DNA from: an uncultured delta proteobacterium | GTDB taxonomy: Bacteria > Desulfobacterota > Desulfobacteria > Desulfobacterales > SG8-13 | NCBI GenBank assembly: GCA_963848135.1 | Contig: CAWKCK010000002.1 | Span: forward strand, 62,001-126,000 | Length of the DNA stretch: 64,000 nucleotides | Direction of reading: 5' to 3' | In this document: piece by piece, positions 1-64,000 of the stretch | Layout: each line of letters starts with the position of its first letter | How positions within the stretch are numbered: position 1 is the stretch's first letter | Notes under the pieces: model-generated | What the model saw: only the letters and a program-made list of their open reading frames with translations | Databases searched by the model: none | What the model was told of the DNA's origin: nothing | Translations under genes and position numbers: made by a program

Positions 1-2
1 TC

Positions 3-122
3 ATCGTTTCCATCAACGAACTGGCCGAAGATATCGGTGTTGCAGACCAACTGAAAAATTATCTGTCCTCCTGGCACCGGAAGTATGAAGCGCTGTTGGA
101 TAGATTGGGAATACACTTATAG
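3..122 (+). CDS. 3' end of an unknown gene entering the window
   Basis: Open frame from base 3 to TAG at 120-122 (IVSINELAEDIGVADQLKNYLSSWHRKYEALLDRLGIHL*), same strand as the following cluster. Confidence 0.5.
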   Translation: MVSINELAEDIGVADQLKNYLSSWHRKYEALLDRLGIHL

Positions 123-230
123 TTACGAATGCCGCTGTTGCGCGCGTCACCGACAAACACTGGAAAAGGATCAGCGCTATATGAGGAGACAACCCGTCGG
201 AGAAAATTGGTGGAGGTCGGCTTGACCGGA

Positions 231-1241
231 ATGAAGGACCTTTCCCCGCGTTGGTATTTCGATTTTATTAACAGTTTGCCAACGGCTGTTTATCGAACGA
301 CGATTGAGGGCAAAATTGTTTTTTGCAATCGCAGATTTGCCGGTATGTTCGGTTTTGAGTCTGCCGATGAAATATCCGGGTTTCAGGCCATAAATCTTTA
401 CCGCAATAAGAGAGACCGGGGAATTCTCGTGCATTCGATTATGCAAAATGGCGGTGTTAACGATTTACCGCTGCCGTTGGTCCGGCAAGATGGCACGCCG
501 ATTTGGTGCAGCGTTACCGCCAGAGCGGTTCTGGATGATGACGACATGGTGGTGCATCTGGATGGTGTGCTGCAGGAAATAACGGATAAAATTGAGGAAG
601 AAGGCATGCCAGCGGGTATCGATGCAACCGCCGGCACTGCCGAGGAAATAATCATCGTTTTCGATGTTCAAGGAACGCTGCTCGAGATTAATGACGCCGG
701 CGCGCGTCTCCTGGGGTATCCGGCAGCCGAATTGAGGGGGAGGTCCTTGAGTGATTTTATCGCTCCCAGGCATCGGGAACTTCTCATGCTTTATACGGCG
801 GATATCCTAAAATTCGGCTCTGAGCAGATTATTCTACCCATTGTCGACAAAGACGGTGTTGAACATCAGGTCGATTGTCAGGCACTGTTGATCAAACAGA
901 GAAACAAAGCGCATCATATCAAAGGGGTTGCCAAGGATGTTACCCGTCGGCTGGTCCGACAGAAAGTCGCGGCCGGCGAAGAAAAGTTCCAAGGTGTTCT
1001 GGAAATGGCCGGCGGTGTTGCCCATCGGCTGAATCAGCCTTTGACTATCATCAACCATCTCTTGGCAGAGATTACTGCAGATCAAAAACCCGGACATGCC
1101 CACTACGACAAGATGATGACCGTTCGAAAACAGGTTTCTAAAATGACTGAAATAACAAAAAAAATAAGCAATATACGAAAGTACGCCGCCATGGAGTACG
1201 TGGCCGGGATAAAGATTGTCGACATTGACCGGGCCAGTTGA
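231..1241 (+). CDS. Double-PAS sensor with C-terminal HisKA (DHp) helix pair and no HATPase domain
   Basis: Two PAS/PAC-like segments, then H-box AGGVAHRLNQPLTII; protein ends about 70 aa later. ATG 231 chosen after GGAGG (ORF track starts at 129). Confidence 0.8.
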   Translation: MKDLSPRWYFDFINSLPTAVYRTTIEGKIVFCNRRFAGMFGFESADEISGFQAINLYRNKRDRGILVHSIMQNGGVNDLPLPLVRQDGTPIWCSVTARAVLDDDDMVVHLDGVLQEITDKIEEEGMPAGIDATAGTAEEIIIVFDVQGTLLEINDAGARLLGYPAAELRGRSLSDFIAPRHRELLMLYTADILKFGSEQIILPIVDKDGVEHQVDCQALLIKQRNKAHHIKGVAKDVTRRLVRQKVAAGEEKFQGVLEMAGGVAHRLNQPLTIINHLLAEITADQKPGHAHYDKMMTVRKQVSKMTEITKKISNIRKYAAMEYVAGIKIVDIDRAS

Positions 1242-1290
1242 TCCCGTTGTATCAACCCCTTCATGCGCATGGCTTACCAAGAGGCGGATA

Positions 1291-2313
1291 ATGATAAAAA
1301 AAGTCCTGATCGTCGATGATGACGGAGAGATGTTGAACGCCTTGCAAGAGGGATTTGCAAGGTATGAAGATACCTTTAAGGTCGTGACGGCCGAAAATGG
1401 GGAGAGTGGCATCGATGCGTTAAAAAATCACACCCTATCCCTGGTCGTAACCGACCTTAAGATGCCCGGCGTCGATGGACTGGCTCTCCTGCAGCACGTT
1501 ATGCAGAATTATCCGGACATTCCGGTCATCATGATGACGGCCTACAGTACCCCTCAAATGGAAAGACTCGCCCGCGAAGGCGGTGCGGTCGGTTACATTG
1601 CCAAGCCGTTCAAGCTCGAAAACCTGGCCAAAAAAATTATGGCCACGTTGCGACAGGAATCCGAGGGCGGGACGCTGCACAGCGTATCTTCAGGCATATT
1701 CCTGCAGCTGATGGAAATGGAACAGAAAACCTGCACGATCAGGCTCGAAGACCGAACTTCGGATAAGAAGGGCGTGCTGTTTTTTTCCGATGGAGAGCTT
1801 CTCGATGCGCGGGTGAATAATTTGCAGGGCAAGCCGGCTGCTTATGAAATATTCACCTGGGACAAAGTCACGATATCGATTCAGAACCATTGCCCTTCCA
1901 TCGAAAATAGAATCCAAAGTGAGCTCCAACCGTTGATACTCGACGCGACCCGGATGAAGGACGAGGCGGAGCCTGCCGGGCAACCGCTGCAAATGGACCA
2001 GAACATCGACGAGGAATCGGTCGTTGCAGAAATCCAAACCTCAAATCCATCCCAGCGCATCAAAGACGCCATTGAGAAAAGGATCGGACAAGAGGCTGGA
2101 ATTAAAGACATTTCCCAGGATAACTCCTGGGATGGGCTGATCCGGCAGCTTTCTGCCATGGGAGAGCATTTTGACATCGGGGCATTAAAGGTTTTTTTCC
2201 TCGACAAGGGAGATCCACTCGACCGCATTATAATACCCGGTCGAAAAACAACCGTCATATCGGTGAGCCCGAAATCTCCCAGAGACAAGATCCTGAGTGT
2301 ATTGAGTCAGTAA
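1291..2313 (+). CDS. Response regulator: REC + DUF4388 (PatA-N-like) + possible degenerate Roadblock-like C-terminus
   Basis: KVLIVDDD...LVVTDLKMPG...IMMTAY...YIAKPF receiver motifs; GTLHSVSSGIFLQLMEMEQKTCTI...GVLFFSDGELLDA resembles DUF4388. Confidence 0.85.
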   Translation: MIKKVLIVDDDGEMLNALQEGFARYEDTFKVVTAENGESGIDALKNHTLSLVVTDLKMPGVDGLALLQHVMQNYPDIPVIMMTAYSTPQMERLAREGGAVGYIAKPFKLENLAKKIMATLRQESEGGTLHSVSSGIFLQLMEMEQKTCTIRLEDRTSDKKGVLFFSDGELLDARVNNLQGKPAAYEIFTWDKVTISIQNHCPSIENRIQSELQPLILDATRMKDEAEPAGQPLQMDQNIDEESVVAEIQTSNPSQRIKDAIEKRIGQEAGIKDISQDNSWDGLIRQLSAMGEHFDIGALKVFFLDKGDPLDRIIIPGRKTTVISVSPKSPRDKILSVLSQ

Positions 2314-2471
2314 ATGGATTGGCGAAATTTTAAAAAATCTTTTGTCTGATGAAAAGTCCGAACGATGCCGATATATATATATGTTGAGGGCCGTTCTATA
2401 TCCACTCCGGGCGGGCACGGATTCCGGAAAAATAGGTGGATCCGAGACCACTGAAGGGCGGAGAATTAAAG

Positions 2472-2822
2472 ATGAAAGATATGTTCAAGGATATTGTCGA
2501 TATGGATGGCGTCAACGGCGTCATCCTGCTGTCATACGAAGGGACTGTTCTTTTTGAAAGCTATTCGGCGACTTTTAACCTTACGTCCGATAGGCGTGAT
2601 TGGCTGGGATTGGTATCGGCGCTCGATGGCATAAGGGAGGCGGATATGGTATTTGAGGGGGCCCGGATTTATGCCCGCCGCAGTGAAATCGGATACCTGC
2701 TGGTTCTCATGTCATCGTTCGTGTCGGTGGCCATGCTGCGCCTCAACTGTGACATATTGTTGCCGTCTCTCAAACCGACCCAAGGGTCGAAAGGGATCAA
2801 ACGGTTTTTTAAGAAAAAATGA
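2472..2822 (+). CDS. Roadblock/LC7 (MglB-like) small protein
   Basis: 116 aa; MKDMFKDIVDMDGVNGVILLSYEGTVLF and C-terminal VAMLRLNCDILL pattern typical of the Roadblock fold; GGAG RBS upstream. Confidence 0.65.
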   Translation: MKDMFKDIVDMDGVNGVILLSYEGTVLFESYSATFNLTSDRRDWLGLVSALDGIREADMVFEGARIYARRSEIGYLLVLMSSFVSVAMLRLNCDILLPSLKPTQGSKGIKRFFKKK

Positions 2823-2887
2823 ATTAAAAGATCATCCATCGGCACCGTTAGTGACAATGTCCCCCACCATACCGGAGTGAACGAAAC

Positions 2888-5290
2888 ATGAAGACAGGGC
2901 ACGCAAAGGTAAATTCTGAAGTCGATATGCGGATCAATGAGGCAGAAGTCTGCCGCAACATGGGGCTCTATGATGAATCTCTGAGCATCTACGAGCAGGT
3001 TCTTGCAAAAATTCCCGATACAGAAGTCCAGAAGGTCGAGACCATCAAGACCCGGATCGATGAGATTCGCCAGGAAATTTCGGACCGGGAACAAACCGAT
3101 AAAAAGCAGGTATCCGCTCAGGATATCAGTATGGTCAAAAAGACGCTCTCGGGTGGTCAGGATTCGGAAAATGATACCTTAAGTGGCCAAACAGTTTTGG
3201 ACAGTGCTGCCAGTTTCAGAGAGTTGGGGCTTTTTAATGAGGCGATCAGTGAATATGAAAAGCTCATCGTTCAAGGCCATCCGCCGGAAACGATCGCGGC
3301 TGACTTCACGGATTGCTTGCTGAAGATCAATTCTCCCGTCAAATTGGTGGGGTACATTTCAAAACTCGTCGGTGACCAACGATTGGCGAAGGAAAACAGA
3401 GCCACGATACAATGTCTCATCGGCCAAGAAATGGAGAAGAGGGACCACAAGGACCCGGCCCTCGATCTTTACAAGGAGGCGCTAAAAACCAACCCGATCG
3501 ACACCGAGATCAGAAAGCGTCTGGATGGCCTCACAGCGAGCCTGTCTTCAAAATCTAAATATGATTACCTCCTGCGACAGAAAATGGTCGACACGGATCA
3601 GCTCCAGAAGGCCTTCGCCCTGTCGAAGAAAATGAACAAAAGTGTCGAGTTCGTTCTGACCGGACAGTACGGTATCAGTAAATCCGATATTGGCAAGTCG
3701 TTCTCGGCTTACTATGGTTGCCCGTTCCGCGAGTACGACCCGAACGTATCTGTTCCGCATGAGCTGTTGACCAACCTTAAGGAAGCCTTCCTAATAAATG
3801 AAGGCTGGGTGCCTCTCAACTGGGACAAGGATTTTGTCGAAGTGCTGGTCTATGACCCACGCGACCTCAACAAAACCGACAATATCAAATCCCTGTTGAA
3901 CACACCCAAAATAAACTTTTCCGTTGCGATAAAAGAAGACATAGAAGAGTATGTCAAACGATTTTTTGACCGAGACAACACTCTGGATACTGATTCAGAC
4001 GATGATAATCTTGACAACTTCGATATCATTCCCGATGTTTCTTTCGAGGAGGAAGAAGAAGATGAAATCATCGAGGATTCCGACGAAAGTTCAAGCAAAG
4101 TCGTCAAGTTGGTGGATCAGTTCATTATAGCAGCGTATCGTAAAAATGCCTCCGATATTCATATTGAGCCGTCACCGACAAGCAAAGCCACATCCATCCG
4201 CTTCCGAATGGACGGTGTGTGCCAGGAGTACCTAAAAGTACCGAACTCCATGGCGCGCGGTATCCTGTCACGCGTAAAGATCATGTCGCAATTGGACATC
4301 GCCGAGCGCCGGCTGCCCCAAGACGGTAAAATAAAATTCAAACGCAAAGGTATACCGGCATTCGAACTCCGGGTAGCGACCCTTCCGACCACCGGTGGTT
4401 ACGAAGATGCCGTTCTACGGATCCTGGCCAAAGCCGGGGCAATGAAAATGGAGGATATGGGCCTAACGGAAAGAAATTACACCGTGCTGGACACGATCGT
4501 CCAAAAGCCCTATGGCTTGATTCTGTGTGTGGGCCCCACCGGATCTGGAAAAACGACAACCCTGCATGCAGCCCTGGGAAGCATCAATGATCCGGGGGTA
4601 AAGATCTGGACCGCTGAGGATCCAGTGGAAATTACCCAGGCCGGTTTACGACAAGTGGAAGCCAAACCGCGCATCGGGCTCGATTTCGCGCGGATCATGC
4701 GGGCATTTTTGCGGGCGGACCCCGATATCATTATGATCGGTGAGATGCGGGATGAGGAAACAGCCTCGATCGGCGTGGAAGCGTCCCTAACCGGACACCT
4801 GGTGTTGTCGACCCTGCATACCAACAGCGCACCGGAGACGATCACGCGGTTGCTCGATATGGGTCTCAACCCACTGAATTTCTCCGATGCGTTCCTCGGC
4901 GTTTTGGCCCAACGCCTGGTTCGCAGACTGTGTTCCAAATGTGCCAAGGAATACAATCCTGCCAGGGAAGAATTCGAAGAAGTGACTTCCGATTACGGTA
5001 AGAAGATGTTTGAAAAGGCCGGCATTAATTATGACTCTGATTTGATCCTCAAGGCGCCCGGCAGCTGCGACATGTGTTCCGGCACCGGCTACAGGGGGCG
5101 CTTGGGGATTCATGAACTGATGGAGGGAACCCCTACCGTCAAACGCATGATCAAGAAAAAGGCGTCAACCGAAGAGCTTTTAGAACAAGCGGCCGGGGAG
5201 GGCATGACGACCTTGAAACAGGACGGTATATTGAAGGTTTTCAAAGGAATTACCGATATCCGTGAGGTTCGCCGTGTCTGTATCAACTGA
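2888..5290 (+). CDS. GspE/PilB-family secretion ATPase with N-terminal TPR-like extension
   Basis: ASDIHIEP, LDIAERRLPQDG, Walker A GPTGSGKTT, EDPVE, Walker B DIIMIGEMRD, STLHTN, Zn pairs CSKC/CDMC; TPR-like helices in the first ~220 aa. Confidence 0.92.
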   Translation: MKTGHAKVNSEVDMRINEAEVCRNMGLYDESLSIYEQVLAKIPDTEVQKVETIKTRIDEIRQEISDREQTDKKQVSAQDISMVKKTLSGGQDSENDTLSGQTVLDSAASFRELGLFNEAISEYEKLIVQGHPPETIAADFTDCLLKINSPVKLVGYISKLVGDQRLAKENRATIQCLIGQEMEKRDHKDPALDLYKEALKTNPIDTEIRKRLDGLTASLSSKSKYDYLLRQKMVDTDQLQKAFALSKKMNKSVEFVLTGQYGISKSDIGKSFSAYYGCPFREYDPNVSVPHELLTNLKEAFLINEGWVPLNWDKDFVEVLVYDPRDLNKTDNIKSLLNTPKINFSVAIKEDIEEYVKRFFDRDNTLDTDSDDDNLDNFDIIPDVSFEEEEEDEIIEDSDESSSKVVKLVDQFIIAAYRKNASDIHIEPSPTSKATSIRFRMDGVCQEYLKVPNSMARGILSRVKIMSQLDIAERRLPQDGKIKFKRKGIPAFELRVATLPTTGGYEDAVLRILAKAGAMKMEDMGLTERNYTVLDTIVQKPYGLILCVGPTGSGKTTTLHAALGSINDPGVKIWTAEDPVEITQAGLRQVEAKPRIGLDFARIMRAFLRADPDIIMIGEMRDEETASIGVEASLTGHLVLSTLHTNSAPETITRLLDMGLNPLNFSDAFLGVLAQRLVRRLCSKCAKEYNPAREEFEEVTSDYGKKMFEKAGINYDSDLILKAPGSCDMCSGTGYRGRLGIHELMEGTPTVKRMIKKKASTEELLEQAAGEGMTTLKQDGILKVFKGITDIREVRRVCIN

Positions 5291-5596
5291 TTCCCTAACG
5301 CTGAAGGAATGCCGGTCGACCTGTGGGTCTTCCGCCGAACACTCTCCGTAAAACAACCGGAATTGCTGGAAAAACTTACATGTTTTGACAGTTTCCAGAG
5401 GTCTAAACGGCCTGAAAATACACACTGCCTGCGAATGAAGGGCGACAATGGCCACGCCTGCGGTCAGTATCTATAGCCCCTCGTTTTAATTTAAGCCGCA
5501 CGATAATTGGGCGACAGTTTTACCATGAGGTACCTCGAGGATATGAGCCGGTGTTGGATGAATGTTTGGCTCAAGCAGCGCAAGGGGTGAAGCGCG

Positions 5597-6367
5597 ATGG
5601 TAACCGAATGGACCATTGGTTCTGAGGACTGGAAAGATCGCATTCACGCTGGCGCCATATCGCTGGGAATCACCCTCGATCGCTCCACCGTGGATCTTTT
5701 TTCCGTTCATGCGTTAGAATTGATGCGTTGGAACACCAAGATCAACCTGACTGCCATTACCGATCCGCTTGACGTGGCGGTTAAACACTACATCGATTCG
5801 ATTGCCCCCGCCGAGCTGATCCCGCAGCATGCCCGTCTACTCGATATCGGTTCCGGCGCCGGTTTTCCAGGAATTCCTCTCAAGATCATGTTCCCCTCGC
5901 TGACGGCAACGTTGACTGATGCTGTTCGGAAAAAAGTCACTTTCCTCAACCATTCGGGCAGGACCTTGCAGCTTAAGAATTTTAGAGCGCTGCATGTCCG
6001 CATCGAAAAAGGTCAAAGTGTTGGGGGAGCCCAGTCCGGGCGGCAGAATAAAACTGCGGCGTCGCGCCATAAGATATCGTCGGCCGGCGGTATGTCTCAG
6101 CATAACTTTGAGGTGGTGGTTGCTCGTGCGTTGTCATCGTTGGACTCTTTTCTCACGATGGCATGGCCGTTGCTGGCACGAAAGGGAAGAATTGTGGCTT
6201 TGAGGGGGCGGCTCACGGAGGCGGAGATCGATTCGGCATCGCGCACCGTCGAGTGGTTGGTGTCGAATCAAAACCATTCGATCGGTTCACCCCAAATAAT
6301 TGTGAAGCGTTATACGTTGCCTTTTCTGGGTGACGAAAGAAGTATATTTGTCGTCAGGTGCGACTGA
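5597..6367 (+). CDS. rsmG: 16S rRNA m7G527 methyltransferase
   Basis: WNTKINLTAI, HYIDS, LLDIGSGAGFPGIPL, VVARAL motifs. Confidence 0.92.
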   Translation: MVTEWTIGSEDWKDRIHAGAISLGITLDRSTVDLFSVHALELMRWNTKINLTAITDPLDVAVKHYIDSIAPAELIPQHARLLDIGSGAGFPGIPLKIMFPSLTATLTDAVRKKVTFLNHSGRTLQLKNFRALHVRIEKGQSVGGAQSGRQNKTAASRHKISSAGGMSQHNFEVVVARALSSLDSFLTMAWPLLARKGRIVALRGRLTEAEIDSASRTVEWLVSNQNHSIGSPQIIVKRYTLPFLGDERSIFVVRCD

Positions 6368-6385
6368 GTTAAAGAAGATAATAAA

Positions 6386-6769
6386 TTACGACTTTCGCTG
6401 CTTTTTCAACATTTCTTTGTGTTTCTCCGTTTTTAACAGCATGGTGTCGTTGATGACATTCTTACCACCGAGGGAGGCTTTTCGGTTAATATAAATCTCC
6501 ATAGTGTGTTTCCCGACAGTTATAATGTCTCGGTCATTGAGATCGGCACGGGAAATGGTTTTTTCGTTTAAATAGGTTCCGTTTGTGCTCTTGAGGTCTT
6601 CGATGAAAAATTTTTCTTCCTTTGTGAATATTTTCGCGTGTTGCTTGGAAACACTCAAGTTGTCGATCTGAATATCGTTGGTCTCGTTCCTGCCGATTGT
6701 AATGACGTCCTTGTCAGTTTCGACTGTTTTGAGCAACTTGTCATTGAATTTCAGCAATATGGTCAGCAT
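6386..6769 (-). CDS. Stand-alone FHA-domain protein
   Basis: ITIGR...VSKQHA...DLKSTNGTYLN FHA signature; ATG 6769 after GGAGG. Confidence 0.88.
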   Translation of the reverse strand: MLTILLKFNDKLLKTVETDKDVITIGRNETNDIQIDNLSVSKQHAKIFTKEEKFFIEDLKSTNGTYLNEKTISRADLNDRDIITVGKHTMEIYINRKASLGGKNVINDTMLLKTEKHKEMLKKQRKS

Positions 6770-6990
6770 GAATCCTCCTTCAGTATCCATTTCAAGCGGT
6801 TCAACTCTCTGCTGTGTCCGCGATTGCGTCACTGCAGAGATTACAGCGGTCACTGCCTCATTTGAGGCTGTATTATACCATAAAATCGATTTTGGGTGCA
6901 ACGGAAAGACAAGAAACAAGCGTAGGTGAACCGGCGCACATTGTGCTTATGGGCAAGGGGACTACCAGCGTCTGATCGCGAAGATTACGA

Positions 6991-7476
6991 TTAATCCAGA
7001 TGAATAAATTCGGTGTCGAGGGAATGATTGTTCACTTTCAGGACTGCAACCGTCGGGCGGTGATTATGGCGGGGTTGAGATGCACTTCCGGGGTTGATGA
7101 AGGTAACACCGTTCTTCGTCTCCATATGCGGACGATGGGAATGGCCGTAAATAATGGCGTGAATACCGGCGGCGGCCGGGTCGAGGTCGAGTCGGCAAAG
7201 ATCGTGAAGGATGAAAAGATTGATCTTGTCGACGGTGATTAAATCTACGGTCGGCAGCTCATTGGCCCAGTGACCCCGGTCCATATTTCCCCGCACCGCT
7301 TTGACAGGCGCCACATCTTTCAGAAACATGAGAACGTCGGGGGTATCGATGTCGCCTGCGTGTACGATCATATCGACCCCTTCCAACGATTTGATAGCCA
7401 GCGCGTCGAGATAACCGTGAGTATCGGATATCAGCCCAATGCGGATGATTCGGTTTTTGGGTGAATTCTTTTTCAT
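6991..7476 (-). CDS. YfcE/MJ0936-family metallophosphoesterase
   Basis: SDTHG, HAGD, VRGNMD, GHSH, NPGS motifs. Confidence 0.9.
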   Translation of the reverse strand: MKKNSPKNRIIRIGLISDTHGYLDALAIKSLEGVDMIVHAGDIDTPDVLMFLKDVAPVKAVRGNMDRGHWANELPTVDLITVDKINLFILHDLCRLDLDPAAAGIHAIIYGHSHRPHMETKNGVTFINPGSASQPRHNHRPTVAVLKVNNHSLDTEFIHLD

Positions 7477-7617
7477 TTTATTTACGCTGCCGAATTCAGT
7501 CAACACATCAATCATTTGTATTACCTAAAGTGAGCGTTTCAAATTATAAATGGAGGGGGAACTGCTTTATTTATAGGGAATTCTATCATCGTTTGATTTT
7601 AAAATTTGAAACCCTAC

Positions 7618-7734
7618 GAGATTGCCAATCTTGCCGCATCTACGGCGTCATATGCCGTCCCGCATAGCTGATCCCTCCAGAGGCGGGACGGAACGGCATC
7701 TTCCTTGTATCTGCGGCAACCTCGACAATCGCTC
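7618..7734. repeat. Long imperfect intergenic hairpin (miniature repeat element candidate 1)
   Basis: TTGCCGCA (7631-7638) pairs with TGCGGCAA (7712-7719); CCGTCCCGC (7655-7663) pairs with GCGGGACGG (7683-7691). Confidence 0.6.
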
Positions 7735-8076
7735 AAATTAGGTACTATTTAGAGGCAAGCTTCAGTTTTATGGTCCAGAGAGAGATGTGTTATCAGATCG
7801 AATGCTGAAAAACAAACCCTGGAACTTTACCGGGTGAAAAATGGTGCTAACACCACGGATGGCACAAATGTATCGATATACGGGGGACTTGGCACGGCGA
7901 AAAAAGACCAGCTTCCAAAAGAGTATCGGGGCGCCGAGTCAGGGCGTAGGGGAAAGACTCTGCGGATCTGACATAAGGGGTTTCAAGGCAGAAATCCCGT
8001 AATCGGCAGGAAATATAACCCCTTCTATCCAATATGCAACCACATGAAATGACTGTATAAAAATACTCGGATTGTC

Positions 8077-8105
8077 TTGACTTTCTATCGGTATTCATGT
8101 AAAAT
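8077..8105 (+). promoter_or_regulatory. Sigma70-type promoter for the large TPR gene
   Basis: TTGACT (8077-8082), 17 bp spacer, TAAAAT (8100-8105). Confidence 0.6.
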
Positions 8106-8245
8106 GTTTTCATATATTCAATGGGTTACAGCTTGACCTGACCATTGGCAATTGTAAGCCAAGCGGGGATTGGGCCACCGGTTTCACCGGCGCCGGTGTA
8201 CCGAGTCTCTGACGGACTCAAACCGGATTACCCCAAACAGACCGG

Positions 8246-11200
8246 ATGGAAAATTTCAGGACAATGACAATGGAAAATTATAAGTCGACCGAGAATCAGG
8301 CCCTGAATACGAATCTATACACACCAGGTAATTCTAAACCCATTGTTTCGACTGAGGAATCGGCTGATGTGGACTACAAACAGATGACAAAAATAATTGA
8401 CAAACAATTGGCAAAGTCCAAACGTGCCCATGTCAAAGAGCTTCAGAAACAGTTCAATCGGTTAATCAAAGACAATAAGAAAAACTTCGATCAACTGTCC
8501 ATGGAAAACGGTCGTCTGCTCAAGATCGTTGAGGATTTACAATCAAGCCAACGCCACTTGCAGCATCAGCTGGAGCTTCACCAGGAGCGTGAAAAACTGG
8601 CCGTACTGAGAGAACAGCAGGATGTCAAACGGATCAGGGATCTGGAAGACCGCCTGTCTCTTCTTTTGCTGCCCCCTGTGCAGAACAAGCCGATCAGCCT
8701 TGATGATCCGAGTCGATCGGAGATCACCATTCAGACGGCCGAAATCGTTGAAACAGTTGAAGAGCCGCAAGAAGTTATTGCCATGGAAAATGTGCTGGAA
8801 AGTTTCCCCGACGTCGGTAGCCACGAAGTGGATATTGAGGATGATCTTTCCCAGAAAGCGGTGGATCCGTCTTCCGATGAAGATGGCCCGGTTGCCGGCC
8901 CGTTTACGGGACCCGAATCCGATGACGATTTCGAGGATGGGGAGAAAACAGCACCCCTTCCTGCTGACGTTCAATCAGCGGATATTGCGGTTGAAGTGTC
9001 CGTTGAGAAAAGTCAGACAGCGCGCGAGGAAAGTGGTGAAGACGAAATTGAGTCGCCCAGTGATGTCCATGAAATGGCCGTTGATCCGCTCTCGGAAAGG
9101 GAGAATATTGATGGGCCAGATTTAGATGAAGCTCCGTTGGGCCTTGACGATAAAAACTTTACGGCCGGCGAAGAGGAATTTTACCCACAGAGTGAAACAG
9201 TTGTCGATGAGGATATGCCTGACTCCTCCCCAATACCCGCGAGTGATGAATGGATGCAACCCGATACGACCCAGCTGGAAGAGGGGTTTGCCGAATTCGG
9301 TCACAGGGAAAAACGAGACGAGAGCGGCTCCGGTGAAGAACCGACGACCGAGGAAATCGAAACGGTTGGAGAAATACCACCCCTGGGAACCGATTCAACT
9401 TCGAGAGCAGAATCAGAAGTTGAAGAAAACGTTGATCCAATCGAAGAGGATGCCAAGCTTCCCATCGATTTTTCTACAAAGGACGATGAAAATGAAAGTG
9501 GTATGGATCAGTCGCCTTCAATTATCGACTCTATGACTGTCGAGAAGGACGAGGGCGCTGGGATCACCGAGGGTGTAAGTGCGGATGATGACATTATAGA
9601 ACTTCAGGATGAGATCAGCCTCGAGATGCCTGGGAATGAGATTGAAGACCATGAGATGATAAAGGAAGACGCTGTTTCCAGGGAGGACGCCGAACTTCCC
9701 GGCATGCAGCTTGATTCGGACGCGGTCGCGGAATTGGATGACACCGTCGAACCCTTTCATCCCTCTGAATCGGATGACACTGTCGATACGGGAACATTTG
9801 AAATTATTGAATTGCAGGAAGAAAACATCGTTTCTCCAACGCCGGAAACATCAGGAGATTTTCAATCTTCGGATTTAGAGGTTTTAGCCTCCGAAATCTC
9901 GGCAGGTGATCTTTCGACCGAAATTCCAGGCTCACCCCTGCCTGAGCAATTGTCCGTCAATGCGACAGATGTTGATCTTACATCAGAAAATGCCCAGGAA
10001 TTTTTCCAACGAGGCAAATCCGCCTGCGAATCAAAGGATTACTCTCAAGCGGCGGTTTATTTCGATCGGTTTGTCGAACTGGTACCCGATGAACCACGGG
10101 GGCATTATAATCTTGCCCTTCTTTATTACCGGCTGAAAAATTATCCTACGGCCCGCAAACATGCCGCGCTCGCTCGCGCGTTGGATTATGCTCCGGTTGA
10201 CAAGATAATGAAAAAAATCGAAGCTAAAATGAAGTTGAGCGCTAATATTGGGCAACGCGACGGTCGAAGGCAACCGGTAGAAGAAAATGCACCTGATGAC
10301 CAGGACACCCTGCAAACGGATTTTCGCGGCGGTGTCGGCACAGTGGTCGATGACGAGACGGTGGTTTATGAACCGGACATTCTACCGCATTTCAATATTG
10401 ACTTTTCAAAGAGTGAAATAGAAGATGACACGGACGATGAACCGTATGACCTGGTGTCACCCGTGGAAGATAATTCAGGGGAATCAGGATTGCCTGAGAT
10501 CGCCGGGACAGGAGAAATGCTCGGTGAAGACATCGCAACGAACGGCAACCAATCCAATGATCCAGTGGTGCCGATAACGGATATAAAATTGCCGGGAATT
10601 GAAAAAGCCGACGATGTGCAGCCGGAGATGGCTGTTCCAATAAGCGCGTCGGTTCAACAGGATATAGAAGTAGAAGCGTCAAGCGTATGGGCGTCGGAAG
10701 GTGCGGGCAGTGAGGGCGCAGCGCATGAAGACTCTGGCGCTGATACAAACTCTGGCTATCCACTCTATGATGTCGGCTACGATGCCCTGGCAGAATACCT
10801 GCCCGATCCGATCGAGAGCCTGACTGACGATGCTGTCGAAACACTGGATGAAAATGAACAGGGTCGGACAAAAACCAATGATAATACCGCTGCTGGCAAT
10901 ATTGTCTCTGACGTACAAGAAATTCAACCACAGGTTGAGGTACAACCAACCACTATATATCCTGCCGGTATGAATGACCAGGAAGAGAACCTTTTTGAAC
11001 CTCCGCCAAAAGACCCTGAATTAGAGGAAATAAATACAGCATCGCCGGAAGAGACCATAGAACCATTACTCTCGGAAGGCGATAATTTTTCGGATAATTC
11101 TGCATCTGAAACTGCAGCGGGTGATGATGTCGTAGAGTCGTCCGAAGAAACGATTCCCGCCAGCCGGCATTTTTCTTTGGCCATGGTGGCATCCCGGCAA

Positions 11201-12076
11201 AAAGACTATCCCGAGGCGATTGCATGTTTTGAAAACTACGTTGAGCAATTGCCTGACGAGCCAAAGGGACACTACAATCTGGCCATCCTGTATTACAGAT
11301 GCCGCGAATACGATAAGGCATCGGACTGCGCGAACCGCGCGCTCCAGTTGGGGGCCAAATCATCTCAGAAGATCATCGATAAAATCGAATCGAAGCTTTC
11401 TCTGGAAGAATCTACAAACCACCGACAATCAGGAGAAGATCCCTTCAACAAACTACTCAGTGACAGCCTCAACTTTCCCATCACTGAAGTCGGAAACCCC
11501 GCTGGAGAGGACGATACTGCATCGATTTGGGATGCCGACGAACTGGATGGTGACATTAGTCCGTCACTGATTGCCGAGGCAGCTGAAGAGAATTCCTTCG
11601 GTACCAAGGACGATGTGATTGTTTTTAACTCGGCCATGGCCCCGGCAAACGACAGTGAACCGACTCAAAACCCACTGCCGGAGGACAAACCGTCACTCGA
11701 GGAATTGAAAATTAGTGCGTTACAGCGTTCACCATCCTCTGGATCTGAGGGATCGGATGACATCGCTGACCACGCTTCCGAAATTGGCGGTACCGGCATG
11801 AACGCACCGAGTGAATCCGGAAGAATTAATAACCTGTTCAACCTTGGCCAGAAGGCCATCGATAACAACGAATTTCTTAAAGCGATCAAGCATTTCACAA
11901 AAGTGACCCACTTACTGCCCGACGACCCCCGGGGCTATTACTATCTTGCAGTCGTATCGTGCCGTCTGAAATTTTTCGAGACTGCCAGAGAGCACGCCAC
12001 ACGTGCCATCGAACTAGGATCGGACCCGGCGAAAAAAGTTTTGGAAGAAATCACCGCCCATCAAGCGACCGTCTAA
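8246..12076 (+). CDS. Large acidic protein with N-terminal coiled coil and three TPR clusters
   Basis: 1276 aa, very D/E-rich linkers; three related segments PDEPRGHYNLALLYYR / PDEPKGHYNLAILYYR / PDDPRGYYYLAVVSCR. Confidence 0.8.
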   Translation: MENFRTMTMENYKSTENQALNTNLYTPGNSKPIVSTEESADVDYKQMTKIIDKQLAKSKRAHVKELQKQFNRLIKDNKKNFDQLSMENGRLLKIVEDLQSSQRHLQHQLELHQEREKLAVLREQQDVKRIRDLEDRLSLLLLPPVQNKPISLDDPSRSEITIQTAEIVETVEEPQEVIAMENVLESFPDVGSHEVDIEDDLSQKAVDPSSDEDGPVAGPFTGPESDDDFEDGEKTAPLPADVQSADIAVEVSVEKSQTAREESGEDEIESPSDVHEMAVDPLSERENIDGPDLDEAPLGLDDKNFTAGEEEFYPQSETVVDEDMPDSSPIPASDEWMQPDTTQLEEGFAEFGHREKRDESGSGEEPTTEEIETVGEIPPLGTDSTSRAESEVEENVDPIEEDAKLPIDFSTKDDENESGMDQSPSIIDSMTVEKDEGAGITEGVSADDDIIELQDEISLEMPGNEIEDHEMIKEDAVSREDAELPGMQLDSDAVAELDDTVEPFHPSESDDTVDTGTFEIIELQEENIVSPTPETSGDFQSSDLEVLASEISAGDLSTEIPGSPLPEQLSVNATDVDLTSENAQEFFQRGKSACESKDYSQAAVYFDRFVELVPDEPRGHYNLALLYYRLKNYPTARKHAALARALDYAPVDKIMKKIEAKMKLSANIGQRDGRRQPVEENAPDDQDTLQTDFRGGVGTVVDDETVVYEPDILPHFNIDFSKSEIEDDTDDEPYDLVSPVEDNSGESGLPEIAGTGEMLGEDIATNGNQSNDPVVPITDIKLPGIEKADDVQPEMAVPISASVQQDIEVEASSVWASEGAGSEGAAHEDSGADTNSGYPLYDVGYDALAEYLPDPIESLTDDAVETLDENEQGRTKTNDNTAAGNIVSDVQEIQPQVEVQPTTIYPAGMNDQEENLFEPPPKDPELEEINTASPEETIEPLLSEGDNFSDNSASETAAGDDVVESSEETIPASRHFSLAMVASRQKDYPEAIACFENYVEQLPDEPKGHYNLAILYYRCREYDKASDCANRALQLGAKSSQKIIDKIESKLSLEESTNHRQSGEDPFNKLLSDSLNFPITEVGNPAGEDDTASIWDADELDGDISPSLIAEAAEENSFGTKDDVIVFNSAMAPANDSEPTQNPLPEDKPSLEELKISALQRSPSSGSEGSDDIADHASEIGGTGMNAPSESGRINNLFNLGQKAIDNNEFLKAIKHFTKVTHLLPDDPRGYYYLAVVSCRLKFFETAREHATRAIELGSDPAKKVLEEITAHQATV

Positions 12077-12096
12077 GACATGAGGAGAGTGAATAA

Positions 12097-12489
12097 ATGA
12101 GGATTCTGGTTGGATACGACGGCTCGAATGCTGCCAAGGAGGCATTGAAATTGACCAAAAGGTTTGCCGCGGCGTTAGGTGCAAAAGTGGATGTGGTGAC
12201 CTCCATGGCCAAAGCCACCGAAGGGGAGCAAGATATCGTTTTACAAGCTGAAAATTGGCTGGAATACGCTCAATCGATTCTCGAGAAAAACAAGATCGAT
12301 TGTGCCACCCACCTGCTGATTCGGGGGCTGTCGGCTGGAGAAGATATTGTCAAGTTTGCGGGTGACAACAGTGTCGATTTGATCGTTGTCGGCGTGAAGA
12401 GACGGTCCAAAGTGGGTAAGATAATTATGGGTTCGACAGCGCAGTATGTCATTATCAAGGCCCCTTGTCCGGTATTGACCGTAAAATAA
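12097..12489 (+). CDS. Universal stress protein (UspA family)
   Basis: ILVGYDGS...DLIVVG...MGSTAQYVIIKAPCPVLTVK. Confidence 0.92.
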   Translation: MRILVGYDGSNAAKEALKLTKRFAAALGAKVDVVTSMAKATEGEQDIVLQAENWLEYAQSILEKNKIDCATHLLIRGLSAGEDIVKFAGDNSVDLIVVGVKRRSKVGKIIMGSTAQYVIIKAPCPVLTVK

Positions 12490-12520
12490 GCCGCCATAGC
12501 CGTTTATAGCGTCTTAACGA

Positions 12521-12679
12521 GTTGTTGAGAAACGATTGCGCTTGACAATACGTCGTCAATGGCTGAACCGGGGGGCCCTACCCCCGCTTCAAAGAAAATG
12601 CTCATTTATCACACATAAACTCCGCTATTTCGTCAGCTTTTGCCTTGTCTTGCCGGCGCGCATGACTTTTTTCAACACC
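12521..12679. repeat. Long imperfect intergenic hairpin (miniature repeat element candidate 2)
   Basis: Terminal TGTTGAGAAA / TTTTTCAACA inverted pair, inner GCTCATTTAT-cacac-ATAAACTCCGC hairpin, GCCTTG in the right arm; lies between convergent genes. Confidence 0.55.
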
Positions 12680-12720
12680 CTGTAAAACCCGCGAAGGCGT
12701 TACTGCTTGTCACCGTATTC

Positions 12721-13617
12721 TCAATGCGCCGCTGCATGGCCCCCCCGTCGCAAGTGGATTTCGAGTCGTTCGACCAATAGAGAACAGGTAAGAGTCAACA
12801 GCAAATACAAAACGGTGATCGTTATCCAGATCTCGAAAGTCATATAAGTTGTGGCCATCAGTTCCATTCCCTGGAATGTCAACTCCTGAATCGAAATGAC
12901 CGACACGATCGCCGAATCTTTAATCGTCGATATGAACTGGCCAGTGAGTGGCGGGAGAATCTGTTTTACCGCCTGGGGGAGAATGATATGCCGCATCCGC
13001 TGTGAATTTGAAAAACCTAAGGCATCAGCAGCTTCCCACTGGCCTTTCTCGATGGATTGAATCCCGGCTCGCACGATCTCAGTAATGTAGGCTCCCTCGA
13101 ATATCGCAAGGGTCAGCAAGGCCGCTACAAAAGCGGGAAACAACGCCGACGGGGCAAACAGCGCTTCTATCAGCCCCCGGGGGAAGCCCGACATGGTGGA
13201 CAACGCGCGGTCGATACCGATAGCAGGAAGAATCTGGTCGCCGATAAAGTAGTAGAAGATAAAGACCAGGACCAGCGGTGGCAGATTACGGATGATTTCG
13301 ACGTAAGTGCTGCCGATGAGCCGCTTGAATAGGCTGGCACTCACCCGGAAAAGCCCCATCAACGCCCCAATAATCGTTGCCAGAACTGTCGCCCAGAAAC
13401 TCAACCGGATCGTCATCATCAGACCCGTGATAAGGACGTTCGGTACCCAACGGTCTGCCTGGGGATCGAACCGGAAAAGATATTGCGGAATCGCACCCCA
13501 ATTCCAGGTATAATTCAACTCTGCTTCTATTCTGTATACCAGGTAGGCAGCAACAACCGCTGCGATGAGAATGACAGCACCGTCAAGAAGTGTTATTTTG
13601 ATTCGTTTGCTATGCAA
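12721..13617 (-). CDS. Polar amino-acid ABC transporter permease
   Basis: YVEIIRNLP, AYITEIVRAGIQSIEKGQWEAADALG, IKDSAIVS motifs; start set at TTG 13617 to avoid overlap with the SBP gene. Confidence 0.9.
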   Translation of the reverse strand: MHSKRIKITLLDGAVILIAAVVAAYLVYRIEAELNYTWNWGAIPQYLFRFDPQADRWVPNVLITGLMMTIRLSFWATVLATIIGALMGLFRVSASLFKRLIGSTYVEIIRNLPPLVLVFIFYYFIGDQILPAIGIDRALSTMSGFPRGLIEALFAPSALFPAFVAALLTLAIFEGAYITEIVRAGIQSIEKGQWEAADALGFSNSQRMRHIILPQAVKQILPPLTGQFISTIKDSAIVSVISIQELTFQGMELMATTYMTFEIWITITVLYLLLTLTCSLLVERLEIHLRRGGHAAAH

Positions 13618-13667
13618 TCCCGATAAGCTTTGGTGTAAAGATCCGTGTGGGTTTTCCTGCAATAAAG

Positions 13668-14501
13668 TTACTTCAGCGCGCTCTCCCATTCCTTTGTGCC
13701 GAACCAATAATGTTTGCGCTCCTTCAACCAGCCCTCCGCGTCGACGACACGAATCCAATTATTGAAGTAGTTCAACGTATCGACATCGCCTTTTCGCACC
13801 GCAAACCCGATAGGCTCTTTGGTGAAGGTACCTTGAAGGGGTAAATAGAGAATGTCCTGGTTTTCTATGGCCAAAAATCCCGGCAGGGGTGCGGATGCCA
13901 CCAATGCGTGAACCCGGCCGCTGCGAACTTCCTGAATGACTTGCGATTCGTCGTTAAAAAGTTTCAATTTCGCCTGCGGTAAGTATTTTCTTGCGGCCAC
14001 CTCGGCCGTGGAACCGAGGCGAGCGGCGATTGTTACATTTGACCGGTTGAAGTCTTGAAGCTTGCTGTAACCGGCAGCCCGTTTTTTATGCGCAACGATA
14101 GACATTCCGCTGTAATCGTAGGGTATGGTGAAGTTGACCTTCAGGTTACGTCGCGGTAGAATCCCCATCCCGCCAATAATGACATCGAATTTTCCCGTCA
14201 ATAACGCCGGGATGATGCCAGCCCATTTGGTCGGTATATACTCGACCTTCACGCCGGTGTCTTCCGCAAGGCGTGTGGCCACATCGATTTCAAACCCGAT
14301 GAGTTTGCCCGTTTTGTCCTTCATCGCCCAAGGGACAAAGGTCGACATGCCCACGCGTAAAACACCCCGTTGGAGAACCTGTTCAATGGTGCTTTCGCTT
14401 GTCAGCTCTTTTTGGACGTTTCCGGCCAGTGCGGATCCGACGGTTGTTGTCAGCGCAATCACGATCATTGCTACAGATAGTAAGCCTTTCTGTCGAATCA
14501 T
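13668..14501 (-). CDS. Polar amino-acid ABC substrate-binding protein (SBP family 3)
   Basis: Signal peptide; GVLRVG, GFEIDVA, WAGIIPALLTGKFDVIIGGM, VNFTIPY. Confidence 0.92.
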   Translation of the reverse strand: MIRQKGLLSVAMIVIALTTTVGSALAGNVQKELTSESTIEQVLQRGVLRVGMSTFVPWAMKDKTGKLIGFEIDVATRLAEDTGVKVEYIPTKWAGIIPALLTGKFDVIIGGMGILPRRNLKVNFTIPYDYSGMSIVAHKKRAAGYSKLQDFNRSNVTIAARLGSTAEVAARKYLPQAKLKLFNDESQVIQEVRSGRVHALVASAPLPGFLAIENQDILYLPLQGTFTKEPIGFAVRKGDVDTLNYFNNWIRVVDAEGWLKERKHYWFGTKEWESALK

Positions 14502-14593
14502 ATTCTTTCTCCTTAAAATATTTTGGGGTCGAACAAAAAAAACATTTTCGTTGTCCTACCTGTCGGGCGATGACCGTCGTACTGTTATCACCC

Positions 14594-15370
14594 TTACTCT
14601 ATGAGCCTGAAGCGATGCTCGAGGTAGTAAACGGCGAGAGAGAGCGTCATCGTAATCGATAGGTAAATGACGGCGATCGTGAACCACAATTCAAAAACCA
14701 AAAAAGTTTGTGAAATTATGATTTGGCCTTGCATGGTGAGATCATAGATCGCAATCGTGCTGACCAGCGCCGAATCTTTGATGAGCGAAACGGCCTGACT
14801 CGTAAGGGGTGGCAGGATTTTTCGAATGGCTTGGGGAAGGATCACCAGCCGGTAGGTTTTCCACGAATTGAACCCAATGCTGTAAGCGGCTTCCCATTGC
14901 TCCTTAGGTATGGATAGAATGCCGGCACGGAAGATTTCGGATGCGTAGGCGCCTTCGAAAAGACTCAGTGCCAACACGGCTGATACAAATGCGCTGATGT
15001 CGAGCACGGGTGCCAGGACGAAATATATCAGAAATAGTTGCACCAGAAGCGGAGTGTTGCGCATCAATTCCAAATAGCCTCTGGCAAGGCCTCTGGCGAC
15101 AAATGAATGCGACAGACGGAAGAGGGCGGTGATCATGCCGAAGGCGAATGCGAGTGCGAGGCTGATCCCCGAAATTTGCAGCGTGATCTTGAGGCCGTCA
15201 ATCAACGGTCCGGCAATCAGATGACCGTCGCTGATGGAATACAGATAAGCCGGGACGCGATACCACTGCCAATTGTAGCCCAATGATTCAGCGCCGCGCA
15301 GAATCAGCCAGGTTATAGATCCCACAACCGCAAGATATTTAAGTATGTCAACCACGAACCGTGGCATCAT
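14594..15370 (-). CDS. Polar amino-acid ABC transporter permease
   Basis: YLELMRNTPLLVQL, AYASEIFRAGILSIPKEQWEAA, IKDSALVS; start at MMPRF. Confidence 0.9.
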   Translation of the reverse strand: MMPRFVVDILKYLAVVGSITWLILRGAESLGYNWQWYRVPAYLYSISDGHLIAGPLIDGLKITLQISGISLALAFAFGMITALFRLSHSFVARGLARGYLELMRNTPLLVQLFLIYFVLAPVLDISAFVSAVLALSLFEGAYASEIFRAGILSIPKEQWEAAYSIGFNSWKTYRLVILPQAIRKILPPLTSQAVSLIKDSALVSTIAIYDLTMQGQIIISQTFLVFELWFTIAVIYLSITMTLSLAVYYLEHRFRLIE

Positions 15371-15718
15371 CGATCTGACACCCGAAATACGAATATGACG
15401 TCCAGCGTAGTGCATGGCAAGGATCGACGCAGATGCAACATGAGTCTTCGGTGGGTTGGCAGCCGTCGACGACAGTGCGATTTGAAACCTTCGATTCAGG
15501 CAAGAATTACCGTTCGTTATCCCCGGGTAGATATCAACGCGCCGCGCGACGGTTTTTAATAATGTCAATATGAGGCCGCGCTGAAAGTTTGTCATGTAAC
15601 ATACGGGCCAAGGCCTTTTCCACCGGGGATTCCCCATGAACGATGAGAATGGAAATCAATTAACACATCAAGGTGGTGTTTGCAAATTGCACGCTTAAAA
15701 ATGGTGTCATAAAGATGA

Positions 15719-17092
15719 TCAGTTCACCAGGCTCTGAATCGGCGCTGGTATCCGGCCGCCGAGCCGAATAAACCGATTGGGACCCGGGGGATTTTTCACC
15801 GGCAGGATTACTGATTGGCCGAGAAGACCGCCAAAACGTGCCGTGTCGCCGGGTTTTTTACCGGGTACGGGGATCAGGCGCGTCGCAGTGGTCTTCCGGT
15901 TGATAACACCGATGGCCATTTCATCGGCGATGATGGCCGCAAGGGTATCTTCGGTTATATCTCCGGGGAGCGCGACCATATCGAGTCCAACAGAACAGAC
16001 ACTCGTTATGGCCTCGAGTTTTTCAAGGGTCAAATGTCCGTTGGCCGCTGCCTCGGAAATGTTCAGGTCTTCGCTGACCGGAATGAACGCGCCGCTGAGA
16101 CCGCCGACATTGGAGCTGGCGAATGCGCCGCCTTTTTTGACAGCGTCGTTGATCAGCGCCAAGGCGGCGGTCGTACCGGGAACCCCGATGCTGAACAGAC
16201 CGAGGCTTTGGAAAATTTCTCCTACGCTATCGCCGACATTCGGCGTTGGTGCCAAGGACAGATCAACCACACCGAAACGGATGTTGAGACTGTCGGCGAC
16301 CTCGCGGCCGATGAGTTCCCCGACACGAGTAACCTTATATGCCGTGTGTTTGATGAGCTCTGATATCTGACCGAGGTCCATATGGGTCTCGGTGGATAAT
16401 GCACGGTCGATAGCCTTTTTAACCACACCCGGTCCGCTGACGCCGACGTTGATGACGGCATCGGCTTCACCGATACCCAGATAGGCGCCGGCCATAAAGG
16501 GGATATCCTGGGGAATATTTGCGAATACGCAAAGTTTCGCACAGGCGATACCATCATCTCTGGCCGTCAGACTGGCGGCCCGTTTGATCTTTTGACCCAT
16601 TAGGTATACGGCGTCCATGTTTATTCCGGCGCGAGTGGACGCAACGTTGATCGACGCACACACCCGATCAGTTTCGGCCAGGGCCTCTGGAATGGCATCG
16701 ATGAGGGCCCGATCACCTTTGGCAATCCCCTTTTCGACAAGGGCGGTAAAACCGCCGATGAAATCGACGTTAACCTCCTTGGCTGCTTGATTGAGAGTAC
16801 GGGCGACGTCAATCATCTGAGAAGAGGAAAACGGCGCGGCAGCGACCGCTATCGGGCTTACGGAGATTCGTTTGTTAACCACCGGAATGCCGTATTTGTC
16901 ACCGACATGGTTGCACGCTCTAACCAGATGGCCGGCCAGATCTTTTATTTTGAACATGATGTTATCTTTGAAACGGTTGAGATCATGGCTGGCGCAGTCG
17001 AGCAAATTGATGCCCATGGTGACAGTCCGGACATCGAGGTGTTCATTCTGCACCATTTCGAGCGTTGAGAGGATTTCTCTTTCAGTTAGCAT
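15719..17092 (-). CDS. UPF0210/DUF711 family protein
   Basis: LDVRTVTMGINLLDC, PVVNKRISVSPI, GVSGPGVV, GGLSGAFIPVSED, VCSVGLDM, RIPAPIQSL. Confidence 0.9.
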   Translation of the reverse strand: MLTEREILSTLEMVQNEHLDVRTVTMGINLLDCASHDLNRFKDNIMFKIKDLAGHLVRACNHVGDKYGIPVVNKRISVSPIAVAAAPFSSSQMIDVARTLNQAAKEVNVDFIGGFTALVEKGIAKGDRALIDAIPEALAETDRVCASINVASTRAGINMDAVYLMGQKIKRAASLTARDDGIACAKLCVFANIPQDIPFMAGAYLGIGEADAVINVGVSGPGVVKKAIDRALSTETHMDLGQISELIKHTAYKVTRVGELIGREVADSLNIRFGVVDLSLAPTPNVGDSVGEIFQSLGLFSIGVPGTTAALALINDAVKKGGAFASSNVGGLSGAFIPVSEDLNISEAAANGHLTLEKLEAITSVCSVGLDMVALPGDITEDTLAAIIADEMAIGVINRKTTATRLIPVPGKKPGDTARFGGLLGQSVILPVKNPPGPNRFIRLGGRIPAPIQSLVN

Positions 17093-17157
17093 TTTCTGTT
17101 TCCAATAGTGTGATGAGCGTTTTTGTCGACAATCCCGGGCATTTTATGAATAATCAA

Positions 17158-17712
17158 TTAGATTCGATGTATGGCCTCGAAAATATTGCGATGCTGAATG
17201 CTGATCTGCAAATTAAGTTCTTCTGCTTTGCTTCGCAGATCACTATAAAAGCCTTGCTGGTCGATTTCGGCGGGCACGTCGACCTCATAGATCATGATGT
17301 TGTTGTTGGGGTCTTCACCGCCTTTGAAAACAGCCTGGAGATTGGTTACGTTGACACCATAGCGGGCAATGATCTCCGTAACAGCGGCAACCAACCCTTT
17401 GCGGTCAGGCCCCCGGGTGGTGATGACAAAGGCTTCGCTTCTCTCCATCGTGAAGAAGACCCTGCCGGGTTCGAGGGGTTTGACAAAAACATGGTGGTTC
17501 AAGGGGGCCAGCCCTTCTTTCAAATAATCTGCCAGTTCATCGATGGACAATTGGGGTGGCAGGGCCACGATAAAGATACCGCTGAATTCAGATTGGAGTA
17601 TGGTCTGGCTGACATTTTCGATGTTGCCGTCTTTTTCGACCAACATCTTGGATACCGCGGCGATGATGCCCGGTCGGTCAGGGCCCAAAACCGAAATCAT
17701 GACCTTGTTCAT
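17158..17712 (-). CDS. Tandem ACT-domain protein (GcvR-like)
   Basis: Two ACT repeats (VLGPDRPGIIA; TRGPDRKGLVA); ends QHRNIFEAIHRI as in the ACT partners of UPF0210. Confidence 0.85.
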   Translation of the reverse strand: MNKVMISVLGPDRPGIIAAVSKMLVEKDGNIENVSQTILQSEFSGIFIVALPPQLSIDELADYLKEGLAPLNHHVFVKPLEPGRVFFTMERSEAFVITTRGPDRKGLVAAVTEIIARYGVNVTNLQAVFKGGEDPNNNIMIYEVDVPAEIDQQGFYSDLRSKAEELNLQISIQHRNIFEAIHRI

Positions 17713-17813
17713 TCAATCACTCCTGCTGTTACCGGCACGGAATGCCAGGGTTCTTTACCGACAGTGTTTCTATTTATCGCCATTCTCTGCTTCGATAAAA
17801 TGGGCGAGTAGGG

Positions 17814-19040
17814 TCATAAGATCAGGCAGTCTGCGACAAGTTCCCAGAGGTATTTGACCTCGAGGTTTTTCATGCCGTAGTTTTCCTTTATATTGTTGAT
17901 CTGCCCGTGACAACTGTGGCAGGGGACCACGATCATTGACGCTCCGGTCGCCTTGATCTGTTCCATTTTTCTGCGGCCGTAGAAAATCCGTTCATCGTTG
18001 TATCCTGTTGTCAGCGCGCCGCCGCCACCGCCGCAGCAGATCTGGTGCTCCCTGCTGGGGTAAAGGTCTTGCCAGTTCTCGAGACACTGATCCATGACCC
18101 ATCTTGGTTCATTATAGAATCCGTGCCCGAACAGCTTTTCGGCTTTGCGGCAGTAATTGCAGGGGTCGTGATAGGTGGCGAGGGCATTGAAACGGGATTT
18201 ATCCAATTTGATGCGGCCCTCTTTGATATAGTTAATGAGCAAATCGAACACGGTGTATGTGCCGATTTTATTTAAAATCTCAGGGTACCATTTTTCGAGA
18301 CCAGACCTGGTCGAAAGGTAGGCGTGACCTCATTCCGGCCACATAAGATTTTTTATTTCCAGGGTTTCAAGCTGCTCGACAATTCGTCCCGCCATTGTTT
18401 TCATGGCGGTATCGTCACCGGTGAAGAATCCCCAACTGGTTCCTTCCCAGGCATTGGAGGTGATGGTCCAGTCTTCACCGGCGGCATGGAAGATCTTCCA
18501 CCAGTGTTTGAGGTCTTCAGTGTGTGTATTCACCAGCTTGTTGTGAATCGTAGACAAAATATTGGCGCCTTTCTTATCGATCGGCACCTCAAATGTTTCA
18601 AATCCCGGTTCTTCGGCCAATTCTTCGGCCACGTCCTGAACGATAAAAATAAAATCATCTTGGGGCAGTCCGAGGTTGTTGCCGGTCCGCATGGCGGCAT
18701 CGACGCCCTTGTGCAGTATGCCCGGTACGTGTTCCCGATCCCTGAGGGAACGGATACCGCGCATGATGTTCGGGATGTCGATTTCCATTGGGCAAAGATA
18801 TTCACATTTGGCGCACATGGTGCAGATCCAGGGCCATCGCGCCGCGACGATTTCATTTTCTGCGCCCAGGGCGGTCAGGCGGACGATTTTACGCGGATCG
18901 AATCCGTCTATACCCGATGCGGGGCAGGCGCTGGCGCACAGGCCACATGTCAGGCAGACATCCTGTGAATACGGCCATGACTCGAAACGCTCGCAGTCGA
19001 GAGCCTCTATATCGATCGGGGTTTTCGGTTTGTCGCTCAT
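17814..19040 (-). CDS. HdrD/DsrK-like Fe-S oxidoreductase (2x[4Fe-4S] + CCG domain), probable selenoprotein with Sec at TGA 18330-18332
   Basis: ORFs 18330..19040 and 17814..18251 are in one frame, separated only by one TGA in WPE-*-GHAY (family motif ECGHA); CLTCGLCASACP, CTMCAKCEYLCP, YHDPC, CCGGGG, PCHSC. Confidence 0.88.
18293..18329 (-). promoter_or_regulatory. Bacterial SECIS-like hairpin immediately 3' of the in-frame TGA
   Basis: Minus strand TGA-GGTCACGCCTACC-TTTCGACCA-GGTC-TGGTCTCGAAA; the core CAGGTCTG matches the E. coli fdhF SECIS apical region as I recall it. Confidence 0.8.
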
Positions 19041-19075
19041 CTATCACCTCTGGTCGTGGATTAATTCTTTCGTTC

Positions 19076-20653
19076 TTAGGGTTTTTCCATTTCATGCAAT
19101 TTTTGGGAAAAGCCCCGTATGATTTGTCCGAATTCGGTTTCCATGTTGGCTGCAAGTGTGCTGATGGCCAGACAGTTACCACCGCGGCCGATGCTGTCGA
19201 GAAGAACGGTCAGATGTTCGACACGCCTGTGGGCATGCTGGTTACCGGTTTCGGAATGGCAATTGCCGTCGTGGCAAGTGAGGACCAGAACGCCTGCGGC
19301 GCCGTGACAAAACGCCTCGAGAATAAATTCGGTGGACAGGGCGCCGGCGCAGGGGACTGTCACCACTTTCAGATTGGCCGGTATCTGATGGCCGGATTCG
19401 ACAGCCAGGCGGCTCGCCTGTGCGGCAGACCGGCTGCAACAGAAAGCCACAATCGCCGGATCGGTATCCGTTGTTTGACGGATGCCGGCACCCCTAATGT
19501 GATTCCCGACCTCGGCATCGAGATCCCCCAGCCGGATGGCCTTACGGGGGCATTCGGCGAAACATATGCCGCAGCCGGCACAGGCGTCGGCTGTGATCTC
19601 GATCCGTTTGCCTCGCTTTATTGCTCGATGGGGACACAACCGGTAGCATGTAAGGCAACGGATGCATTGACCGGTGTTAATTTCAGCCGTTACAACCGTG
19701 TGTTGCAGCGTCGTGTTGTCCAGACCGAGAACCGCTAGGGCGGCGCAGGCCGCCTCCGTAACGTAATCGTCTACCGAAAGGACCGCCCTGGCCGGACCCA
19801 CCGCCAGTATCCCTCGGCGGTTGGTGTTTACCGGTAGGCGATGAACGTTCTCTGTTTGCAAAAAACCGGCCGAATCGGTGTCGATTCTTAATATTTCGGC
19901 CAGGTTGGCCAGGTAAGCGGACGGGACAATGGTTTCGTCCACGACGATAATATCCGGTACGGCGCGGTAGATATGATCGGTGATTTCATCCCGGAATTCA
20001 ACTTCCCAGCCGTTGTTTTCAATCTGGTGGAGAGTTGGCAACGCGTCGGTAAACTTGAAAAAAAGCGCGCCGGAAGCCTTGGCCTGGCAATAAAGCGCTT
20101 CAAGCCCGCTACCGGCGACCTTCAGGTTGCCGGTAAGGACATGGGTCCGGGTACCGGGGAGAGTTTGCAGTGTTTGGGCGTAGTGCATGATTTCAGCAGC
20201 GATAACCGGCTCGCTCTCACGGGTGATACCGTTCAGAAAGACGATTTGCTTATTTTCAAAAGTACCGGCATCATTTTGGAGGTCTATGGCGAAATCGGAA
20301 AGTGTGCGGACGGACGGGCCCGCCTGAAGGGCGTAGTCTTCTATATTTTCTTTCCGGCGATTTTCTACAGCGATGACGATACTCGCCACCTGGCGATGTA
20401 TTTTTTCGCCGCTTTGGTCGAATGCGACTGCGAATTGTCCGACGAACCCTTTGCAGTCATTCAACCGCGCACCAGTGAGCACTTCTATAGACGCAGCAGC
20501 AACCGTTTGCGGTTGAGCCCGATTCAGTTTTACAAATTCGTCCTGCGCCCCATCTGTGTGGGCCAGAATGACGCTGCATCCCTGGGTCACGAGTTGTCGG
20601 GACACCGTCAAGGCGCAGATGCCGCTGCCGATTATCAATGTTGGGAGTGCCAA
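19076..20653 (-). CDS. HdrA-like flavoprotein fused to ferredoxin and MvhD domains (QmoB-like architecture)
   Basis: IIGSGICA, HdrA-like core, CIRCLTCYRLCP and CAGCGICFAECP, then MvhD-like AFCC...VPCAG...CHDGNCH; TTG start with GAGG RBS. Confidence 0.85.
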   Translation of the reverse strand: MALPTLIIGSGICALTVSRQLVTQGCSVILAHTDGAQDEFVKLNRAQPQTVAAASIEVLTGARLNDCKGFVGQFAVAFDQSGEKIHRQVASIVIAVENRRKENIEDYALQAGPSVRTLSDFAIDLQNDAGTFENKQIVFLNGITRESEPVIAAEIMHYAQTLQTLPGTRTHVLTGNLKVAGSGLEALYCQAKASGALFFKFTDALPTLHQIENNGWEVEFRDEITDHIYRAVPDIIVVDETIVPSAYLANLAEILRIDTDSAGFLQTENVHRLPVNTNRRGILAVGPARAVLSVDDYVTEAACAALAVLGLDNTTLQHTVVTAEINTGQCIRCLTCYRLCPHRAIKRGKRIEITADACAGCGICFAECPRKAIRLGDLDAEVGNHIRGAGIRQTTDTDPAIVAFCCSRSAAQASRLAVESGHQIPANLKVVTVPCAGALSTEFILEAFCHGAAGVLVLTCHDGNCHSETGNQHAHRRVEHLTVLLDSIGRGGNCLAISTLAANMETEFGQIIRGFSQKLHEMEKP

Positions 20654-20689
20654 GTTAACACCTCTGCATTCATTTACTCAATTTTGACG

Positions 20690-21745
20690 TTACTGCTTGA
20701 CCGCTGCTTTCAGGAACATGGCAGCTGCCAATGCCGCCCGGTCGGCCGAGGCAATGGACTCGGCAATGCTCATGGGACCGCCAACGGTTCCGGCAGTGAA
20801 AATACCGCCATCGGTTATGGCGGCATCTTTATCGTTGGATGGTATGAAGTCGGATTCCACAGTTGCGAGTCCGAACATGGCCGCCATATCACGGCTCTCC
20901 GCTGAAGGCGTGATTCCGATGGAAAGTACCAGCATATCGAAAAGTTCCTCGCGGCTTTCAGCGGCGCCTGTGTCGTAAAAAACAACCTTAAGACGATCTT
21001 CAGGTGTGCGGTAGACCTCGCCCGGAATCGCACGGATCATACGGATTTCATTTTTAACATCGTCGTAGAACTGCTGAAAGGTTTTACCGAAGGTTTGCAC
21101 GTCGATGTAAAAAAAGGCAATCTCGGTTTCCGGGCACCTCATTTTTATAAGGCGGGCCATGCGCAGGGCGGATGCACAGCACACCTTAGAACACCACGGG
21201 TGGCCAAGTTTGGCATCCCGACTTCCCACACACTGGACAAATGCCATACGGGCCGGGGTGCGACCGTCCGAGGGGCATTCGGGAATGCTGCTTTGCCTCA
21301 GCATCCTCTCCAGGTCGAGGTTCGTGACGACGTTCGGCAGTTTTTTGTACCCGTAGGGCATGCGCTGTGGGTCGAAAGGGCTGAAGCCGGAAGCAATGAT
21401 GACCGCCTGGGCCTCGCAATCAAAGTCATGCGACTCTGCTGTTGAGGGAGATTGCGAGATGGATGCCCGAAAATTATCTGGTTTTTCAACCCGGTCGATC
21501 CGGCTGTTGGTATGCACTTCTATTTGTGGATCTTCGATAACCTGCCCGATTTTTTCTGACACGATGCAGGCCCCGCATTTAACACAGGCATCGGTGGCCT
21601 TGCAGGTATACTGAGCGGCGAATCCGCCCAACCGGTCGGATTGCTCGACGATAACCGATCGAATTTTCAGGTGCGACAGACCGAGGGCTGCCGCAAGTCC
21701 GGCGATACCGCCGCCGACGATTAACACTTGGCTGTCAGATTGCAT
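20690..21745 (-). CDS. Short HdrA-like flavoprotein (QmoA-like)
   Basis: VLIVGGGIAG, YGYKKLPNVVTNLDLE, FVQCVGSRD, WCSKVCC, FYIDVQTFGK, GIFTAGTVGGPMSI. Confidence 0.88.
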   Translation of the reverse strand: MQSDSQVLIVGGGIAGLAAALGLSHLKIRSVIVEQSDRLGGFAAQYTCKATDACVKCGACIVSEKIGQVIEDPQIEVHTNSRIDRVEKPDNFRASISQSPSTAESHDFDCEAQAVIIASGFSPFDPQRMPYGYKKLPNVVTNLDLERMLRQSSIPECPSDGRTPARMAFVQCVGSRDAKLGHPWCSKVCCASALRMARLIKMRCPETEIAFFYIDVQTFGKTFQQFYDDVKNEIRMIRAIPGEVYRTPEDRLKVVFYDTGAAESREELFDMLVLSIGITPSAESRDMAAMFGLATVESDFIPSNDKDAAITDGGIFTAGTVGGPMSIAESIASADRAALAAAMFLKAAVKQ

Positions 21746-21938
21746 TGGTGAAAATCTCCCGCTGAAAAACCCAATGGTAAGATTGCGTCATACTGACTAT
21801 TCTTTGTGCGCTGGCATCGTTGTCTAATCCACTGTTGTTAAATTTATATAATAATCATCGTCTCCGGTCGTTGGTAACTCATGGAATTGTCAAACTCTGG
21901 GAGTCTCCACATCAAAGCTGGGGGATTACCGATGAATA

Positions 21939-22454
21939 TTATTTATTCGATTTTTTATAAGCTGTGACGATCCCTTCGATGCGATGGATCACATCGCTGG
22001 TGAGGGCGTCGGCCTTTTCGCTGGAGATCGTGCCGATGTCGGCCGAGAGACGCGCCGCGGTTTCCTCATCGATTTCGGTAATTTTGTTGATCAGAAATGT
22101 ATCCGCTTCGCCATCGTCCAGTAAAAGGCCGCAGGCGCCGACGGCGCCAATAAAGGTATCATCAAAAAAGATAGGTACGACGATCTTGACCAACCCGGCA
22201 TCGCATTCCTCAACCACTGGCTTCCGGGTCTGTTTGGCCTGGGTGGCAATGTTCATGTGGGCCACTGCACAGATAAAGCTTTGCCCCTTGTCAGTCGCTT
22301 TTACGGCCGGGCACAGCTTATTCACCCACTGCTTGAACTCGGAGATACGAACGCCATCGGTGTTGAAGACATTGACATCCATGCCGTACCGATTGTGGAT
22401 ATCATTTTCAAGTTCGACCCATTTCTCAAGCGGTAAAATGTCGGTCAGCTTCAT
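21939..22454 (-). CDS. Stand-alone PocR ligand-binding-domain protein
   Basis: MKLTDILPLEKWVELE..., conserved Cys (KLCPAVK, FICA, EECDAGL..IVVPI...FIGAVG); no output domain. Confidence 0.75.
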   Translation of the reverse strand: MKLTDILPLEKWVELENDIHNRYGMDVNVFNTDGVRISEFKQWVNKLCPAVKATDKGQSFICAVAHMNIATQAKQTRKPVVEECDAGLVKIVVPIFFDDTFIGAVGACGLLLDDGEADTFLINKITEIDEETAARLSADIGTISSEKADALTSDVIHRIEGIVTAYKKSNK

Positions 22455-22498
22455 GTCGGCTCCTTCCATAATAGAGAGTATCCTTTTCCCGTGTGTGG

Positions 22499-23512
22499 TT
22501 ACACCGTTTTGTGCTCATTTTCAAGCCACTCTTTCAGACGTTGCAAGCCGACCGTCGTGGATACCTTGGGGCGGTAACCGAGATCTTTACAGGCGGCGCC
22601 GATATCGAACCAGTGGGCCGAGGCCAGCTCCTCGGCGACGAACCGCGTCATTTGCGGTTCCCCATTGAGGCGCAGGGTGCGATGAACCCATTCGAGCACG
22701 GTTCCGATCACCATGGCCTTATTTAAAGAAATGGATTTTTGTACCGGTTTGTGGCCGCCGGCCTTTAAAATAGCGTTCACCATGTCCCAGAGGGGAATCG
22801 GTTCGCCCTGGCTGATGAAGTAAATACGGCCGGAAAGTTCGGGTCGTGATTTCAGGGCCACTGCTGCGAGAAGGTGAGCTTCGGCGGCATTGTCGATATA
22901 AACCGTGTCGACCAGATTGCGACCGTCCCCAATCCGCCGCAGCCGGCGGGCCCGTTCAATAATTCGTGGAACGAGATGGTTATCTCCCGGTCCCCAGATC
23001 AGATGCGGGCGCAGAATAATGGTTCTAACACCCTCCGAGGAGGCCCTGACAACGGCCTGTTCGGCCAGCGCCTTGGTGCGGGGGTAGGGGGATCGATAGC
23101 GTACCGGGTACGGCACCGATTCATCGACCCCTTCCATATCGCTCCCGTTAAAAACGACGCTGGGAGAGGAGGTATATACCAGGGCAGCGGTACCGACGGC
23201 TTTGCATGCAGCGATGATGTTTTGCGTTCCAATGACGTTGGTCTCATAGTAATCGGAGTCGCGTCCCCAGACACCGGTTTTTGCCGCCACGTGATAGACG
23301 GTGTCAATGTCTTTGCAGGCGGCGGCAACGGCGCCAAAGTCACTGATGTCCCCCTGATATTGTTCAACACCCGTCCTGTTAAGGGCCGGATGAAAGTGGC
23401 GTGAGAAGCTGCGCACCTGCGCCCCCTCTGCCAGAAGTCTCCTGACGACGGCATGTCCGAGAAAACCACCGCCGCCGGTAACGAGAGCTGTCGGTATTTT
23501 ACGGGTCGTCAT
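22499..23512 (-). CDS. oleD: 2-alkyl-3-oxoalkanoate reductase (3-beta-HSD-like SDR)
   Basis: LVTGGGGFLG, HVAAKTGVWG, YTSSPSVVF, YPRTK, LRPHLIWGPGD; last gene of an oleABCD order. Confidence 0.88.
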   Translation of the reverse strand: MTTRKIPTALVTGGGGFLGHAVVRRLLAEGAQVRSFSRHFHPALNRTGVEQYQGDISDFGAVAAACKDIDTVYHVAAKTGVWGRDSDYYETNVIGTQNIIAACKAVGTAALVYTSSPSVVFNGSDMEGVDESVPYPVRYRSPYPRTKALAEQAVVRASSEGVRTIILRPHLIWGPGDNHLVPRIIERARRLRRIGDGRNLVDTVYIDNAAEAHLLAAVALKSRPELSGRIYFISQGEPIPLWDMVNAILKAGGHKPVQKSISLNKAMVIGTVLEWVHRTLRLNGEPQMTRFVAEELASAHWFDIGAACKDLGYRPKVSTTVGLQRLKEWLENEHKTV

Positions 23513-23548
23513 GACAAGATTTAACCTTCAGACCGAAGCAAAACGGCA

Positions 23549-25246
23549 TCACGCAAGCTGCGTTTGCGCCCACCGCGCAAGCTTCTCACGGAATATCTTG
23601 GCGTTATGGCGGATATCCACCGGAAATTCGGTGGGATAGAGTATGTTTTCAATCGTTCGGGTGATATGGCTACTGCGGGCAAGCGTAATAAGCTCACGCG
23701 TGATCTGATTTCGATTTTTTCTCCTTGCGTCCGGTTCGAGCTCGATACACATGACCGGTTCCTGTCGGGGCGCTCGGCCGACACCTACGAGAGCACTGCG
23801 GTACACGCCAGGATGATTGTTGAAAATGGCTTCGCAGGGGATGGTGAACAGGGTTCCCCCATCGGTGATGACCCGCTGGCTTTTGCGGCCGTAGAACCAA
23901 ATTCTGCCTTGTTCATCGATACGGCCCAAATCTCCCATACGGTGCCAGAATGTTTCGCCATCCCTTATCTTTGCTAAAGCATCGGCGTCCGGGCGGTCGA
24001 AATATTGACGGGTCACTTGGTCGCCTTTGACGGTGATTTCACCCACGGCACCGTTCTCGACGAGTTCGGCATCGGACCAGCTGCCGAGGGCATGATCGCT
24101 AATGGCGATGATGCGCACTTCGATTGTGTCAAGGGGGCGGCCGACGCAAACCCCGCGTCCCTGTTCGCTCAACGTTCGTGTTTCGGCAAGAATTTCACGA
24201 CCCGTGATCGAAGACACCGGCATGGCTTCAGTCGCACCGTAGCCGGTATGGATCTCGGCATTGCCGCAAATCAGTGTCGAAAACTGCTCGATGTTGGCCG
24301 GCATTATCGGGGCTCCGGCGGAGATGACCCGTCTGAGGGATGGCAGTTTGACGCCGTTTTCCTTTCCATATCGACCGACTCTGTGGAGGAGGGCGGGTGA
24401 TGCGAACATATTGGTCACACCGTTCGATTCTACAGCCTCGATAATATTCACTGGATCGACATGAGCCGGTCGGGTCGGGTCCATATCGGGAATGACAGCC
24501 GTCATGCCGAGCGCTGGATCAAACAGGGCAAACAAGGGGAAGGTGGGCAGATCGATTTCATCGGTAGCAATTCCATAATGACTCCTGATCGTGTCTATTT
24601 GAGTCGCAAACACCCCGTGGGTGTATACGACCCCCTTGGCCGGGCCGGTACTACCGGTGGTAAACAGGATGGCTGCCGTTTCGTCGCGTCGCGTTTGTGC
24701 CAGAGGGTAGGGATCCATCCGAAGGTGGCGAAGTTCCGTCAGGCTGTGATGATTCCAAAATCGCCTCCGTCCGGCGACAATCCAGGTTTTGATAGATCTG
24801 AAAAACCGGGGGTACAGGGCCCGCAGAATATGGGCCTTGGGAATACCGATAAAGGCCGTGGGGCCTGATTGTTTGAAACAGCCGACCATACGCTTGAGGC
24901 CCATTCCCGGATCGACAACGACAGGCACGGCGCCGGTTTTGAACAGCGCAAAGGTCAGAACGAAAAAATCCAAACTGGGTTTGACCATCATAATGGTACG
25001 CGTCCCGCGCACGATCCCAACGTTTTCAAGCCCCCATGCCAGATGGTCAGAGTCACGATCCAATTGCTGGAATGTCAAATGAGAGTAGGATAACCGGCCA
25101 TACGCATCATGACCGTGCGGGTAAAGTACAGCGCGCTTGTAGGGTTGAATCCGCGCCATCCGCTTCAGAGATGACGCCACGTTGAAAAGGTTGCTCGGCG
25201 CGGCAGGCTCATCGGGGGATATTAATTTTATTGGTGACATTGACAT
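23549..25246 (-). CDS. oleC: Olefin beta-lactone synthetase (AMP-dependent ligase)
   Basis: AILFTTGSTGPAKG, DLPTFPLFALFDPALG, YGATEAMPVS, WHRMGDLG, FPVDIRHNAKIFREKL. Confidence 0.9.
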   Translation of the reverse strand: MSMSPIKLISPDEPAAPSNLFNVASSLKRMARIQPYKRAVLYPHGHDAYGRLSYSHLTFQQLDRDSDHLAWGLENVGIVRGTRTIMMVKPSLDFFVLTFALFKTGAVPVVVDPGMGLKRMVGCFKQSGPTAFIGIPKAHILRALYPRFFRSIKTWIVAGRRRFWNHHSLTELRHLRMDPYPLAQTRRDETAAILFTTGSTGPAKGVVYTHGVFATQIDTIRSHYGIATDEIDLPTFPLFALFDPALGMTAVIPDMDPTRPAHVDPVNIIEAVESNGVTNMFASPALLHRVGRYGKENGVKLPSLRRVISAGAPIMPANIEQFSTLICGNAEIHTGYGATEAMPVSSITGREILAETRTLSEQGRGVCVGRPLDTIEVRIIAISDHALGSWSDAELVENGAVGEITVKGDQVTRQYFDRPDADALAKIRDGETFWHRMGDLGRIDEQGRIWFYGRKSQRVITDGGTLFTIPCEAIFNNHPGVYRSALVGVGRAPRQEPVMCIELEPDARRKNRNQITRELITLARSSHITRTIENILYPTEFPVDIRHNAKIFREKLARWAQTQLA

Positions 25247-25417
25247 TTACTGGTATCGATCGCTGATGCTTTCAACCGCGACAGTTTTTTTCTACATATG
25301 AGTTGGCGTTTAAACGGCTTTCAAATAATAAATTCTGCAATAGGGAAGGGTAGTATAAACGGAACGTTTTTTTGACAACCACTATACTGCCGTGGGAACT
25401 GAATGACCACCCTTAAT

Positions 25418-26335
25418 TCAGAGCGGGTGGCTTTGCAAGAATCGATCGACCAGGGTCAGAATCTGCTGCGGCACGTCTTCCAGGATATAGTGACCGGCAT
25501 CGGGAAACAAATGGACTTCAGCCCCGGAAAACCGGCGCCGCCATTCAGACAGATAGTCGCTATCAAATACGAAATCATGCGCCCCCCAACAGATTAGCAT
25601 CGGCAGGTTCTTTAATTTGTGAAGATTTTCATCCACATGTTTTACCAAGGCATAGCTCGGGTCGGCTGTCGACAGCGGGATGTCGCGCACAAACATAAGG
25701 GTGGCCCGGCGATTGTTCCAGCAGTTATAAGGCGCTGCCAGACCGGCACGCACCGCTGGGTCGAGTCGTCTTTGCGGTGCCATCAGCAGGGCGCCCTGAA
25801 CGAACAGGTTACCACCCAAAACAGCCGGTTTGGCTAAAAAATCGATGTTTCGGATCAACTGTAACCGCAGGGGGAGGCGTTTTCCCCGTGGCGGCAAGAA
25901 AGCGGCCGTATTTAAAATAACGAGCCGTCCGATCATTTCTATCCGGCGCAGCGCTACAGCCAACCCGATCATCCCGCCCCAGTCGTGGAGCACCAGGGTC
26001 AGTTTTTTCTTGAGGCCCATTTTCGCGATAAACCGATCCAAGTCATCGACACGGCTTTGGAGCCGATAGTCATACCGGTCGATTCCGGGTTTATCTGATA
26101 GACCGCAACCGATGTGATCCGGCGCAATGGTGCGATAACGGCGCGAGAGCCCCTTGACCAGTTCGCGAAAGAAAAACGACCAGGTGGGATTACCGTGAAT
26201 CATGACGATCGGGTCACCGGATCCTTGGTCCAGATAGTGATATTTGAGCCCATTCCGGTTTACGAAATGCGAGGAAAACGGATACAGTTGATGCCATCGG
26301 GAACGATCGACGGGTTTGTTTTTATACATAACCAT
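25418..26335 (-). CDS. oleB: Beta-lactone decarboxylase (haloalkane-dehalogenase-like alpha/beta hydrolase)
   Basis: HGNPTWSF, PDHIGCGLSDKP, HDWGGMIG, WGAHDFVFD, AGHYILED; between oleA and oleC. Confidence 0.9.
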   Translation of the reverse strand: MVMYKNKPVDRSRWHQLYPFSSHFVNRNGLKYHYLDQGSGDPIVMIHGNPTWSFFFRELVKGLSRRYRTIAPDHIGCGLSDKPGIDRYDYRLQSRVDDLDRFIAKMGLKKKLTLVLHDWGGMIGLAVALRRIEMIGRLVILNTAAFLPPRGKRLPLRLQLIRNIDFLAKPAVLGGNLFVQGALLMAPQRRLDPAVRAGLAAPYNCWNNRRATLMFVRDIPLSTADPSYALVKHVDENLHKLKNLPMLICWGAHDFVFDSDYLSEWRRRFSGAEVHLFPDAGHYILEDVPQQILTLVDRFLQSHPL

Positions 26336-26357
26336 ATAACTTGTCAGTTGTTTGCCT

Positions 26358-27398
26358 TCACCATTCTATGCCGATCATCAGGCAGTTCAGTCCGCTGCCG
26401 ATGCCGAGAAAGCCGACCTTGTCGCCAGGATTGAACCTGTCCCTGGTTTTTGCAATGCCAGCGGTGATCGGTAGCGAAACCGAGCCGATGTTTCCGAGAT
26501 AACGGAAGGTGGTAAAGTCTTTTTCGACGGAAATGCCGATCGATTTTAAAATGTTTCTCTGATGGGTTTCGCCCACTTGATGACAGACGATCCAGTCGGG
26601 GTCATCTGCACGCCATTCGAGTTCATTTTTGAGTGCCCTGAACGTTTCGGCCCCCAATCGAACCCCGTTGCTAAGGATGCCCATGGAATTGGTTTCAATG
26701 AAATGCCGGCCGTCGGGTGACATCTCTGTATCCGTGCCCCACATGCAGAGTTTGTGGTATTGGTTGGCATGACGAACAGTTCCCCCGAGCAACCGGTGTC
26801 CGCTGGGGGAAAGCGATGCGTCACACAACAGAACCGCCACGGCCCCGGACCCGCCAGTCAGGGTGGCGATATTTTTCGTGAAAAACCCCATCTCGCGGGT
26901 CTCGTTCAAACGTTTTATGGTCATTTCGACGATTTCCCGTGAAGTTTCGCATGCCGTGACCAACCCGGCCCGAATCTGTCCGAGTTCGATGGCATTGGCG
27001 ACCTGGACCATGCCGTTGAGAACACCCAAGCAGGCGTTTGAAACGTCATACACGAGCGCCTGTGGCGGAAGATTCAATCCATGGGAAACCTCGCAGGCGG
27101 TGGCCGGTTCGATATTGTCGCGGCAGACGGCGCCGTATATCAGCATGCCGATCTCCTCGACAGGAACACTGGTCTCCTGCAGCGCTTTGTGGCCCGCCAG
27201 AATGGCACCTTCTGCCATTTTGAATCCGGAATCCCAGAAACGGCGTTCTTGGATACCGGTCAAGGCTTCAAGTTGTCCTTTTGGGAATCGCAGGGCTTGG
27301 TAAAGCGGTTGCAGGCGATTTTCGAGATCGTCGGATGTCACAACATTGGACGGAAGTTCGTAGCCGATGGCATCAATTCTGGTACGGGTAAACCGCAT
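26358..27398 (-). CDS. oleA: Head-to-head acyl condensing enzyme (thiolase/FabH fold)
   Basis: EPATA, YDVSNACLG, TLTGGSGA, CHQVG, GNIGSVSLP, LGIGSGLNC. Confidence 0.9.
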   Translation of the reverse strand: MRFTRTRIDAIGYELPSNVVTSDDLENRLQPLYQALRFPKGQLEALTGIQERRFWDSGFKMAEGAILAGHKALQETSVPVEEIGMLIYGAVCRDNIEPATACEVSHGLNLPPQALVYDVSNACLGVLNGMVQVANAIELGQIRAGLVTACETSREIVEMTIKRLNETREMGFFTKNIATLTGGSGAVAVLLCDASLSPSGHRLLGGTVRHANQYHKLCMWGTDTEMSPDGRHFIETNSMGILSNGVRLGAETFRALKNELEWRADDPDWIVCHQVGETHQRNILKSIGISVEKDFTTFRYLGNIGSVSLPITAGIAKTRDRFNPGDKVGFLGIGSGLNCLMIGIEW

Positions 27399-27559
27399 GT
27401 TATTAGGTCCAAAATATAATGTAATAGTTGATAATAATATATATATATAACTGTAATAATATTTAAATATAACAAATGATACTTAAAATCTTCATCCGCT
27501 ACGCAGGCGGCACTCATTAGAGACCGTAAGCGAAAGGATCTGATGATCGGCCGACATTT

Positions 27560-30500
27560 TCACCGCGAGACGATCCGTATACCATAATCCTTCATGTGGT
27601 AGATGGCCAAGCCATCGACGGTTAATATACCGTCGGCACGCAGCTCAGGTGTCGGTTGATTTTTAACAAACGTTATAAAGGCTTCCACCTTAACAGTATG
27701 GTTTTGTGGGATAATTTGCCCGCGGTATTGCCAGGTATGAGGGACCCGGTGGACGTGTTCGAATCGGTGGCCGTCGGTCAGGTTTCCCCAGCGTCGTATG
27801 GCATCATATTTCAGCAACTGTAAAAACGATTCAACTCCGAGCGAGCCGGGGCATACCGGATCCTGATAGAAGTGGGCCTTGAAAAACCATTCCCCCGGAT
27901 CGATTGTTTTGCTGGCACGCAGATAACCAATTCCTTTGGGTCCGCCGAGAGGGTCACAAAACTCAACGCGGTCTATCATTCGCAATGCTTTGGCCGGCAG
28001 GGACAACCCTTTTGCTGCCTTTGGATTGTCGGTGTCATCCGGTGTCAGCGGCGCTTCGTCCGGCAGAGAAATTTCCAGATTGGCATTCCGGCTATCCGAT
28101 TCGATATTTTCACGCAGGACCTTGTCGACGTTGATACCCTTCTGGTCGGCCAGGGATTCAGGCGTAAAGAAACCGAAGACGGTGTTGCCTTCATAAATCA
28201 TCTGGTCTTGTCCCAGCACCTGGAAATCGAAACTTTCAATAATAACGTCCCCGACACTCGAAACTTTTGTCATACGGCAGCGGATGTTCAGTACCTGATG
28301 GGCGGCGGGGATATCCCGGAGCAGGGTTGCTTGACCGTCGAGGTTTCTGAATCGCAATGCCTTGGAACTCTTGAGCGCTGAACCGGCATAGGCTGCCAAC
28401 CATCCGCAGGCTTGCAGTGCGATTTCCAGGAGGATGCAGTAGGGCATATTATCCGATCGGTTGGCCCTGAAGTACCAGTCATCGGGGCGAACATCGAACT
28501 CGGCCTCAATCCATCCTCCGGGTTTCAATTTCCAGGGCTCGGGCTCGACGGAGATGACCCGGTCGAGAAACGCGTATGGCGGGGCCGGGAGCCGGGCGAT
28601 AAAACGATCGCTATCGAATACGGTGTAGCGGTCACCGAATGCTTGAGACGGTTTGCCCGTGGTAAAAGCCAAAATTCGTTGCCGGTCGTATAGTGCCTGC
28701 TTTGGCAACCGGGTGGGAGGCCTGGCAACAGACGGCCGTCTCGCCTTCCAGTCATTCTCGAGAAGATCGCGGGTCAATCCGGACAGGCGTATCGCCATGT
28801 CCGTAAAACGCACGATGTAGCGGCCGTCGGCATACATATGCGCATCGGCCAGAGCATAGGGCGCAGGGTCATAGCCGAGTTCCTTGAGTTCGACCTCGTA
28901 GATCACCTGCCGGGTCCGGGGTGTTACCGGCCCACGGCACCGCAGAACGCTCTTGATACCCGGGATCGTATCGTAGTGAATGTCCGTCCGGTCAGATACC
29001 CAGCCCAACCGTTGCAGAAACACCCTCAGTGTGTGTGCGCAGCATTCGTACATCAGCGTACCGGGCATGGTCATATCGTCAACGAAATGGCAGGTCAGGA
29101 ACCAGTCATCGGGGTGAATGTCCGCTTCGGCTCGAATGGAACCGAGGCCATAGCGACCGCCGTGGGGATCGAGGTGCTGGATCCTGTCGATCAGCTTCAT
29201 ACGGCCATTCGGGAGCCTCAGGGACGGCGAAAGTACGACACCGTCAAAATCCGGCCCGAAACAGGCGGAAAGGTTACCCGTTCTCAGACATTCGATTTGG
29301 TCTTCGGTATAGCTCTCCCTTGCCTGGGGAACGAGTTCTGTCCATTGGGGATCCCGTTTCCCGGTCATCGTTTCGCGGTCCTCGGCCGTCGGGATGATTC
29401 CCCCCGAGTTTTGGATTTCTTCTTCGGTGAAAAAGCCGGCACACCCATCGGTCATGCTGATCAATGGCTGGTTGTTTATGGAGCCTTCAAAATTGAAGAA
29501 AAAAAGGACAGTCTGCCCCTGACGGATGAATTTTTCGATTTTTATTTCGTAGCGGATGGTATCTCCCGGACGGGGGAGTTCGCGATGGAAGACCACACTG
29601 GCGTCCAGCAATCGATAGACCCGTTCACCTTTTACCGCCAGGTCGATACCGAGGTATGCGCAAAGGAAGAGGTCGGCCTGACCGGCTTCCACGGCAATAC
29701 AGACCGGTGCGCGATCGCCATCGAGATACCAGGCGCCGGTCAGCACGTCGTGCTCGGTGACCAAGCGGCCCGATGTCAGAGACCCTTTGACGCCTTCTAC
29801 CGAAACGATGCGGTCAACCAGCATCAACGGTTCAGCCGGAAGACGGACACGCGTTCGATACGAATCGACCGGTGCAAAGTCCGCGCCGAGGACCCGGGCG
29901 ACTTTACCAATGGCAAATTCGAGACACTGTTTGCGATCATATGACACCGGGATTGATGATGCCGTATCGTAACGTGGTGCATGGATCGGTTCCGGACGAT
30001 TTCCCTCGTGCAAGGCGCTTCTGCGGGAGAGGGCTTCGACCAAGCGGGAGTGATAGGAAACCGCCTCATCGAACTTTCGCGATAAACCGGTCGAAAAATC
30101 GAGATATTGGCTGTGGGCGGCCGCTGTGGCCGTCATCGTCCGGGTAAATTCGTCGATCAGGTTTCCATGCGAGCTTTTCACTATAGGCACAACCGGGGAC
30201 GGTCGGTGTTTGTCGTCCAAAGGATCGAAAATCGGACTGTCCGATTGCGGCGGCTTTTGCGGCTTGAGGATTTCCGGCTCTTTGACGCCGGATGGCGGAA
30301 GTTTTTCATCCGGTTCGGGGGAAGACAGCGAACTTCTGGTTTCAGGCGAGGGGGTTGACTGCATACTGTCGGTGGCTTCCGGCGATGACGGGCAGAGAAT
30401 TTTGCCGCCGATGGGAATTTCAATGATGTTGCGTATGTCCCGTTGACCGGCAGCAGGACCTGGTCGTGAGCGGTCCACCTCCGGATACAGCCATTGCAGG

Positions 30501-33500
30501 TCTAACGGGACCCTTTCGGCGATAAGCGTGCCGATTCCCTTCAGCACCGATTCGATTCCGCCGGAACCCGGCAAGTCAAGAGAATAACTCAGGTGGGGTC
30601 GGTCTCCGAGAATACGCCGAATCATCCGGCTGCAGGAGGTACCGGGGCCCAATTCGAGAAAGAGGCGCACCCCGTCGGCATACGCCTGCTCGATCGTGGG
30701 TGGGAATTTAAAACCGTGCAGAGCCTGCGATAGAATGGAGTCAGCAGCGCTATCGGTGGTCGGTGTGTAAGCGCGCCCACTGGAGCAGCTATAGAAACGA
30801 ACCCCCTGGGGCGCAACCGTTGGAAATACATGCAGCGCCCTGTATTGGTCGGCCACCGGAGCCAAGACATCACAGTGTACGGTAATCACTCCGTTCAGAT
30901 CGATCGCTTGGCATTTGAGTCGGCGGATAAGAGTGGCGACCTGGTCTTGGTCGCCACCGACCACACACTCTTCAGGGGTATTAACGATCAATAACCTCAC
31001 TGTTGCAAGACCGTCTATGGCCTTGCGTATCGTTTCCGCCGGCCGATTGACCACGGCCGTTCGCCATTCGAATTTTTCACCGGCGCTCATTTTCCAGGCC
31101 TGCCGGGCCGCCAAACATGGACCGGATAGTTGCCTGTGAAAGAGATCGGTTGCCTGCATCCTTTCAAAGACCTCGTTGCGATCGGGCCAGGCCTTCATGG
31201 CAATAAGGCCGGTCACTTCGCCGAGGCTGTAACCGATGACGGCCTGGGGAATTACCTTGAAACACTGCATCAGCATGGTTGTCATGCAGCCGAAGGCCAC
31301 CGGGCCGATAATGGGATCGAGGGGGTCATTGGTAAAATTTTGCAGGTTGGTTTTCGGCCTGTCAGTACCATAGGACCGGGACATAAATACGTCCGGGCGG
31401 AATTGAGATTTTAAATGCAGCGTTTCGGTATCGAGCTGACGAATGACTTCCGGCCAATGTAAGGCGATCTCCCGCCCCATATCGGGGTAATGGTTGCCGG
31501 AGCCGGGATAGACAAAGGCGAGATCTCCGCCATTCAGGGGAGTGGGTCGAAAACAGACCCCGCCGACGGAACCGAAATCGCTTGGAATTTCAGCCTCAAT
31601 GGCCTGTCGCGCGTCATTTGTTAGTGTTTTAAGGTTGGCCACATCCGGTGCCAGCAGAACCGCAGCCAGCGGCAGTTTTGAATCGAGCGGTTGACGGTGC
31701 AACCAGCGGTGCGCCGCGTCTTCGGCGGTCAGTCGGCCGGTATTTTGTCTTTCGGCGTAGCGGCGGAGTTTCTCTACGGCCGCTAAAAGCGTCCGGGGGG
31801 TTTGGCCCTGAACGACGAATAAACCCAGTGCCGCCGGACCCAAGGGGTGCCGTTTTTCTTTTCGCTTGATGGGTTCAGCCAAGGCCAATCGGGGTAATCG
31901 GTCCGAAGCCTGCTGTAAAACGGTAGCGGCGATATTGCCATCGCCAGTGTCTACAACGATGCAGGCCCGGCGCGGCCCGTCCTGGCGGTTGCGGAACCAG
32001 TACCGCGGAAGCAGGGGTAATATGAAATCATGGCCCGGCCGGATATCGTTGGCCGCTGATCGGTAACCGGCCAGGGGTGGAATAATTTCTTGATAGAGAC
32101 TCAGCGCGGTTTTAACGACGGCCGCCAGTCCCGAAGCCGCACCTGAGTGCCCCAGGTTCGAAATGCTCGAGCCGACCGAACAGGGGTTTTTACCATCGGA
32201 AAACACAGCCTTTAGCGCCCGGGTAATCGTGCGGTCACGGTTTGGAATCCCCGGGGCAATCGTTTCCACGTATTCGATGTTGCGCGGTGACGCGTCGGCC
32301 TCCGTCAAGGCCTGTTTCAGGGCGAGGCTGAATGTCTCGGCACTGATACCGGTGCCAACCTCCGGGTCGCCGCAGGAATTCCCGATCCCGCTGACAAGTG
32401 CGTAAACGCGGTCACCGTCGGCAACAGCCTGCTCATGTCTCTTAAGAACCAGCGCCACGGCACCTTCTCCCGGGAGGGTACCGTCCGCTTCCGCGTCGAA
32501 AGGTGCTACCGTTCCTTTTGCTGAAAACAAACCGCTTTCGCGACTGGTGATGATTTGGCGGATATCACCGGCAAGATCGACCGCTCCCACCAGTACGGCG
32601 TCGGTTTCTTTTCGTTGAAGGGATCGGACACCGATTTCAAGGGCGCGGTTTCCTGAAGCAGCCTCTGCCGAGACCCCGAAACTCGCGCCGCCGAACCTGA
32701 ATTCCCGGGCAATCCGGCTGGCGATGATGCCACCGAGGGCGCCGAGAGTGCGGCTGGCGTTGAGGGGCGGTGAGGCGGCATTTTGAAGGGCCGATATCCA
32801 CTCATCAAGGGCCTGCTCATCCATACCGGGGAAATATTGCCGACGCCACTTCCGAGCAAGGGCGGGCAGGGACCAGCGAAAATGATAGGTGCTGGCTTCA
32901 AAATCAAAGTCGAGCCCGATAACGGCGCCCATTCTGGGGCGGTCCCTGACCTCGGAGAGACCGGCATCCGCCATGGCGCCGGCAGCCACTTGCAGCATCA
33001 GAAGGTGCTGGGGAAGAATATCGGGAATTTCCTTGGGAGGGATTCGAAACTCGTTGACGCCGATGCGAAGGTTAGGCATGAACCCGCCTCTGCGCGGCAG
33101 GTTTTCAGCTGATAAATCGAGCAGGGACGAGAGGCCTTTCCACCGGCCATTCGGTCGATCGCCAATAATGCTGCGACCGTTGAAAATCATTTCCTGAAAC
33201 GCCTGCAAGGAGACCATCGGCCCAAAAGATACCGCCATGCCGACCACGGCTATCGATGGGGGTTTTGTCGGCTTTGTCGATGCGGTTGTCTCTTCTCCGC
33301 CGGTGTCTGGGTTTATTACCGCTGGCAGAGCGCCGACTTTCGGTTTAGAATCTTCTGCCCACTCCTCGAGCAGAAGATGACCGTTGATGCCGCCAAAACC
33401 GAAAGCGCTTACCGCCGCCCGGCGACAACGATCCTGGGGAGACGGCCAATGCGCGTGATCGATCTGGACCCGAAACGGGCTGCCGGTCAGGGGGCTGTTC

Positions 33501-34693
33501 ATTGCCGGTTGATCGAAATTCAAGGAAGGCGGCAGCGTTTTTTCTTTCAGGGCCAGCAAAGTCTTGATGATTCCGGCTGCCCCGGCCGCGGTGAGCAGGT
33601 GGCCGATCATCGATTTTACCGACCCGATGGCGCATTGGCCGGGCGTCCAACCGGTGTCACCCCATAACGTGCAAAGGCTGTTGAGTTCGGTGATATCGCC
33701 GATTGGTGTTCCGGCACCATGGCATTCGATCAGGTCGATGTCTGTTGGATGCCATCCCGCAGCGTCATAGGCCGCCTGCATGGCCCTTACCTGGCCGTTG
33801 CTTTCAGGGGCCAGGAGATTGCCACGCATGTCATTGGACACGCCGATGCCATGGATGACGCCGTGAATGCGATCATTGGCGGCAATGGCATCCTCGAGCC
33901 GTTTGAGGACGAGAATGCCGGCGCCTTCACCGACCACAAGGCCATCGGCCCTGCGGTCAAAAGGTGCACATCGACCAGAGGGGGAAAGGGCTCTAAGCTG
34001 GCTGAACCCGACTTGCGTATACAGGCAATCCGGGCGCGAGACCCCGCCGGCCAGCATGGCATCCGCTCGTCGGGCGATAAGCTCGTCACAGGCAAGTTTG
34101 ACGGCATAAAGAGAAGAGGCGCAGGCGGCGTCGAGGGTATAGGAGCCGCCGCCGAGACCAAGGGCTCTGGCCAGAATGGCGGCCGGTAGAGCAGTGACTC
34201 CTGCAGCGAGTTTGCCATTTTTATACGGTAACCGATAGGCGGATTTGCCGAAGAGTGTCTTTTCGAATAAAGCGTGAAATAGTTCCCTCGTAATGGACGA
34301 TGCGGCATCTGTCGGAAGGCAAATGGCTGCCAGTACTATGCCGGTACGCCGCCGATTTAAAGTGATTTGGGCCGGCTCGGATACGGATCGGCGACCGACG
34401 TCAAGAACCATGTGATAGAGCGGATCAAGATCGTTTGCCAACCCAGGATCCAGGTTCAGGCCCGAAGGGTCGAAATCGAGTCTGTCCACAGTACAGCAGC
34501 GACTGTTCAGAGCCTTATCCGGTGCCGGTAGCGGGCTGACCATGCGATCTCGGTCGGCAATCCAGCGATCTGGGGGTACTTCCCGCATGGCCGCGGTTTT
34601 TGAAACGATATTTTGCCAGTAAGCGCGCAGATCGGAAGCGCCGGGAAACATTCCGGCCATTCCGACCACGGCGATCAGGGAATGATATCGCAT
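27560..34693 (-). CDS. pfaC: PUFA-synthase PfaB/C-type fusion: KS-CLF-AT-(FabA-like DH)x4
   Basis: KS DAACASS/HGAGT/KSMIGH; Cys-less second KS (SAEAASG); AT YPGSG/GYSLG; DH motifs CHFVDDMTMPGTLM and AHFYQDPVCPGSLG plus two pseudo-DH segments. Confidence 0.88.
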   Translation of the reverse strand: MRYHSLIAVVGMAGMFPGASDLRAYWQNIVSKTAAMREVPPDRWIADRDRMVSPLPAPDKALNSRCCTVDRLDFDPSGLNLDPGLANDLDPLYHMVLDVGRRSVSEPAQITLNRRRTGIVLAAICLPTDAASSITRELFHALFEKTLFGKSAYRLPYKNGKLAAGVTALPAAILARALGLGGGSYTLDAACASSLYAVKLACDELIARRADAMLAGGVSRPDCLYTQVGFSQLRALSPSGRCAPFDRRADGLVVGEGAGILVLKRLEDAIAANDRIHGVIHGIGVSNDMRGNLLAPESNGQVRAMQAAYDAAGWHPTDIDLIECHGAGTPIGDITELNSLCTLWGDTGWTPGQCAIGSVKSMIGHLLTAAGAAGIIKTLLALKEKTLPPSLNFDQPAMNSPLTGSPFRVQIDHAHWPSPQDRCRRAAVSAFGFGGINGHLLLEEWAEDSKPKVGALPAVINPDTGGEETTASTKPTKPPSIAVVGMAVSFGPMVSLQAFQEMIFNGRSIIGDRPNGRWKGLSSLLDLSAENLPRRGGFMPNLRIGVNEFRIPPKEIPDILPQHLLMLQVAAGAMADAGLSEVRDRPRMGAVIGLDFDFEASTYHFRWSLPALARKWRRQYFPGMDEQALDEWISALQNAASPPLNASRTLGALGGIIASRIAREFRFGGASFGVSAEAASGNRALEIGVRSLQRKETDAVLVGAVDLAGDIRQIITSRESGLFSAKGTVAPFDAEADGTLPGEGAVALVLKRHEQAVADGDRVYALVSGIGNSCGDPEVGTGISAETFSLALKQALTEADASPRNIEYVETIAPGIPNRDRTITRALKAVFSDGKNPCSVGSSISNLGHSGAASGLAAVVKTALSLYQEIIPPLAGYRSAANDIRPGHDFILPLLPRYWFRNRQDGPRRACIVVDTGDGNIAATVLQQASDRLPRLALAEPIKRKEKRHPLGPAALGLFVVQGQTPRTLLAAVEKLRRYAERQNTGRLTAEDAAHRWLHRQPLDSKLPLAAVLLAPDVANLKTLTNDARQAIEAEIPSDFGSVGGVCFRPTPLNGGDLAFVYPGSGNHYPDMGREIALHWPEVIRQLDTETLHLKSQFRPDVFMSRSYGTDRPKTNLQNFTNDPLDPIIGPVAFGCMTTMLMQCFKVIPQAVIGYSLGEVTGLIAMKAWPDRNEVFERMQATDLFHRQLSGPCLAARQAWKMSAGEKFEWRTAVVNRPAETIRKAIDGLATVRLLIVNTPEECVVGGDQDQVATLIRRLKCQAIDLNGVITVHCDVLAPVADQYRALHVFPTVAPQGVRFYSCSSGRAYTPTTDSAADSILSQALHGFKFPPTIEQAYADGVRLFLELGPGTSCSRMIRRILGDRPHLSYSLDLPGSGGIESVLKGIGTLIAERVPLDLQWLYPEVDRSRPGPAAGQRDIRNIIEIPIGGKILCPSSPEATDSMQSTPSPETRSSLSSPEPDEKLPPSGVKEPEILKPQKPPQSDSPIFDPLDDKHRPSPVVPIVKSSHGNLIDEFTRTMTATAAAHSQYLDFSTGLSRKFDEAVSYHSRLVEALSRRSALHEGNRPEPIHAPRYDTASSIPVSYDRKQCLEFAIGKVARVLGADFAPVDSYRTRVRLPAEPLMLVDRIVSVEGVKGSLTSGRLVTEHDVLTGAWYLDGDRAPVCIAVEAGQADLFLCAYLGIDLAVKGERVYRLLDASVVFHRELPRPGDTIRYEIKIEKFIRQGQTVLFFFNFEGSINNQPLISMTDGCAGFFTEEEIQNSGGIIPTAEDRETMTGKRDPQWTELVPQARESYTEDQIECLRTGNLSACFGPDFDGVVLSPSLRLPNGRMKLIDRIQHLDPHGGRYGLGSIRAEADIHPDDWFLTCHFVDDMTMPGTLMYECCAHTLRVFLQRLGWVSDRTDIHYDTIPGIKSVLRCRGPVTPRTRQVIYEVELKELGYDPAPYALADAHMYADGRYIVRFTDMAIRLSGLTRDLLENDWKARRPSVARPPTRLPKQALYDRQRILAFTTGKPSQAFGDRYTVFDSDRFIARLPAPPYAFLDRVISVEPEPWKLKPGGWIEAEFDVRPDDWYFRANRSDNMPYCILLEIALQACGWLAAYAGSALKSSKALRFRNLDGQATLLRDIPAAHQVLNIRCRMTKVSSVGDVIIESFDFQVLGQDQMIYEGNTVFGFFTPESLADQKGINVDKVLRENIESDSRNANLEISLPDEAPLTPDDTDNPKAAKGLSLPAKALRMIDRVEFCDPLGGPKGIGYLRASKTIDPGEWFFKAHFYQDPVCPGSLGVESFLQLLKYDAIRRWGNLTDGHRFEHVHRVPHTWQYRGQIIPQNHTVKVEAFITFVKNQPTPELRADGILTVDGLAIYHMKDYGIRIVSR

Positions 34694-34986
34694 GGCGTCA
34701 ATTTCATGGCTGCTATGGGTATTTGGTCGAGGTCCAAGAAGTCGCTGATGGGTATGTATCTCCGGGAAATGATGCCAGTGGCTGGAGTTGCCCGCGGTTT
34801 ACTACCGGCGCAGGCCCGATTAGCGATTGTTAATCGAGGGTGTCATTGCCGCTACACCCATAAATACAATTGATTTAATAAACTTTATTATTAACCACAA
34901 AATATTAAAAAGGTCAATACCTCGGGTTTGCCGACCGATTTCGTAGAAACTGTCGACCATCGACCACAGTGGAAACCGAATCTGGC

Positions 34987-35015
34987 TTGCCTAAAATGAT
35001 AGAGAATGGTAAATT
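34987..35015 (+). promoter_or_regulatory. Candidate sigma70 promoter for gspN
   Basis: TTGCCT, 17 bp spacer ending in TGn, TAAATT. Confidence 0.4.
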
Positions 35016-35055
35016 TAATCTTTAGAATAACTTAAACGGTATTGAAAAACGGCGC

Positions 35056-35910
35056 ATGAATAAAAAGACGTTGATTCTATACGGGTTGTACGCTGTCGTT
35101 GTCGCAGCATTCTTTCTTTATTACCTGTTTCCGTCGCAAAGCCTGAAAAACTATATCGTTGCCCAGGCCAGCAGGGTGAACCCTGATTATCGTCTATCAG
35201 CAGCCAGGGCGCAGCTGATATTTCCTTACAAGATTCGACTTCACAACGTCGAACTGGATCATTTTTCCGATCGTTTTTTGGAAGCCGAAGAGGTGACGAT
35301 AACGCCGCGCTTGCGGTCTTTGATCAGCAGAAAATCCGTGTTTGCTTTTTCAGCGAACGCCCATCGAGGGCATATCACGGGTACCGCCGATATTGCCGAC
35401 GGCCAGAGCTTGGTTCTCAACGCCGCCGCATCGGGGGTTCAACTGGCCGATATTCCTTTCCTTAAAAATGCATCACCCAACCGGGTTGAGGGTGTCCTGC
35501 AAGGCACCCTTAATTACGCCGCCGGAAACGGGAGATTGGAGGCGCTGAGTGTCAATTTTGAGATATCCCAATTAACGATTGAGCCGGCGACACCATTTTT
35601 TACACTCAAGATAATCAGCTTCACGACGGTCGAAGCCGAGGCTGTTCTTCAAAATCAACAGTTGAAAATATCACGTGTGACATTGACAGGCGATCAGATA
35701 CAAGGCAATCTTTCAGGATATGCGTCTATCGGCAATGACATCCGGTTGACAACTGTCAATTTGAGTGGAACCGTTATGCCGCAGACAAAATTCATTCAGC
35801 GTTCCGGTTTTCAGATCCCGCCATCGCTACTTGAGGATCTGAAAACCGGCGGTGGTATTCCCGTCCGGATATCTGGTCCGCTCGATGATTTGCGTTTGGA
35901 AACAAAGTGA
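35056..35910 (+). CDS. gspN: Type II secretion system protein N (deltaproteobacterial type)
   Basis: N-terminal TM ending FLYYLFP, beta-rich body, C-terminal IPVRISGPL; precedes gspC and gspD. Confidence 0.7.
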   Translation: MNKKTLILYGLYAVVVAAFFLYYLFPSQSLKNYIVAQASRVNPDYRLSAARAQLIFPYKIRLHNVELDHFSDRFLEAEEVTITPRLRSLISRKSVFAFSANAHRGHITGTADIADGQSLVLNAAASGVQLADIPFLKNASPNRVEGVLQGTLNYAAGNGRLEALSVNFEISQLTIEPATPFFTLKIISFTTVEAEAVLQNQQLKISRVTLTGDQIQGNLSGYASIGNDIRLTTVNLSGTVMPQTKFIQRSGFQIPPSLLEDLKTGGGIPVRISGPLDDLRLETK

Positions 35911-36030
35911 GGTCCGCCATGGGGCGAACCACTGCGGCTGTGCTCGTAGACTCCCGGATGCAAGATGCGAAACGCGGCCGCCGGATCGCGGCGGAATTCA
36001 AACAAACTGCTTTGACCAAGGGTTAATGCT

Positions 36031-36903
36031 ATGTACAAGCATCTATTTACACTTTTAAACCTATTGATAATCGGGACCATGGTTTATTTTGTCGTCAGCA
36101 CGTTTTTCCTGGCGACGTCGACGCATCTGGAATCGTCGCCAACCGGGCCAACAGAACAAATGGCGCCGGCTAAAATTGAAAGAACCCAGAAACCGCCGCT
36201 GGCAACATACAATCCAATTTTCGACCGTAACCTCTTTGACACCAAAGCGACCGTGGAGGCCGCACCCAAGACTGTGGACGTGGAAGACCTCGAACAGACG
36301 AGTTTGCAACTCAAGTTATGGGGTACGGTCACCGGACCTCCCGAGGAAGCGTATGCCGTCATCGAGGAGGGCGGCAAAAGGGAGCAGAATCTCTTCCGTG
36401 TCGGCGATAGCATTCAAAATGCCACCGTCAAGTTAATCCTGAGAGAGAAAATTATATTGAATGTTGAAGGCAAGGACGAAATCTTGGAGATCGAAAAGGC
36501 GGTCGGGAAGGGTTCGGCGTCCGCGCGGGCGATTCCTGGTCGACCCGTACCGGGACGGTCGGCGGCACAGAGGCCGGTCAGCGTCCAGAAAATTACACTC
36601 AGGCGCAACCAAATCGACAGCGCCATCCAGGACGTCTCCCAATTGATGAATCAAGTCAACATCCGACCGCATTTCTACCAGGGACAACCGGATGGAATGA
36701 TGCTCTCCCGCATCAAACCGAACTCTATCTTTATGCGGATGGGTCTCAGAAACGGGGACGTTATCACCGGCGTCAATGGGCGTGACATCTCCACTGTAGA
36801 CGATGCCCTGGGATTCTATGAAAACCTCAAGTCCGCCGATGACGTTAAATTAAATCTTAAACGGGGTGGTCGCCAGCGAACGATCGAGTACAGCATAAAA
36901 TAA
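36031..36903 (+). CDS. gspC: Type II secretion system protein C with PDZ domain
   Basis: TM, RNLF, LKLWGTVTG..AYAVIE..FRVGDSI HR domain; GLRNGDVITGVNG PDZ. Confidence 0.88.
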   Translation: MYKHLFTLLNLLIIGTMVYFVVSTFFLATSTHLESSPTGPTEQMAPAKIERTQKPPLATYNPIFDRNLFDTKATVEAAPKTVDVEDLEQTSLQLKLWGTVTGPPEEAYAVIEEGGKREQNLFRVGDSIQNATVKLILREKIILNVEGKDEILEIEKAVGKGSASARAIPGRPVPGRSAAQRPVSVQKITLRRNQIDSAIQDVSQLMNQVNIRPHFYQGQPDGMMLSRIKPNSIFMRMGLRNGDVITGVNGRDISTVDDALGFYENLKSADDVKLNLKRGGRQRTIEYSIK

Positions 36904-36959
36904 TCATACAGCCCCGATGTGTGCCCATCTATAACTATCCTTTGAACCACCTGACTGCC

Positions 36960-38876
36960 ATGAAATTGTCTGCCCGCCTGCTTGTTTGCCTGATGTTGAC
37001 CGCTTTCGTCTGTCTGCCGACGATTGGCGCCAGCGACGTCGACAATCGAAAACCGATGGATGACCGGCGCATTTCGATTAATTTCACTAATGTCGATATT
37101 ACTGTCTTTATTGACTTTTTTAGTGAATTAACCGGCAGAAATTTCATCGTCGACCCGCGGGTTAAAGGAAACGTGACCATTCTTTCGTCAAGCCCGATAT
37201 CTATGACCGATCTTGAGGCCGTATTTCAAACCACCCTGGAGGTCAACGGTTTCAGTACAGTCGTTGCCGGCCAGATGACAAAGATCGTACCTTCTGCTGA
37301 TGCCCGTACCATGGCCATCGAAACCGGGTCTTCCCGGGTTGCAGGGTCGACGGGGGATATCCCGCTGACTCAGATCATCCCCTTGGTCTATGCGGACGCC
37401 GTTCAGCTGCAGCGCCTCCTGACACCCATGCTTCCACGGTCTGCATTCATAGCTTCGTTTACGAATGCCAACGTCTTGCTTATCACCGACACAGCCGCCA
37501 ATATTCGCCGGATGATGAAAATCATACGGGAATTAGACATCGACGACACGGGGCGTGAATTGACCCTGATACCTCTTGATCATTCGGACGGACGCGCGTT
37601 GGTGACTATCCTCACCAGCGTGTTCCAGTCACCATCAGCCGTGCAAAAAAAAGGGGGACCGGCCAAAAAAGTGTCAATCACCGTAGACGAACACGCCAAC
37701 ATTCTCGTCATTATTGCCGATAGAACCGATACCCATAGGATCAAAAGCCTCGTCGAACTGCTGGACCGGAAAGTCATACGCGATAGGGGAAAAATCCGTG
37801 TTTACGCCTTAAAAAACGCCGATGTCGAGGAGATGGTAAAGACCCTGGGTGAGTTGCCTGTCGAGGAAGGCACGCAGAACACGACAAAGGGTAAAGCACC
37901 GGTGTTGCCGCCTTCTCTGAAGATTTCCGGATACCCTGCCACAAACAGTTTGATTGTCACAGCAGAAAAAGAAGAAGAATTTCAGCAGCTGGAAGGCATT
38001 ATCCAAGCGCTCGATGTGCCCCGGGGTATGGTATACATTGAAGCATTGATCATGGAAGTGGATGCCCGGGAGGATCTCAGTATCGGCGTTGAGTGGACTG
38101 CAGTGGGTGAGACGCAAATCGGCGGTAAACCGGCTGCCGTCGGTGGGGGATTCGTCAATGCGGTCGGACAGTCAGCATTGCCGGCCCTCGTTAGCGGCGT
38201 GCTGTCCTCCGGGTTTTCCCTTGGCGTTTTTACCAAAGCGATAGAAATTGCGGGGGTCCAATTCAATAATCTAACGGCGCTGATTCAGGCAATGAAAGAG
38301 AACCAGGATGTGACAATCGTCTCCACGCCGCAGATATTGACCACCGACAACGAGGAGGCAAAGATTACCGTCGCCACGAATTTGCCTTTCCAGTCCGGGA
38401 CCTCGACATTCCAGGATGATACATTCGCCACGTTTGATTATCGGGACGTCGGAACGACTTTGAGTATTACGCCCCAGATCGGTCACGAGGGAACGGTGCG
38501 GCTGGCCATCAGCCTGGAATTATCCGTACTCGAATCGACCACCGACTTCAAGCCAACCACCTTGAAACGCACCGTTGAGACGGATGTGTCCATCCAGGAC
38601 GCCAGTACAGTGGTTATCGGCGGCCTCCTTGAAGACAATCGCACATTGTCAGAATTCAAAGTCCCCCTCTTGGGGGACATCCCTTTGTTGGGATGGCTTT
38701 TTAAATTTCAAAGTGAATCGCAAAAGAAAACAAACCTGTTTATCTTCTTGACACCGCGCGTGATTAAAGAATCCGTTGAAGCTAAAGCGTTTCAAGAAGA
38801 GAAACGCGATTCCATTAAAAAAACGAAAATGGGACAGATTAAAAAGAATAGCAACCCACTTAGATATCATGAATGA
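36960..38876 (+). CDS. gspD: Type II secretion system secretin
   Basis: Signal peptide; INFTNVDI..NFIVDPRVKGNVT N0; VYIEALIMEV, STPQILTTDNEEA, KVPLLGDIPLLGWLF, NLFIFLTPRVI. Confidence 0.92.
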   Translation: MKLSARLLVCLMLTAFVCLPTIGASDVDNRKPMDDRRISINFTNVDITVFIDFFSELTGRNFIVDPRVKGNVTILSSSPISMTDLEAVFQTTLEVNGFSTVVAGQMTKIVPSADARTMAIETGSSRVAGSTGDIPLTQIIPLVYADAVQLQRLLTPMLPRSAFIASFTNANVLLITDTAANIRRMMKIIRELDIDDTGRELTLIPLDHSDGRALVTILTSVFQSPSAVQKKGGPAKKVSITVDEHANILVIIADRTDTHRIKSLVELLDRKVIRDRGKIRVYALKNADVEEMVKTLGELPVEEGTQNTTKGKAPVLPPSLKISGYPATNSLIVTAEKEEEFQQLEGIIQALDVPRGMVYIEALIMEVDAREDLSIGVEWTAVGETQIGGKPAAVGGGFVNAVGQSALPALVSGVLSSGFSLGVFTKAIEIAGVQFNNLTALIQAMKENQDVTIVSTPQILTTDNEEAKITVATNLPFQSGTSTFQDDTFATFDYRDVGTTLSITPQIGHEGTVRLAISLELSVLESTTDFKPTTLKRTVETDVSIQDASTVVIGGLLEDNRTLSEFKVPLLGDIPLLGWLFKFQSESQKKTNLFIFLTPRVIKESVEAKAFQEEKRDSIKKTKMGQIKKNSNPLRYHE

Positions 38877-39585
38877 CTACAACCGTGAACAATATACTGC
38901 ACTTGATCTGGTAAGGCGGCACTGCAAGGATTTGAGGGTGGTGAACCACCTTGGACGAATTTCCAGCGCTCTGGAAGATTACCTGCAGTTTCGACGCGCC
39001 GTCGATCGTTTTCTTCAAGACCATTTTTCTTCGACATGTCACGTGGCGTGCTACCGCAGCCGGTTGAGTGCCTGCTGCTCACGCGAAGGTATTATCACCT
39101 TTTTTGCCGATATCGTTGTTAATACGCTGAATTCTTCTCCGGAAGAAATAGATAGAATTTTGGAAGTGTTGCAACATCCTGACCACACTGACAAGTGTGT
39201 GTATCTCGGAATAAACGGATGCCTGTGGCGGCTCAAACCGATTGTTTGCACGATGTTCATATGCGACCGGGCCCAGGAGGCGGTTTTCGGGGGCAATCCG
39301 GACCTGCGTCAACAGTGGGAGGAATTGCAGATACTCAAAAAGCGGTTCACGTGGCCTGATCGCCCGGTGCTTTTTGATGACCTGGAAAGCTGTTTCATAG
39401 AAGCTGGACACAGTTCATCGTTGATGTATTTGCACAACAGCCCGGGTTTGTTGCGGCTCAAACAAGCTAACGGTATTATCTCAGCAGTTATCGGGAAAAA
39501 TTCGAACGTCAGAGAGGCAAAGAAAAAGCATCTCAACGATGATCGTGAGATGCTTTTGGAGGAGGGAAAACGGTCTAGATTTTAG
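38869..39585 (+). CDS. Cys-cluster hypothetical protein (YkgJ/Fe-S- or Zn-chelating-like)
   Basis: CHVAC...SACC...CVYLGINGC...[13 protein letters not shown] overlaps the gspD stop region. Confidence 0.6.
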
Positions 39586-39775
39586 CGACGTTCTTGGCTG
39601 CGGGACCTCTCGTGCCGTCTTCAATTTCAAAACTCACCCGTTCACCTTCAGCAAGTGTTCTGAATCCCTCCATGGTAATTGCCGTGTGGTGGACGAACAA
39701 ATCACCGCCTTCATCTTTTTGGATAAAGCCGTACCCCTTCCGATCATTAAACCATTTTACTGTTCCTTCAGGCAA
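39575..39775 (-). CDS. Cold-shock protein (CspA family)
   Basis: [24 protein letters not shown], 66 aa; TTG start 8 nt after AAGGAG. Confidence 0.95.
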
Positions 39776-39905
39776 AACATTGTCTCCTTTGTAGCAGGGG
39801 GTTAAAGTTAACCCAAACTACAGGTCGCATTAAAACCAGAGCATCGTTCCCAAAGGGCGATACCGGCCCGCAACCCTCAGTGGGCAGTCCAACTACTGGT
39901 CATTT

Positions 39906-39933
39906 ATCATATAATATTTGACGAAAAAATCAA
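39906..39933 (-). promoter_or_regulatory. Candidate sigma70 promoter of the csp gene, implying a ~125-nt 5' leader
   Basis: Minus strand TTGATT, 16 bp spacer, TATGAT. Confidence 0.4.
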
Positions 39934-40108
39934 GTGTAATTTCGGGTTTTTGGGCCTGGCAAGCGGCGGTTTGTGCTTGTATTTGAAGTCGATGAACACG
40001 GAATGACACGCATCTTCACCGGTGGTAAAGCGAGAAATAGAACATGGGTATGGGGCGTTCCTCTTGAGGTACCATAGGGAACGCTGATCGGCGGAGGTGA
40101 GCCGTGTA

Positions 40109-43100
40109 TCAGGCGGCGGCTGGTTTGAAGGAATTGTGGAGAGTTTGGTCCATTACCGCTTCACATCCACTGATACGTGCCACCACAATACCTTCACCAT
40201 CCAGAAAAGTAATCGTACCCTTCATTTTGAAGCTACTGACCGAATCGACCTCCAGAACGGCTGTTAGACCGTCTGCCGGGAACCGGGGTCGGTACTGACG
40301 GTAATTGGCACAATAACTCGGCAGTGAGGCCGTTCCTTTTTCTTCGTAGCACCAGACCGTGGCCATCTGAAAGGCGGCATCCAGAGCCAAAGGGTCTGCT
40401 ATCCAATTGTTCCTGAGCGGTTCCTTCAACCAATCGGATGGTGCCGGAGCGGGATCAAGCTGCGCAATCATCCCATAACTCGAAAGGTGCGTGATTTCGC
40501 GGATGCCGTGCAAATCCGGTCCGTGGAAGAGGATTTGCTCATAAACTTGCTGAATTGTTCGGGTGTAGGGCCGTTGGGTGAGGGTGTCCGGTATGCGGTA
40601 GTCGGGTGCGGGTTTTAGCGTATCGACAAGAATTGCCCTGGCCCTCGAATGGACTACCTCCACATTGTCCTGAACACCGTCGCGAAGCTCAACCGGGACT
40701 TCGAAGCCGCTGCCGGTTTTTCGGGCTTTGCCTGCCAGCACCCGAACGTGTTTTTTGATGCCTTCAATTATAATGCCTTTTAGCACCCGAATGTCATCCA
40801 GCCCCTGCAGCTGGAGTCCTGGATTTTCGTGCAGGGCACCATGACCGAACCATTCGGTCATAAGGGCGAGCGGAACAACCGGTTTGCCGCCGATCATATG
40901 GGAACGAAGGACAGGATGGGTGCCAAGGTCGATATCCCGCTGGAAGGTCAACGACAAATTATTGCCGGTTATCTTTTCAACATCTACCTCGATGCTTTCC
41001 GCATTGGGCACTTCTTTGACAACGCTGAAGCCCGTGCCGCCAACAATCACTTCTACCTGTGGCTGGCTGGTAACACACATTTCGGCCACCAAGTGCCGGG
41101 CGCCGAGGTCAGTGGGAATCAGAGCGACCCCTCTGCGGTGGAATTCTCGTTTCAGGCTTGCCGTTACCATTCCGCCGTCCCAAGGTCCCCAATTGATTGC
41201 AACCACCCGGCAATTGGGGTTGTGTGCCGAAAACTGTTGGGCAATTTTATTCAAGGCTTCGTTGGCCATGGCATAATCGGCTTGGCCCCTGTTACCCATT
41301 CGCCCGCTAACCGAAGAGAACAGAATCAGATGACGCAGGTCTTTGGTGCCAGAAGCGGCCAGGATGTTTTCAAGTCCCCGAACTTTGGTTTCAAAGACCC
41401 TCTGGAACTGATCCGGTGTTTTGTCTTCGATCAGACGGTCCTCCAGAATACCGGCACCATGAACTACGGCAGTCACCGGGCCTTGGGTCGATATGATGTC
41501 TGAGATCGCCTGCTGCACGGCATCGGTATCTCGGATGTCGACCGACACATAGCGCACTGAGGCGCCGGCATTTTTAATTGCAGCCAGGTTATTTGCGATT
41601 TCGCGGTTGGCCATATACTTCCGGTAGGCGGCTTCCAATTGGGTCGGCGAACCACCACCGCTCACGTCGTTATCCAGAATGGCCCGCTTGATAGCGGTTT
41701 CATCATCGAGATCTTTCAACCATAAGGGTTCCGGCACCGGTGCGGGTGAACGTCCGAGCAGGTTCAACCTCGAGCCTGAGGCATTGGCCAGCGCAATGGA
41801 TGACGCCGCGGTTACACCTCTAGCACCGCCGGTGACAATCACAACGTCGCCGGGCGCCAATATACTATCCATCGGTTTAAGTTCAGCTATCGGAGACGCT
41901 TCAAGTTCGAGTACATAACGTCGATTCGTATCCAGCCCAAGTTCAACCGGGTCTGACGGATCGCGGCCCAACAGCTCTTCCACCAATTTCTCCGCAATTG
42001 CTCCATGATCCTGCCACCCTGGAGCGACATCGAAAGCGCGACAATGGACGCTGTTCCATTCGATGGCGGCTGTCTTTACCAGTCCGGACAGGGCACCCTG
42101 CAAGGGATGTGATACCCCTTTACCATGGAATCCGAAGGCACCGTCAAGCCGGGAGACAGTGGCAAATAGGGCACCCCCCTGGGCGGCCGATTTCTTCAAT
42201 TCGGGGGCCAGGCGCGTCGTCAGACGAAATATTTCCTTGAGCTCCTCTACCGGTAACGGATTGTCTGGGGAGAGAACGACAATCAAACCGCCGGCCGGTG
42301 GAAGATTCTCCTTGTATTTTAAAATGTTGGGTGAGATTAGAACCGTATTGATTTCAAGTTGCCCCAGCGTATCGGCAATGGCGGTCGAAAGGCCGTGGCT
42401 GTCTTCAGTAATGTAAACTTTGCGACCGGAAGGGATCAAAACCGGTGTGCGTTGGCCCGGCCGTTTATCAACAACGGTGACCACCTGGCGGCTTAAATTC
42501 GGAGAGGGTTGGGGTTTGGGGACAGATCGCGGTGGATCCGGCTGGTTTTCTATTGCCGTCGACTTGGCCGGTGTCTGATTGTCTATAGCCGGCGTTTCAA
42601 CCGGGGTCTTATTCGTGAGATGATTCACGATTTGCTGCAACGTTTTTAGTTTACCCAATTGGTCCGGAGCGACCGTGGGCAACCCCGGTATTTTTTCCTC
42701 CATGGCAGAGAGAATCTCTACCCGTTTAATTGAATCGATACCCAGATCGGCTTCGATGTCCATTTCTGCGCCGATCATGTCATTCGGATAGCCCGTCAAT
42801 TCGCTGACCACTTCCAATAAAACGGTCAGCAATTCATTTTGCGGGAGAAAATTCGGTATGACAGAATCCGCTTTGAGATCACTATCGCTGGTTGGTGCCG
42901 GCTCGGAATCCAATGGCGTATCCACAGGTTCCGACACGTTCAGCAGGTCTGCCACCTGCCGCAGGGTTTTCAGTTTTCCGATAACATCCGGAGCAACGGC
43001 AGGCATGCCCGGGACTCTTTCCTCGAGAGTAGAAAGTATCTCGACCCGTTTAATGGAGTCGATACCCAGATCCGATTCTATGTCCATGTCCGGATCAATC

Positions 43101-46100
43101 ATGTCCACAGGATAGCCGGTAAGCTCGCTAACGACGGCCAATAGAACTTGCTGTAAATTTTCGACGGTATTCGAATCGGAACGGTTCTCCGGTTCCGGTG
43201 ACGGTTTGCTGGCCGCCGGGGGATGGGCGGAAACATGGGAGTCCTCCACCTGTCCTTGGGGTATCGTGGTCTTTGATGAAGAAACACTCGCCGTCGGTCG
43301 AGGATCTATGGCTGCAACCCCCGGGGTGACTACAGGTTCGGTTCGATAGCTGATGGCGTTGGTTTCACGAATCGTCGTGTGCGCTGACTGAGCACCAATG
43401 GCTGATACAGCCGGCCTTTCACCCATCGACAACTCTGTCAACCGGTGGCTATGCTCCAGCATGTGCTGAAGCGTACGTCCGGCCTCTTTTTGCGTGTCTA
43501 GGAACTTCTGGTGCGTTTCAGCAGTTTGGCGCTGTAGAGTTTGCATCGAGGCCAGACTCTGCTGGACCGTCAACAGGGCTTGTTTGATCAGGTCGATGTC
43601 AGGGGTCATATTCTTCATAAGATCAGGGTTTCCATCAGGATGCTCCGGTTGTAAGGGTGGCCGTTCAGGTCGCGTCGACGGACCACCGCCGGGCATATCG
43701 TTTCGAATGGTTCTGTTAGGGTGGTTATGCTCATGGGCCCTTTTTACCGGTATATTCGATGGCCGGGGGCTTAAATCGGATGGGTTGCGGTAGTTGGCGC
43801 CTGTTAAAGGGATCTGCATCTGCGGTATACGGTGCTGACGGTGGTGGGGTTCCCATCGACGCCAATCAACGCGGTGTCCAGCGGCAGCCAGTTGGCAGAT
43901 TGTGTGGGCTATATCACTGAGGCTGGAACGTTTTCCTGCCGTTGCATCCATGGCCAGGGTCTGAAAATTTTCGCCGGCCAGGATTTCGTCGACCAGTCCG
44001 GATAAGACATTTCTCGGACCGACTTCGATAAACGTTCGTATCCCGGAATCAAACAGGTTTTTAATTTCCTGCACAAAATTGACGGTTTTCAGGAGATGGT
44101 CGCCCAAGAGTGCGGTTGCCGCGGCGCGACCTCCGGGGTAGGGCGCACCGGTGGAATTTGAGTATACCGGTATGGTCCCAGGGGACATGGTGATCGTCTC
44201 AAGCGCCTTTTTAAAGGGTGCCTGGGCCACTTTCACCAATTGACTATGGAAGGCTGCCGCTACCGGAAGCATAACGCTGCTGTATCCCTTCTGGCGGCAA
44301 ATCGTTTCGATGGTGCTAAGAGCGTCATAAGTGCCGGCCAACACGCCCTGATTCGGTGTATTGCAATTGGCCAGGACAACATCACTCCCGTGGGAATCGA
44401 TCAACTCCCTGAGATGTTCAAGGGGCGCCTTGACAGCCAACATTCCGCTTCGAGGGGCGGAGTCATTTGCAGCGGCCATTAAACGCCCGCGTGTGGTCGC
44501 AAGAGACAGAAAAGTCGGTTCGTCTATCCGGCCCGCAGCGTGTAGGGCCATTAGTTCACCGAAACTGTGACCGGCCGTGGCATGCGGCACGACACCAAAG
44601 GCGATCAGGACCTTGAACAGGGCCAAACTCATCGCACCGATGGCTGGTTGGGTGATATCGGTTCGACGCAAAACATCGGTTTGATGCCGCAGTTCTTCGG
44701 GTGTCGTTGCCGGGTGCGGGTAAATGGCGTCATACAGGCGTTCAGTGTCGTCAAACTGGCGGCATGCGGCTTCCAAGGCCCCAAAAGCCTCCGGAAAACG
44801 ACACATGAGATCACGACCCATCCCGGGGTACTGGCTGCCTTGACCAGGGAAAAGAAATGCCAGCTGACCAATTGGCGGGCCCTCCCCGGTGTATATTCCC
44901 TGACGAGGCGTCGCAGACGTTTCGATACCCTCTTGCAGCTGCCGCAGCTCTGCAGCAAGAATATCGGCCTCCACTGGCGGAGAGTGTAAAGAGTGGTCGG
45001 CAGAGCGGTCATGGACCCACATGAGGCGGTGGTGATCTTTTTCGTTAAAAGACCGGCGCGACCGGACGGCTGCGACGGAAAGCGCCGCTCCTTTTTCAAT
45101 ATCTGCCCGCACGGCCTCGATCTTCCGGATCAGTTCGGTCTTTGAGGAAGCAGACAAGGCCAGAATCTCGATCGATCCATCCCAGGTCATTTCGGTTTTT
45201 TCCGGACGGTGCTCTTCCAAAACGATATGAAAGTTGCTGCCGCCGAAACCGAATGCGCTGACGCCACAGCGACGAGGGTGCGCGGGATCGGCTATCCATG
45301 GACTGCTGTGTGTGTTGATGTAAAACGGTGATTTCGCAATTTCGAGTTTCGGGTCTGGCTGCGTTGCCTTGAGGGTCGGCGGCAGCACTTTGTGATGCAG
45401 GGCCAGGACGCCTTTGATGAGTCCGGCCGCGCCGGCAGCCGCTTTAGTATGGCCGATCATTGATTTGACGGAACCGATGGCACATTTCCGATTCCTGTCC
45501 GTGCCGTTTTCAAAAACCTGACGCAGGGCATTGAATTCGACGGCGTCACCGACTTTGGTACCCGTCCCGTGAGTTTCAATCAGGTCCACCGTTCCAGGGT
45601 CAACACCGGCTTGATCATAAGCCTTTCGAAGCGCCACGACCTGACCGTCTGCACGGGGGGCGTAAATACTCTGGGACTTGCCGTCGCTGGAACTTCCGAT
45701 ACCACGGATGACGGCATATATTCGATCGCCGTCTTTCTCGGCGTCCGCCAGGCGCTTCAACACCACCAGGCCGATACCTTCACCAAGAACGGTGCCGTCC
45801 GCATCGATTGAAAAAGGACGGGCATCTCCCGTGGGGGATAGAATACGGGTTTTGGCAAAGCACATATGCATGAAGATGTCGTTGAGGGTATCGACCCCTC
45901 CGGTGACAACCATATCGCTGCGACCAGAGGTGATTTCTAAAAGCGCCAGATGAACCGCACTGAGAGAGCTGGCACAGGCGGCGTCAACCACACAGTTTGT
46001 GCCTCTGAGATCGAGGCGATTGCAAATGCGGCCGGCCACCACATTGCCTAACAGGCCGGGAAAGGAACCTTCCTGCCACGCGACGTAGGAGTCCGAAATT

Positions 46101-46600
46101 CGTTGAATGACATTTTCAGTGGTTTCTGATTCAACACCGGCGGCATCGAGGGCCTTTTTCCATCTGGGGAATCCAAGCCTGGCGCCGAGCGGGATGACCA
46201 GTTCCTGAGTTCCGGTAACACCGAGAATGACGCTCGTGCGGTCACGGTCGAATTTTTTATCTTCACCATAGCCGGCGTCCATCAAAGCCGCTTTGGCGAC
46301 CAGAAGACTCAGGAGCTGGGATGAGTCGGTCGCCTCGAGAGCGTTCGGGGGGATACCGAATTCGGTCGGATCGAAGGAGACCGCAGGTAAAAAACCGCCG
46401 TTTTTGCAGTACGTGTGGTCCGGGGTTGTTGGGTCAATGTCAAAATATTCATCCGCCGACCAATGGGTCGGCGGGACTTCACTGATGGCATTTTCAGCGT
46501 TGAATATGAGACGCCAGTATTCTTTCAGCCCCGGAGATTTTGGAAATATACAGCCGATGCCGATGACGGCCACTGGCACTGTGGTCGGTTGGTTTGACAT
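40109..46600 (-). CDS. pfaA: PUFA-synthase PfaA-type: KS-MAT-ACP-ACP-KR-DH
   Basis: KS DAACASS/HGTGT/KSMIGHTK; MAT FPGQGSQ/GHSFG/AAFHS; two ACPs with DLGIDSIKRVEIL; KR VTGGARGVT/DYAMANE; DH HMIGGKPVVP. Start at MSNQ (track begins 46672). Confidence 0.92.
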   Translation of the reverse strand: MSNQPTTVPVAVIGIGCIFPKSPGLKEYWRLIFNAENAISEVPPTHWSADEYFDIDPTTPDHTYCKNGGFLPAVSFDPTEFGIPPNALEATDSSQLLSLLVAKAALMDAGYGEDKKFDRDRTSVILGVTGTQELVIPLGARLGFPRWKKALDAAGVESETTENVIQRISDSYVAWQEGSFPGLLGNVVAGRICNRLDLRGTNCVVDAACASSLSAVHLALLEITSGRSDMVVTGGVDTLNDIFMHMCFAKTRILSPTGDARPFSIDADGTVLGEGIGLVVLKRLADAEKDGDRIYAVIRGIGSSSDGKSQSIYAPRADGQVVALRKAYDQAGVDPGTVDLIETHGTGTKVGDAVEFNALRQVFENGTDRNRKCAIGSVKSMIGHTKAAAGAAGLIKGVLALHHKVLPPTLKATQPDPKLEIAKSPFYINTHSSPWIADPAHPRRCGVSAFGFGGSNFHIVLEEHRPEKTEMTWDGSIEILALSASSKTELIRKIEAVRADIEKGAALSVAAVRSRRSFNEKDHHRLMWVHDRSADHSLHSPPVEADILAAELRQLQEGIETSATPRQGIYTGEGPPIGQLAFLFPGQGSQYPGMGRDLMCRFPEAFGALEAACRQFDDTERLYDAIYPHPATTPEELRHQTDVLRRTDITQPAIGAMSLALFKVLIAFGVVPHATAGHSFGELMALHAAGRIDEPTFLSLATTRGRLMAAANDSAPRSGMLAVKAPLEHLRELIDSHGSDVVLANCNTPNQGVLAGTYDALSTIETICRQKGYSSVMLPVAAAFHSQLVKVAQAPFKKALETITMSPGTIPVYSNSTGAPYPGGRAAATALLGDHLLKTVNFVQEIKNLFDSGIRTFIEVGPRNVLSGLVDEILAGENFQTLAMDATAGKRSSLSDIAHTICQLAAAGHRVDWRRWEPHHRQHRIPQMQIPLTGANYRNPSDLSPRPSNIPVKRAHEHNHPNRTIRNDMPGGGPSTRPERPPLQPEHPDGNPDLMKNMTPDIDLIKQALLTVQQSLASMQTLQRQTAETHQKFLDTQKEAGRTLQHMLEHSHRLTELSMGERPAVSAIGAQSAHTTIRETNAISYRTEPVVTPGVAAIDPRPTASVSSSKTTIPQGQVEDSHVSAHPPAASKPSPEPENRSDSNTVENLQQVLLAVVSELTGYPVDMIDPDMDIESDLGIDSIKRVEILSTLEERVPGMPAVAPDVIGKLKTLRQVADLLNVSEPVDTPLDSEPAPTSDSDLKADSVIPNFLPQNELLTVLLEVVSELTGYPNDMIGAEMDIEADLGIDSIKRVEILSAMEEKIPGLPTVAPDQLGKLKTLQQIVNHLTNKTPVETPAIDNQTPAKSTAIENQPDPPRSVPKPQPSPNLSRQVVTVVDKRPGQRTPVLIPSGRKVYITEDSHGLSTAIADTLGQLEINTVLISPNILKYKENLPPAGGLIVVLSPDNPLPVEELKEIFRLTTRLAPELKKSAAQGGALFATVSRLDGAFGFHGKGVSHPLQGALSGLVKTAAIEWNSVHCRAFDVAPGWQDHGAIAEKLVEELLGRDPSDPVELGLDTNRRYVLELEASPIAELKPMDSILAPGDVVIVTGGARGVTAASSIALANASGSRLNLLGRSPAPVPEPLWLKDLDDETAIKRAILDNDVSGGGSPTQLEAAYRKYMANREIANNLAAIKNAGASVRYVSVDIRDTDAVQQAISDIISTQGPVTAVVHGAGILEDRLIEDKTPDQFQRVFETKVRGLENILAASGTKDLRHLILFSSVSGRMGNRGQADYAMANEALNKIAQQFSAHNPNCRVVAINWGPWDGGMVTASLKREFHRRGVALIPTDLGARHLVAEMCVTSQPQVEVIVGGTGFSVVKEVPNAESIEVDVEKITGNNLSLTFQRDIDLGTHPVLRSHMIGGKPVVPLALMTEWFGHGALHENPGLQLQGLDDIRVLKGIIIEGIKKHVRVLAGKARKTGSGFEVPVELRDGVQDNVEVVHSRARAILVDTLKPAPDYRIPDTLTQRPYTRTIQQVYEQILFHGPDLHGIREITHLSSYGMIAQLDPAPAPSDWLKEPLRNNWIADPLALDAAFQMATVWCYEEKGTASLPSYCANYRQYRPRFPADGLTAVLEVDSVSSFKMKGTITFLDGEGIVVARISGCEAVMDQTLHNSFKPAAA

Positions 46601-46894
46601 AATATCTTTTCCCACGAATTCAGACCCTTGGGTGGGTCTTTCTAAATCCTTTAGACCATTTGGTTCGGCCAAGGTGCCCCTTGAAAGTGGAAGCGTCCGT
46701 GTTGCCGGTCAGGGATCGCAAAATGATCGGATTCTCACATGATCCAAACCAATCTGTCGGAAATCGGAATTGACAGGCATGAACAACACAAACGTAGAGG
46801 GTGCGCTGGTCTGGCCGATGGCATCACCGGGCACACGTATCGGCTGGATATGGAGACAATATCTATACTGCATATATGATAGAATTGCAAGGGG

Positions 46895-46934
46895 TTGACG
46901 CGACATTTAATGCTTGATAGGTTGATATATCAAC
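46895..46934 (+). promoter_or_regulatory. Promoter with overlapping perfect 14-bp palindrome (candidate operator)
   Basis: TTGACG (46895-46900), 17 bp, TAGGTT (46918-46923); GTTGATATATCAAC at 46921-46934. Confidence 0.5.
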
Positions 46935-46951
46935 TATATAATAAAAAACTT

Positions 46952-47560
46952 ATGCTTCGATTTTTCACTAGCCGCGAATTATCCCATAACTTGCAAATAC
47001 CATTGGCAAAATGGAAACGTTGGTCCCGTGAATTTTTACCACCAGACCCTCTCGGTGGTCTGCAGTCCGGCGTTGCACGACGCTACAGCGTGGATCAGGC
47101 CTTGACCGTATATATCGGTGGCCACCTGGTTGCCGAACAAAAAGCAAGTATTCCCGAAGCCAGCCAGATAATGGCTGAACTGCATGCATGTTTCAAGGAT
47201 ATCGGTGTATTTGCCAATACACGAATCCACCCGCGGTACCGACTGGGGGAATACGGTGCCATTTCGTCCTTCTGCATCTTTATATGCCGCGATTTGAATG
47301 TTCCTATCGGCACATCGCCGTTTAATTTCACCGTCAGAGGATTGGTGTCCCGTGAGGTATTTGACGACGGAACGCACAAAGTCCACCGCGAAGATTATCT
47401 CGAAGTGTGTGTTCCCATGTCAACCCAAACACCGCTGGACATGTACAACAAAAACATAAAATTATTGCCCATTTCCGTCCTTGTAGATCAATTTACCAGA
47501 GCCATGAATCTTGACCGCGGGCACTTTCCAATTCTGGATCGCTACAATCCTGCATCCTGA
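46952..47560 (+). CDS. Hypothetical protein with N-terminal MerR-like winged HTH
   Basis: FFTSRELSHNLQIPLAKWKRWSREFLPP...GVARRYSVDQAL resembles the MerR/Xis HTH-wing pattern. Confidence 0.6.
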   Translation: MLRFFTSRELSHNLQIPLAKWKRWSREFLPPDPLGGLQSGVARRYSVDQALTVYIGGHLVAEQKASIPEASQIMAELHACFKDIGVFANTRIHPRYRLGEYGAISSFCIFICRDLNVPIGTSPFNFTVRGLVSREVFDDGTHKVHREDYLEVCVPMSTQTPLDMYNKNIKLLPISVLVDQFTRAMNLDRGHFPILDRYNPAS

Positions 47561-47583
47561 AGCGCAACCCCAAACTTGATTCA

Positions 47584-49251
47584 TTAATCCAAAAGATGGG
47601 AGATTTGTTCAGCGTTTAAAGGCCGGAATTTACCGACTTCGGGGGGCAGAAAAACCTTCTGGGCGGTCAACCATCCATACCGGACGAAAATTGCAGCGCC
47701 GATTAACAAGTTATGGGCGATCGTCACCACCGAACGATTTTCAGGCTTTTCCAAAAAAGATCCCTTCACCCATTCGTTGAAAGCCCCCATCGCCGGGCCA
47801 CACCAAATCTGATAGTCGATTTTGCGGGTCGGCTCACCGCAGTTGGCCCAGTTCGAGGACTGGCCCAAATAGGATCGAAAAACGAGCGCCATTTTATGCT
47901 TCGGATCATTCTCGGCAAGTGCTATCTGCCGCGGGTCCCTTTGGTTGAAAAAAGCCTTGGTTTGTTCCCATTCATCCTTGCAACTCCGGCGAAAAAAATC
48001 GCGTTCCAGAACCTGTTTTTCCCGGTGTGGTATACCGTCCAAGGATTTGCAGCGGGAATAAATGTCATAGAGCTTGGCCGCGCGGAAGGGGAACATCGTG
48101 CCCCTTTTAAGGACTTGCACTTTTACGCCCATTTCGAACATATCAGCAGCTGGCGCCATGGTAACATCCGCTTGGCTGGCTTCGGCCAGCATGGAACGTA
48201 CCATCCCGGACGTGCCGGCTTCAACGCAGGCCTGGTTGATCGAGCCGGTAAGAATATAGGCGGCACCCAGGGCAAAAGCGGCGGCGGCGGCACCCGGGGT
48301 CGCGATACCGCCTCCCAGGCCGACGCAGAGTGGACGGGGATACCTGTACTTTTCAGCCATTCTGTCCCTGAGAGCCAGGATTGTGGGCAGAAGGGAAATG
48401 GCTGGCTGGTTGTCGGTGTGTCCGCCCGAATCAGCTTCCGCGGTCATGGTCTCGGCCACCGGGATGGATTGGGCCAGTTCGGCTTCGGTTGAAGTGATCC
48501 ATTGGCGATCCACCAGTTGCCTCAGAATTCTCTCGGGTGGCGGCGAGAAAAATCTGCGTGCCACCTCGATCCGTGAAATTTTCGCAATGATCTGCCGCGG
48601 GGTGACGATCTGCCCGTTCGCATCCCGATGGATGCCTTTGATGCGGTAATAGACCAGCGGTAGCGTCAGGTCCAGATATGCTGACGCGCTGACCAAACGG
48701 ACACCGTGCTCAAGGTACAGGTCAACGGTTCCTTTTTCCAAATCGGGTTCGTTAGGGCTGTGAATCAAATTGACGCCGAAAGGAAGATCACCGAGTCGAT
48801 CCTGCAATTGAACAATCGCTTTTTCGATATCTTCAAGCGCCAGTCCGGCGGCGCCGAAGAAGCCGATCATACCTGCCCGGGCCACTGCTTCGACCATCTC
48901 GGTCGAGGTGATACCATTGGCCATGGCCCCGACAACATAGGGATAGCGCAATCGAAAGGCCGCTTTGAAATGCGGATCGCCTAAATCCTCGGGGTGCAGC
49001 GGGGGAACGTACCCCAGCAGGGGATATCCGTCCATCTTGGAATCGGCACTATCGAAAGGCCCATATTCGATGGTGGCGCGGCCGCCCCGACCGACACCGG
49101 GCGTTCCCCGGACATCCACGAGGACCACGGGTTCAGATACCCGTTGAATCGCTTGGCGGATGACATTGGAACCTGTCTCCGGTGGATGGTCGTTATTGGC
49201 CCACCATCCGATCCGAGAGGACAGTGGCGGAACTCCTGATTTAACTTTCAT
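47584..49251 (-). CDS. pfaD: PUFA-synthase enoyl reductase
   Basis: GAMANGI, EADSGGHTDN, APAADMFEMGVKVQVLKRGTMFP, DYQIWCGPAMGAFN. Confidence 0.93.
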   Translation of the reverse strand: MKVKSGVPPLSSRIGWWANNDHPPETGSNVIRQAIQRVSEPVVLVDVRGTPGVGRGGRATIEYGPFDSADSKMDGYPLLGYVPPLHPEDLGDPHFKAAFRLRYPYVVGAMANGITSTEMVEAVARAGMIGFFGAAGLALEDIEKAIVQLQDRLGDLPFGVNLIHSPNEPDLEKGTVDLYLEHGVRLVSASAYLDLTLPLVYYRIKGIHRDANGQIVTPRQIIAKISRIEVARRFFSPPPERILRQLVDRQWITSTEAELAQSIPVAETMTAEADSGGHTDNQPAISLLPTILALRDRMAEKYRYPRPLCVGLGGGIATPGAAAAAFALGAAYILTGSINQACVEAGTSGMVRSMLAEASQADVTMAPAADMFEMGVKVQVLKRGTMFPFRAAKLYDIYSRCKSLDGIPHREKQVLERDFFRRSCKDEWEQTKAFFNQRDPRQIALAENDPKHKMALVFRSYLGQSSNWANCGEPTRKIDYQIWCGPAMGAFNEWVKGSFLEKPENRSVVTIAHNLLIGAAIFVRYGWLTAQKVFLPPEVGKFRPLNAEQISHLLD

Positions 49252-49395
49252 CGTGGGCGCTGATCCTCGATCTGACCGATATGAATTTGAATACTTTCTA
49301 AGCCACAGTGCTTTGAAGCGGACCTAATAGCGTCGACAACACGTGCGTGTCAAGAATTTTGCCCGATCCGGCACGCACTATTGCAGTCGCAGCAA

Positions 49396-50295
49396 TTATC
49401 CCCGGGGGTGAAATTTCCGGTGTAACTTTTTAAGGTGATCGCGCGCTACGTGGGTGTATATCTGAGTCGTTGAGATATCGGTGTGTCCCAGCATTGTTTG
49501 AACGGCCCGTAAATCGGCACCGCCTTCCAGCAAGTGGCTGGCAAACGAGTGCCTGAGGGTATGCGGTGTTATGGCCTTCCGGAGGCCGGCCTTACGGGCG
49601 TAGCGTTTGATCAGTTTCCAGAACCCTTGGCGGCTCATCGGTCTTCCGGCCCGTGCAACAAAAAGAAACGGGCTGATGTGGCCCTTTAGGAGGGTTTCTC
49701 GCGCAGAAGTCAAATAATTCTGAATCTTGTCCCTGGCATATTGACCGATCGGAACAATCCGTTCCTTGGCCCCCTTTCCGAAGACACGGACATATCCACC
49801 CTGAAGATTAACAGCCTGCATTTTCAGACCGATCAGTTCCGATACCCGCAGGCCAGCGGCATACAGCAATTCCAACATGGCGGCATCCCTGATGCCCGCA
49901 GTCTTTACAAGGTCGGGTGCCTCCAGAAGGCGGTTGACCTCATCGACACTGAGAACATCCGGTAGTTTGAGGCCGCTTTTTGGAGGATCAATCTGCTTCG
50001 ATGGGTCAAAAGATAGGATTTGCTCCCGGACCAGAAACTTATAGAGCCCTCTGATGGCGACCAGGTGACGGGCACGGGTCCGAGCTTTCAGTCCTCCGTG
50101 ACGCATAGCGATGAGGTATCTGAGTATTGTCGGGGTGTCTTCTTCAGACAAAAATTTAATACCATTGGTGTTCAGGTAGGAAAGATAGCGTACAAGATCG
50201 CGGCTGTAAGCCTCAAGGGTTTTTGACGACAGGCCTTTTTCGACCAGAAGAAAATTCAGGTAACGATCGACCAGATTTTCGGGTGATTCGCGCAC
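49396..50295 (-). CDS. xerD: Site-specific tyrosine recombinase XerD
   Basis: EKGLSSKTLEAYSRDL, RDAAMLELLYAAGLRVSEL, SRQGFWK, TPHTLRHSFASHLL, LGHTDISTTQIYTHV. Confidence 0.93.
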   Translation of the reverse strand: MRESPENLVDRYLNFLLVEKGLSSKTLEAYSRDLVRYLSYLNTNGIKFLSEEDTPTILRYLIAMRHGGLKARTRARHLVAIRGLYKFLVREQILSFDPSKQIDPPKSGLKLPDVLSVDEVNRLLEAPDLVKTAGIRDAAMLELLYAAGLRVSELIGLKMQAVNLQGGYVRVFGKGAKERIVPIGQYARDKIQNYLTSARETLLKGHISPFLFVARAGRPMSRQGFWKLIKRYARKAGLRKAITPHTLRHSFASHLLEGGADLRAVQTMLGHTDISTTQIYTHVARDHLKKLHRKFHPRG

Positions 50296-50310
50296 CTTTC
50301 AAAATGTCCT

Positions 50311-51423
50311 TCAGATCCGGTGGATGGCGGGATCGGAACGGTTGAGAACTTCGGCGCCATCGGGCCGGACAACGACCATGTTTTCCAAACGAACGCCCCC
50401 CCATCCATCCAGGTATATTCCAGGTTCGACCGTTGTAACCATTCCAGGTTCGAGCAGGGTATCCTTCAGGGGGCTGAGGCGCGGCGCTTCATGGATCGCC
50501 AAACCTGTGCCATGTCCCAACCCATGACCGAATTTCCCACCGAACCCCTCCTGTTCGATGTGGTCCCTGGCGATCCGATCGACGGCTCTGGAACTCACCC
50601 CGCCCTTGATGGCGCCAATCGCCAGGCGTTGGGCTTCTAAAACCGTCTGGAAAACCTTGGTGAAGGTTGCGTCCGGAGTTCCGAAAACAACCGTTCGGGA
50701 AATGTCCGAGCAGTAACCGTTGAGTCGGGCCCCCCAATCGAAAAGTAGCGGTTCGCCGGCCTTGATTTTTCGATCCCCCGGTATGGCGTGGGGCAGGGCA
50801 CTGTTGGGTCCGGCGGCGACGATGGTCGGAAAGGAAAGCGCCTCGGCGCCCGCTTCCCGCATACCTTTTTCCATCAACCAGGCCACTTCGCGTTCCGTCA
50901 TGCCCGGTTCTATGGACTGAAGGCATTGGGAGAATACGTTTTCGGCCAGAGACAGGGCTTCATCGATGGCCGTAATTTCCGCATCCGATTTCGTGATCCG
51001 CAGCTGCTCCACCAGGTCGGTCAAGGGATCAAGCGTCACGCTGAGACCGGCCTGCTTTATTTCGGCGGTCATTTTTTGGTAGTGCTGAAAAGATAACCGC
51101 ACAGCTTCAAATCCGAGGTTGTGGGTACCCAGATCCGAGAGGATGGCAGGCAGTTCTTTGGGTAGGCTTTCCTTGTAAATGGCCAATTCATAAAGAGAAG
51201 CCTCATTTCTGGCCTGGATTTCGTAACGGGAGTCGGTTGCCAGCATGAGGCGGTCTTTGGTGATAAAGAGGGCACCGGCCGATTCGTCGAATTGGGTGTC
51301 ATGTCCGGTGAAATCGCTGAGGTAACGACGGTTTTCATCCGTAAGAATCAGCAGGGTATCACTGGCGATTCCGGCGAGTTTACCCCTTAATCGATCGATC
51401 CGTTCCCGTACGCATTGATCCAC
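50311..51423 (-). CDS. Xaa-Pro peptidase (M24B family)
   Basis: TDSRY, SALPHA, DWGA...YCSDISRT, HGLGHGTGLAIHEAP, TVEPGIY, GVRLEN. Confidence 0.92.
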   Translation of the reverse strand: MDQCVRERIDRLRGKLAGIASDTLLILTDENRRYLSDFTGHDTQFDESAGALFITKDRLMLATDSRYEIQARNEASLYELAIYKESLPKELPAILSDLGTHNLGFEAVRLSFQHYQKMTAEIKQAGLSVTLDPLTDLVEQLRITKSDAEITAIDEALSLAENVFSQCLQSIEPGMTEREVAWLMEKGMREAGAEALSFPTIVAAGPNSALPHAIPGDRKIKAGEPLLFDWGARLNGYCSDISRTVVFGTPDATFTKVFQTVLEAQRLAIGAIKGGVSSRAVDRIARDHIEQEGFGGKFGHGLGHGTGLAIHEAPRLSPLKDTLLEPGMVTTVEPGIYLDGWGGVRLENMVVVRPDGAEVLNRSDPAIHRI

Positions 51424-51648
51424 TGCAAACTCCTCTAGCTGGGTGATGAGAAATTACTATACCACAGGAACTGCGACTATAACACATCGGTAAAGGAGAT
51501 CAAGTTGATAGCCAGCTGAAAACGGACGTATTGACATGCGGACATGGTGCTGATAACAAATCAACACTTTCAAGTCATTGTCGCACGCTGGTTCGATCCT
51601 CATACCTCTTTTTTTATAATGACCGGCCATTTTACGAAGTGTCTCTGA

Positions 51649-52365
51649 ATGATGGACAGACTCAACTCCAACACTTACGATCAATACATCCGTGGCCTGA
51701 AAGATATCAGCCGGGCCATTACCTCAGACTTTTATATAGAGGACATTCTCAAATTGATCGTTATGGTCACGGCCAAAGTAACCGGGGTCGAAATTTGCTC
51801 GCTCTGGTTGATCGATGAAAACACATCTCCCACCAAGATCCGGCTCAAGGCCACCCAAGCCATCGATCACGAATATGTCAAAGATCGGGCGTTGAGTCTC
51901 AATGAGGGAATCGTCGGTTTTGTGGCCTCGACTAAAAAACCGCTGATGGTTTCTAATGTCCTCGAGGAGCCGCGGTTCAAAGAAAAAGAAATGGCCGCGA
52001 AACTGGGACTGGTATCGATGCTCAGCGTCCCGTTGCAGGTGCGCGACGGTAAAGTCATTGGTGTTCTCAACTGCTTTACTGCTGAGCCCCGCCTATTTAC
52101 CGATACCGAGGTCAATTTGATCACTACTGTGGCGAATCAGGCCGCAGTGGCGATTTTGAATACGGAACTGATGGTCAAATCGCAGGTGATACAACAAGAG
52201 CTGGAAACCCGCAAGCTGGTCGAGCGAGCCAAGGAAATCCTCATGAAACGCCGCAGCAAGACCGGTGAAGAAGCTTACCGCTGGCTGCAGAAACGAAGCA
52301 TGGACACGCGCACATCCATCCGCAGAGTTGCAGAGGCGGTCTTACTCTCAGAAGAAATTGATTGA
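51649..52365 (+). CDS. GAF-ANTAR RNA-binding antiterminator
   Basis: GAF (EGIVGFVA...SMLSVPL...IGVLNCFT...VANQAAVAI) followed by ANTAR LETRKLVERAKEILM...EEAYRWLQKRSMDTR. Confidence 0.92.
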   Translation: MMDRLNSNTYDQYIRGLKDISRAITSDFYIEDILKLIVMVTAKVTGVEICSLWLIDENTSPTKIRLKATQAIDHEYVKDRALSLNEGIVGFVASTKKPLMVSNVLEEPRFKEKEMAAKLGLVSMLSVPLQVRDGKVIGVLNCFTAEPRLFTDTEVNLITTVANQAAVAILNTELMVKSQVIQQELETRKLVERAKEILMKRRSKTGEEAYRWLQKRSMDTRTSIRRVAEAVLLSEEID

Positions 52366-52532
52366 TCCTTCCTCGATGACAATCATATGGCTTTGCTGGG
52401 GAAAACATACCTTGCAGTCCTCTAAACAGCCATCCTCAAACAAAATGTGTTGCCCATCCCATCAATTCAAGAGCATGGCCTTGATATTTCACTTCTATGG
52501 GGTTCAGATAACATCACCAAAAGTAATCTCCC

Positions 52533-52644
52533 TTGTAAGCATTCACAGGGCAACGCATCTGCTTTGTTGTCGGACACTTGAAGTACAAAAGTACGTCTGC
52601 GCGCCCGACGCCTTGAATTTGCGTCACCCTGTAAATGCTTACAA
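52533..52644. repeat. Long imperfect intergenic hairpin (miniature repeat element candidate 3)
   Basis: TTGTAAGCATTCACAGGGCAACGCA (52533-52557) pairs almost perfectly with TGCGTCACCCTGTAAATGCTTACAA (52620-52644); inner GTAC-aaaa-GTAC and CGCCTTG. Confidence 0.7.
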
Positions 52645-52800
52645 ATAGATGGCTTGATGCGCATTGGACCTTGCAACCCTTTGAACGGCTACTCTTCCTT
52701 TTCTTTGTAAAACTTAAAAAAATAGAGAATATTAAGTTAAACGGTTGACAAAAATATTTAGTAGAACTAATGGTAGTGAGCTAAATTAAATTATCATGTT

Positions 52801-52875
52801 TGCACAATGGCGTGCATTTTATGGGTTTTAGACAAAGGCGTCTTTTCCACCCGAAAGGACGCCTTTTTATTTTAT
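52801..52875 (+). promoter_or_regulatory. ANTAR-target dual-hairpin RNA overlapping an intrinsic terminator (attenuator)
   Basis: P1 TGCAC-AATGGC-GTGCA (52801-52816); P2 AGAC-AAAGGC-GTCT (52830-52843); terminator AAAGGCGTCTTT...AAGGACGCCTTT followed by a T-rich run; TTGACA at 52745. Confidence 0.88.
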
Positions 52876-52920
52876 TGGTCCCGAATTCCGGGAATATACC
52901 ATTTAGAAGGGGAGTGTATT

Positions 52921-54576
52921 ATGGAGAGAATTCTAAAAATTAATGATGCTTTGGGAACTACCAATCGGGGAAATCCCTGTGAATCAGGCCTTTGCACCCT
53001 TTGCCGGGCCGATTGCAAGGGTAAATGCGAAACCTGGCTTTCCAGCCTCGTGGGTCGTAAGCTGCTGTACCCTCGCAGCTATGGCATCGTGACCGCCGGC
53101 GCTAACAACACCTACCACGTAGGCGTTTCCTACAATTCGCTGCGCATTCAGGGCTATGCTTACGGATCGCATGGGCTGCAACAGGGTATGAGCAACGATC
53201 CGGACGACTGTATTTTCCCGAATGTCTCCCTTGAAACCGAATTCGGTCGGGAGGTCAAAACCAAAGCCCGCATCCCCCTGATGACCGGCGCATTGGGTTC
53301 GACCTTTGTCGCCCAGAAATACTGGAATTCTTTTGCTATTGGCGCGGCCCTGGTGGGCATCCCGGTGGTTATCGGCGAAAACGTGGTTGGCGTGGATCTC
53401 AAATCCGAAATCGGCACCGGTAAAGAACGTAAAGGCAAGATCAAGAGTGCCCCCGAGCTGGAACGCCGTATCGATGGCTACCTGCGCTACTTCGACGGGT
53501 ACGGCGCTATTATCGTCCAACTCAATGTTGAAGACACCCGTAACGGTGTGGCCGAATTTGTCGCCGACAAATACGGTGATAAAGTCATCATCGAATTGAA
53601 ATGGGGCCAGGGCGCCAAGGACATCGGTGGTGAAATCCAGGTCACCAGCTTGGACTACGCCCTCTTTTTGAAAGAACGCGGCTACGTGGTTGATCCGGAC
53701 CCCTCCTTGGCCGAAGTTCAGCAGGCTTTTGAAAACGGCTCCATCAAGTCGTTCGCCCGCCACAGCCGGCTGGGTGGCACCAACCTGAATACCGTGGAGC
53801 AGGTCCGGGCCGACTTCATGAGCGCGGTGGAATACCTGCGCAGCATTGGCTTCAAGCGCATCACCCTCAAAACCGGTTCCTACGGCATGGAAGAGCTGGC
53901 CATGGCCATAAAATTCTCAACCGACGCTGGCCTTGACCTGCTCACCATAGACGGTTCAGGAGGCGGCACCGGGATGAGTCCCTGGAACATGATGCAAAGC
54001 TGGGGGGTTCCCTCCATCGACCTGCACTCCAAGGCTTACCAATATGCTAACATCCTGGCCGCAAAGGGCCAGAGGGTAGTGGACATGTCCTTTGCCGGCG
54101 GCTTTGCCCTCGAAGACAGCATTTTCAAGGCCTTGGCTCTGGGCGCCCCCTTTACTAAACTGGTTTGCATGGGCCGGGCCATCATGATTCCCGGGTTTGT
54201 GGGCTCCAATATATACGGCGCGCTTCATCCGGAGGAAAGAGGTAAAGTAAACGGCCTTTGGGGGGAACTGCCCAAAACCGTTCGGGAGGTGGGCAACAGC
54301 GCCAAGGAAATCTTCGCCGGCTATTTTGACGTGGAGAAGAAGGTGGGTAAGGATGAAATGAAAAATATCCCCTACGGCGCTATTGCCTTCTGGACCATGG
54401 CCGACAAGCTCTCCTGCGGTCTGCAGCAGCTGCTGGCCGGTGCCCGTAAATTTTCAGTCAAACATCTCACACGTAACGAGCTTTTCTCCGGTAACCGGGA
54501 AACCGCTCGCGAAACAGGCATCCCGCACGTAACCGATGTCAATGATGAAAGCGCCAGGAAAATACTAAACTCATAA
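52921..54576 (+). CDS. Stand-alone FMN-binding glutamate-synthase-family protein
   Basis: N-terminal CESGLCTLCRADCKGKC, TGALGST, IELKWGQGAKDIGGE, DGSGGGTGMSP, FAGG, CMGRA; AGGGGAG RBS before ATG 52921. Confidence 0.85.
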   Translation: MERILKINDALGTTNRGNPCESGLCTLCRADCKGKCETWLSSLVGRKLLYPRSYGIVTAGANNTYHVGVSYNSLRIQGYAYGSHGLQQGMSNDPDDCIFPNVSLETEFGREVKTKARIPLMTGALGSTFVAQKYWNSFAIGAALVGIPVVIGENVVGVDLKSEIGTGKERKGKIKSAPELERRIDGYLRYFDGYGAIIVQLNVEDTRNGVAEFVADKYGDKVIIELKWGQGAKDIGGEIQVTSLDYALFLKERGYVVDPDPSLAEVQQAFENGSIKSFARHSRLGGTNLNTVEQVRADFMSAVEYLRSIGFKRITLKTGSYGMEELAMAIKFSTDAGLDLLTIDGSGGGTGMSPWNMMQSWGVPSIDLHSKAYQYANILAAKGQRVVDMSFAGGFALEDSIFKALALGAPFTKLVCMGRAIMIPGFVGSNIYGALHPEERGKVNGLWGELPKTVREVGNSAKEIFAGYFDVEKKVGKDEMKNIPYGAIAFWTMADKLSCGLQQLLAGARKFSVKHLTRNELFSGNRETARETGIPHVTDVNDESARKILNS

Positions 54577-54601
54577 CCAGGTGCGGTAGTAGACAATAAT
54601 G

Positions 54602-54637
54602 GGCTTGCTGGAGCAGTCCTCCGGCAGGCCTTTTATT
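54602..54637 (+). terminator. Rho-independent terminator
   Basis: GGCTTGCTGGAG-cagtc-CTCCGGCAGGCC followed by TTTTATT. Confidence 0.75.
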
Positions 54638-54703
54638 ATTAGTCTTCAAGTTTTTGAAAACAAAACAAAATAACCCCATCCATTATTTCACACTCCCTTT
54701 TTC

Positions 54704-56008
54704 TCACTTAATCAATAGCCAAATGAGTTGCGCGTTTTTACGGCTCGTATTCTTCCATTGGCCTGGTACTTCGGTGGTAAGATAGACGACATCACCAGTC
54801 GTAACTTTCTGGAAGGTGGCGCCAATTTTTAGTTGGAGTTCACCATTTAACATGTAACCGAATTCGTCACCCTTGTGATTAAAAAAGTGCCCGGAAAGAT
54901 TGGTTTTACCTGGGACTTCGATAAGAAAGGGCTCTGACCTGGTTACCCGGTCAGTAGTCATCAATGATTTAACGATTACACTGTCTTTCGGTAGACTGGC
55001 TAATTTGACTTGTCGCGTTTCGGAGGCGGGGAAAATAAAGGGGTGTGTCTGACTCTCAAGCGGTTCATTGAAGATTTTTCCCACATCAACATTGAGGGAT
55101 TCGGCCATTTTGAAGAGGGCCGGCAGGGAAGGGTAGATCAAGCAGCTTTCAATTTGAGATATGGTACTGGGAGTGACCCCCACGAGTTTGGCCAGTTCGG
55201 TTTGAGACAACCCCTGGCGGGTGCGCAACTCCTTGAGGCGACCCCCTAAATCGATACGGCCGCTCTTACGAGGTTCCGAGTCAAACGTTACCTCAAGGCC
55301 TTTGGACCAGTAGAGATAGGGTTTGTTTAGTGTTTCCAGATCACGTTTTTCGGCCTTTAATACGGTCAGCGAGGTTTTGCCCCTTTTGACGGCAAGATCG
55401 ATGGCCACTTGAGCGACCTGGTTGATCCTGGCGCGCAGTCGCTGCGAATGGGCGCGTTTTTCGATGATCCAGTAAGCAACGGTGTTCAATTCGTAAAGCC
55501 GCGGGCAGGAGTGGGAATAGAAATTGATGATATGATCCTCTCCCCCCCAAAGCTCCTGCATTCCGGTGAGGCTTTCAAATATGAAACGCACATCCCCTTT
55601 CAGCTGGGAATGGGCATCATAAACAGCCTCCATAACATGGTGGTCGTTGCGGGGGTCTTCGATGCGGATGATCTTGCAGCCAGGATGTGGCGCATCGTCC
55701 TGGTAAAACTTCAAAAACACATCAGAGCCGTCGCCCTTACCGTAAGTGAAACAGTCAAGGATAATCAAGTGGTCGCTGTCTGCCAATGAACCCAGTTTGT
55801 CGAGCAGGTTTCGGGGTGAGCGGTCGAAACTGACATAAATCAATGTCTTGCCCCTGGCATGGGAAGACAAAATTAAATTGAGATAAAAGACAGGGGCCAG
55901 ACTGCCGGCGTCGTCATACCAGACGACGTTGTCCCCAATGCACAGACCATCGAGCAGCCGGTCAAGGTGGTCAATCCCGGTTGACACCCGCGATTTGTTG
56001 TGTTCCAT
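54704..56008 (-). CDS. Regulator: degenerate KaiC/RAD55-like domain + XRE HTH + cupin
   Basis: VSTGIDHLDRLLDG start without an intact Walker A; LGGRLKELRTRQGLSQTELAKLVGVTPSTISQIES..PSL; HKGDEFGYMLNGEL..GDVVY. Confidence 0.85.
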   Translation of the reverse strand: MEHNKSRVSTGIDHLDRLLDGLCIGDNVVWYDDAGSLAPVFYLNLILSSHARGKTLIYVSFDRSPRNLLDKLGSLADSDHLIILDCFTYGKGDGSDVFLKFYQDDAPHPGCKIIRIEDPRNDHHVMEAVYDAHSQLKGDVRFIFESLTGMQELWGGEDHIINFYSHSCPRLYELNTVAYWIIEKRAHSQRLRARINQVAQVAIDLAVKRGKTSLTVLKAEKRDLETLNKPYLYWSKGLEVTFDSEPRKSGRIDLGGRLKELRTRQGLSQTELAKLVGVTPSTISQIESCLIYPSLPALFKMAESLNVDVGKIFNEPLESQTHPFIFPASETRQVKLASLPKDSVIVKSLMTTDRVTRSEPFLIEVPGKTNLSGHFFNHKGDEFGYMLNGELQLKIGATFQKVTTGDVVYLTTEVPGQWKNTSRKNAQLIWLLIK

Positions 56009-56274
56009 GGCCTTGTTTTTCCAGTATGATCTGCCATTGGTGTGCAGATAAAAATGCGACCCAAGTTGAGTGCGCGGATTCAACACATCACTTAGGCAAA
56101 ATACCAATCCCTGTCAACTGATCAGACATCCGAAAAGCGACCAGGCATTCTCCCTCAGATTTATGTTTGATAATTATCGGACGATCGCCGTGGCCGTTGG
56201 GCTGAACGTGCGCGTTTGCCGCCGTTACAAATACATTGATTCGGACCTTTCATTCTGCAAGGGTCCTCCGGCCT

Positions 56275-57519
56275 TTAGAGATGCTTGGCAAGGCTGAGCT
56301 GATTTTTGAGGATGCTGACTTTGTATTCCGGTTGCGTCAGGTCGTGGTGGCCACAGATAAATGGGACGTATACCAGAAAATAGCTTTGCGGTGTCAGTTT
56401 GATATTGGCGAGATCGGGGTAGAAAACATTACGCGGTTTGATGAAATCAGCCAGAATGACTTTGAGGCTTTCCACAGCCTCTTCGACGTTTAAGGTGACC
56501 GGATGCATGACACCATCGGGCAAGTGCTCCACCGTGGTCTCCTGTGGTAGGCTCAAGGTCATTTTAGTTGCTAGAGGGAGAAACGTCTGCGGTCTGATTT
56601 TAAATGCCGGGGTAAAGAAGCGGTAGGGTATGTCACGCCATTCCGGGCGGGCGACCACGGGCAGGTTGGCCACCTTGGCCAAATCGGCGTAGGTATCGAG
56701 GACCAAACCCATAATATCGGCCTTAATTCGCCAAAAAGGGAGATACAGAACCGGAAAGTCGGTATCAACGTTGAGTGTCAGATGGCCGAATTTCAACCGT
56801 TTGAGGTGCGAATTGCCCGCTTTCCAGGCGGAATTGCAGTTTCGACAAAGCAACACCAGGGTGTCACGCGGGCCCTCCAGATCCCAACCGCAATCGGGGC
56901 AGAGAGTGGGTAGGAAATTGAGTCCCCAACGGGGTTTGTCGGCCGTTTTCAACATTTGGCTTACGTCATCCGTAATCCGAGTACCGACCGGTTCGTTAAG
57001 GACCGCATCATAGAGGCAATCCTCAACGTAAAACGGGGCGTAGATGAGGCTTGAGTGCTCGCCGATATGCGCCTGGTGATAGATCGGTTTTGGCAGCGGC
57101 TGGCTGTAATTCTGTTCCTGTATTTGCATCATTTGGTCCAAGGATCGGTTGATGGGGAGAAAACGGCCAGCGGATTCAGGCGAAATGAACCGTAGTTTGA
57201 GGGTTTGGCTTCTGAAGCCGAGCGAAATCGGCAAATGCGATGACACCAGAGCCTGGTAGCTGACATCGATATATTTTTGCCGTACACCGTCGGGAACACA
57301 GGAAAAGAGCATTCCTTTGAATCGCCAGTAGGGGATGTAGTAAAGTGTTTTGCCCTCCGGCGCCTTGTCGGGCAGCAGGTAGCGAAAAACGCCACGGGAA
57401 TACAGGTAAGACCTGACCCGGCAGAAGTCGCAGGTAAACAGCCGATCGGTCTCCGAAAGTACGGCGGGAGCGCCGCACTGGGGGCATTGATGCTCAATAA
57501 GAAGATTAAAGTTTTTCAC
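56275..57519 (-). CDS. Zinc-ribbon hypothetical protein (YdjG-like)
   Basis: CPQCGA..CDFC and CPDCGW..CRNC, each followed by Y(I/L)P(Y/F)WR; GTG start overlaps the SPFH stop. Confidence 0.7.
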   Translation of the reverse strand: MKNFNLLIEHQCPQCGAPAVLSETDRLFTCDFCRVRSYLYSRGVFRYLLPDKAPEGKTLYYIPYWRFKGMLFSCVPDGVRQKYIDVSYQALVSSHLPISLGFRSQTLKLRFISPESAGRFLPINRSLDQMMQIQEQNYSQPLPKPIYHQAHIGEHSSLIYAPFYVEDCLYDAVLNEPVGTRITDDVSQMLKTADKPRWGLNFLPTLCPDCGWDLEGPRDTLVLLCRNCNSAWKAGNSHLKRLKFGHLTLNVDTDFPVLYLPFWRIKADIMGLVLDTYADLAKVANLPVVARPEWRDIPYRFFTPAFKIRPQTFLPLATKMTLSLPQETTVEHLPDGVMHPVTLNVEEAVESLKVILADFIKPRNVFYPDLANIKLTPQSYFLVYVPFICGHHDLTQPEYKVSILKNQLSLAKHL

Positions 57520-58642
57520 CGCACTGATTGCAGAACATGGCATCGGTTAAGTTGTCGGTATTGCACTTCCCACAGACGCGAGGCTGCGGCTTCTCGTCTA
57601 CGGCCTGGCCGCAGCGGGGGCAGAATTTTGCACTTGTGGTCAGGTTTTTTCCGCAGTGTCGACATTGGTCGAAAACCACTTGCTGGTGGCCGCACTGAGA
57701 ACAGAACTTGGCATCCACCTGAATGGGGCTTTTGCATTCGGGGCAATTGCTGGCCTGCGCGCCGGTATCGGTCTCGGGTTGGTTCTTTTCACCCGTAAAA
57801 TAGTGCGCAAACATGGCGGGCAGCATCAATCCAACTCCGGCGCCCATGCCCATGGATGCTCCCGAGCTCCCCTCGGCTTCCGATGCTTTTTCCATTGCCA
57901 TGGCCGCTTTCATCTGCATCAGTTTGTTCATGTCATCGAAGACGCCCATACGGCTGCGGTCGTCGATGGCCTGCTGTACTTCGGGAGGCGGCGTGACGGC
58001 ATTAACGTAAATATGCGTCAAACGGATACCGAAATGGCTGAAATCGTTTTGGAGCCGTTCGGAGAGGCCTTGGGAGAGGTCGTCGTATTGGGATGGCAGA
58101 TCGAGGATCGAATTGAGGGTATCGCCCATATAGTCGTTGAAGCGGGAAACGATGACCCGGTTGAGGTACTCTTCGATTTCAGCTGTCGTAAACATTCCCT
58201 TGGTACCGACCATCGCGTTGATGAACAATACCGGCTGCACGATTTGCAGGTTGAAAACACCGAATGCGCGCAGACGGATCAGCCCCAGTTCGGAATCTTT
58301 GAATGCCACCGGGTCCCGGGTTCCCCATTTCAAATTCGTGAAGACTTTCAGATTGACCAGATAGACCTCGGCCCGCAGAGGGCTGCTCATGGCCCACGGC
58401 AGGCTCGCAAGTTTGGTCAATATGGGGATGTTTGCCGTCTTGAGGGTATGACGGCCGGGCCCGAAGACCCCGACGGCTTTGCCGCGATAGAAAAAAATGC
58501 CTGCCTGGCTCTCCCGGACGGTAAGCTGGGCGCCGAATTTGATTTCGCCGGAACCCTCTTCGGGAATCCGGTGGACAAGTTCCTGTCCGGTTTCGTCGAA
58601 CCATTCAATGTTTTCCAAAAAAATGAGGTTATTGGTACCCAT
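57506..58642 (-). CDS. SPFH/band-7 (YdjI-like) protein with C-terminal double zinc ribbons
   Basis: GAQLTVRESQ, VFGPGRHTLKTANIPIL, KWGTRDPV, LRAFG, PPEVQQAID; three pairs of CxxC. Confidence 0.85.
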   Translation of the reverse strand: MGTNNLIFLENIEWFDETGQELVHRIPEEGSGEIKFGAQLTVRESQAGIFFYRGKAVGVFGPGRHTLKTANIPILTKLASLPWAMSSPLRAEVYLVNLKVFTNLKWGTRDPVAFKDSELGLIRLRAFGVFNLQIVQPVLFINAMVGTKGMFTTAEIEEYLNRVIVSRFNDYMGDTLNSILDLPSQYDDLSQGLSERLQNDFSHFGIRLTHIYVNAVTPPPEVQQAIDDRSRMGVFDDMNKLMQMKAAMAMEKASEAEGSSGASMGMGAGVGLMLPAMFAHYFTGEKNQPETDTGAQASNCPECKSPIQVDAKFCSQCGHQQVVFDQCRHCGKNLTTSAKFCPRCGQAVDEKPQPRVCGKCNTDNLTDAMFCNQCGEKL

Positions 58643-58705
58643 GATGCCTCGAGCTCCCGTGTTTAGGTCGTTGGTTTCGTACGCGCTGCGAAAGAACCGT
58701 GAAGG

Positions 58706-59710
58706 CTATCTGCGCAGCTGGTACTTACTAATGGCCTGTTTGTGATCAGTCAGATTGGATGAAAATTGATGCGTTCCATCTTTTTTGGAAACAAAAAACA
58801 GGAATTTTGTCTCGGCCGGATAGAGCGCCGCCGCTATGGATGCCTGTCCCGGACTGGCGATGGGACCGGGAGGCAATCCCTTGATACGATAGGTGTTATA
58901 CGGCGTCGGCGTCTCAAGGTGTTTTCGGGTCAGATTGCCGTTAAAGTCTTGTATCCCGTAAATAACTGTCGGATCGGTCTCCAGCCGCATTCCTTTTCTC
59001 AACCGATTATGAAATACCGATGATATGAGCGGCCTTTCGGACGGCGCACCGGTTTCTTTTTCAATGATGGAAGCCAGAGTGAGGACCTCGTGCAGAGTGA
59101 GACCGAGTTCAGCGGCTCTTTCAATCCAGGCAACGGAGATTTCAGTGTGCAGCCGGGCGACCATCGCCGCGATGATCTGGTCGACTCGGCTGTTTTTTGG
59201 GAAAAAATAGGTATCAGGAAAAAGATAACCTTCGAGGCTTCCGGCATTGATTCCCATTTTTTCAATGCGATCGGGGTCATTTGCAGACTGCAGGAATTCC
59301 TCACGGTCTGCCAGACCGGCGGAATCGATGATATTGGCTATTTGGATTAAGTTTGAGCCCTCCGGAATGGTAAATCGGTAGAGACGAACCTTACCGGATA
59401 CCATGATATCGAGAATCTCACGCGGGGACAAATCCGCCCTGAGAATATACTCCCCGGCCTGAATTCGCTTGTCCGCACCCTTCAGGCGCGCCAGCAGACG
59501 GAATTTGAATGGCTGCCGTATCAAACCGTGGCTATGCAGGATATCTGCGGTCTGCTTTAATGGCTGGCCCCTGCTGACAGTGATAATTTTTTCGACCGTT
59601 TCCGTATTCGCCGGCGAAGCGGCGTAGCGCAGCAGGTCGAAATATCCCAAGATTCCAGCGGCCAATCCTAACAGGCAAATAATTGCAACGATAACGACCC
59701 ATTTTTTCAA
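58706..59710 (-). CDS. mltG: Endolytic transglycosylase MltG (YceG)
   Basis: TM; IQAGEY, TIPEG, LEGYLFPDTY, LASIIEKET, VFHNRL, LETDPTVIY, PYNTY..GLPPGPI. Confidence 0.93.
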   Translation of the reverse strand: MKKWVVIVAIICLLGLAAGILGYFDLLRYAASPANTETVEKIITVSRGQPLKQTADILHSHGLIRQPFKFRLLARLKGADKRIQAGEYILRADLSPREILDIMVSGKVRLYRFTIPEGSNLIQIANIIDSAGLADREEFLQSANDPDRIEKMGINAGSLEGYLFPDTYFFPKNSRVDQIIAAMVARLHTEISVAWIERAAELGLTLHEVLTLASIIEKETGAPSERPLISSVFHNRLRKGMRLETDPTVIYGIQDFNGNLTRKHLETPTPYNTYRIKGLPPGPIASPGQASIAAALYPAETKFLFFVSKKDGTHQFSSNLTDHKQAISKYQLRR

Positions 59711-60013
59711 AATGCAATGCACTCCCCAACAACGTATCGGAGTATTCGGTGATAAAACGCCGCCCCTGACGACCAAATGACACTATATTGTATGTCATTT
59801 GTAACTCTTATGTCAAAGATCTCTTGTCGGTAAGAATGGCGATCACAGGGACTCGTCGGACAAAATGGCCTATAAAGGTTGATATTCTCCAAAATTACCG
59901 TTAAAGAAATTAACTACCATCAGGATCATTTCCGTTTGCGGAGCTGCCGGAAGATTGAAGGCCGGAATGCTTCCTCACGTTGACGACAGATAAGTAATAA
60001 GGAAAGGTCTTTT

Positions 60014-60217
60014 ATGACAAAGCCGAAACTCAAACAACACATCATTAACCGGGACTGGTGCAAAGGATGCGGCATTTGTATCGAGTTTTGCCCCAAAAAG
60101 GTGCTGGAAATCGATGAATCAGAAAAGGCAGTGGCCGCCCGGCTGGAAGACTGCATCTGTTGCCGTCTCTGCGAGCTGCGCTGCCCGGATCTGGCCATAG
60201 AAATCGAAAGCGAATAG
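60014..60217 (+). CDS. oorD: 2-oxoacid:ferredoxin oxidoreductase delta subunit (2x[4Fe-4S])
   Basis: CKGCGICIEFCP and CICCRLCELRCPDLAI; heads the OFOR operon. Substrate not determinable. Confidence 0.88.
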   Translation: MTKPKLKQHIINRDWCKGCGICIEFCPKKVLEIDESEKAVAARLEDCICCRLCELRCPDLAIEIESE

Positions 60218-60226
60218 GCATAGGTT

Positions 60227-61375
60227 ATGAACAAGAATATTAAATTCGTCCAGGGAAACGAAGCGGTAGTAGAAGCTTCGATCTACGCCGGCCTGAATTT
60301 TTACGCCGGATACCCGATTACTCCGTCTTCCGAAATTGCCGAGATTCTGTCCAAGCGTCTGCCGGAGACCGGCGGCAAGTTTATTCAAATGGAAGATGAA
60401 ATCGCGTCGCTATGTGCCATCATTGGGGCTTCTCTGACCGGGAACAAGGTGATGACTGCTACGAGCGGACCGGGGTTTTCACTGATGCAGGAGGCCCTGG
60501 GGTATGCCATTATGACTGAAATTCCTTGTGTGATCGTCAACGTCATGCGCGGGGGGCCGTCGACAGGTATTCCGACCCACGGCAGTCAGGCGGATGTAAA
60601 CCAGGCCCGCTGGGGAACCCACGGTGATCATGCCATCGTCGCGATGACAGCCTCCAATCACCAGGATGTTTTTGAGGTAACGGTTACCGCCTACAATCTC
60701 GCCGAAACCTATCGGACACCGGTAATTCTCCTATTGGATGAAGTCGTCGGACACATGCGGGAACGGTTGGTTATTCCTGAAAAAGGAGAGTTGCCCCTGG
60801 TCGAGAGATTGAAAACTTCCGTCAAGGGAGGGGTCGATTACCATCCCTATCTACCGCGGGAGGACGGACGACTGCCCATGTCGGATTTCGGCGCCGTCCA
60901 CCGCTACAACGTCACCGGACTCTATCATGACATGTGGGGGTTTCCGTCGAGCGACCCCGCAGTCGTGCATGGCCTGATCCGGCACCTGGTTGACAAAATC
61001 GAAAACCGGGTCAACAAACTGGCCCGGTATAAGGAATTCTTTCTGGAGGATGCGAAGATCATTTTCGTATCATACGGATCGGCGGCCCGTTCGGCCTTGC
61101 ATGTGGTTAAAAATCGTCGTTCGCGGGGGGAGCGGCTGGGTTTACTGGAACTCCAAACTATTTGGCCCTTTCCCGACGAAATCGTACGGGAACGCTGCGC
61201 CGGATCCAAAGCCGTGATCGTTGTGGAGCATAACATGGGCCAGGTCATGCAAGCGGTCAAAGCGGCAGTGGACGACCCGGAGAGGGTGTTTTTGGCCAAC
61301 CGTATCGACGGTACGTTTATCACCCCTACCGATATAATGAACATCCTGCGGTTAATTCAGGGAAAGGGAGTGTAA
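60227..61375 (+). CDS. oorA: 2-oxoacid:ferredoxin oxidoreductase alpha subunit
   Basis: QGNEA, AGYPITPSSEI, QMEDEIAS, TATSGPGFSLMQE, RGGPSTGIPT. Confidence 0.92.
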   Translation: MNKNIKFVQGNEAVVEASIYAGLNFYAGYPITPSSEIAEILSKRLPETGGKFIQMEDEIASLCAIIGASLTGNKVMTATSGPGFSLMQEALGYAIMTEIPCVIVNVMRGGPSTGIPTHGSQADVNQARWGTHGDHAIVAMTASNHQDVFEVTVTAYNLAETYRTPVILLLDEVVGHMRERLVIPEKGELPLVERLKTSVKGGVDYHPYLPREDGRLPMSDFGAVHRYNVTGLYHDMWGFPSSDPAVVHGLIRHLVDKIENRVNKLARYKEFFLEDAKIIFVSYGSAARSALHVVKNRRSRGERLGLLELQTIWPFPDEIVRERCAGSKAVIVVEHNMGQVMQAVKAAVDDPERVFLANRIDGTFITPTDIMNILRLIQGKGV

Positions 61376-61379
61376 ATCG

Positions 61380-62183
61380 ATGTCCATTAATAATTACCTC
61401 AGAGAGCGGTTCTTTCCTCACCTCTGGTGTGCGGGCTGCGGGCATGGAATTGTGCTTAACGGACTGCTGCGTGCCATCGAGCAGCTCGGTCTGAGTAAAA
61501 ACGAAATCGTTATGGTGTCCGGCATCGGTTGTTCAGCCCGTATATCCGGCTATGTGGATGTTCATACGATGCACACCATCCATGGCCGGGCGCTGGCATT
61601 TGCCACCGGCGTCAAAATCAGCCGACCGGAGTTGAAGTTGATCGTACCGATGGGTGACGGAGACGCCTTGGCCATCGGTGGAAACCATTTTATTCACGCC
61701 GCACGGCGCAACATAGACATTACGGCAATCGTCATGAACAACAGAATATACGGTATGACCGGTGGTCAGTTTTCGCCACTTTCCGGTTACGGCATTCATG
61801 CCACCACGGCGCCATACGCAAACATCGATCCCGCCTTCAATGTCGTTGAGTTGGCCAAGGCCGCCGGTGCCACTTTTGTTGCCCGTACGACCGCATTCCA
61901 TACCAAACAAATAACCGATTTTGTCAAGCAAGCCATCCTCCACAAGGGTTTTTCGGTGCTGGAGATCATGTCTCAATGTCCGACCCATTTCGGCCGTAAG
62001 AATAAAGAGGGCAGCGCCGTCGACATGTTGAATCTTTTCAAAGAAAGAACCACACCGATTGGGTCCAAGGCCAAGCAGGAAAACCCGGACCTGATCGAAC
62101 GGGGCATTTTCGTTCAGAGTTTGCGGCCGGAATACTGTGAGGAATACGACAAGGTCATCGAGCGGGCGACAGGGGGGCAGTGA
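61380..62183 (+). CDS. oorB: 2-oxoacid:ferredoxin oxidoreductase beta subunit (TPP-binding)
   Basis: WCAGCGHG, SGIGCS, HGRALAFATG, GDGDALAIGGNH, NNRIYGMTGGQ. Confidence 0.92.
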   Translation: MSINNYLRERFFPHLWCAGCGHGIVLNGLLRAIEQLGLSKNEIVMVSGIGCSARISGYVDVHTMHTIHGRALAFATGVKISRPELKLIVPMGDGDALAIGGNHFIHAARRNIDITAIVMNNRIYGMTGGQFSPLSGYGIHATTAPYANIDPAFNVVELAKAAGATFVARTTAFHTKQITDFVKQAILHKGFSVLEIMSQCPTHFGRKNKEGSAVDMLNLFKERTTPIGSKAKQENPDLIERGIFVQSLRPEYCEEYDKVIERATGGQ

Positions 62184-62185
62184 TC

Positions 62186-62728
62186 ATGGAAAGATGCAGA
62201 ATGGTATTTTCAGGCTCCGGCGGGCAGGGCGTCATCACCGCTGCGATAATTATTGCCGAGGCGGCCGTCCTTTATGAGAATCTGAACGCCGTGCAGTCGC
62301 AATCATACGGTGCAGCAGCCAGGGGCGGTTCTACCCGCAGTGATATTATTGTTTCCGATGCCGATATCCACTTTCCCAAGGTCATTCAACCCAACGTACT
62401 GGTATGCCTGACTCAAGAGGCATATAGTGCCTACTACGCCATCATTCGTCCCGGCGGTTTGCTGCTGACTGACACGCGCTACGTGAAAACCGCCAAGAAA
62501 GTCGATGCCCGTCAGGTCGAATTGCCCATTTACCGCAAAGTGGTCGAGGAAATCGGTAAACCGGTCGTATTCAATATATGCATGCTGGGTGCGGTGGTGG
62601 CCTTGACGCAACTCGTCAAACCTGAATCGATCTTACAGGTGCTCGAAAAACGGATACCGCCAGGATTCATCGAGATGAATCGGCGCGCCTTAGAACTGGG
62701 TCTGGAAATTGGCCGGCAAACCGGATGA
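62186..62728 (+). CDS. oorC: 2-oxoacid:ferredoxin oxidoreductase gamma subunit
   Basis: SGSGGQGVI, QSQSYGAAARGG, NICMLG, MNRRALELG. Confidence 0.9.
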   Translation: MERCRMVFSGSGGQGVITAAIIIAEAAVLYENLNAVQSQSYGAAARGGSTRSDIIVSDADIHFPKVIQPNVLVCLTQEAYSAYYAIIRPGGLLLTDTRYVKTAKKVDARQVELPIYRKVVEEIGKPVVFNICMLGAVVALTQLVKPESILQVLEKRIPPGFIEMNRRALELGLEIGRQTG

Positions 62729-62887
62729 TATCGGGCGTGTGGTAGAAAGACGTTGGGTGACGAATACCAGAATGACTCCCGGAAAAGCCGGAGGAATGGG
62801 TTGTGAACCGTTCACGGCGGTCTTTTAAACCATTGTTGCGGGCAACCCGCCGTGGTCCTTGAGGGTTTTTTGTGGAAAACAGCCTTT

Positions 62888-64000
62888 CTAAAGTAAATTC
62901 CGAACGGCCCTGACATAAAAATATGCACTGAAGTCCTGCCAGGCGACGAATCCTAGGTCGCTGCTGACGAACCAGGCGGCGGTGAACGACCGCCGATCGC
63001 AGCTCCAAATCCACGTCTGTTCAGGGTCGAATATCGGTTCAATGCAGTGCTCATTTCCGGTGGGGAGCCCTGTCAAAAGGGTCATGAGCTCCGTTATGGT
63101 GGGCAAGCGCCAGTCGGATTGCCCGGCGAAACTTTCTGCATTGATCTGATCGATGTAATTTCCGGCATGCCGCCAACTCATTGGAAACGCCGAGCCTGCC
63201 TGTTGCCACATGAGTCCGCTGGCGGCATCGATTATCGTTTTATTCCGATTGATCTTGAAATCATTGTTACAATAGACCAGGGGGCGCCAGAGCCGATCGA
63301 CAGCCAGTAGTTCCCGTGCTGATCGCGGGTCGACCTTGATGCAATGGCTGCGGAGCTGAACCGCCTCCGATACGGCTGAGCTTTGCGAACGATCGACGCT
63401 AACCGCCGGCGTAATACAGAAGTCTTTTTTCTTGTTCTGCCAGTCACGCTCGAGTTCTTCCAGGGCGAGGAGCATATCAGTGGCCGAAGAAAAACGATCA
63501 TTCGCGTTATGCGCGATCGCCCGATAGATAAAATCATCCCATGATTGGTCCAGATCGGCATTGAAGGTGGTTACCGGATGGTAATCTTCAGCAGGCAAGA
63601 CACCGGTCAGCATACGGTAGAAAGTCACTCCCACGGAATAGAGGTCGGCGGTGGAAGTGACCTGGTCCGGGTCGGTTTCCTGTTCCGGAGCCGCATACCA
63701 GGGCGAACCGACTTTTAGGGTCGCTGGTCCGGCGAATTTTTCTCCGCGTAACTTGGAAAGACCGAAGTCACAAATTTTGACAATGTCCTGATCGGTGATC
63801 AGCAGATTGAAAGGTTTTATATCACGATGAATGATACCGGCGTAATGCAGGCAGGTGAGGCCCTGGAGAGTATGCCGAGTGTAATGAATGGCCTTATCGA
63901 TGCTAATCTGCCGAGAAGGTTCATCGGGGCGGTGACTCTCTCCTATCAGAACACCCAGATTATTCACGTGGTAGGCCATCAGGTAGAACGGCCGGCAATT
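62888..64000 (-). CDS. Ser/Thr protein kinase with C-terminal DUF1566 (Lcl-like) domain; 5' end outside the window
   Basis: HRDIKPFN, KICDFG, YAAPEQ, DLYSVG; then DAASGLMWQ...DWRLPTITEL...WIWS...YVRAVR. Confidence 0.88.
   Translation of the reverse strand, partial: NCRPFYLMAYHVNNLGVLIGESHRPDEPSRQISIDKAIHYTRHTLQGLTCLHYAGIIHRDIKPFNLLITDQDIVKICDFGLSKLRGEKFAGPATLKVGSPWYAAPEQETDPDQVTSTADLYSVGVTFYRMLTGVLPAEDYHPVTTFNADLDQSWDDFIYRAIAHNANDRFSSATDMLLALEELERDWQNKKKDFCITPAVSVDRSQSSAVSEAVQLRSHCIKVDPRSARELLAVDRLWRPLVYCNNDFKINRNKTIIDAASGLMWQQAGSAFPMSWRHAGNYIDQINAESFAGQSDWRLPTITELMTLLTGLPTGNEHCIEPIFDPEQTWIWSCDRRSFTAAWFVSSDLGFVAWQDFSAYFYVRAVRNLL

Follow-up and report, generated by a model that had tools for sequence, protein, structure and literature searches.

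The window, by which we mean the whole 64,000 nt stretch of DNA that was analysed, contains on its minus strand a frame that begins with the ATG at 19040 and runs to a terminal TGA at 17816-17814 (Table 1). The start codon is separated by 4 nt from the hexamer GAGGTG, which resembles a ribosome-binding site (Shine-Dalgarno-like). The frame is interrupted by one stop only, the TGA at 18332-18330, and the local minus-strand letters ATG TGG CCG GAA TGA GGT CAC GCC TAC would be read as WPE-U-GHAY. When TGA is translated as U, the frame gives 408 residues with U as residue 237 (the raw translation has 409 letters because the terminal stop is also translated), which confirms the claim of an earlier sequence-only reading of this DNA that WPE-U-GHAY stays open down to 17814 and yields one 408-aa protein. 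With the standard table 11 two open reading frames are obtained instead, the first of 236 residues up to the TGA and the second of 145 aa from a GTG at 18251.

Table 1. Positions in the window of the features discussed in the text.
Feature	Position	Strand	Basis
Probable selenoprotein gene, HdrD-like	17814..19040	-	408 codons and terminal TGA; translation with TGA=U
In-frame TGA, codon 237, read as Sec within P-E-U-G-H	18330..18332	-	
Putative SECIS hairpin	18293..18316	-	nt 17-40 from the U of UGA (= nt 1); folding, pair counts and published constraints
GAGGTG, ribosome-binding-site-like hexamer	19045..19050	-	Read off the sequence
Two CxxCxxCxxxCP motifs, codons 29-83, HdrC-like part	18792..18956	-	Columns invariant in alignments A1 and A3
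Sole complete CCG motif, codons 294-377	17910..18161	-	Columns invariant in alignment A3; Pfam CCG; HdrB alignment
Upstream gene, 525 aa: HdrA C-terminal-like part, 2x[4Fe-4S] ferredoxin and MvhD (FlpD)	19076..20653	-	Pfam, NCBIfam
Upstream gene, 351 aa: HdrA-like FAD-binding part	20690..21745	-	Pfam, NCBIfam

Two genes for Hdr-like proteins lie upstream, and neither the HdrA-like nor the MvhD-like neighbour contains a Sec codon. They share a frame and were considered as a single gene split by Sec, but a true stop lies between them and this was rejected. Of 80 related loci, 73 have the hdrA/mvhD gene upstream on the same strand and 66 the hdrA-N gene, the latter a count to be read with the fact that only 65 of the loci have at least 2700 nt of upstream sequence. 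The 525-aa HdrA/ferredoxin/MvhD protein is a likely partner subunit. The neighbours that were scanned encode HdrA-like, HdrA/MvhD, ACT, DUF711 and PocR proteins, and among them there were no hydrogenase genes (frhG, frhA) and no membrane partner of the DsrM/HdrE-type cytochrome b or NrfD type.

Pfam places a Fer4 dicluster (Fer4_8/Fer4_17) at residues 27-88 of the translated product and a CCG domain at residues 289-381. The cysteines of the dicluster are C29, C32, C35 and C39, followed by C73, C76, C79 and C83, and they are predicted to hold two cubane [4Fe-4S] clusters; solved HdrC chains match residues 25-131 in a sequence search against the PDB. The CCG motif is formed by C294, C335-C336-G and C374-x-x-C377, aligns to HdrB residues 143-251 and is predicted to bind one noncubane [4Fe-4S] cluster. 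Within the HdrB-like part, the N-terminal half has no Cys-type residue at a motif position other than U237. An AlphaFold model of the protein (pLDDT 85.8, pTM 0.86) was searched with Foldseek and matched EtfD (E 2.9e-13, TMq 0.70), HdrC and whole HdrB chains, the last over 278-283 aligned columns for chains of 283-296 residues. By sequence and model, HdrC and HdrB are fused here into a soluble HdrD-like protein, and since whole HdrB chains align with the model, the TGA lies inside the HdrB-like fold and off the subunit boundary.

Sequence methods place U237 less directly. With phmmer and hmmsearch against the PDB the alignment to HdrB was limited to the C-terminal CCG domain, and an hhalign comparison of the N-terminal pseudo-CCG half with the C-terminal CCG half was not significant (probability 0.4%, E = 0.15). 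As the half-against-half alignment is unusable, U237 was placed at the first Cys of a CX2C from the matching secondary structure in the model (strand 231-233, P-E-U and helix 238-251, compared to strand 369-372, P-C374 and helix 375-388), from the motif spacing, and from the N-terminal T-E-C-N-G-C string of HdrB, which resembles P-E-U-G-H-A here. On these grounds U237 would be equivalent to HdrB Cys78 and EtfD Cys581.

The codon 237 column was then compared across homologues. It contains TGA in all 80 related loci, which come from other genomes and independent assemblies and share 66-94% protein identity, and among 151 sampled genomes of the order, each of the 65 best matches (E <= 4.7e-138) has at least one TGA. 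Desulfatirhabdium butyrativorans is represented among the 80 loci by MAG assemblies only. In the 23 stop-free homologues, taken from the same order and from the genome itself, this column is TGC or TGT without exception. These Cys controls are 19 stop-free matches of a more distant tier and four paralogues from the same genome (one fetched control region, L110, gave no match in the tblastn step), and they were drawn from there because the order holds mainly Sec forms; a search of the order with the HTH-fused Cys form returned mostly Sec forms. Judged by their sequences, the paralogues function with Cys at the position of residue 237. In the alignment of full-length homologues (A1), Cys is present in ...PECGHAY in 12 of 17, and the remaining five have S, L or A, suggesting that residue 237 is dispensable in some branches. 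The statement of the sequence-only reading that homologues carry Cys in ECGHA is therefore borne out in most full-length and in all stop-free homologues. Downstream of the TGA, letters that differ from the majority make up 0.12, 0.08 and 0.34 of the first, second and third codon positions of the orthologues, a pattern that points to purifying selection on the same frame. As judged from these comparisons, recoding of the in-frame UGA at codon 237 to selenocysteine is strongly supported. Rare variants of the Sec form were also seen, with CxU (WCE-U-GH) and CxxU (CPE-U-GHS) arrangements. A search of sequencing runs for the stretch listed no RNA run, and the best DNA runs contained 0.26-0.37 of the sampled words.

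The hairpin begins 13 nt 3' of the UGA. Its upper stem, GACCA/UGGUC, has 5 bp and is joined after a 2-nt bulge to a lower stem of UUUC/GAAA, and the apical loop GGUC occupies 18307-18304 on the minus strand (nt 26-29 from the U of UGA). The presence of GACCA-GGTC-TGGTC with its loop 22 nt past the TGA had been pointed out before, and recounting gave the same distance. The bacterial SECIS model described in PMC13188914 has a loop of 3-9 nt, an upper stem of at least 4 bp, a G in the first two loop positions, a distance of 16-37 nt from the UGA and an energy of no more than -7.5 kcal/mol. With a 4-nt loop (GGUC), 5 bp, 22 nt and -7.8 kcal/mol, the hairpin is within all of these published constraints, narrowly so for the energy, and the earlier suggestion of a hairpin with a G-containing loop therefore agrees with them.

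Folding energy does not distinguish this hairpin from shuffled sequence, either over a 35-nt stretch (z = -0.85, with 35 of 200 shuffles equally stable) or over a 76-nt stretch (z = -0.83). Thermodynamics alone is thus insufficient to claim a hairpin, and the evidence beyond chance is comparative. An Rfam scan of positions 15000-23000 at E <= 10 found no SECIS family and gave four chance-level matches only. Of 74 distinct orthologous sequences, 30 close the helix with A-U and 27 with C-G, at sites where the exchange is synonymous; in 13 of the other 17 the helix pairs completely after a one-base shift in register, and four have a mismatched closing pair. Two measures of covariation over the whole structure were no higher than in shuffles, of which 339/500 had as many both-side pair changes and 325/500 as many further pair types. 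All these covariation counts overstate independence, as the sequences are related. For 65 of the 74 Sec forms the folding predicts a hairpin loop that contains GU and starts at nt 20-32, compared to 5 of the 23 Cys forms (the latter counted by hand from the loop lists). Furthermore, hairpins also follow the TGAs of selD and two paralogous Sec genes in the same genome, their loops being GGUC, GGU or GUU at +21 to +29. The conservation of the hairpin and the exchange of A-U for C-G in orthologues support its identification as a SECIS element.

The same genome encodes the machinery for selenocysteine insertion, and all four of the genes that the sequence-only reading had proposed to look for were found above their cut-offs: selB (374 bits, cut-off 242), selA (622 bits, cut-off 268), selD (372 bits, cut-off 125) and the tRNA-Sec gene selC (76.5 bits, over its cut-off), the last being also called by ARAGORN as tRNA-SeC with anticodon TCA.

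Were the TGA a true stop, the locus would encode an HdrC-like ferredoxin of 236 residues and, separately, a 145-aa HdrB-like piece from GTG 18251, as in the methanogens, where HdrC and HdrB are separate. These are exactly the two frames obtained with table 11, and HdrC and HdrB are separate chains in solved complexes. Public gene callers also give a fragment of 232-257 aa that stops at ...WPE in 89 of the 120 best database matches, one of them an NCBI record of 235 aa from Desulfonema magnum; this is the splitting by standard pipelines that had been predicted from the sequence. However, the break misses the HdrC/HdrB boundary, as HdrC matches finish near residue 131 whereas whole HdrB chains align, and a true stop would sever the HdrB-like fold after approximately 87 residues. 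The reading frame is also conserved over the 26 codons from the TGA to GTG 18251, where variation falls on third positions, the stop is at exactly the column with Cys in the 23 stop-free homologues, and it is followed by a conserved SECIS-type hairpin. Two separate polypeptides are on this evidence very improbable. Less probable still, and barely credible, is a pseudogene or an assembly or sequencing error in place of a real TGC or TGT; a one-base change to TGA would give the same picture in a single genome, but the identical TGA recurs in the 80 independent assemblies and in the 65 best matches from the 151 sampled genomes of the order, and the downstream frame is under purifying selection.

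The UGA could also be read through with another or an additional residue, whether Cys, Trp or a further near-cognate insertion, or Cys carried on tRNA-Sec under selenium scarcity. The inserted residue is not readable from sequence, and Cys serves at the same position in the paralogues of this genome. Nevertheless, the full Sec machinery is present, the hairpin fits the SelB-type SECIS model and resembles those of selD and the two Sec paralogues, and no different recoding signal was seen, which leaves only a slim chance for such readthrough. Taken as a whole, the observations are best explained by one intact gene, from 19040 to 17814 on the minus strand, encoding a 408-residue selenoprotein that is a soluble HdrD-like subunit, and we put the probability of this at approximately 0.9.

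A family of 'Fe-S oxidoreductase (GlpC, COG0247)-like' selenoproteins was catalogued by Zhang et al. (2006; PMC1794560), and is also included in Zhang and Gladyshev (2007; PMC1976440) and in a 2022 review (PMC9312934). In a 2026 review the family is given with the motif 'UGH' and one Sec, and is described as 'predicted with high confidence' (PMC13188914). The protein described here has in common with this family the architecture of a 4Fe-4S dicluster and CCG, the U-G-H motif with a single Sec, similar hosts (Deltaproteobacteria/Desulfobacterota) and the linkage to hdrA and mvhD (frhD). The 2007 count included GlpC selenoproteins in the Olavius algarvensis consortium (PMC1976440), and an orthologue of the 408-aa gene is present in an Olavius algarvensis symbiont assembly (L097). 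The published operon, glpC-hdrA-frhD-frhG-frhA, contains hydrogenase genes and is called frequent, not defining (PMC1794560), whereas the order here is hdrA(N)-hdrA(C)/mvhD-hdrD(Sec) with no hydrogenase gene among the scanned neighbours. Matched by published description and not by reference sequence, the gene appears to belong to this catalogued GlpC-like UGH family. The 'hidden selenoprotein' of the sequence-only reading is therefore hidden from annotation pipelines, but not from the literature.

A related group is reported from Desulfobacterium autotrophicum HRM2, which has soluble HdrD proteins, HdrD4 being reported as a selenoprotein, and in which a deduced hdrD2 gene comes after the hdrA4 locus (Strittmatter et al. 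2009; PMC2702500). Compared by description only, these are likewise soluble HdrCB fusions without transmembrane parts, in a Desulfobacteraceae host. DsrK, HmcF and TmcB, the catalytic subunits of DsrMKJOP, Hmc and Tmc, have one complete CCG motif and a lone Cys in (T/G)ECGH (PMC10861901). This Cys is described as what is left of the missing CCG motif and as probably catalytic, and is proposed to be essential for the reduction of disulfides or trisulfides (Barbosa et al. 2024; PMC10861901). The same plan of a single CCG and a lone Cys is seen here, with Sec replacing Cys in P-E-U-G-H at residues 235-239. These proteins differ in that they have membrane partners, in contrast to the HdrA- and MvhD-like partners here, and the NCBIfam scores of the 408-residue protein are far below the cut-offs for HmcF (187.9, cut-off 750), TmcB (175.2, cut-off 735) and DsrK (148, cut-off 400).

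The HdrB and HdrC of methanogen HdrABC (PDB 5ODC, 8RVU and others) have the same fold as the model. In canonical HdrB and HdrD the CX(n)CCGX(n)CX2C motif occurs twice in complete form, with two noncubane clusters, whereas only the C-terminal motif is complete here. Mycobacterial EtfD (PDB 9OJN) also has the same fold, and its Cys581, His583 and Cys584 resemble P-E-U-G-H-A, His583 being a ligand of a noncubane cluster (PMC13083937). As described there, EtfD carries a membrane domain, and besides its noncubane cluster it holds a linear [3Fe-4S] one, while in the protein described here the first motif is reduced to a single Sec.

From these comparisons, U237 is the lone survivor of a degenerate CCG motif, at the Cys of the (T/G)ECGH common to DsrK, HmcF and TmcB. 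It had been suggested from the sequence that Sec, in a first CCG domain otherwise poor in Cys, either binds a cluster or takes part in catalysis, and this agrees with the probably catalytic remnant Cys of Barbosa et al. 2024. SelB carrying Sec-tRNA(Sec) would recognise the hairpin 3' of the UGA. As to mechanism, partners and type of substrate, we infer that the resulting Sec protein, together with the HdrA-like flavoprotein and the HdrA/ferredoxin/MvhD fusion, would form a cytoplasmic thiol-disulfide (heterodisulfide-type) reductase of which it is the catalytic subunit. The HdrA flavin would feed electrons via the Fe-S chain into the noncubane cluster, with the U237 selenolate acting as a second sulfur-binding or attacking centre that replaces the lost cluster.

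A stronger version, which we consider rather unlikely, is that in this soluble HdrA-MvhD-HdrD module the single selenolate substitutes functionally for a whole noncubane [4Fe-4S] cluster. U237 would then occupy the place of the first Cys in the lost CX2C, followed by H239 in the place of the cluster-ligating His of EtfD. By attack on one sulfur atom of a disulfide or trisulfide substrate, U237 would form a Se-S adduct, which the remaining cluster would resolve in one-electron steps; the CxU and CxxU variants would contribute a resolving Cys. If this were true and the HdrA-like partner bifurcates, the module would be a selenium-dependent bifurcating disulfide reductase.

The presence of Sec at the proposed catalytic Cys of the DsrK-type single-CCG disulfide reductases supports a redox role for this position that is not merely structural. 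What is new is one well-documented example of Sec at this residue; as catalogues have listed the family with its UGH motif from the mid-2000s onwards, for about twenty years, it opens no new question. There is however a consequence for annotation, as gene calls end at the Sec codon and the catalytic half is therefore missing from the annotations of many Desulfobacterales genomes. Some of the resulting fragments are labelled 'heterodisulfide reductase subunit C' or '4Fe-4S dicluster domain-containing protein'.

On the minus strand the codons ATG TGG CCG GAA TGA GGT CAC GCC TAC place an in-frame TGA at 18332-18330. Translation with table 11 breaks the locus into an ORF of 236 aa (19040..18330) and another of 145 aa (18251..17814). 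When TGA is translated as U, no stop interrupts the frame between the ATG at 19040, which has a GAGGTG hexamer 4 nt upstream, and the terminal TGA at 17816-17814, and U is position 237 of a 408-residue product (...NLMWPE-U-GHAYLSTR...). The sequence-only reading had described the TGA, the WPE-U-GHAY context, the 408-aa product and a hairpin at a distance of 22 nt, and was correct in all of these details. Its interpretation as a recoded selenoprotein gene was also supported, and from sequence comparison the probability that 19040..17814 is a real selenoprotein gene is put at roughly 0.9.

Comparison was made with the best 80 of 243 confirmed related loci, which are 66-94% identical and come mostly from Desulfobacterales MAGs, with one Olavius algarvensis symbiont assembly among them. 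All 80 carry TGA at the U237 column, in the contexts WPE*GH (76), CPE*GHS (2) and WCE*GH (2). A second search used a full-length Cys homologue as the query against a sample of 151 same-order genomes, and at least one TGA was present in every one of the top 65 matches (E <= 4.7e-138), which include that of the window itself. For the reverse check, 23 stop-free homologues were taken, 19 from the same order and four paralogues from the window's genome; one further own-genome paralogue gave no match and was left outside the 23. TGC or TGT was found at the column in 23/23, so that the expected pairing of Cys with TGA holds between the stop-free homologues and the 80 related loci. Seventeen full-length database homologues (474-534 aa, 42-50% identity) have Cys (12), Ser (3), Leu (1) or Ala (1) at this position, the Cys context being LLPECGHAY. 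Beyond the TGA, variation among 74 distinct orthologous sequences is mainly at the third codon position (non-majority fractions of 0.12, 0.08 and 0.34 for positions 1, 2 and 3), and therefore indicates purifying selection on the same frame past the 'stop'.

Two variations were observed among these relatives. In loci L038 and L041 (CPE-U-GHS) and L054 and L085 (WCE-U-GH) an additional Cys precedes Sec by one or three residues, so that CxU or CxxU patterns occur in 4/80 of the best loci, and this Cys could form a selenenyl-sulfide with Sec. The closest full-length Cys forms (P0007-P0100 in alignment A1; 474-534 aa) carry, fused at the N-terminus of the Fer4+CCG body, an additional HTH_17/MerR-type DNA-binding domain, and could be redox-sensing regulators rather than enzymes.

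The protein has a 4Fe-4S dicluster domain (27-88) and a CCG domain (289-381) in Pfam. Against solved structures, residues 25-131 resemble HdrC and 284-390 resemble HdrB 143-251. An AlphaFold model based on an alignment of 36 sequences (pLDDT 85.8, pTM 0.86) matched M. smegmatis EtfD in Foldseek (E 2.9e-13, TMq 0.70), as well as HdrC and whole HdrB chains (283-296 residues long, aligned over 278-283 columns). These domain and structure matches show that the protein is an HdrC-HdrB fusion, HdrD-like and without a membrane part. They also bear on whether the TGA could be a true stop, with the locus making two proteins as in the table 11 translation. The TGA falls about 87 residues into the HdrB-like fold rather than between two subunits, which argues against the two-protein reading.

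The hairpin GACCA-GGUC-UGGUC is present, its loop starting 22 nt past the TGA. The consensus bacterial SECIS, as given in the Fig. 2 legend of PMC13188914, has an apical loop of 3-9 nt and an upper stem of 4-16 bp; the same model (PMC13188914) has a G in the first two loop positions, a UGA-loop distance of 16-37 nt and an energy of <= -7.5 kcal/mol. Here the GGUC loop is 4 nt, the upper stem 5 bp, the spacing 22 nt and the energy -7.8 kcal/mol, with a 2-nt bulge followed by a lower stem of four pairs. The hairpin proposed from sequence fits the model as published there, narrowly so for energy (-7.8 against -7.5). Its energy did not stand out from shuffled sequence (z = -0.85; second fold z = -0.83) and an Rfam scan of 15000-23000 at E <= 10 gave no SECIS match, and support for the SECIS is therefore comparative.

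Five apical pairs were counted in the 74 sequences. Pair 24-31 is formed in 74/74 and pair 23-32 in 73/74, and at pair 21-34 there are 53 sequences with G-C, 11 with A-U and 10 with G-U. At the closing pair, 25-30, A-U is found in 30 and C-G in 27, and both positions are synonymous (base 1 of an Arg codon, base 3 of a Ser codon); of the other 17 sequences, 13 are fully paired after a one-base slip of the register and four lose the closing pair only. Three measures (cells paired, cells changed on both sides, covariation score) were higher than in any of the 500 shuffles and any slid control, figures that overstate independence because the sequences are related; this was not so for the two measures based on the number of pairs or of pair types. 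A hairpin loop that contains GU and starts at nt 20-32 was predicted in 65/74 Sec forms, and in 5/23 Cys forms at scattered positions (hand count from loop lists). In the same genome, the TGAs of selD and of two paralogous Sec genes are followed at +21 to +29 by hairpin loops of GGUC, GGU or GUU. A GGUC loop is also found in the SECIS of E. coli fdhF.

The window's genome (6.03 Mb, 18 contigs, 98.65% complete) encodes the Sec machinery that the recoding had been expected to need, with selA (622 bits, cut-off 268), selB (374, cut-off 242), selD (372, cut-off 125) and tRNA-Sec (76.5, cut-off 47; called tRNA-SeC with anticodon TCA by ARAGORN) all above their cut-offs. The selD gene (L010, contig C3) has its own in-frame TGA, read as SKTCG-U-AAK and followed by a hairpin whose loop at +21..24 is GGUC, as in the gene studied.

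In the 36-sequence alignment C29, C32, C35, C39 and C73, C76, C79, C83 are invariant and are predicted to form two cubane sites. C294, C335, C336, C374 and C377 are also invariant and make up one complete CCG motif; the other motif is lost apart from residue 237. In DsrK, HmcF and TmcB, Barbosa et al. 2024 (PMC10861901) describe a single CCG motif, with one Cys of the missing motif strictly conserved as (T/G)ECGH, and this position corresponds to P-E-U-G-H here. They propose that this Cys is essential for reducing disulfides or trisulfides. Seven HdrD-like genes are present in the window's genome, three with Sec at this column (the gene studied and two paralogues on contig C18, NTE-U-GHE) and four with Cys (ECGH or ECGT). 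In the AlphaFold model, U237 has strand 231-233 before it and helix 238-251 after it; C374, the first Cys of CX2C, is placed in the same way, with strand 369-372 before and helix 375-388 after. The N-terminal domain of HdrB reads T-E-C-N-G-C at the corresponding place, and in EtfD, with Cys581, His583 and Cys584, the noncubane cluster is described as ligated by His583 (PMC13083937). From this placement and these two proteins we infer that U237 would take the place of the leading Cys in the lost CX2C, next to the remaining noncubane cluster; a computed alignment of the two CCG domains was not significant.

Coordinates of genes and long ORFs neighbouring the selenoprotein gene
Feature	Position	Strand	Remark
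ACT-domain + DUF711 (UPF0210) protein genes	15719-17712	-	directly downstream
HdrA-C/2x[4Fe-4S]/MvhD fusion gene	19076-20653	-	upstream, same strand
HdrA-like FAD protein gene	20690-21745	-	upstream, same strand
PocR sensory domain-only gene	21939-22469	-	176 aa; just upstream of hdr genes
OleD-like and OleC-like protein genes	22499-25246	-	
Very long ORF	27560-34693	-	2377 aa
Very long ORF	40109-46672	-	2187 aa

Among the best 80 of the 243 related loci, the MvhD-fusion gene is upstream in 73 and an HdrA-N gene in 66, only 65 having enough upstream DNA. On the best reading, the three gene products would form a cytoplasmic disulfide reductase of the HdrA/MvhD/HdrD type, with the selenoprotein as its putative catalytic subunit. 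The two upstream hdr genes were considered as a second Sec gene and rejected because, although they share a frame, there is a true stop between them. Conservation of the ACT and DUF711 pair is limited to the 10 closest of these 80 loci, and the pair is therefore probably a separate unit outside the hdr module. The PocR gene is upstream on the same strand in 23/80 and downstream in two more. Further upstream are genes that look like olefin (ole) biosynthesis: an OleD-like 2-alkyl-3-oxoalkanoate reductase, whose 393 bits are under the cut-off (580), and an OleC-like olefin beta-lactone synthetase / fatty-acid CoA ligase family protein, which scores 743 bits with the ligase-family model NF006754 and 624 bits with that for olefin beta-lactone synthetase (cut-off 900).

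This kind of selenoprotein is already known, and the gene adds a further member. An 'Fe-S oxidoreductase (GlpC)' selenoprotein family is listed for Deltaproteobacteria by Zhang et al. 2006 (PMC1794560), for Olavius symbionts by Zhang & Gladyshev 2007 (PMC1976440) and in a 2022 review (PMC9312934); a 2026 review (PMC13188914) lists it with the motif 'UGH' and one Sec, and the Desulfobacterium autotrophicum genome paper (PMC2702500) names an hdrD4 with Sec. The gene studied shares the architecture and UGH motif of the family as listed there. Its gene order differs from the glpC-hdrA-frhD-frhG-frhA operon described as frequent for the family (PMC1794560), and no hydrogenase gene was found among the neighbours scanned. 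The best NCBIfam models, HmcF, TmcB and DsrK, were all far under their cut-offs, and the gene is excluded from these types by score and by partners. Pipelines do split the gene, as the sequence-only reading had said: 89 of the best 120 database matches are fragments of 232-257 aa (54-58% query coverage), and the four that were aligned end at ...WPE. Some of the fragments bear the JGI name 'heterodisulfide reductase subunit C', and one, from Desulfonema magnum, is a '4Fe-4S dicluster domain-containing protein' at NCBI. No full-length form closer than 52% identity was among the 120.

The two Sec-containing HdrD-like paralogues on C18 (L106 and L105, in regions L167, 1-10443, and L166, 6454-15976) are 35-36% identical to the gene studied, lie near large double HdrA-like ORFs and adjoin a methylenetetrahydrofolate reductase gene. 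The order in L167 is hdrA (~1000 aa)-mvhD-hdrA (~1000 aa)-hdrD(Sec)-metF; in L166, where mvhD was not among the genes scanned for, it is a 1528-codon HdrA-like read-through frame, metF and hdrD(Sec). As the big HdrA-like ORFs and mvhD of L167 each read through one TGA, this region may hold several selenoprotein genes in a row, with a link to the Wood-Ljungdahl pathway.

What the first reader, a model, noticed from the sequence alone, without database searches (positions are those of the whole stretch)
51649..54637. Complete ANTAR antitermination circuit: GAF-ANTAR protein, its dual-hexaloop RNA and an attenuated stand-alone FMN glutamate-synthase-family gene
Seen: the leader of the 52921 gene has two hairpins with hexaloops AATGGC and AAAGGC (A at position 1, G at position 4), 13 nt apart. 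P2 is mutually exclusive with the 5' arm of a strong terminator, and a GAF-ANTAR gene lies about 440 bp upstream. Established: ANTAR proteins (AmiR, NasR, EutV) bind such tandem hexaloops to antiterminate. Inference: this one-component GAF sensor controls the gene according to an unknown ligand, probably nitrogen status. The RNA is invisible to the ORF track, which extends the CDS through it.
Basis: partly seen in the sequence, partly recalled or inferred. Interest (0 to 1): 0.82.

Follow-up and report, generated by a model that had tools for sequence, protein, structure and literature searches.

The report
Two-tier ANTAR switch before glutamate-synthase-like gene
A glutamate-synthase-like gene of this sulfate-reducing bacterium is preceded by two small RNA hairpins overlapping a transcription stop signal, which the RNA-binding sensor protein encoded next door very likely holds open; this is a known kind of switch, here with an untested sensor type and a conserved promoter palindrome that likely adds a second, DNA-level control.

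Summary
Two hexaloop hairpins (52801-52816, 52830-52843, 13 nt apart) are present, the second excludes a 14-bp terminator, and the true start is 52921. The leader recurs in 66 of 100 homologous loci; P1 shows compensatory and G-U changes, so it acts as RNA. The genome has one ANTAR gene, this GAF-ANTAR, and leader and gene co-occur across genomes. A second target precedes an mvhD-metV-metF-split-gltB operon; glnA, amtB, gltBD and gdhA of this genome carry no such leader. A palindrome TTAGT-N3-ACTAA sits inside the promoter (38 of 63 loci against 2 of 794 control sites). Its candidate binder is the KaiC-like/XRE/cupin gene next door (adjacent in 23 of 34 genomes); the evidence for that is mixed. 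ANTAR leaders before glutamate-synthase-like genes are in print (PMC3369931), and this scan found the GAF-ANTAR circuit before in other genomes. Ligand, one-component action and the enzyme's reaction are untested. New variant of a known kind.

The parts
51649..52365 (+). GAF-ANTAR protein, 238 aa; the only ANTAR gene found in the genome; no receiver domain
   Evidence: Pfam GAF 31-169, ANTAR 181-232; one PF03861 match in the genome; model shows one long helix 152-202 joining the domains
52535..52692 (.). 158-bp dispersed repeat inserted between the regulator gene and the promoter; not part of the switch
   Evidence: 46 other blastn matches in the genome, most 145-176 bp; gap to the enzyme start is 559 nt here, 392 and 275 nt in two close relatives; no Rfam match
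52745..52773 (+). Predicted sigma-70-type promoter: perfect TTGACA at 52745-52750, weak -10 (TAATGG) 17 nt on
   Evidence: TTGAC found upstream of P1 in 63 of 64 leader-bearing loci; not listed by the strict scan because the -10 is weak; start site not mapped
52758..52770 (.). Palindrome TTAGT-AGA-ACTAA in the promoter spacer, overlapping the -10; predicted operator
   Evidence: 8 or more of 10 matches in 38 of 63 loci against 2 of 794 control TTGAC sites; 22 of 27 exact pattern matches in 61 genomes lie at this gene's promoter
52801..52816 (+). P1 hairpin, hexaloop AATGGC
   Evidence: covariation 0.389 against 0.160 in shuffles and at most 0.134 when slid
52830..52843 (+). P2 hairpin, hexaloop AAAGGC; alternative to the terminator
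   Evidence: three inner pairs invariant in 47 aligned leaders (partly by selection); same 12 letters as the Rfam P11/NalA consensus
52834..52876 (+). Intrinsic terminator (14-bp stem, T-rich tail)
   Evidence: a terminator follows P2 in 66 of 100 loci
52907..52914 (+). Ribosome-binding site of the enzyme gene
   Evidence: AAGGGGAG 6 nt before ATG 52921
52921..54576 (+). Stand-alone FMN TIM-barrel protein of the glutamate-synthase family, 551 aa, with invariant N-terminal CX2CX3CX3C; no amidotransferase domain; reaction unknown
   Evidence: PF01645 over residues 297-423 only, no NCBIfam model; alignment; fold
54601..54641 (+). Terminator closing the single-gene transcript
54704..56008 (-). KaiC-like (degenerate P-loop)/XRE helix-turn-helix/cupin protein, 434 aa; candidate binder of the palindrome
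   Evidence: domains; directly adjacent to the enzyme gene in 23 of 34 genomes holding both; association with the palindrome

Best explanation
The leader carries two hexaloop hairpins overlapping a terminator, and the neighbouring GAF-ANTAR protein very likely binds them as a dimer when its GAF domain senses a metabolite, which would hold P2 folded, block the terminator and let transcription run into the glutamate-synthase-like gene. Without bound protein the more stable terminator forms and transcription is predicted to stop near 52870. The same protein likely controls, from a distance, the mvhD-metV-metF-split-gltB operon, so the regulon is one of glutamate-forming genes; the signal is most likely the glutamine/2-oxoglutarate/glutamate balance (inferred, about 60%). 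Initiation at the same promoter is likely gated separately through the palindrome, most probably by the KaiC-like/XRE/cupin protein encoded downstream (inferred, about 55%). Shown: sequence features, conservation, covariation, co-occurrence. Inferred: binding, termination, ligand, the operator's protein, the enzyme's reaction. The confidence refers to the antitermination core.
For: Mutually exclusive folds. 66 of 100 distinct homologous loci have P2 plus terminator, 63 of those 66 also P1. P1 covaries, with 59 double-sided and 32 wobble changes in 47 sequences. One ANTAR gene in the genome and two model hits. ANTAR gene found in 32 of 34 leader-bearing and 4 of 16 leaderless genomes; in 41 relatives 30 have both, 8 neither, 2 RNA only, 1 ANTAR only. 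GAF-ANTAR gene within the fetched flanks in 33 of 80 loci. P2 equals the NasT-bound stretch family P11/NalA. 14 of 17 further target regions precede the mvhD-metVF-gltB operon, one gltB, one gdhA. Closest GAF structures are PtsP GAFs, a class reported to sense Gln/2-oxoglutarate (PMC5024086).
Against: No transcript data: no RNA run listed, so start and stop sites are unmapped. The 13-nt linker is just over the 5-12 nt range of eut leaders, and 14 nt impaired EutV (PMC3369931); family loop-to-loop distances run 27-58 nt. P2's invariance is partly due to how it was selected. cAMP/cGMP-binding GAFs score nearly as well as PtsP. For the operator: three genomes 94-98% complete keep the palindrome though the XRE gene was not found, seven XRE-positive leader loci have a weak palindrome, and the XRE genes show no conserved copy upstream of themselves. 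Kin are not independent and many genomes are incomplete.
Confidence: 0.88

Rival explanations
1. Antitermination is real but the GAF-ANTAR protein is not a one-component sensor: a partner protein (a PII protein, the XRE/cupin protein or an unlinked sensor) switches it, as NasS does NasT and AmiC does AmiR.
For: Partner switching is documented for NasS/NasT (PMC11387622). The genome has two clear PII genes. The XRE/cupin gene was found only in ANTAR-positive genomes in the 50-genome set (24 of 24) and sits next to the ANTAR gene rather than the enzyme gene in G018.
Against: No kinase or other sensor gene is conserved beside the regulator in 80 loci; the GAF domain has many invariant residues, as expected of a ligand pocket; in the 61 relatives ANTAR occurs without a detected XRE gene in several genomes.
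Confidence: 0.25
2. The signal is not nitrogen status but redox, a one-carbon metabolite or a cyclic nucleotide; the targets are flavin/Fe-S redox enzymes.
For: glnA, amtB, gltBD and gdhA of this genome lack the leader; the second target begins with MvhD and MetVF; cyclic-nucleotide GAFs rank close behind PtsP; the enzyme's fold is as close to alpha-hydroxy-acid oxidases and IDI-2 as to GltS.
Against: All identified targets include glutamate-synthase-family genes or gdhA; published ANTAR leaders cluster before nitrogen genes (PMC3369931); PtsP and NifA are the top NCBIfam matches.
Confidence: 0.25
3. P1 is a DNA palindrome for a transcription factor (it resembles an NtrC box, recalled consensus TGCAC-N7-GTGCA) and the terminator is constitutive.
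For: TGCAC-N6-GTGCA is a perfect inverted repeat in this window.
Against: Outer pairs change freely with compensation and G-U wobble, which only RNA tolerates; the loop is conserved on one strand only; spacing is 6, not 7; P2 and terminator travel with it and with the ANTAR gene.
Confidence: 0.03
4. The promoter palindrome is no operator, only the local form of the -10 element plus AT-rich spacer.
For: Its right half overlaps the first bases of the -10; mixed correlation with the XRE gene; no further regulon found: 5 off-target matches against 19 control matches.
Against: Symmetric G and C are kept (40 and 41 of 53); 13 promoters of the sister ANTAR target, with the same -35, score 3-5 of 10 (8 of the 13 from one genus); it persists between enzyme groups only about 50% identical.
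Confidence: 0.15

Closest known systems
EutV with eut leaders of Enterococcus faecalis, and the predicted ANTAR leaders before glutamate-synthase(-like) genes in Desulfotomaculum, Desulfitobacterium, Carboxydothermus (PMC3369931; passages and supplement files 5, 6 seen)
   Same: Dual hexaloop with A1/G4, P2 overlapping an intrinsic terminator; glutamate-synthase-type targets
   Different: Input is a fused GAF domain, not a phosphorylated receiver; longer linkers; no Desulfobacterales row among the 8 'Desulf' entries of supplement file 6
NasS/NasT with P11/NalA of Pseudomonas aeruginosa (Rfam RF00625; PMC11387622, passages seen)
   Same: P2 and terminator 5' arm share 12 letters with the Rfam consensus; antitermination of nitrogen-assimilation genes
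   Different: Match is far below the family threshold (17.8 against 70 bits); NasT is switched by the partner NasS and nitrate; targets are nitrite/nitrate reductases
GnfK/GnfR of Geobacter sulfurreducens (PMC2995071, passages seen)
   Same: Same phylum, ANTAR binding to a CAANGGCG-type site overlapping terminators
   Different: Two-component kinase/receiver system under sigma-54 control; targets nifH, nifEN, glnK, amtB, which is not the regulon found here
NasR of Klebsiella oxytoca, one-component NIT-ANTAR (PMC7496416, passages seen)
   Same: Sensor fused to ANTAR; model for ligand-relieved autoinhibition
   Different: NIT sensor and nitrate; that paper names only NasR and PAL as characterised one-component ANTARs
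Synthase (FMN) domain of glutamate synthase GltB/GltS (PF01645)
   Same: FMN TIM barrel; keeps the ExKxxQGAK and DGxxGGTG motifs
   Different: No amidotransferase domain, no C-terminal three-cysteine cluster motif, new N-terminal four-cysteine motif; no neighbouring subunits in this locus

Membership tests
ANTAR dual-hexaloop attenuator | Two hairpins, at least 3 bp each, hexaloops with A1 and G4 | tested here: met
ANTAR dual-hexaloop attenuator | P2 mutually exclusive with an intrinsic terminator | tested here: met
   computed folds
ANTAR dual-hexaloop attenuator | Structure conserved as RNA (covariation) | tested here: met
   P1; P2 invariant, so uninformative
ANTAR dual-hexaloop attenuator | Linker within the 5-12 nt range seen in eut leaders | tested here: inconclusive
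   13 nt here; the family runs longer; range from PMC3369931 applies to EutV
ANTAR dual-hexaloop attenuator | Cognate ANTAR protein in the genome | tested here: met
ANTAR dual-hexaloop attenuator | Protein binds the RNA and causes read-through | not testable with these tools
   needs binding and transcription assays; no RNA run listed
One-component ANTAR regulator (NasR type) | Sensor domain fused to ANTAR, no receiver domain | tested here: met
One-component ANTAR regulator (NasR type) | Ligand binding alone switches RNA binding | not testable with these tools
   ligand unknown
Rfam P11/NalA (RF00625) | Reaches the gathering score | tested here: not met
   17.8 against 70 bits
Glutamate synthase large subunit (GltB/GltS) | Glutamine amidotransferase domain in the protein or adjacent gene | tested here: not met
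   not among conserved neighbours; a split GATase subunit exists elsewhere in the genome
Glutamate synthase large subunit (GltB/GltS) | C-terminal CX5CX4C cluster motif of the synthase domain | tested here: not met
   no cysteines opposite the GltB motif
Glutamate synthase large subunit (GltB/GltS) | FMN barrel with synthase-domain motifs | tested here: met
   K233, R253, T350 invariant; their match to the 2-oxoglutarate ligands of GltS is recalled, not found in print
Glutamate synthase large subunit (GltB/GltS) | Forms glutamate from 2-oxoglutarate | not testable with these tools
   needs enzyme assay

The most novel reading that the evidence does not exclude
Sulfate reducers run a glutamate-supply regulon apart from the sigma-54 Ntr system: a GAF-ANTAR attenuator and a KaiC-like/XRE/cupin repressor form an AND gate on an amidotransferase-free iron-sulfur flavoenzyme that makes glutamate straight from ammonia and 2-oxoglutarate with ferredoxin-level electrons, a third route beside GS-GOGAT and GDH.
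Probability: 0.18. Interest if true: 0.75.

Novelty: new variant of a known kind. Interest (0 to 1): 0.43.

Why it matters
It gives a compact, testable pairing of a GAF-type ANTAR protein with two natural RNA targets in one genome; no characterised GAF-ANTAR turned up in the papers searched. The regulon (alternative glutamate-synthase genes, not glnA/amtB) narrows the ligand to a short list and is the best clue so far to the job of a very widespread unassigned flavoenzyme family (at least 7999 homologs). The promoter palindrome and its candidate regulator were not found in the papers or earlier scan notes searched. The core mechanism itself is textbook.

Tried and rejected
PII trimer with the GAF domain: no answer from the complex prediction, score 0.00, no evidence either way. 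Rfam: no family reaches threshold for the leader or the repeat. Start at 52807 rejected (homolog lengths, ribosome site; the loop ATG is absent from AACGGC/AAAGGC loops). glnA, amtB/glnK, gltB, gdhA and the regulator's own upstream region: no leader (about 500 nt upstream of approximate starts, and a model search that scored 150 of 1350 candidates). My first genome scan missed the second target because its P1 has a mismatch; two searches found it. A second TTGACA-palindrome site at C3:592733 is not kept in three orthologous promoters and is treated as chance, as is one between convergent genes at C3:559843. Self-regulation of the XRE gene: no conserved palindrome upstream in 30 loci. Sequence search of the enzyme against the PDB: nothing with one sequence, GltS only at E 0.58 with a profile; GltS is not among the top 50 structural rows, which does not exclude kinship. 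Paper search for GltS active-site numbering found nothing; none of the 12 listed papers naming the enzyme family characterises it, judged by listing only.
Full report
Observation. Folding gives P1 plus terminator as the stable form (z -4.38). In growing transcripts P2 closes with probability 0.9 or more up to 52858 and is gone from 52861; forcing P1+P2 costs about 10 kcal/mol. The bare hairpin pair is common (85 of 500 shuffles; 4949 loose pairs in the genome), the pair with an overlapping terminator is not (2 of 500). The gene 436 bp upstream encodes GAF (31-169) plus ANTAR (181-232). The mechanical ORF begins at 52807 in the P1 loop; homolog lengths and the ribosome site at 52907-52914 place the start at 52921.

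Conservation. I collected 110 loci of the enzyme gene; record titles show mostly Desulfobacterota. After dropping truncated and duplicate upstream regions, 66 of 100 have P2 plus terminator and 63 of those 66 have P1 (own locus included). On 47 of these, chosen to avoid near-duplicates and long outliers, P1 is 94% paired, four of six pairs change on both sides, 32 cells are wobble changes, and the covariation score is 0.389 against 0.160 in shuffles and at most 0.134 when slid. Relatedness inflates the shuffle test; the slid control and the G-U pairs still argue for RNA and against a DNA box. P2's three pairs never vary, partly because I selected on them. P2 shares 12 letters with the Rfam P11 consensus, far under threshold; P11 is NalA, the NasT-bound leader (PMC11387622, passages).

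Pairing with the protein. The genome has one ANTAR match. A GAF-ANTAR gene lies within the fetched flanks of 33 of 80 loci. Of 50 genomes I picked from those 80 loci, ANTAR was found in 32 of 34 with the leader and 4 of 16 without. In 41 relatives searched with a model built from the leaders, 30 have RNA and ANTAR, 8 neither, 2 RNA only, 1 ANTAR only; the three discordant genomes are 82-85% complete (some training leaders come from these genomes). I did not check the N-terminal domain of every distant ANTAR match.

Regulon. The model finds two sites in the own genome: this one and one on contig C17 before mvhD-metV-metF and three split glutamate-synthase genes. Upstream regions of glnA (two), amtB/glnK (two), gltB and gdhA carry no such leader; gltB and glnK-amtB show sigma-54-like -24/-12 motifs instead. 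In relatives I fetched 17 regions covering 19 of 22 further hits: 14 precede the same mvhD-metVF-gltB operon (recognised by likeness to the own proteins), one gltB, one gdhA, one runs off a contig. The regulon is thus glutamate-forming genes, not the Ntr set.

Second tier. Upstream of P1, TTGAC is found in 63 of 64 leader-bearing loci, followed after about 7 nt by TTAGT-N3-ACTAA: 8 or more of 10 matches in 38 of 63 loci (own and four near-identical loci left out) against 2 of 794 AT-rich TTGAC sites of the own genome, one being this site. Thirteen promoters of the sister operon score 3-5. An exact pattern search gave 27 matches in 25 of 61 genomes, 22 at this gene's promoter, 5 elsewhere, against 19 control matches. 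The convergent gene 54704-56008 encodes a KaiC-like domain with degenerate P-loop, an XRE helix-turn-helix and a cupin; it is directly adjacent to the enzyme gene in 23 of 34 relatives holding both, across 10 families, and divergent from it in L080. The palindrome scores 7 or more in 36 of 44 loci from XRE-positive genomes and 7 of 34 where XRE was not found; among leader-bearing loci 36 of 43 against 7 of 15. G043 (96% complete) keeps palindrome and XRE gene but has neither leader nor detected ANTAR. Against: G007, G025 and G041 keep the palindrome without a detected XRE gene, seven XRE-positive leader loci score low, and there is no self-site. The palindrome is real; its protein is a candidate.

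Sensor. The model shows GAF joined to ANTAR by one long helix. Top sequence and fold matches are PtsP GAF domains; NCBIfam's best partial matches are PtsP and NifA. These classes are reported to respond to glutamine and 2-oxoglutarate (PMC5024086, passages). Cyclic-nucleotide GAFs follow closely, so the ligand is an inference.

Enzyme. PF01645 covers only residues 297-423 and no NCBIfam model matches. In 24 aligned homologs C25, C28, C32 and C36 are invariant and the synthase-domain motifs are kept, while the three-cysteine motif of GltB has no counterpart. The model (mean pLDDT 79.6) is an FMN TIM barrel, no closer to GltS than to alpha-hydroxy-acid oxidases or IDI-2. K233, R253 and T350 fall where I recall the 2-oxoglutarate ligands of GltS; no paper confirmed this. 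gdhA neighbours the gene in 3 of 80 loci. The reaction is unknown.

Comparison. Ramesh et al. (PMC3369931; passages and supplement files 5, 6; one .doc supplement unreadable) define the motif and already list hits before glutamate-synthase-like genes in Firmicutes; the 8 'Desulf' entries of file 6 hold no Desulfobacterales. They state that no PAS- or GAF-ANTAR had been characterised; PMC7496416 (passages) names only NasR and PAL. GnfK/GnfR (PMC2995071, passages) is the nearest tested system in the phylum but is two-component with nif/amt targets. Searches for a GAF-ANTAR study or the XRE operator found none, within an open-access library. Earlier notes of this scan describe the same circuit in other genomes; none on the palindrome or the XRE gene surfaced.

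Verdict. Real and well supported: a known attenuation mechanism with an uncharacterised sensor type, a two-operon glutamate regulon and a likely operator layer. New variant of a known kind; interest 0.43.

Noticed in passing
window 52535-52692: 158-bp dispersed repeat with a long predicted stem, 46 other matches in the genome at 74-96% identity; no Rfam match. Looks like a miniature mobile element.
   Followed up: partly
G000:C17:1275854-1275944 (-), L119: Second ANTAR leader before mvhD-metV-metF and three split glutamate-synthase genes; the coupling of MetVF/MvhD to a split GOGAT is conserved in at least 14 relatives.
   Followed up: yes
L195 (G030:C88), 3966-5319 (-): A duplicated leader and mvhD start appear fused to a sequence that looks like isocitrate dehydrogenase (judged by eye); real duplication or assembly error not checked.
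   Followed up: no
L016 / G024:C83:6596-10264: Two tandem paralogs of the FMN enzyme gene behind one leader, with the GAF-ANTAR gene divergent.
   Followed up: no
L038, L039, L087, L112 leaders: Extra hexaloop hairpins beyond P1/P2 (a third after the terminator, or two before P2).
   Followed up: no
L094 upstream of the enzyme gene: In an Elusimicrobia record, two AATGGY hexaloop hairpins without a clear terminator, close to the ribosome site; two ANTAR genes in that genome. Possibly translational control.
   Followed up: no
G000:C3:592733-594381, L116: Tandem pair of unknown membrane-protein genes (no Pfam match for the first) behind a TTGACA-palindrome-like site that is not conserved in orthologs.
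   Followed up: partly
window 40109-49251 (-): Large iterative PKS/PUFA-synthase-like gene and a PfaD-like enoyl reductase (FabD_helical_ins/NMO) flank a 221-aa gene without Pfam match at 46895-47560.
   Followed up: no
window 56275-58642 (-): SPFH/Band-7 double-zinc-ribbon gene followed by a 422-aa zinc-ribbon protein with no Pfam or NCBIfam match.
   Followed up: no
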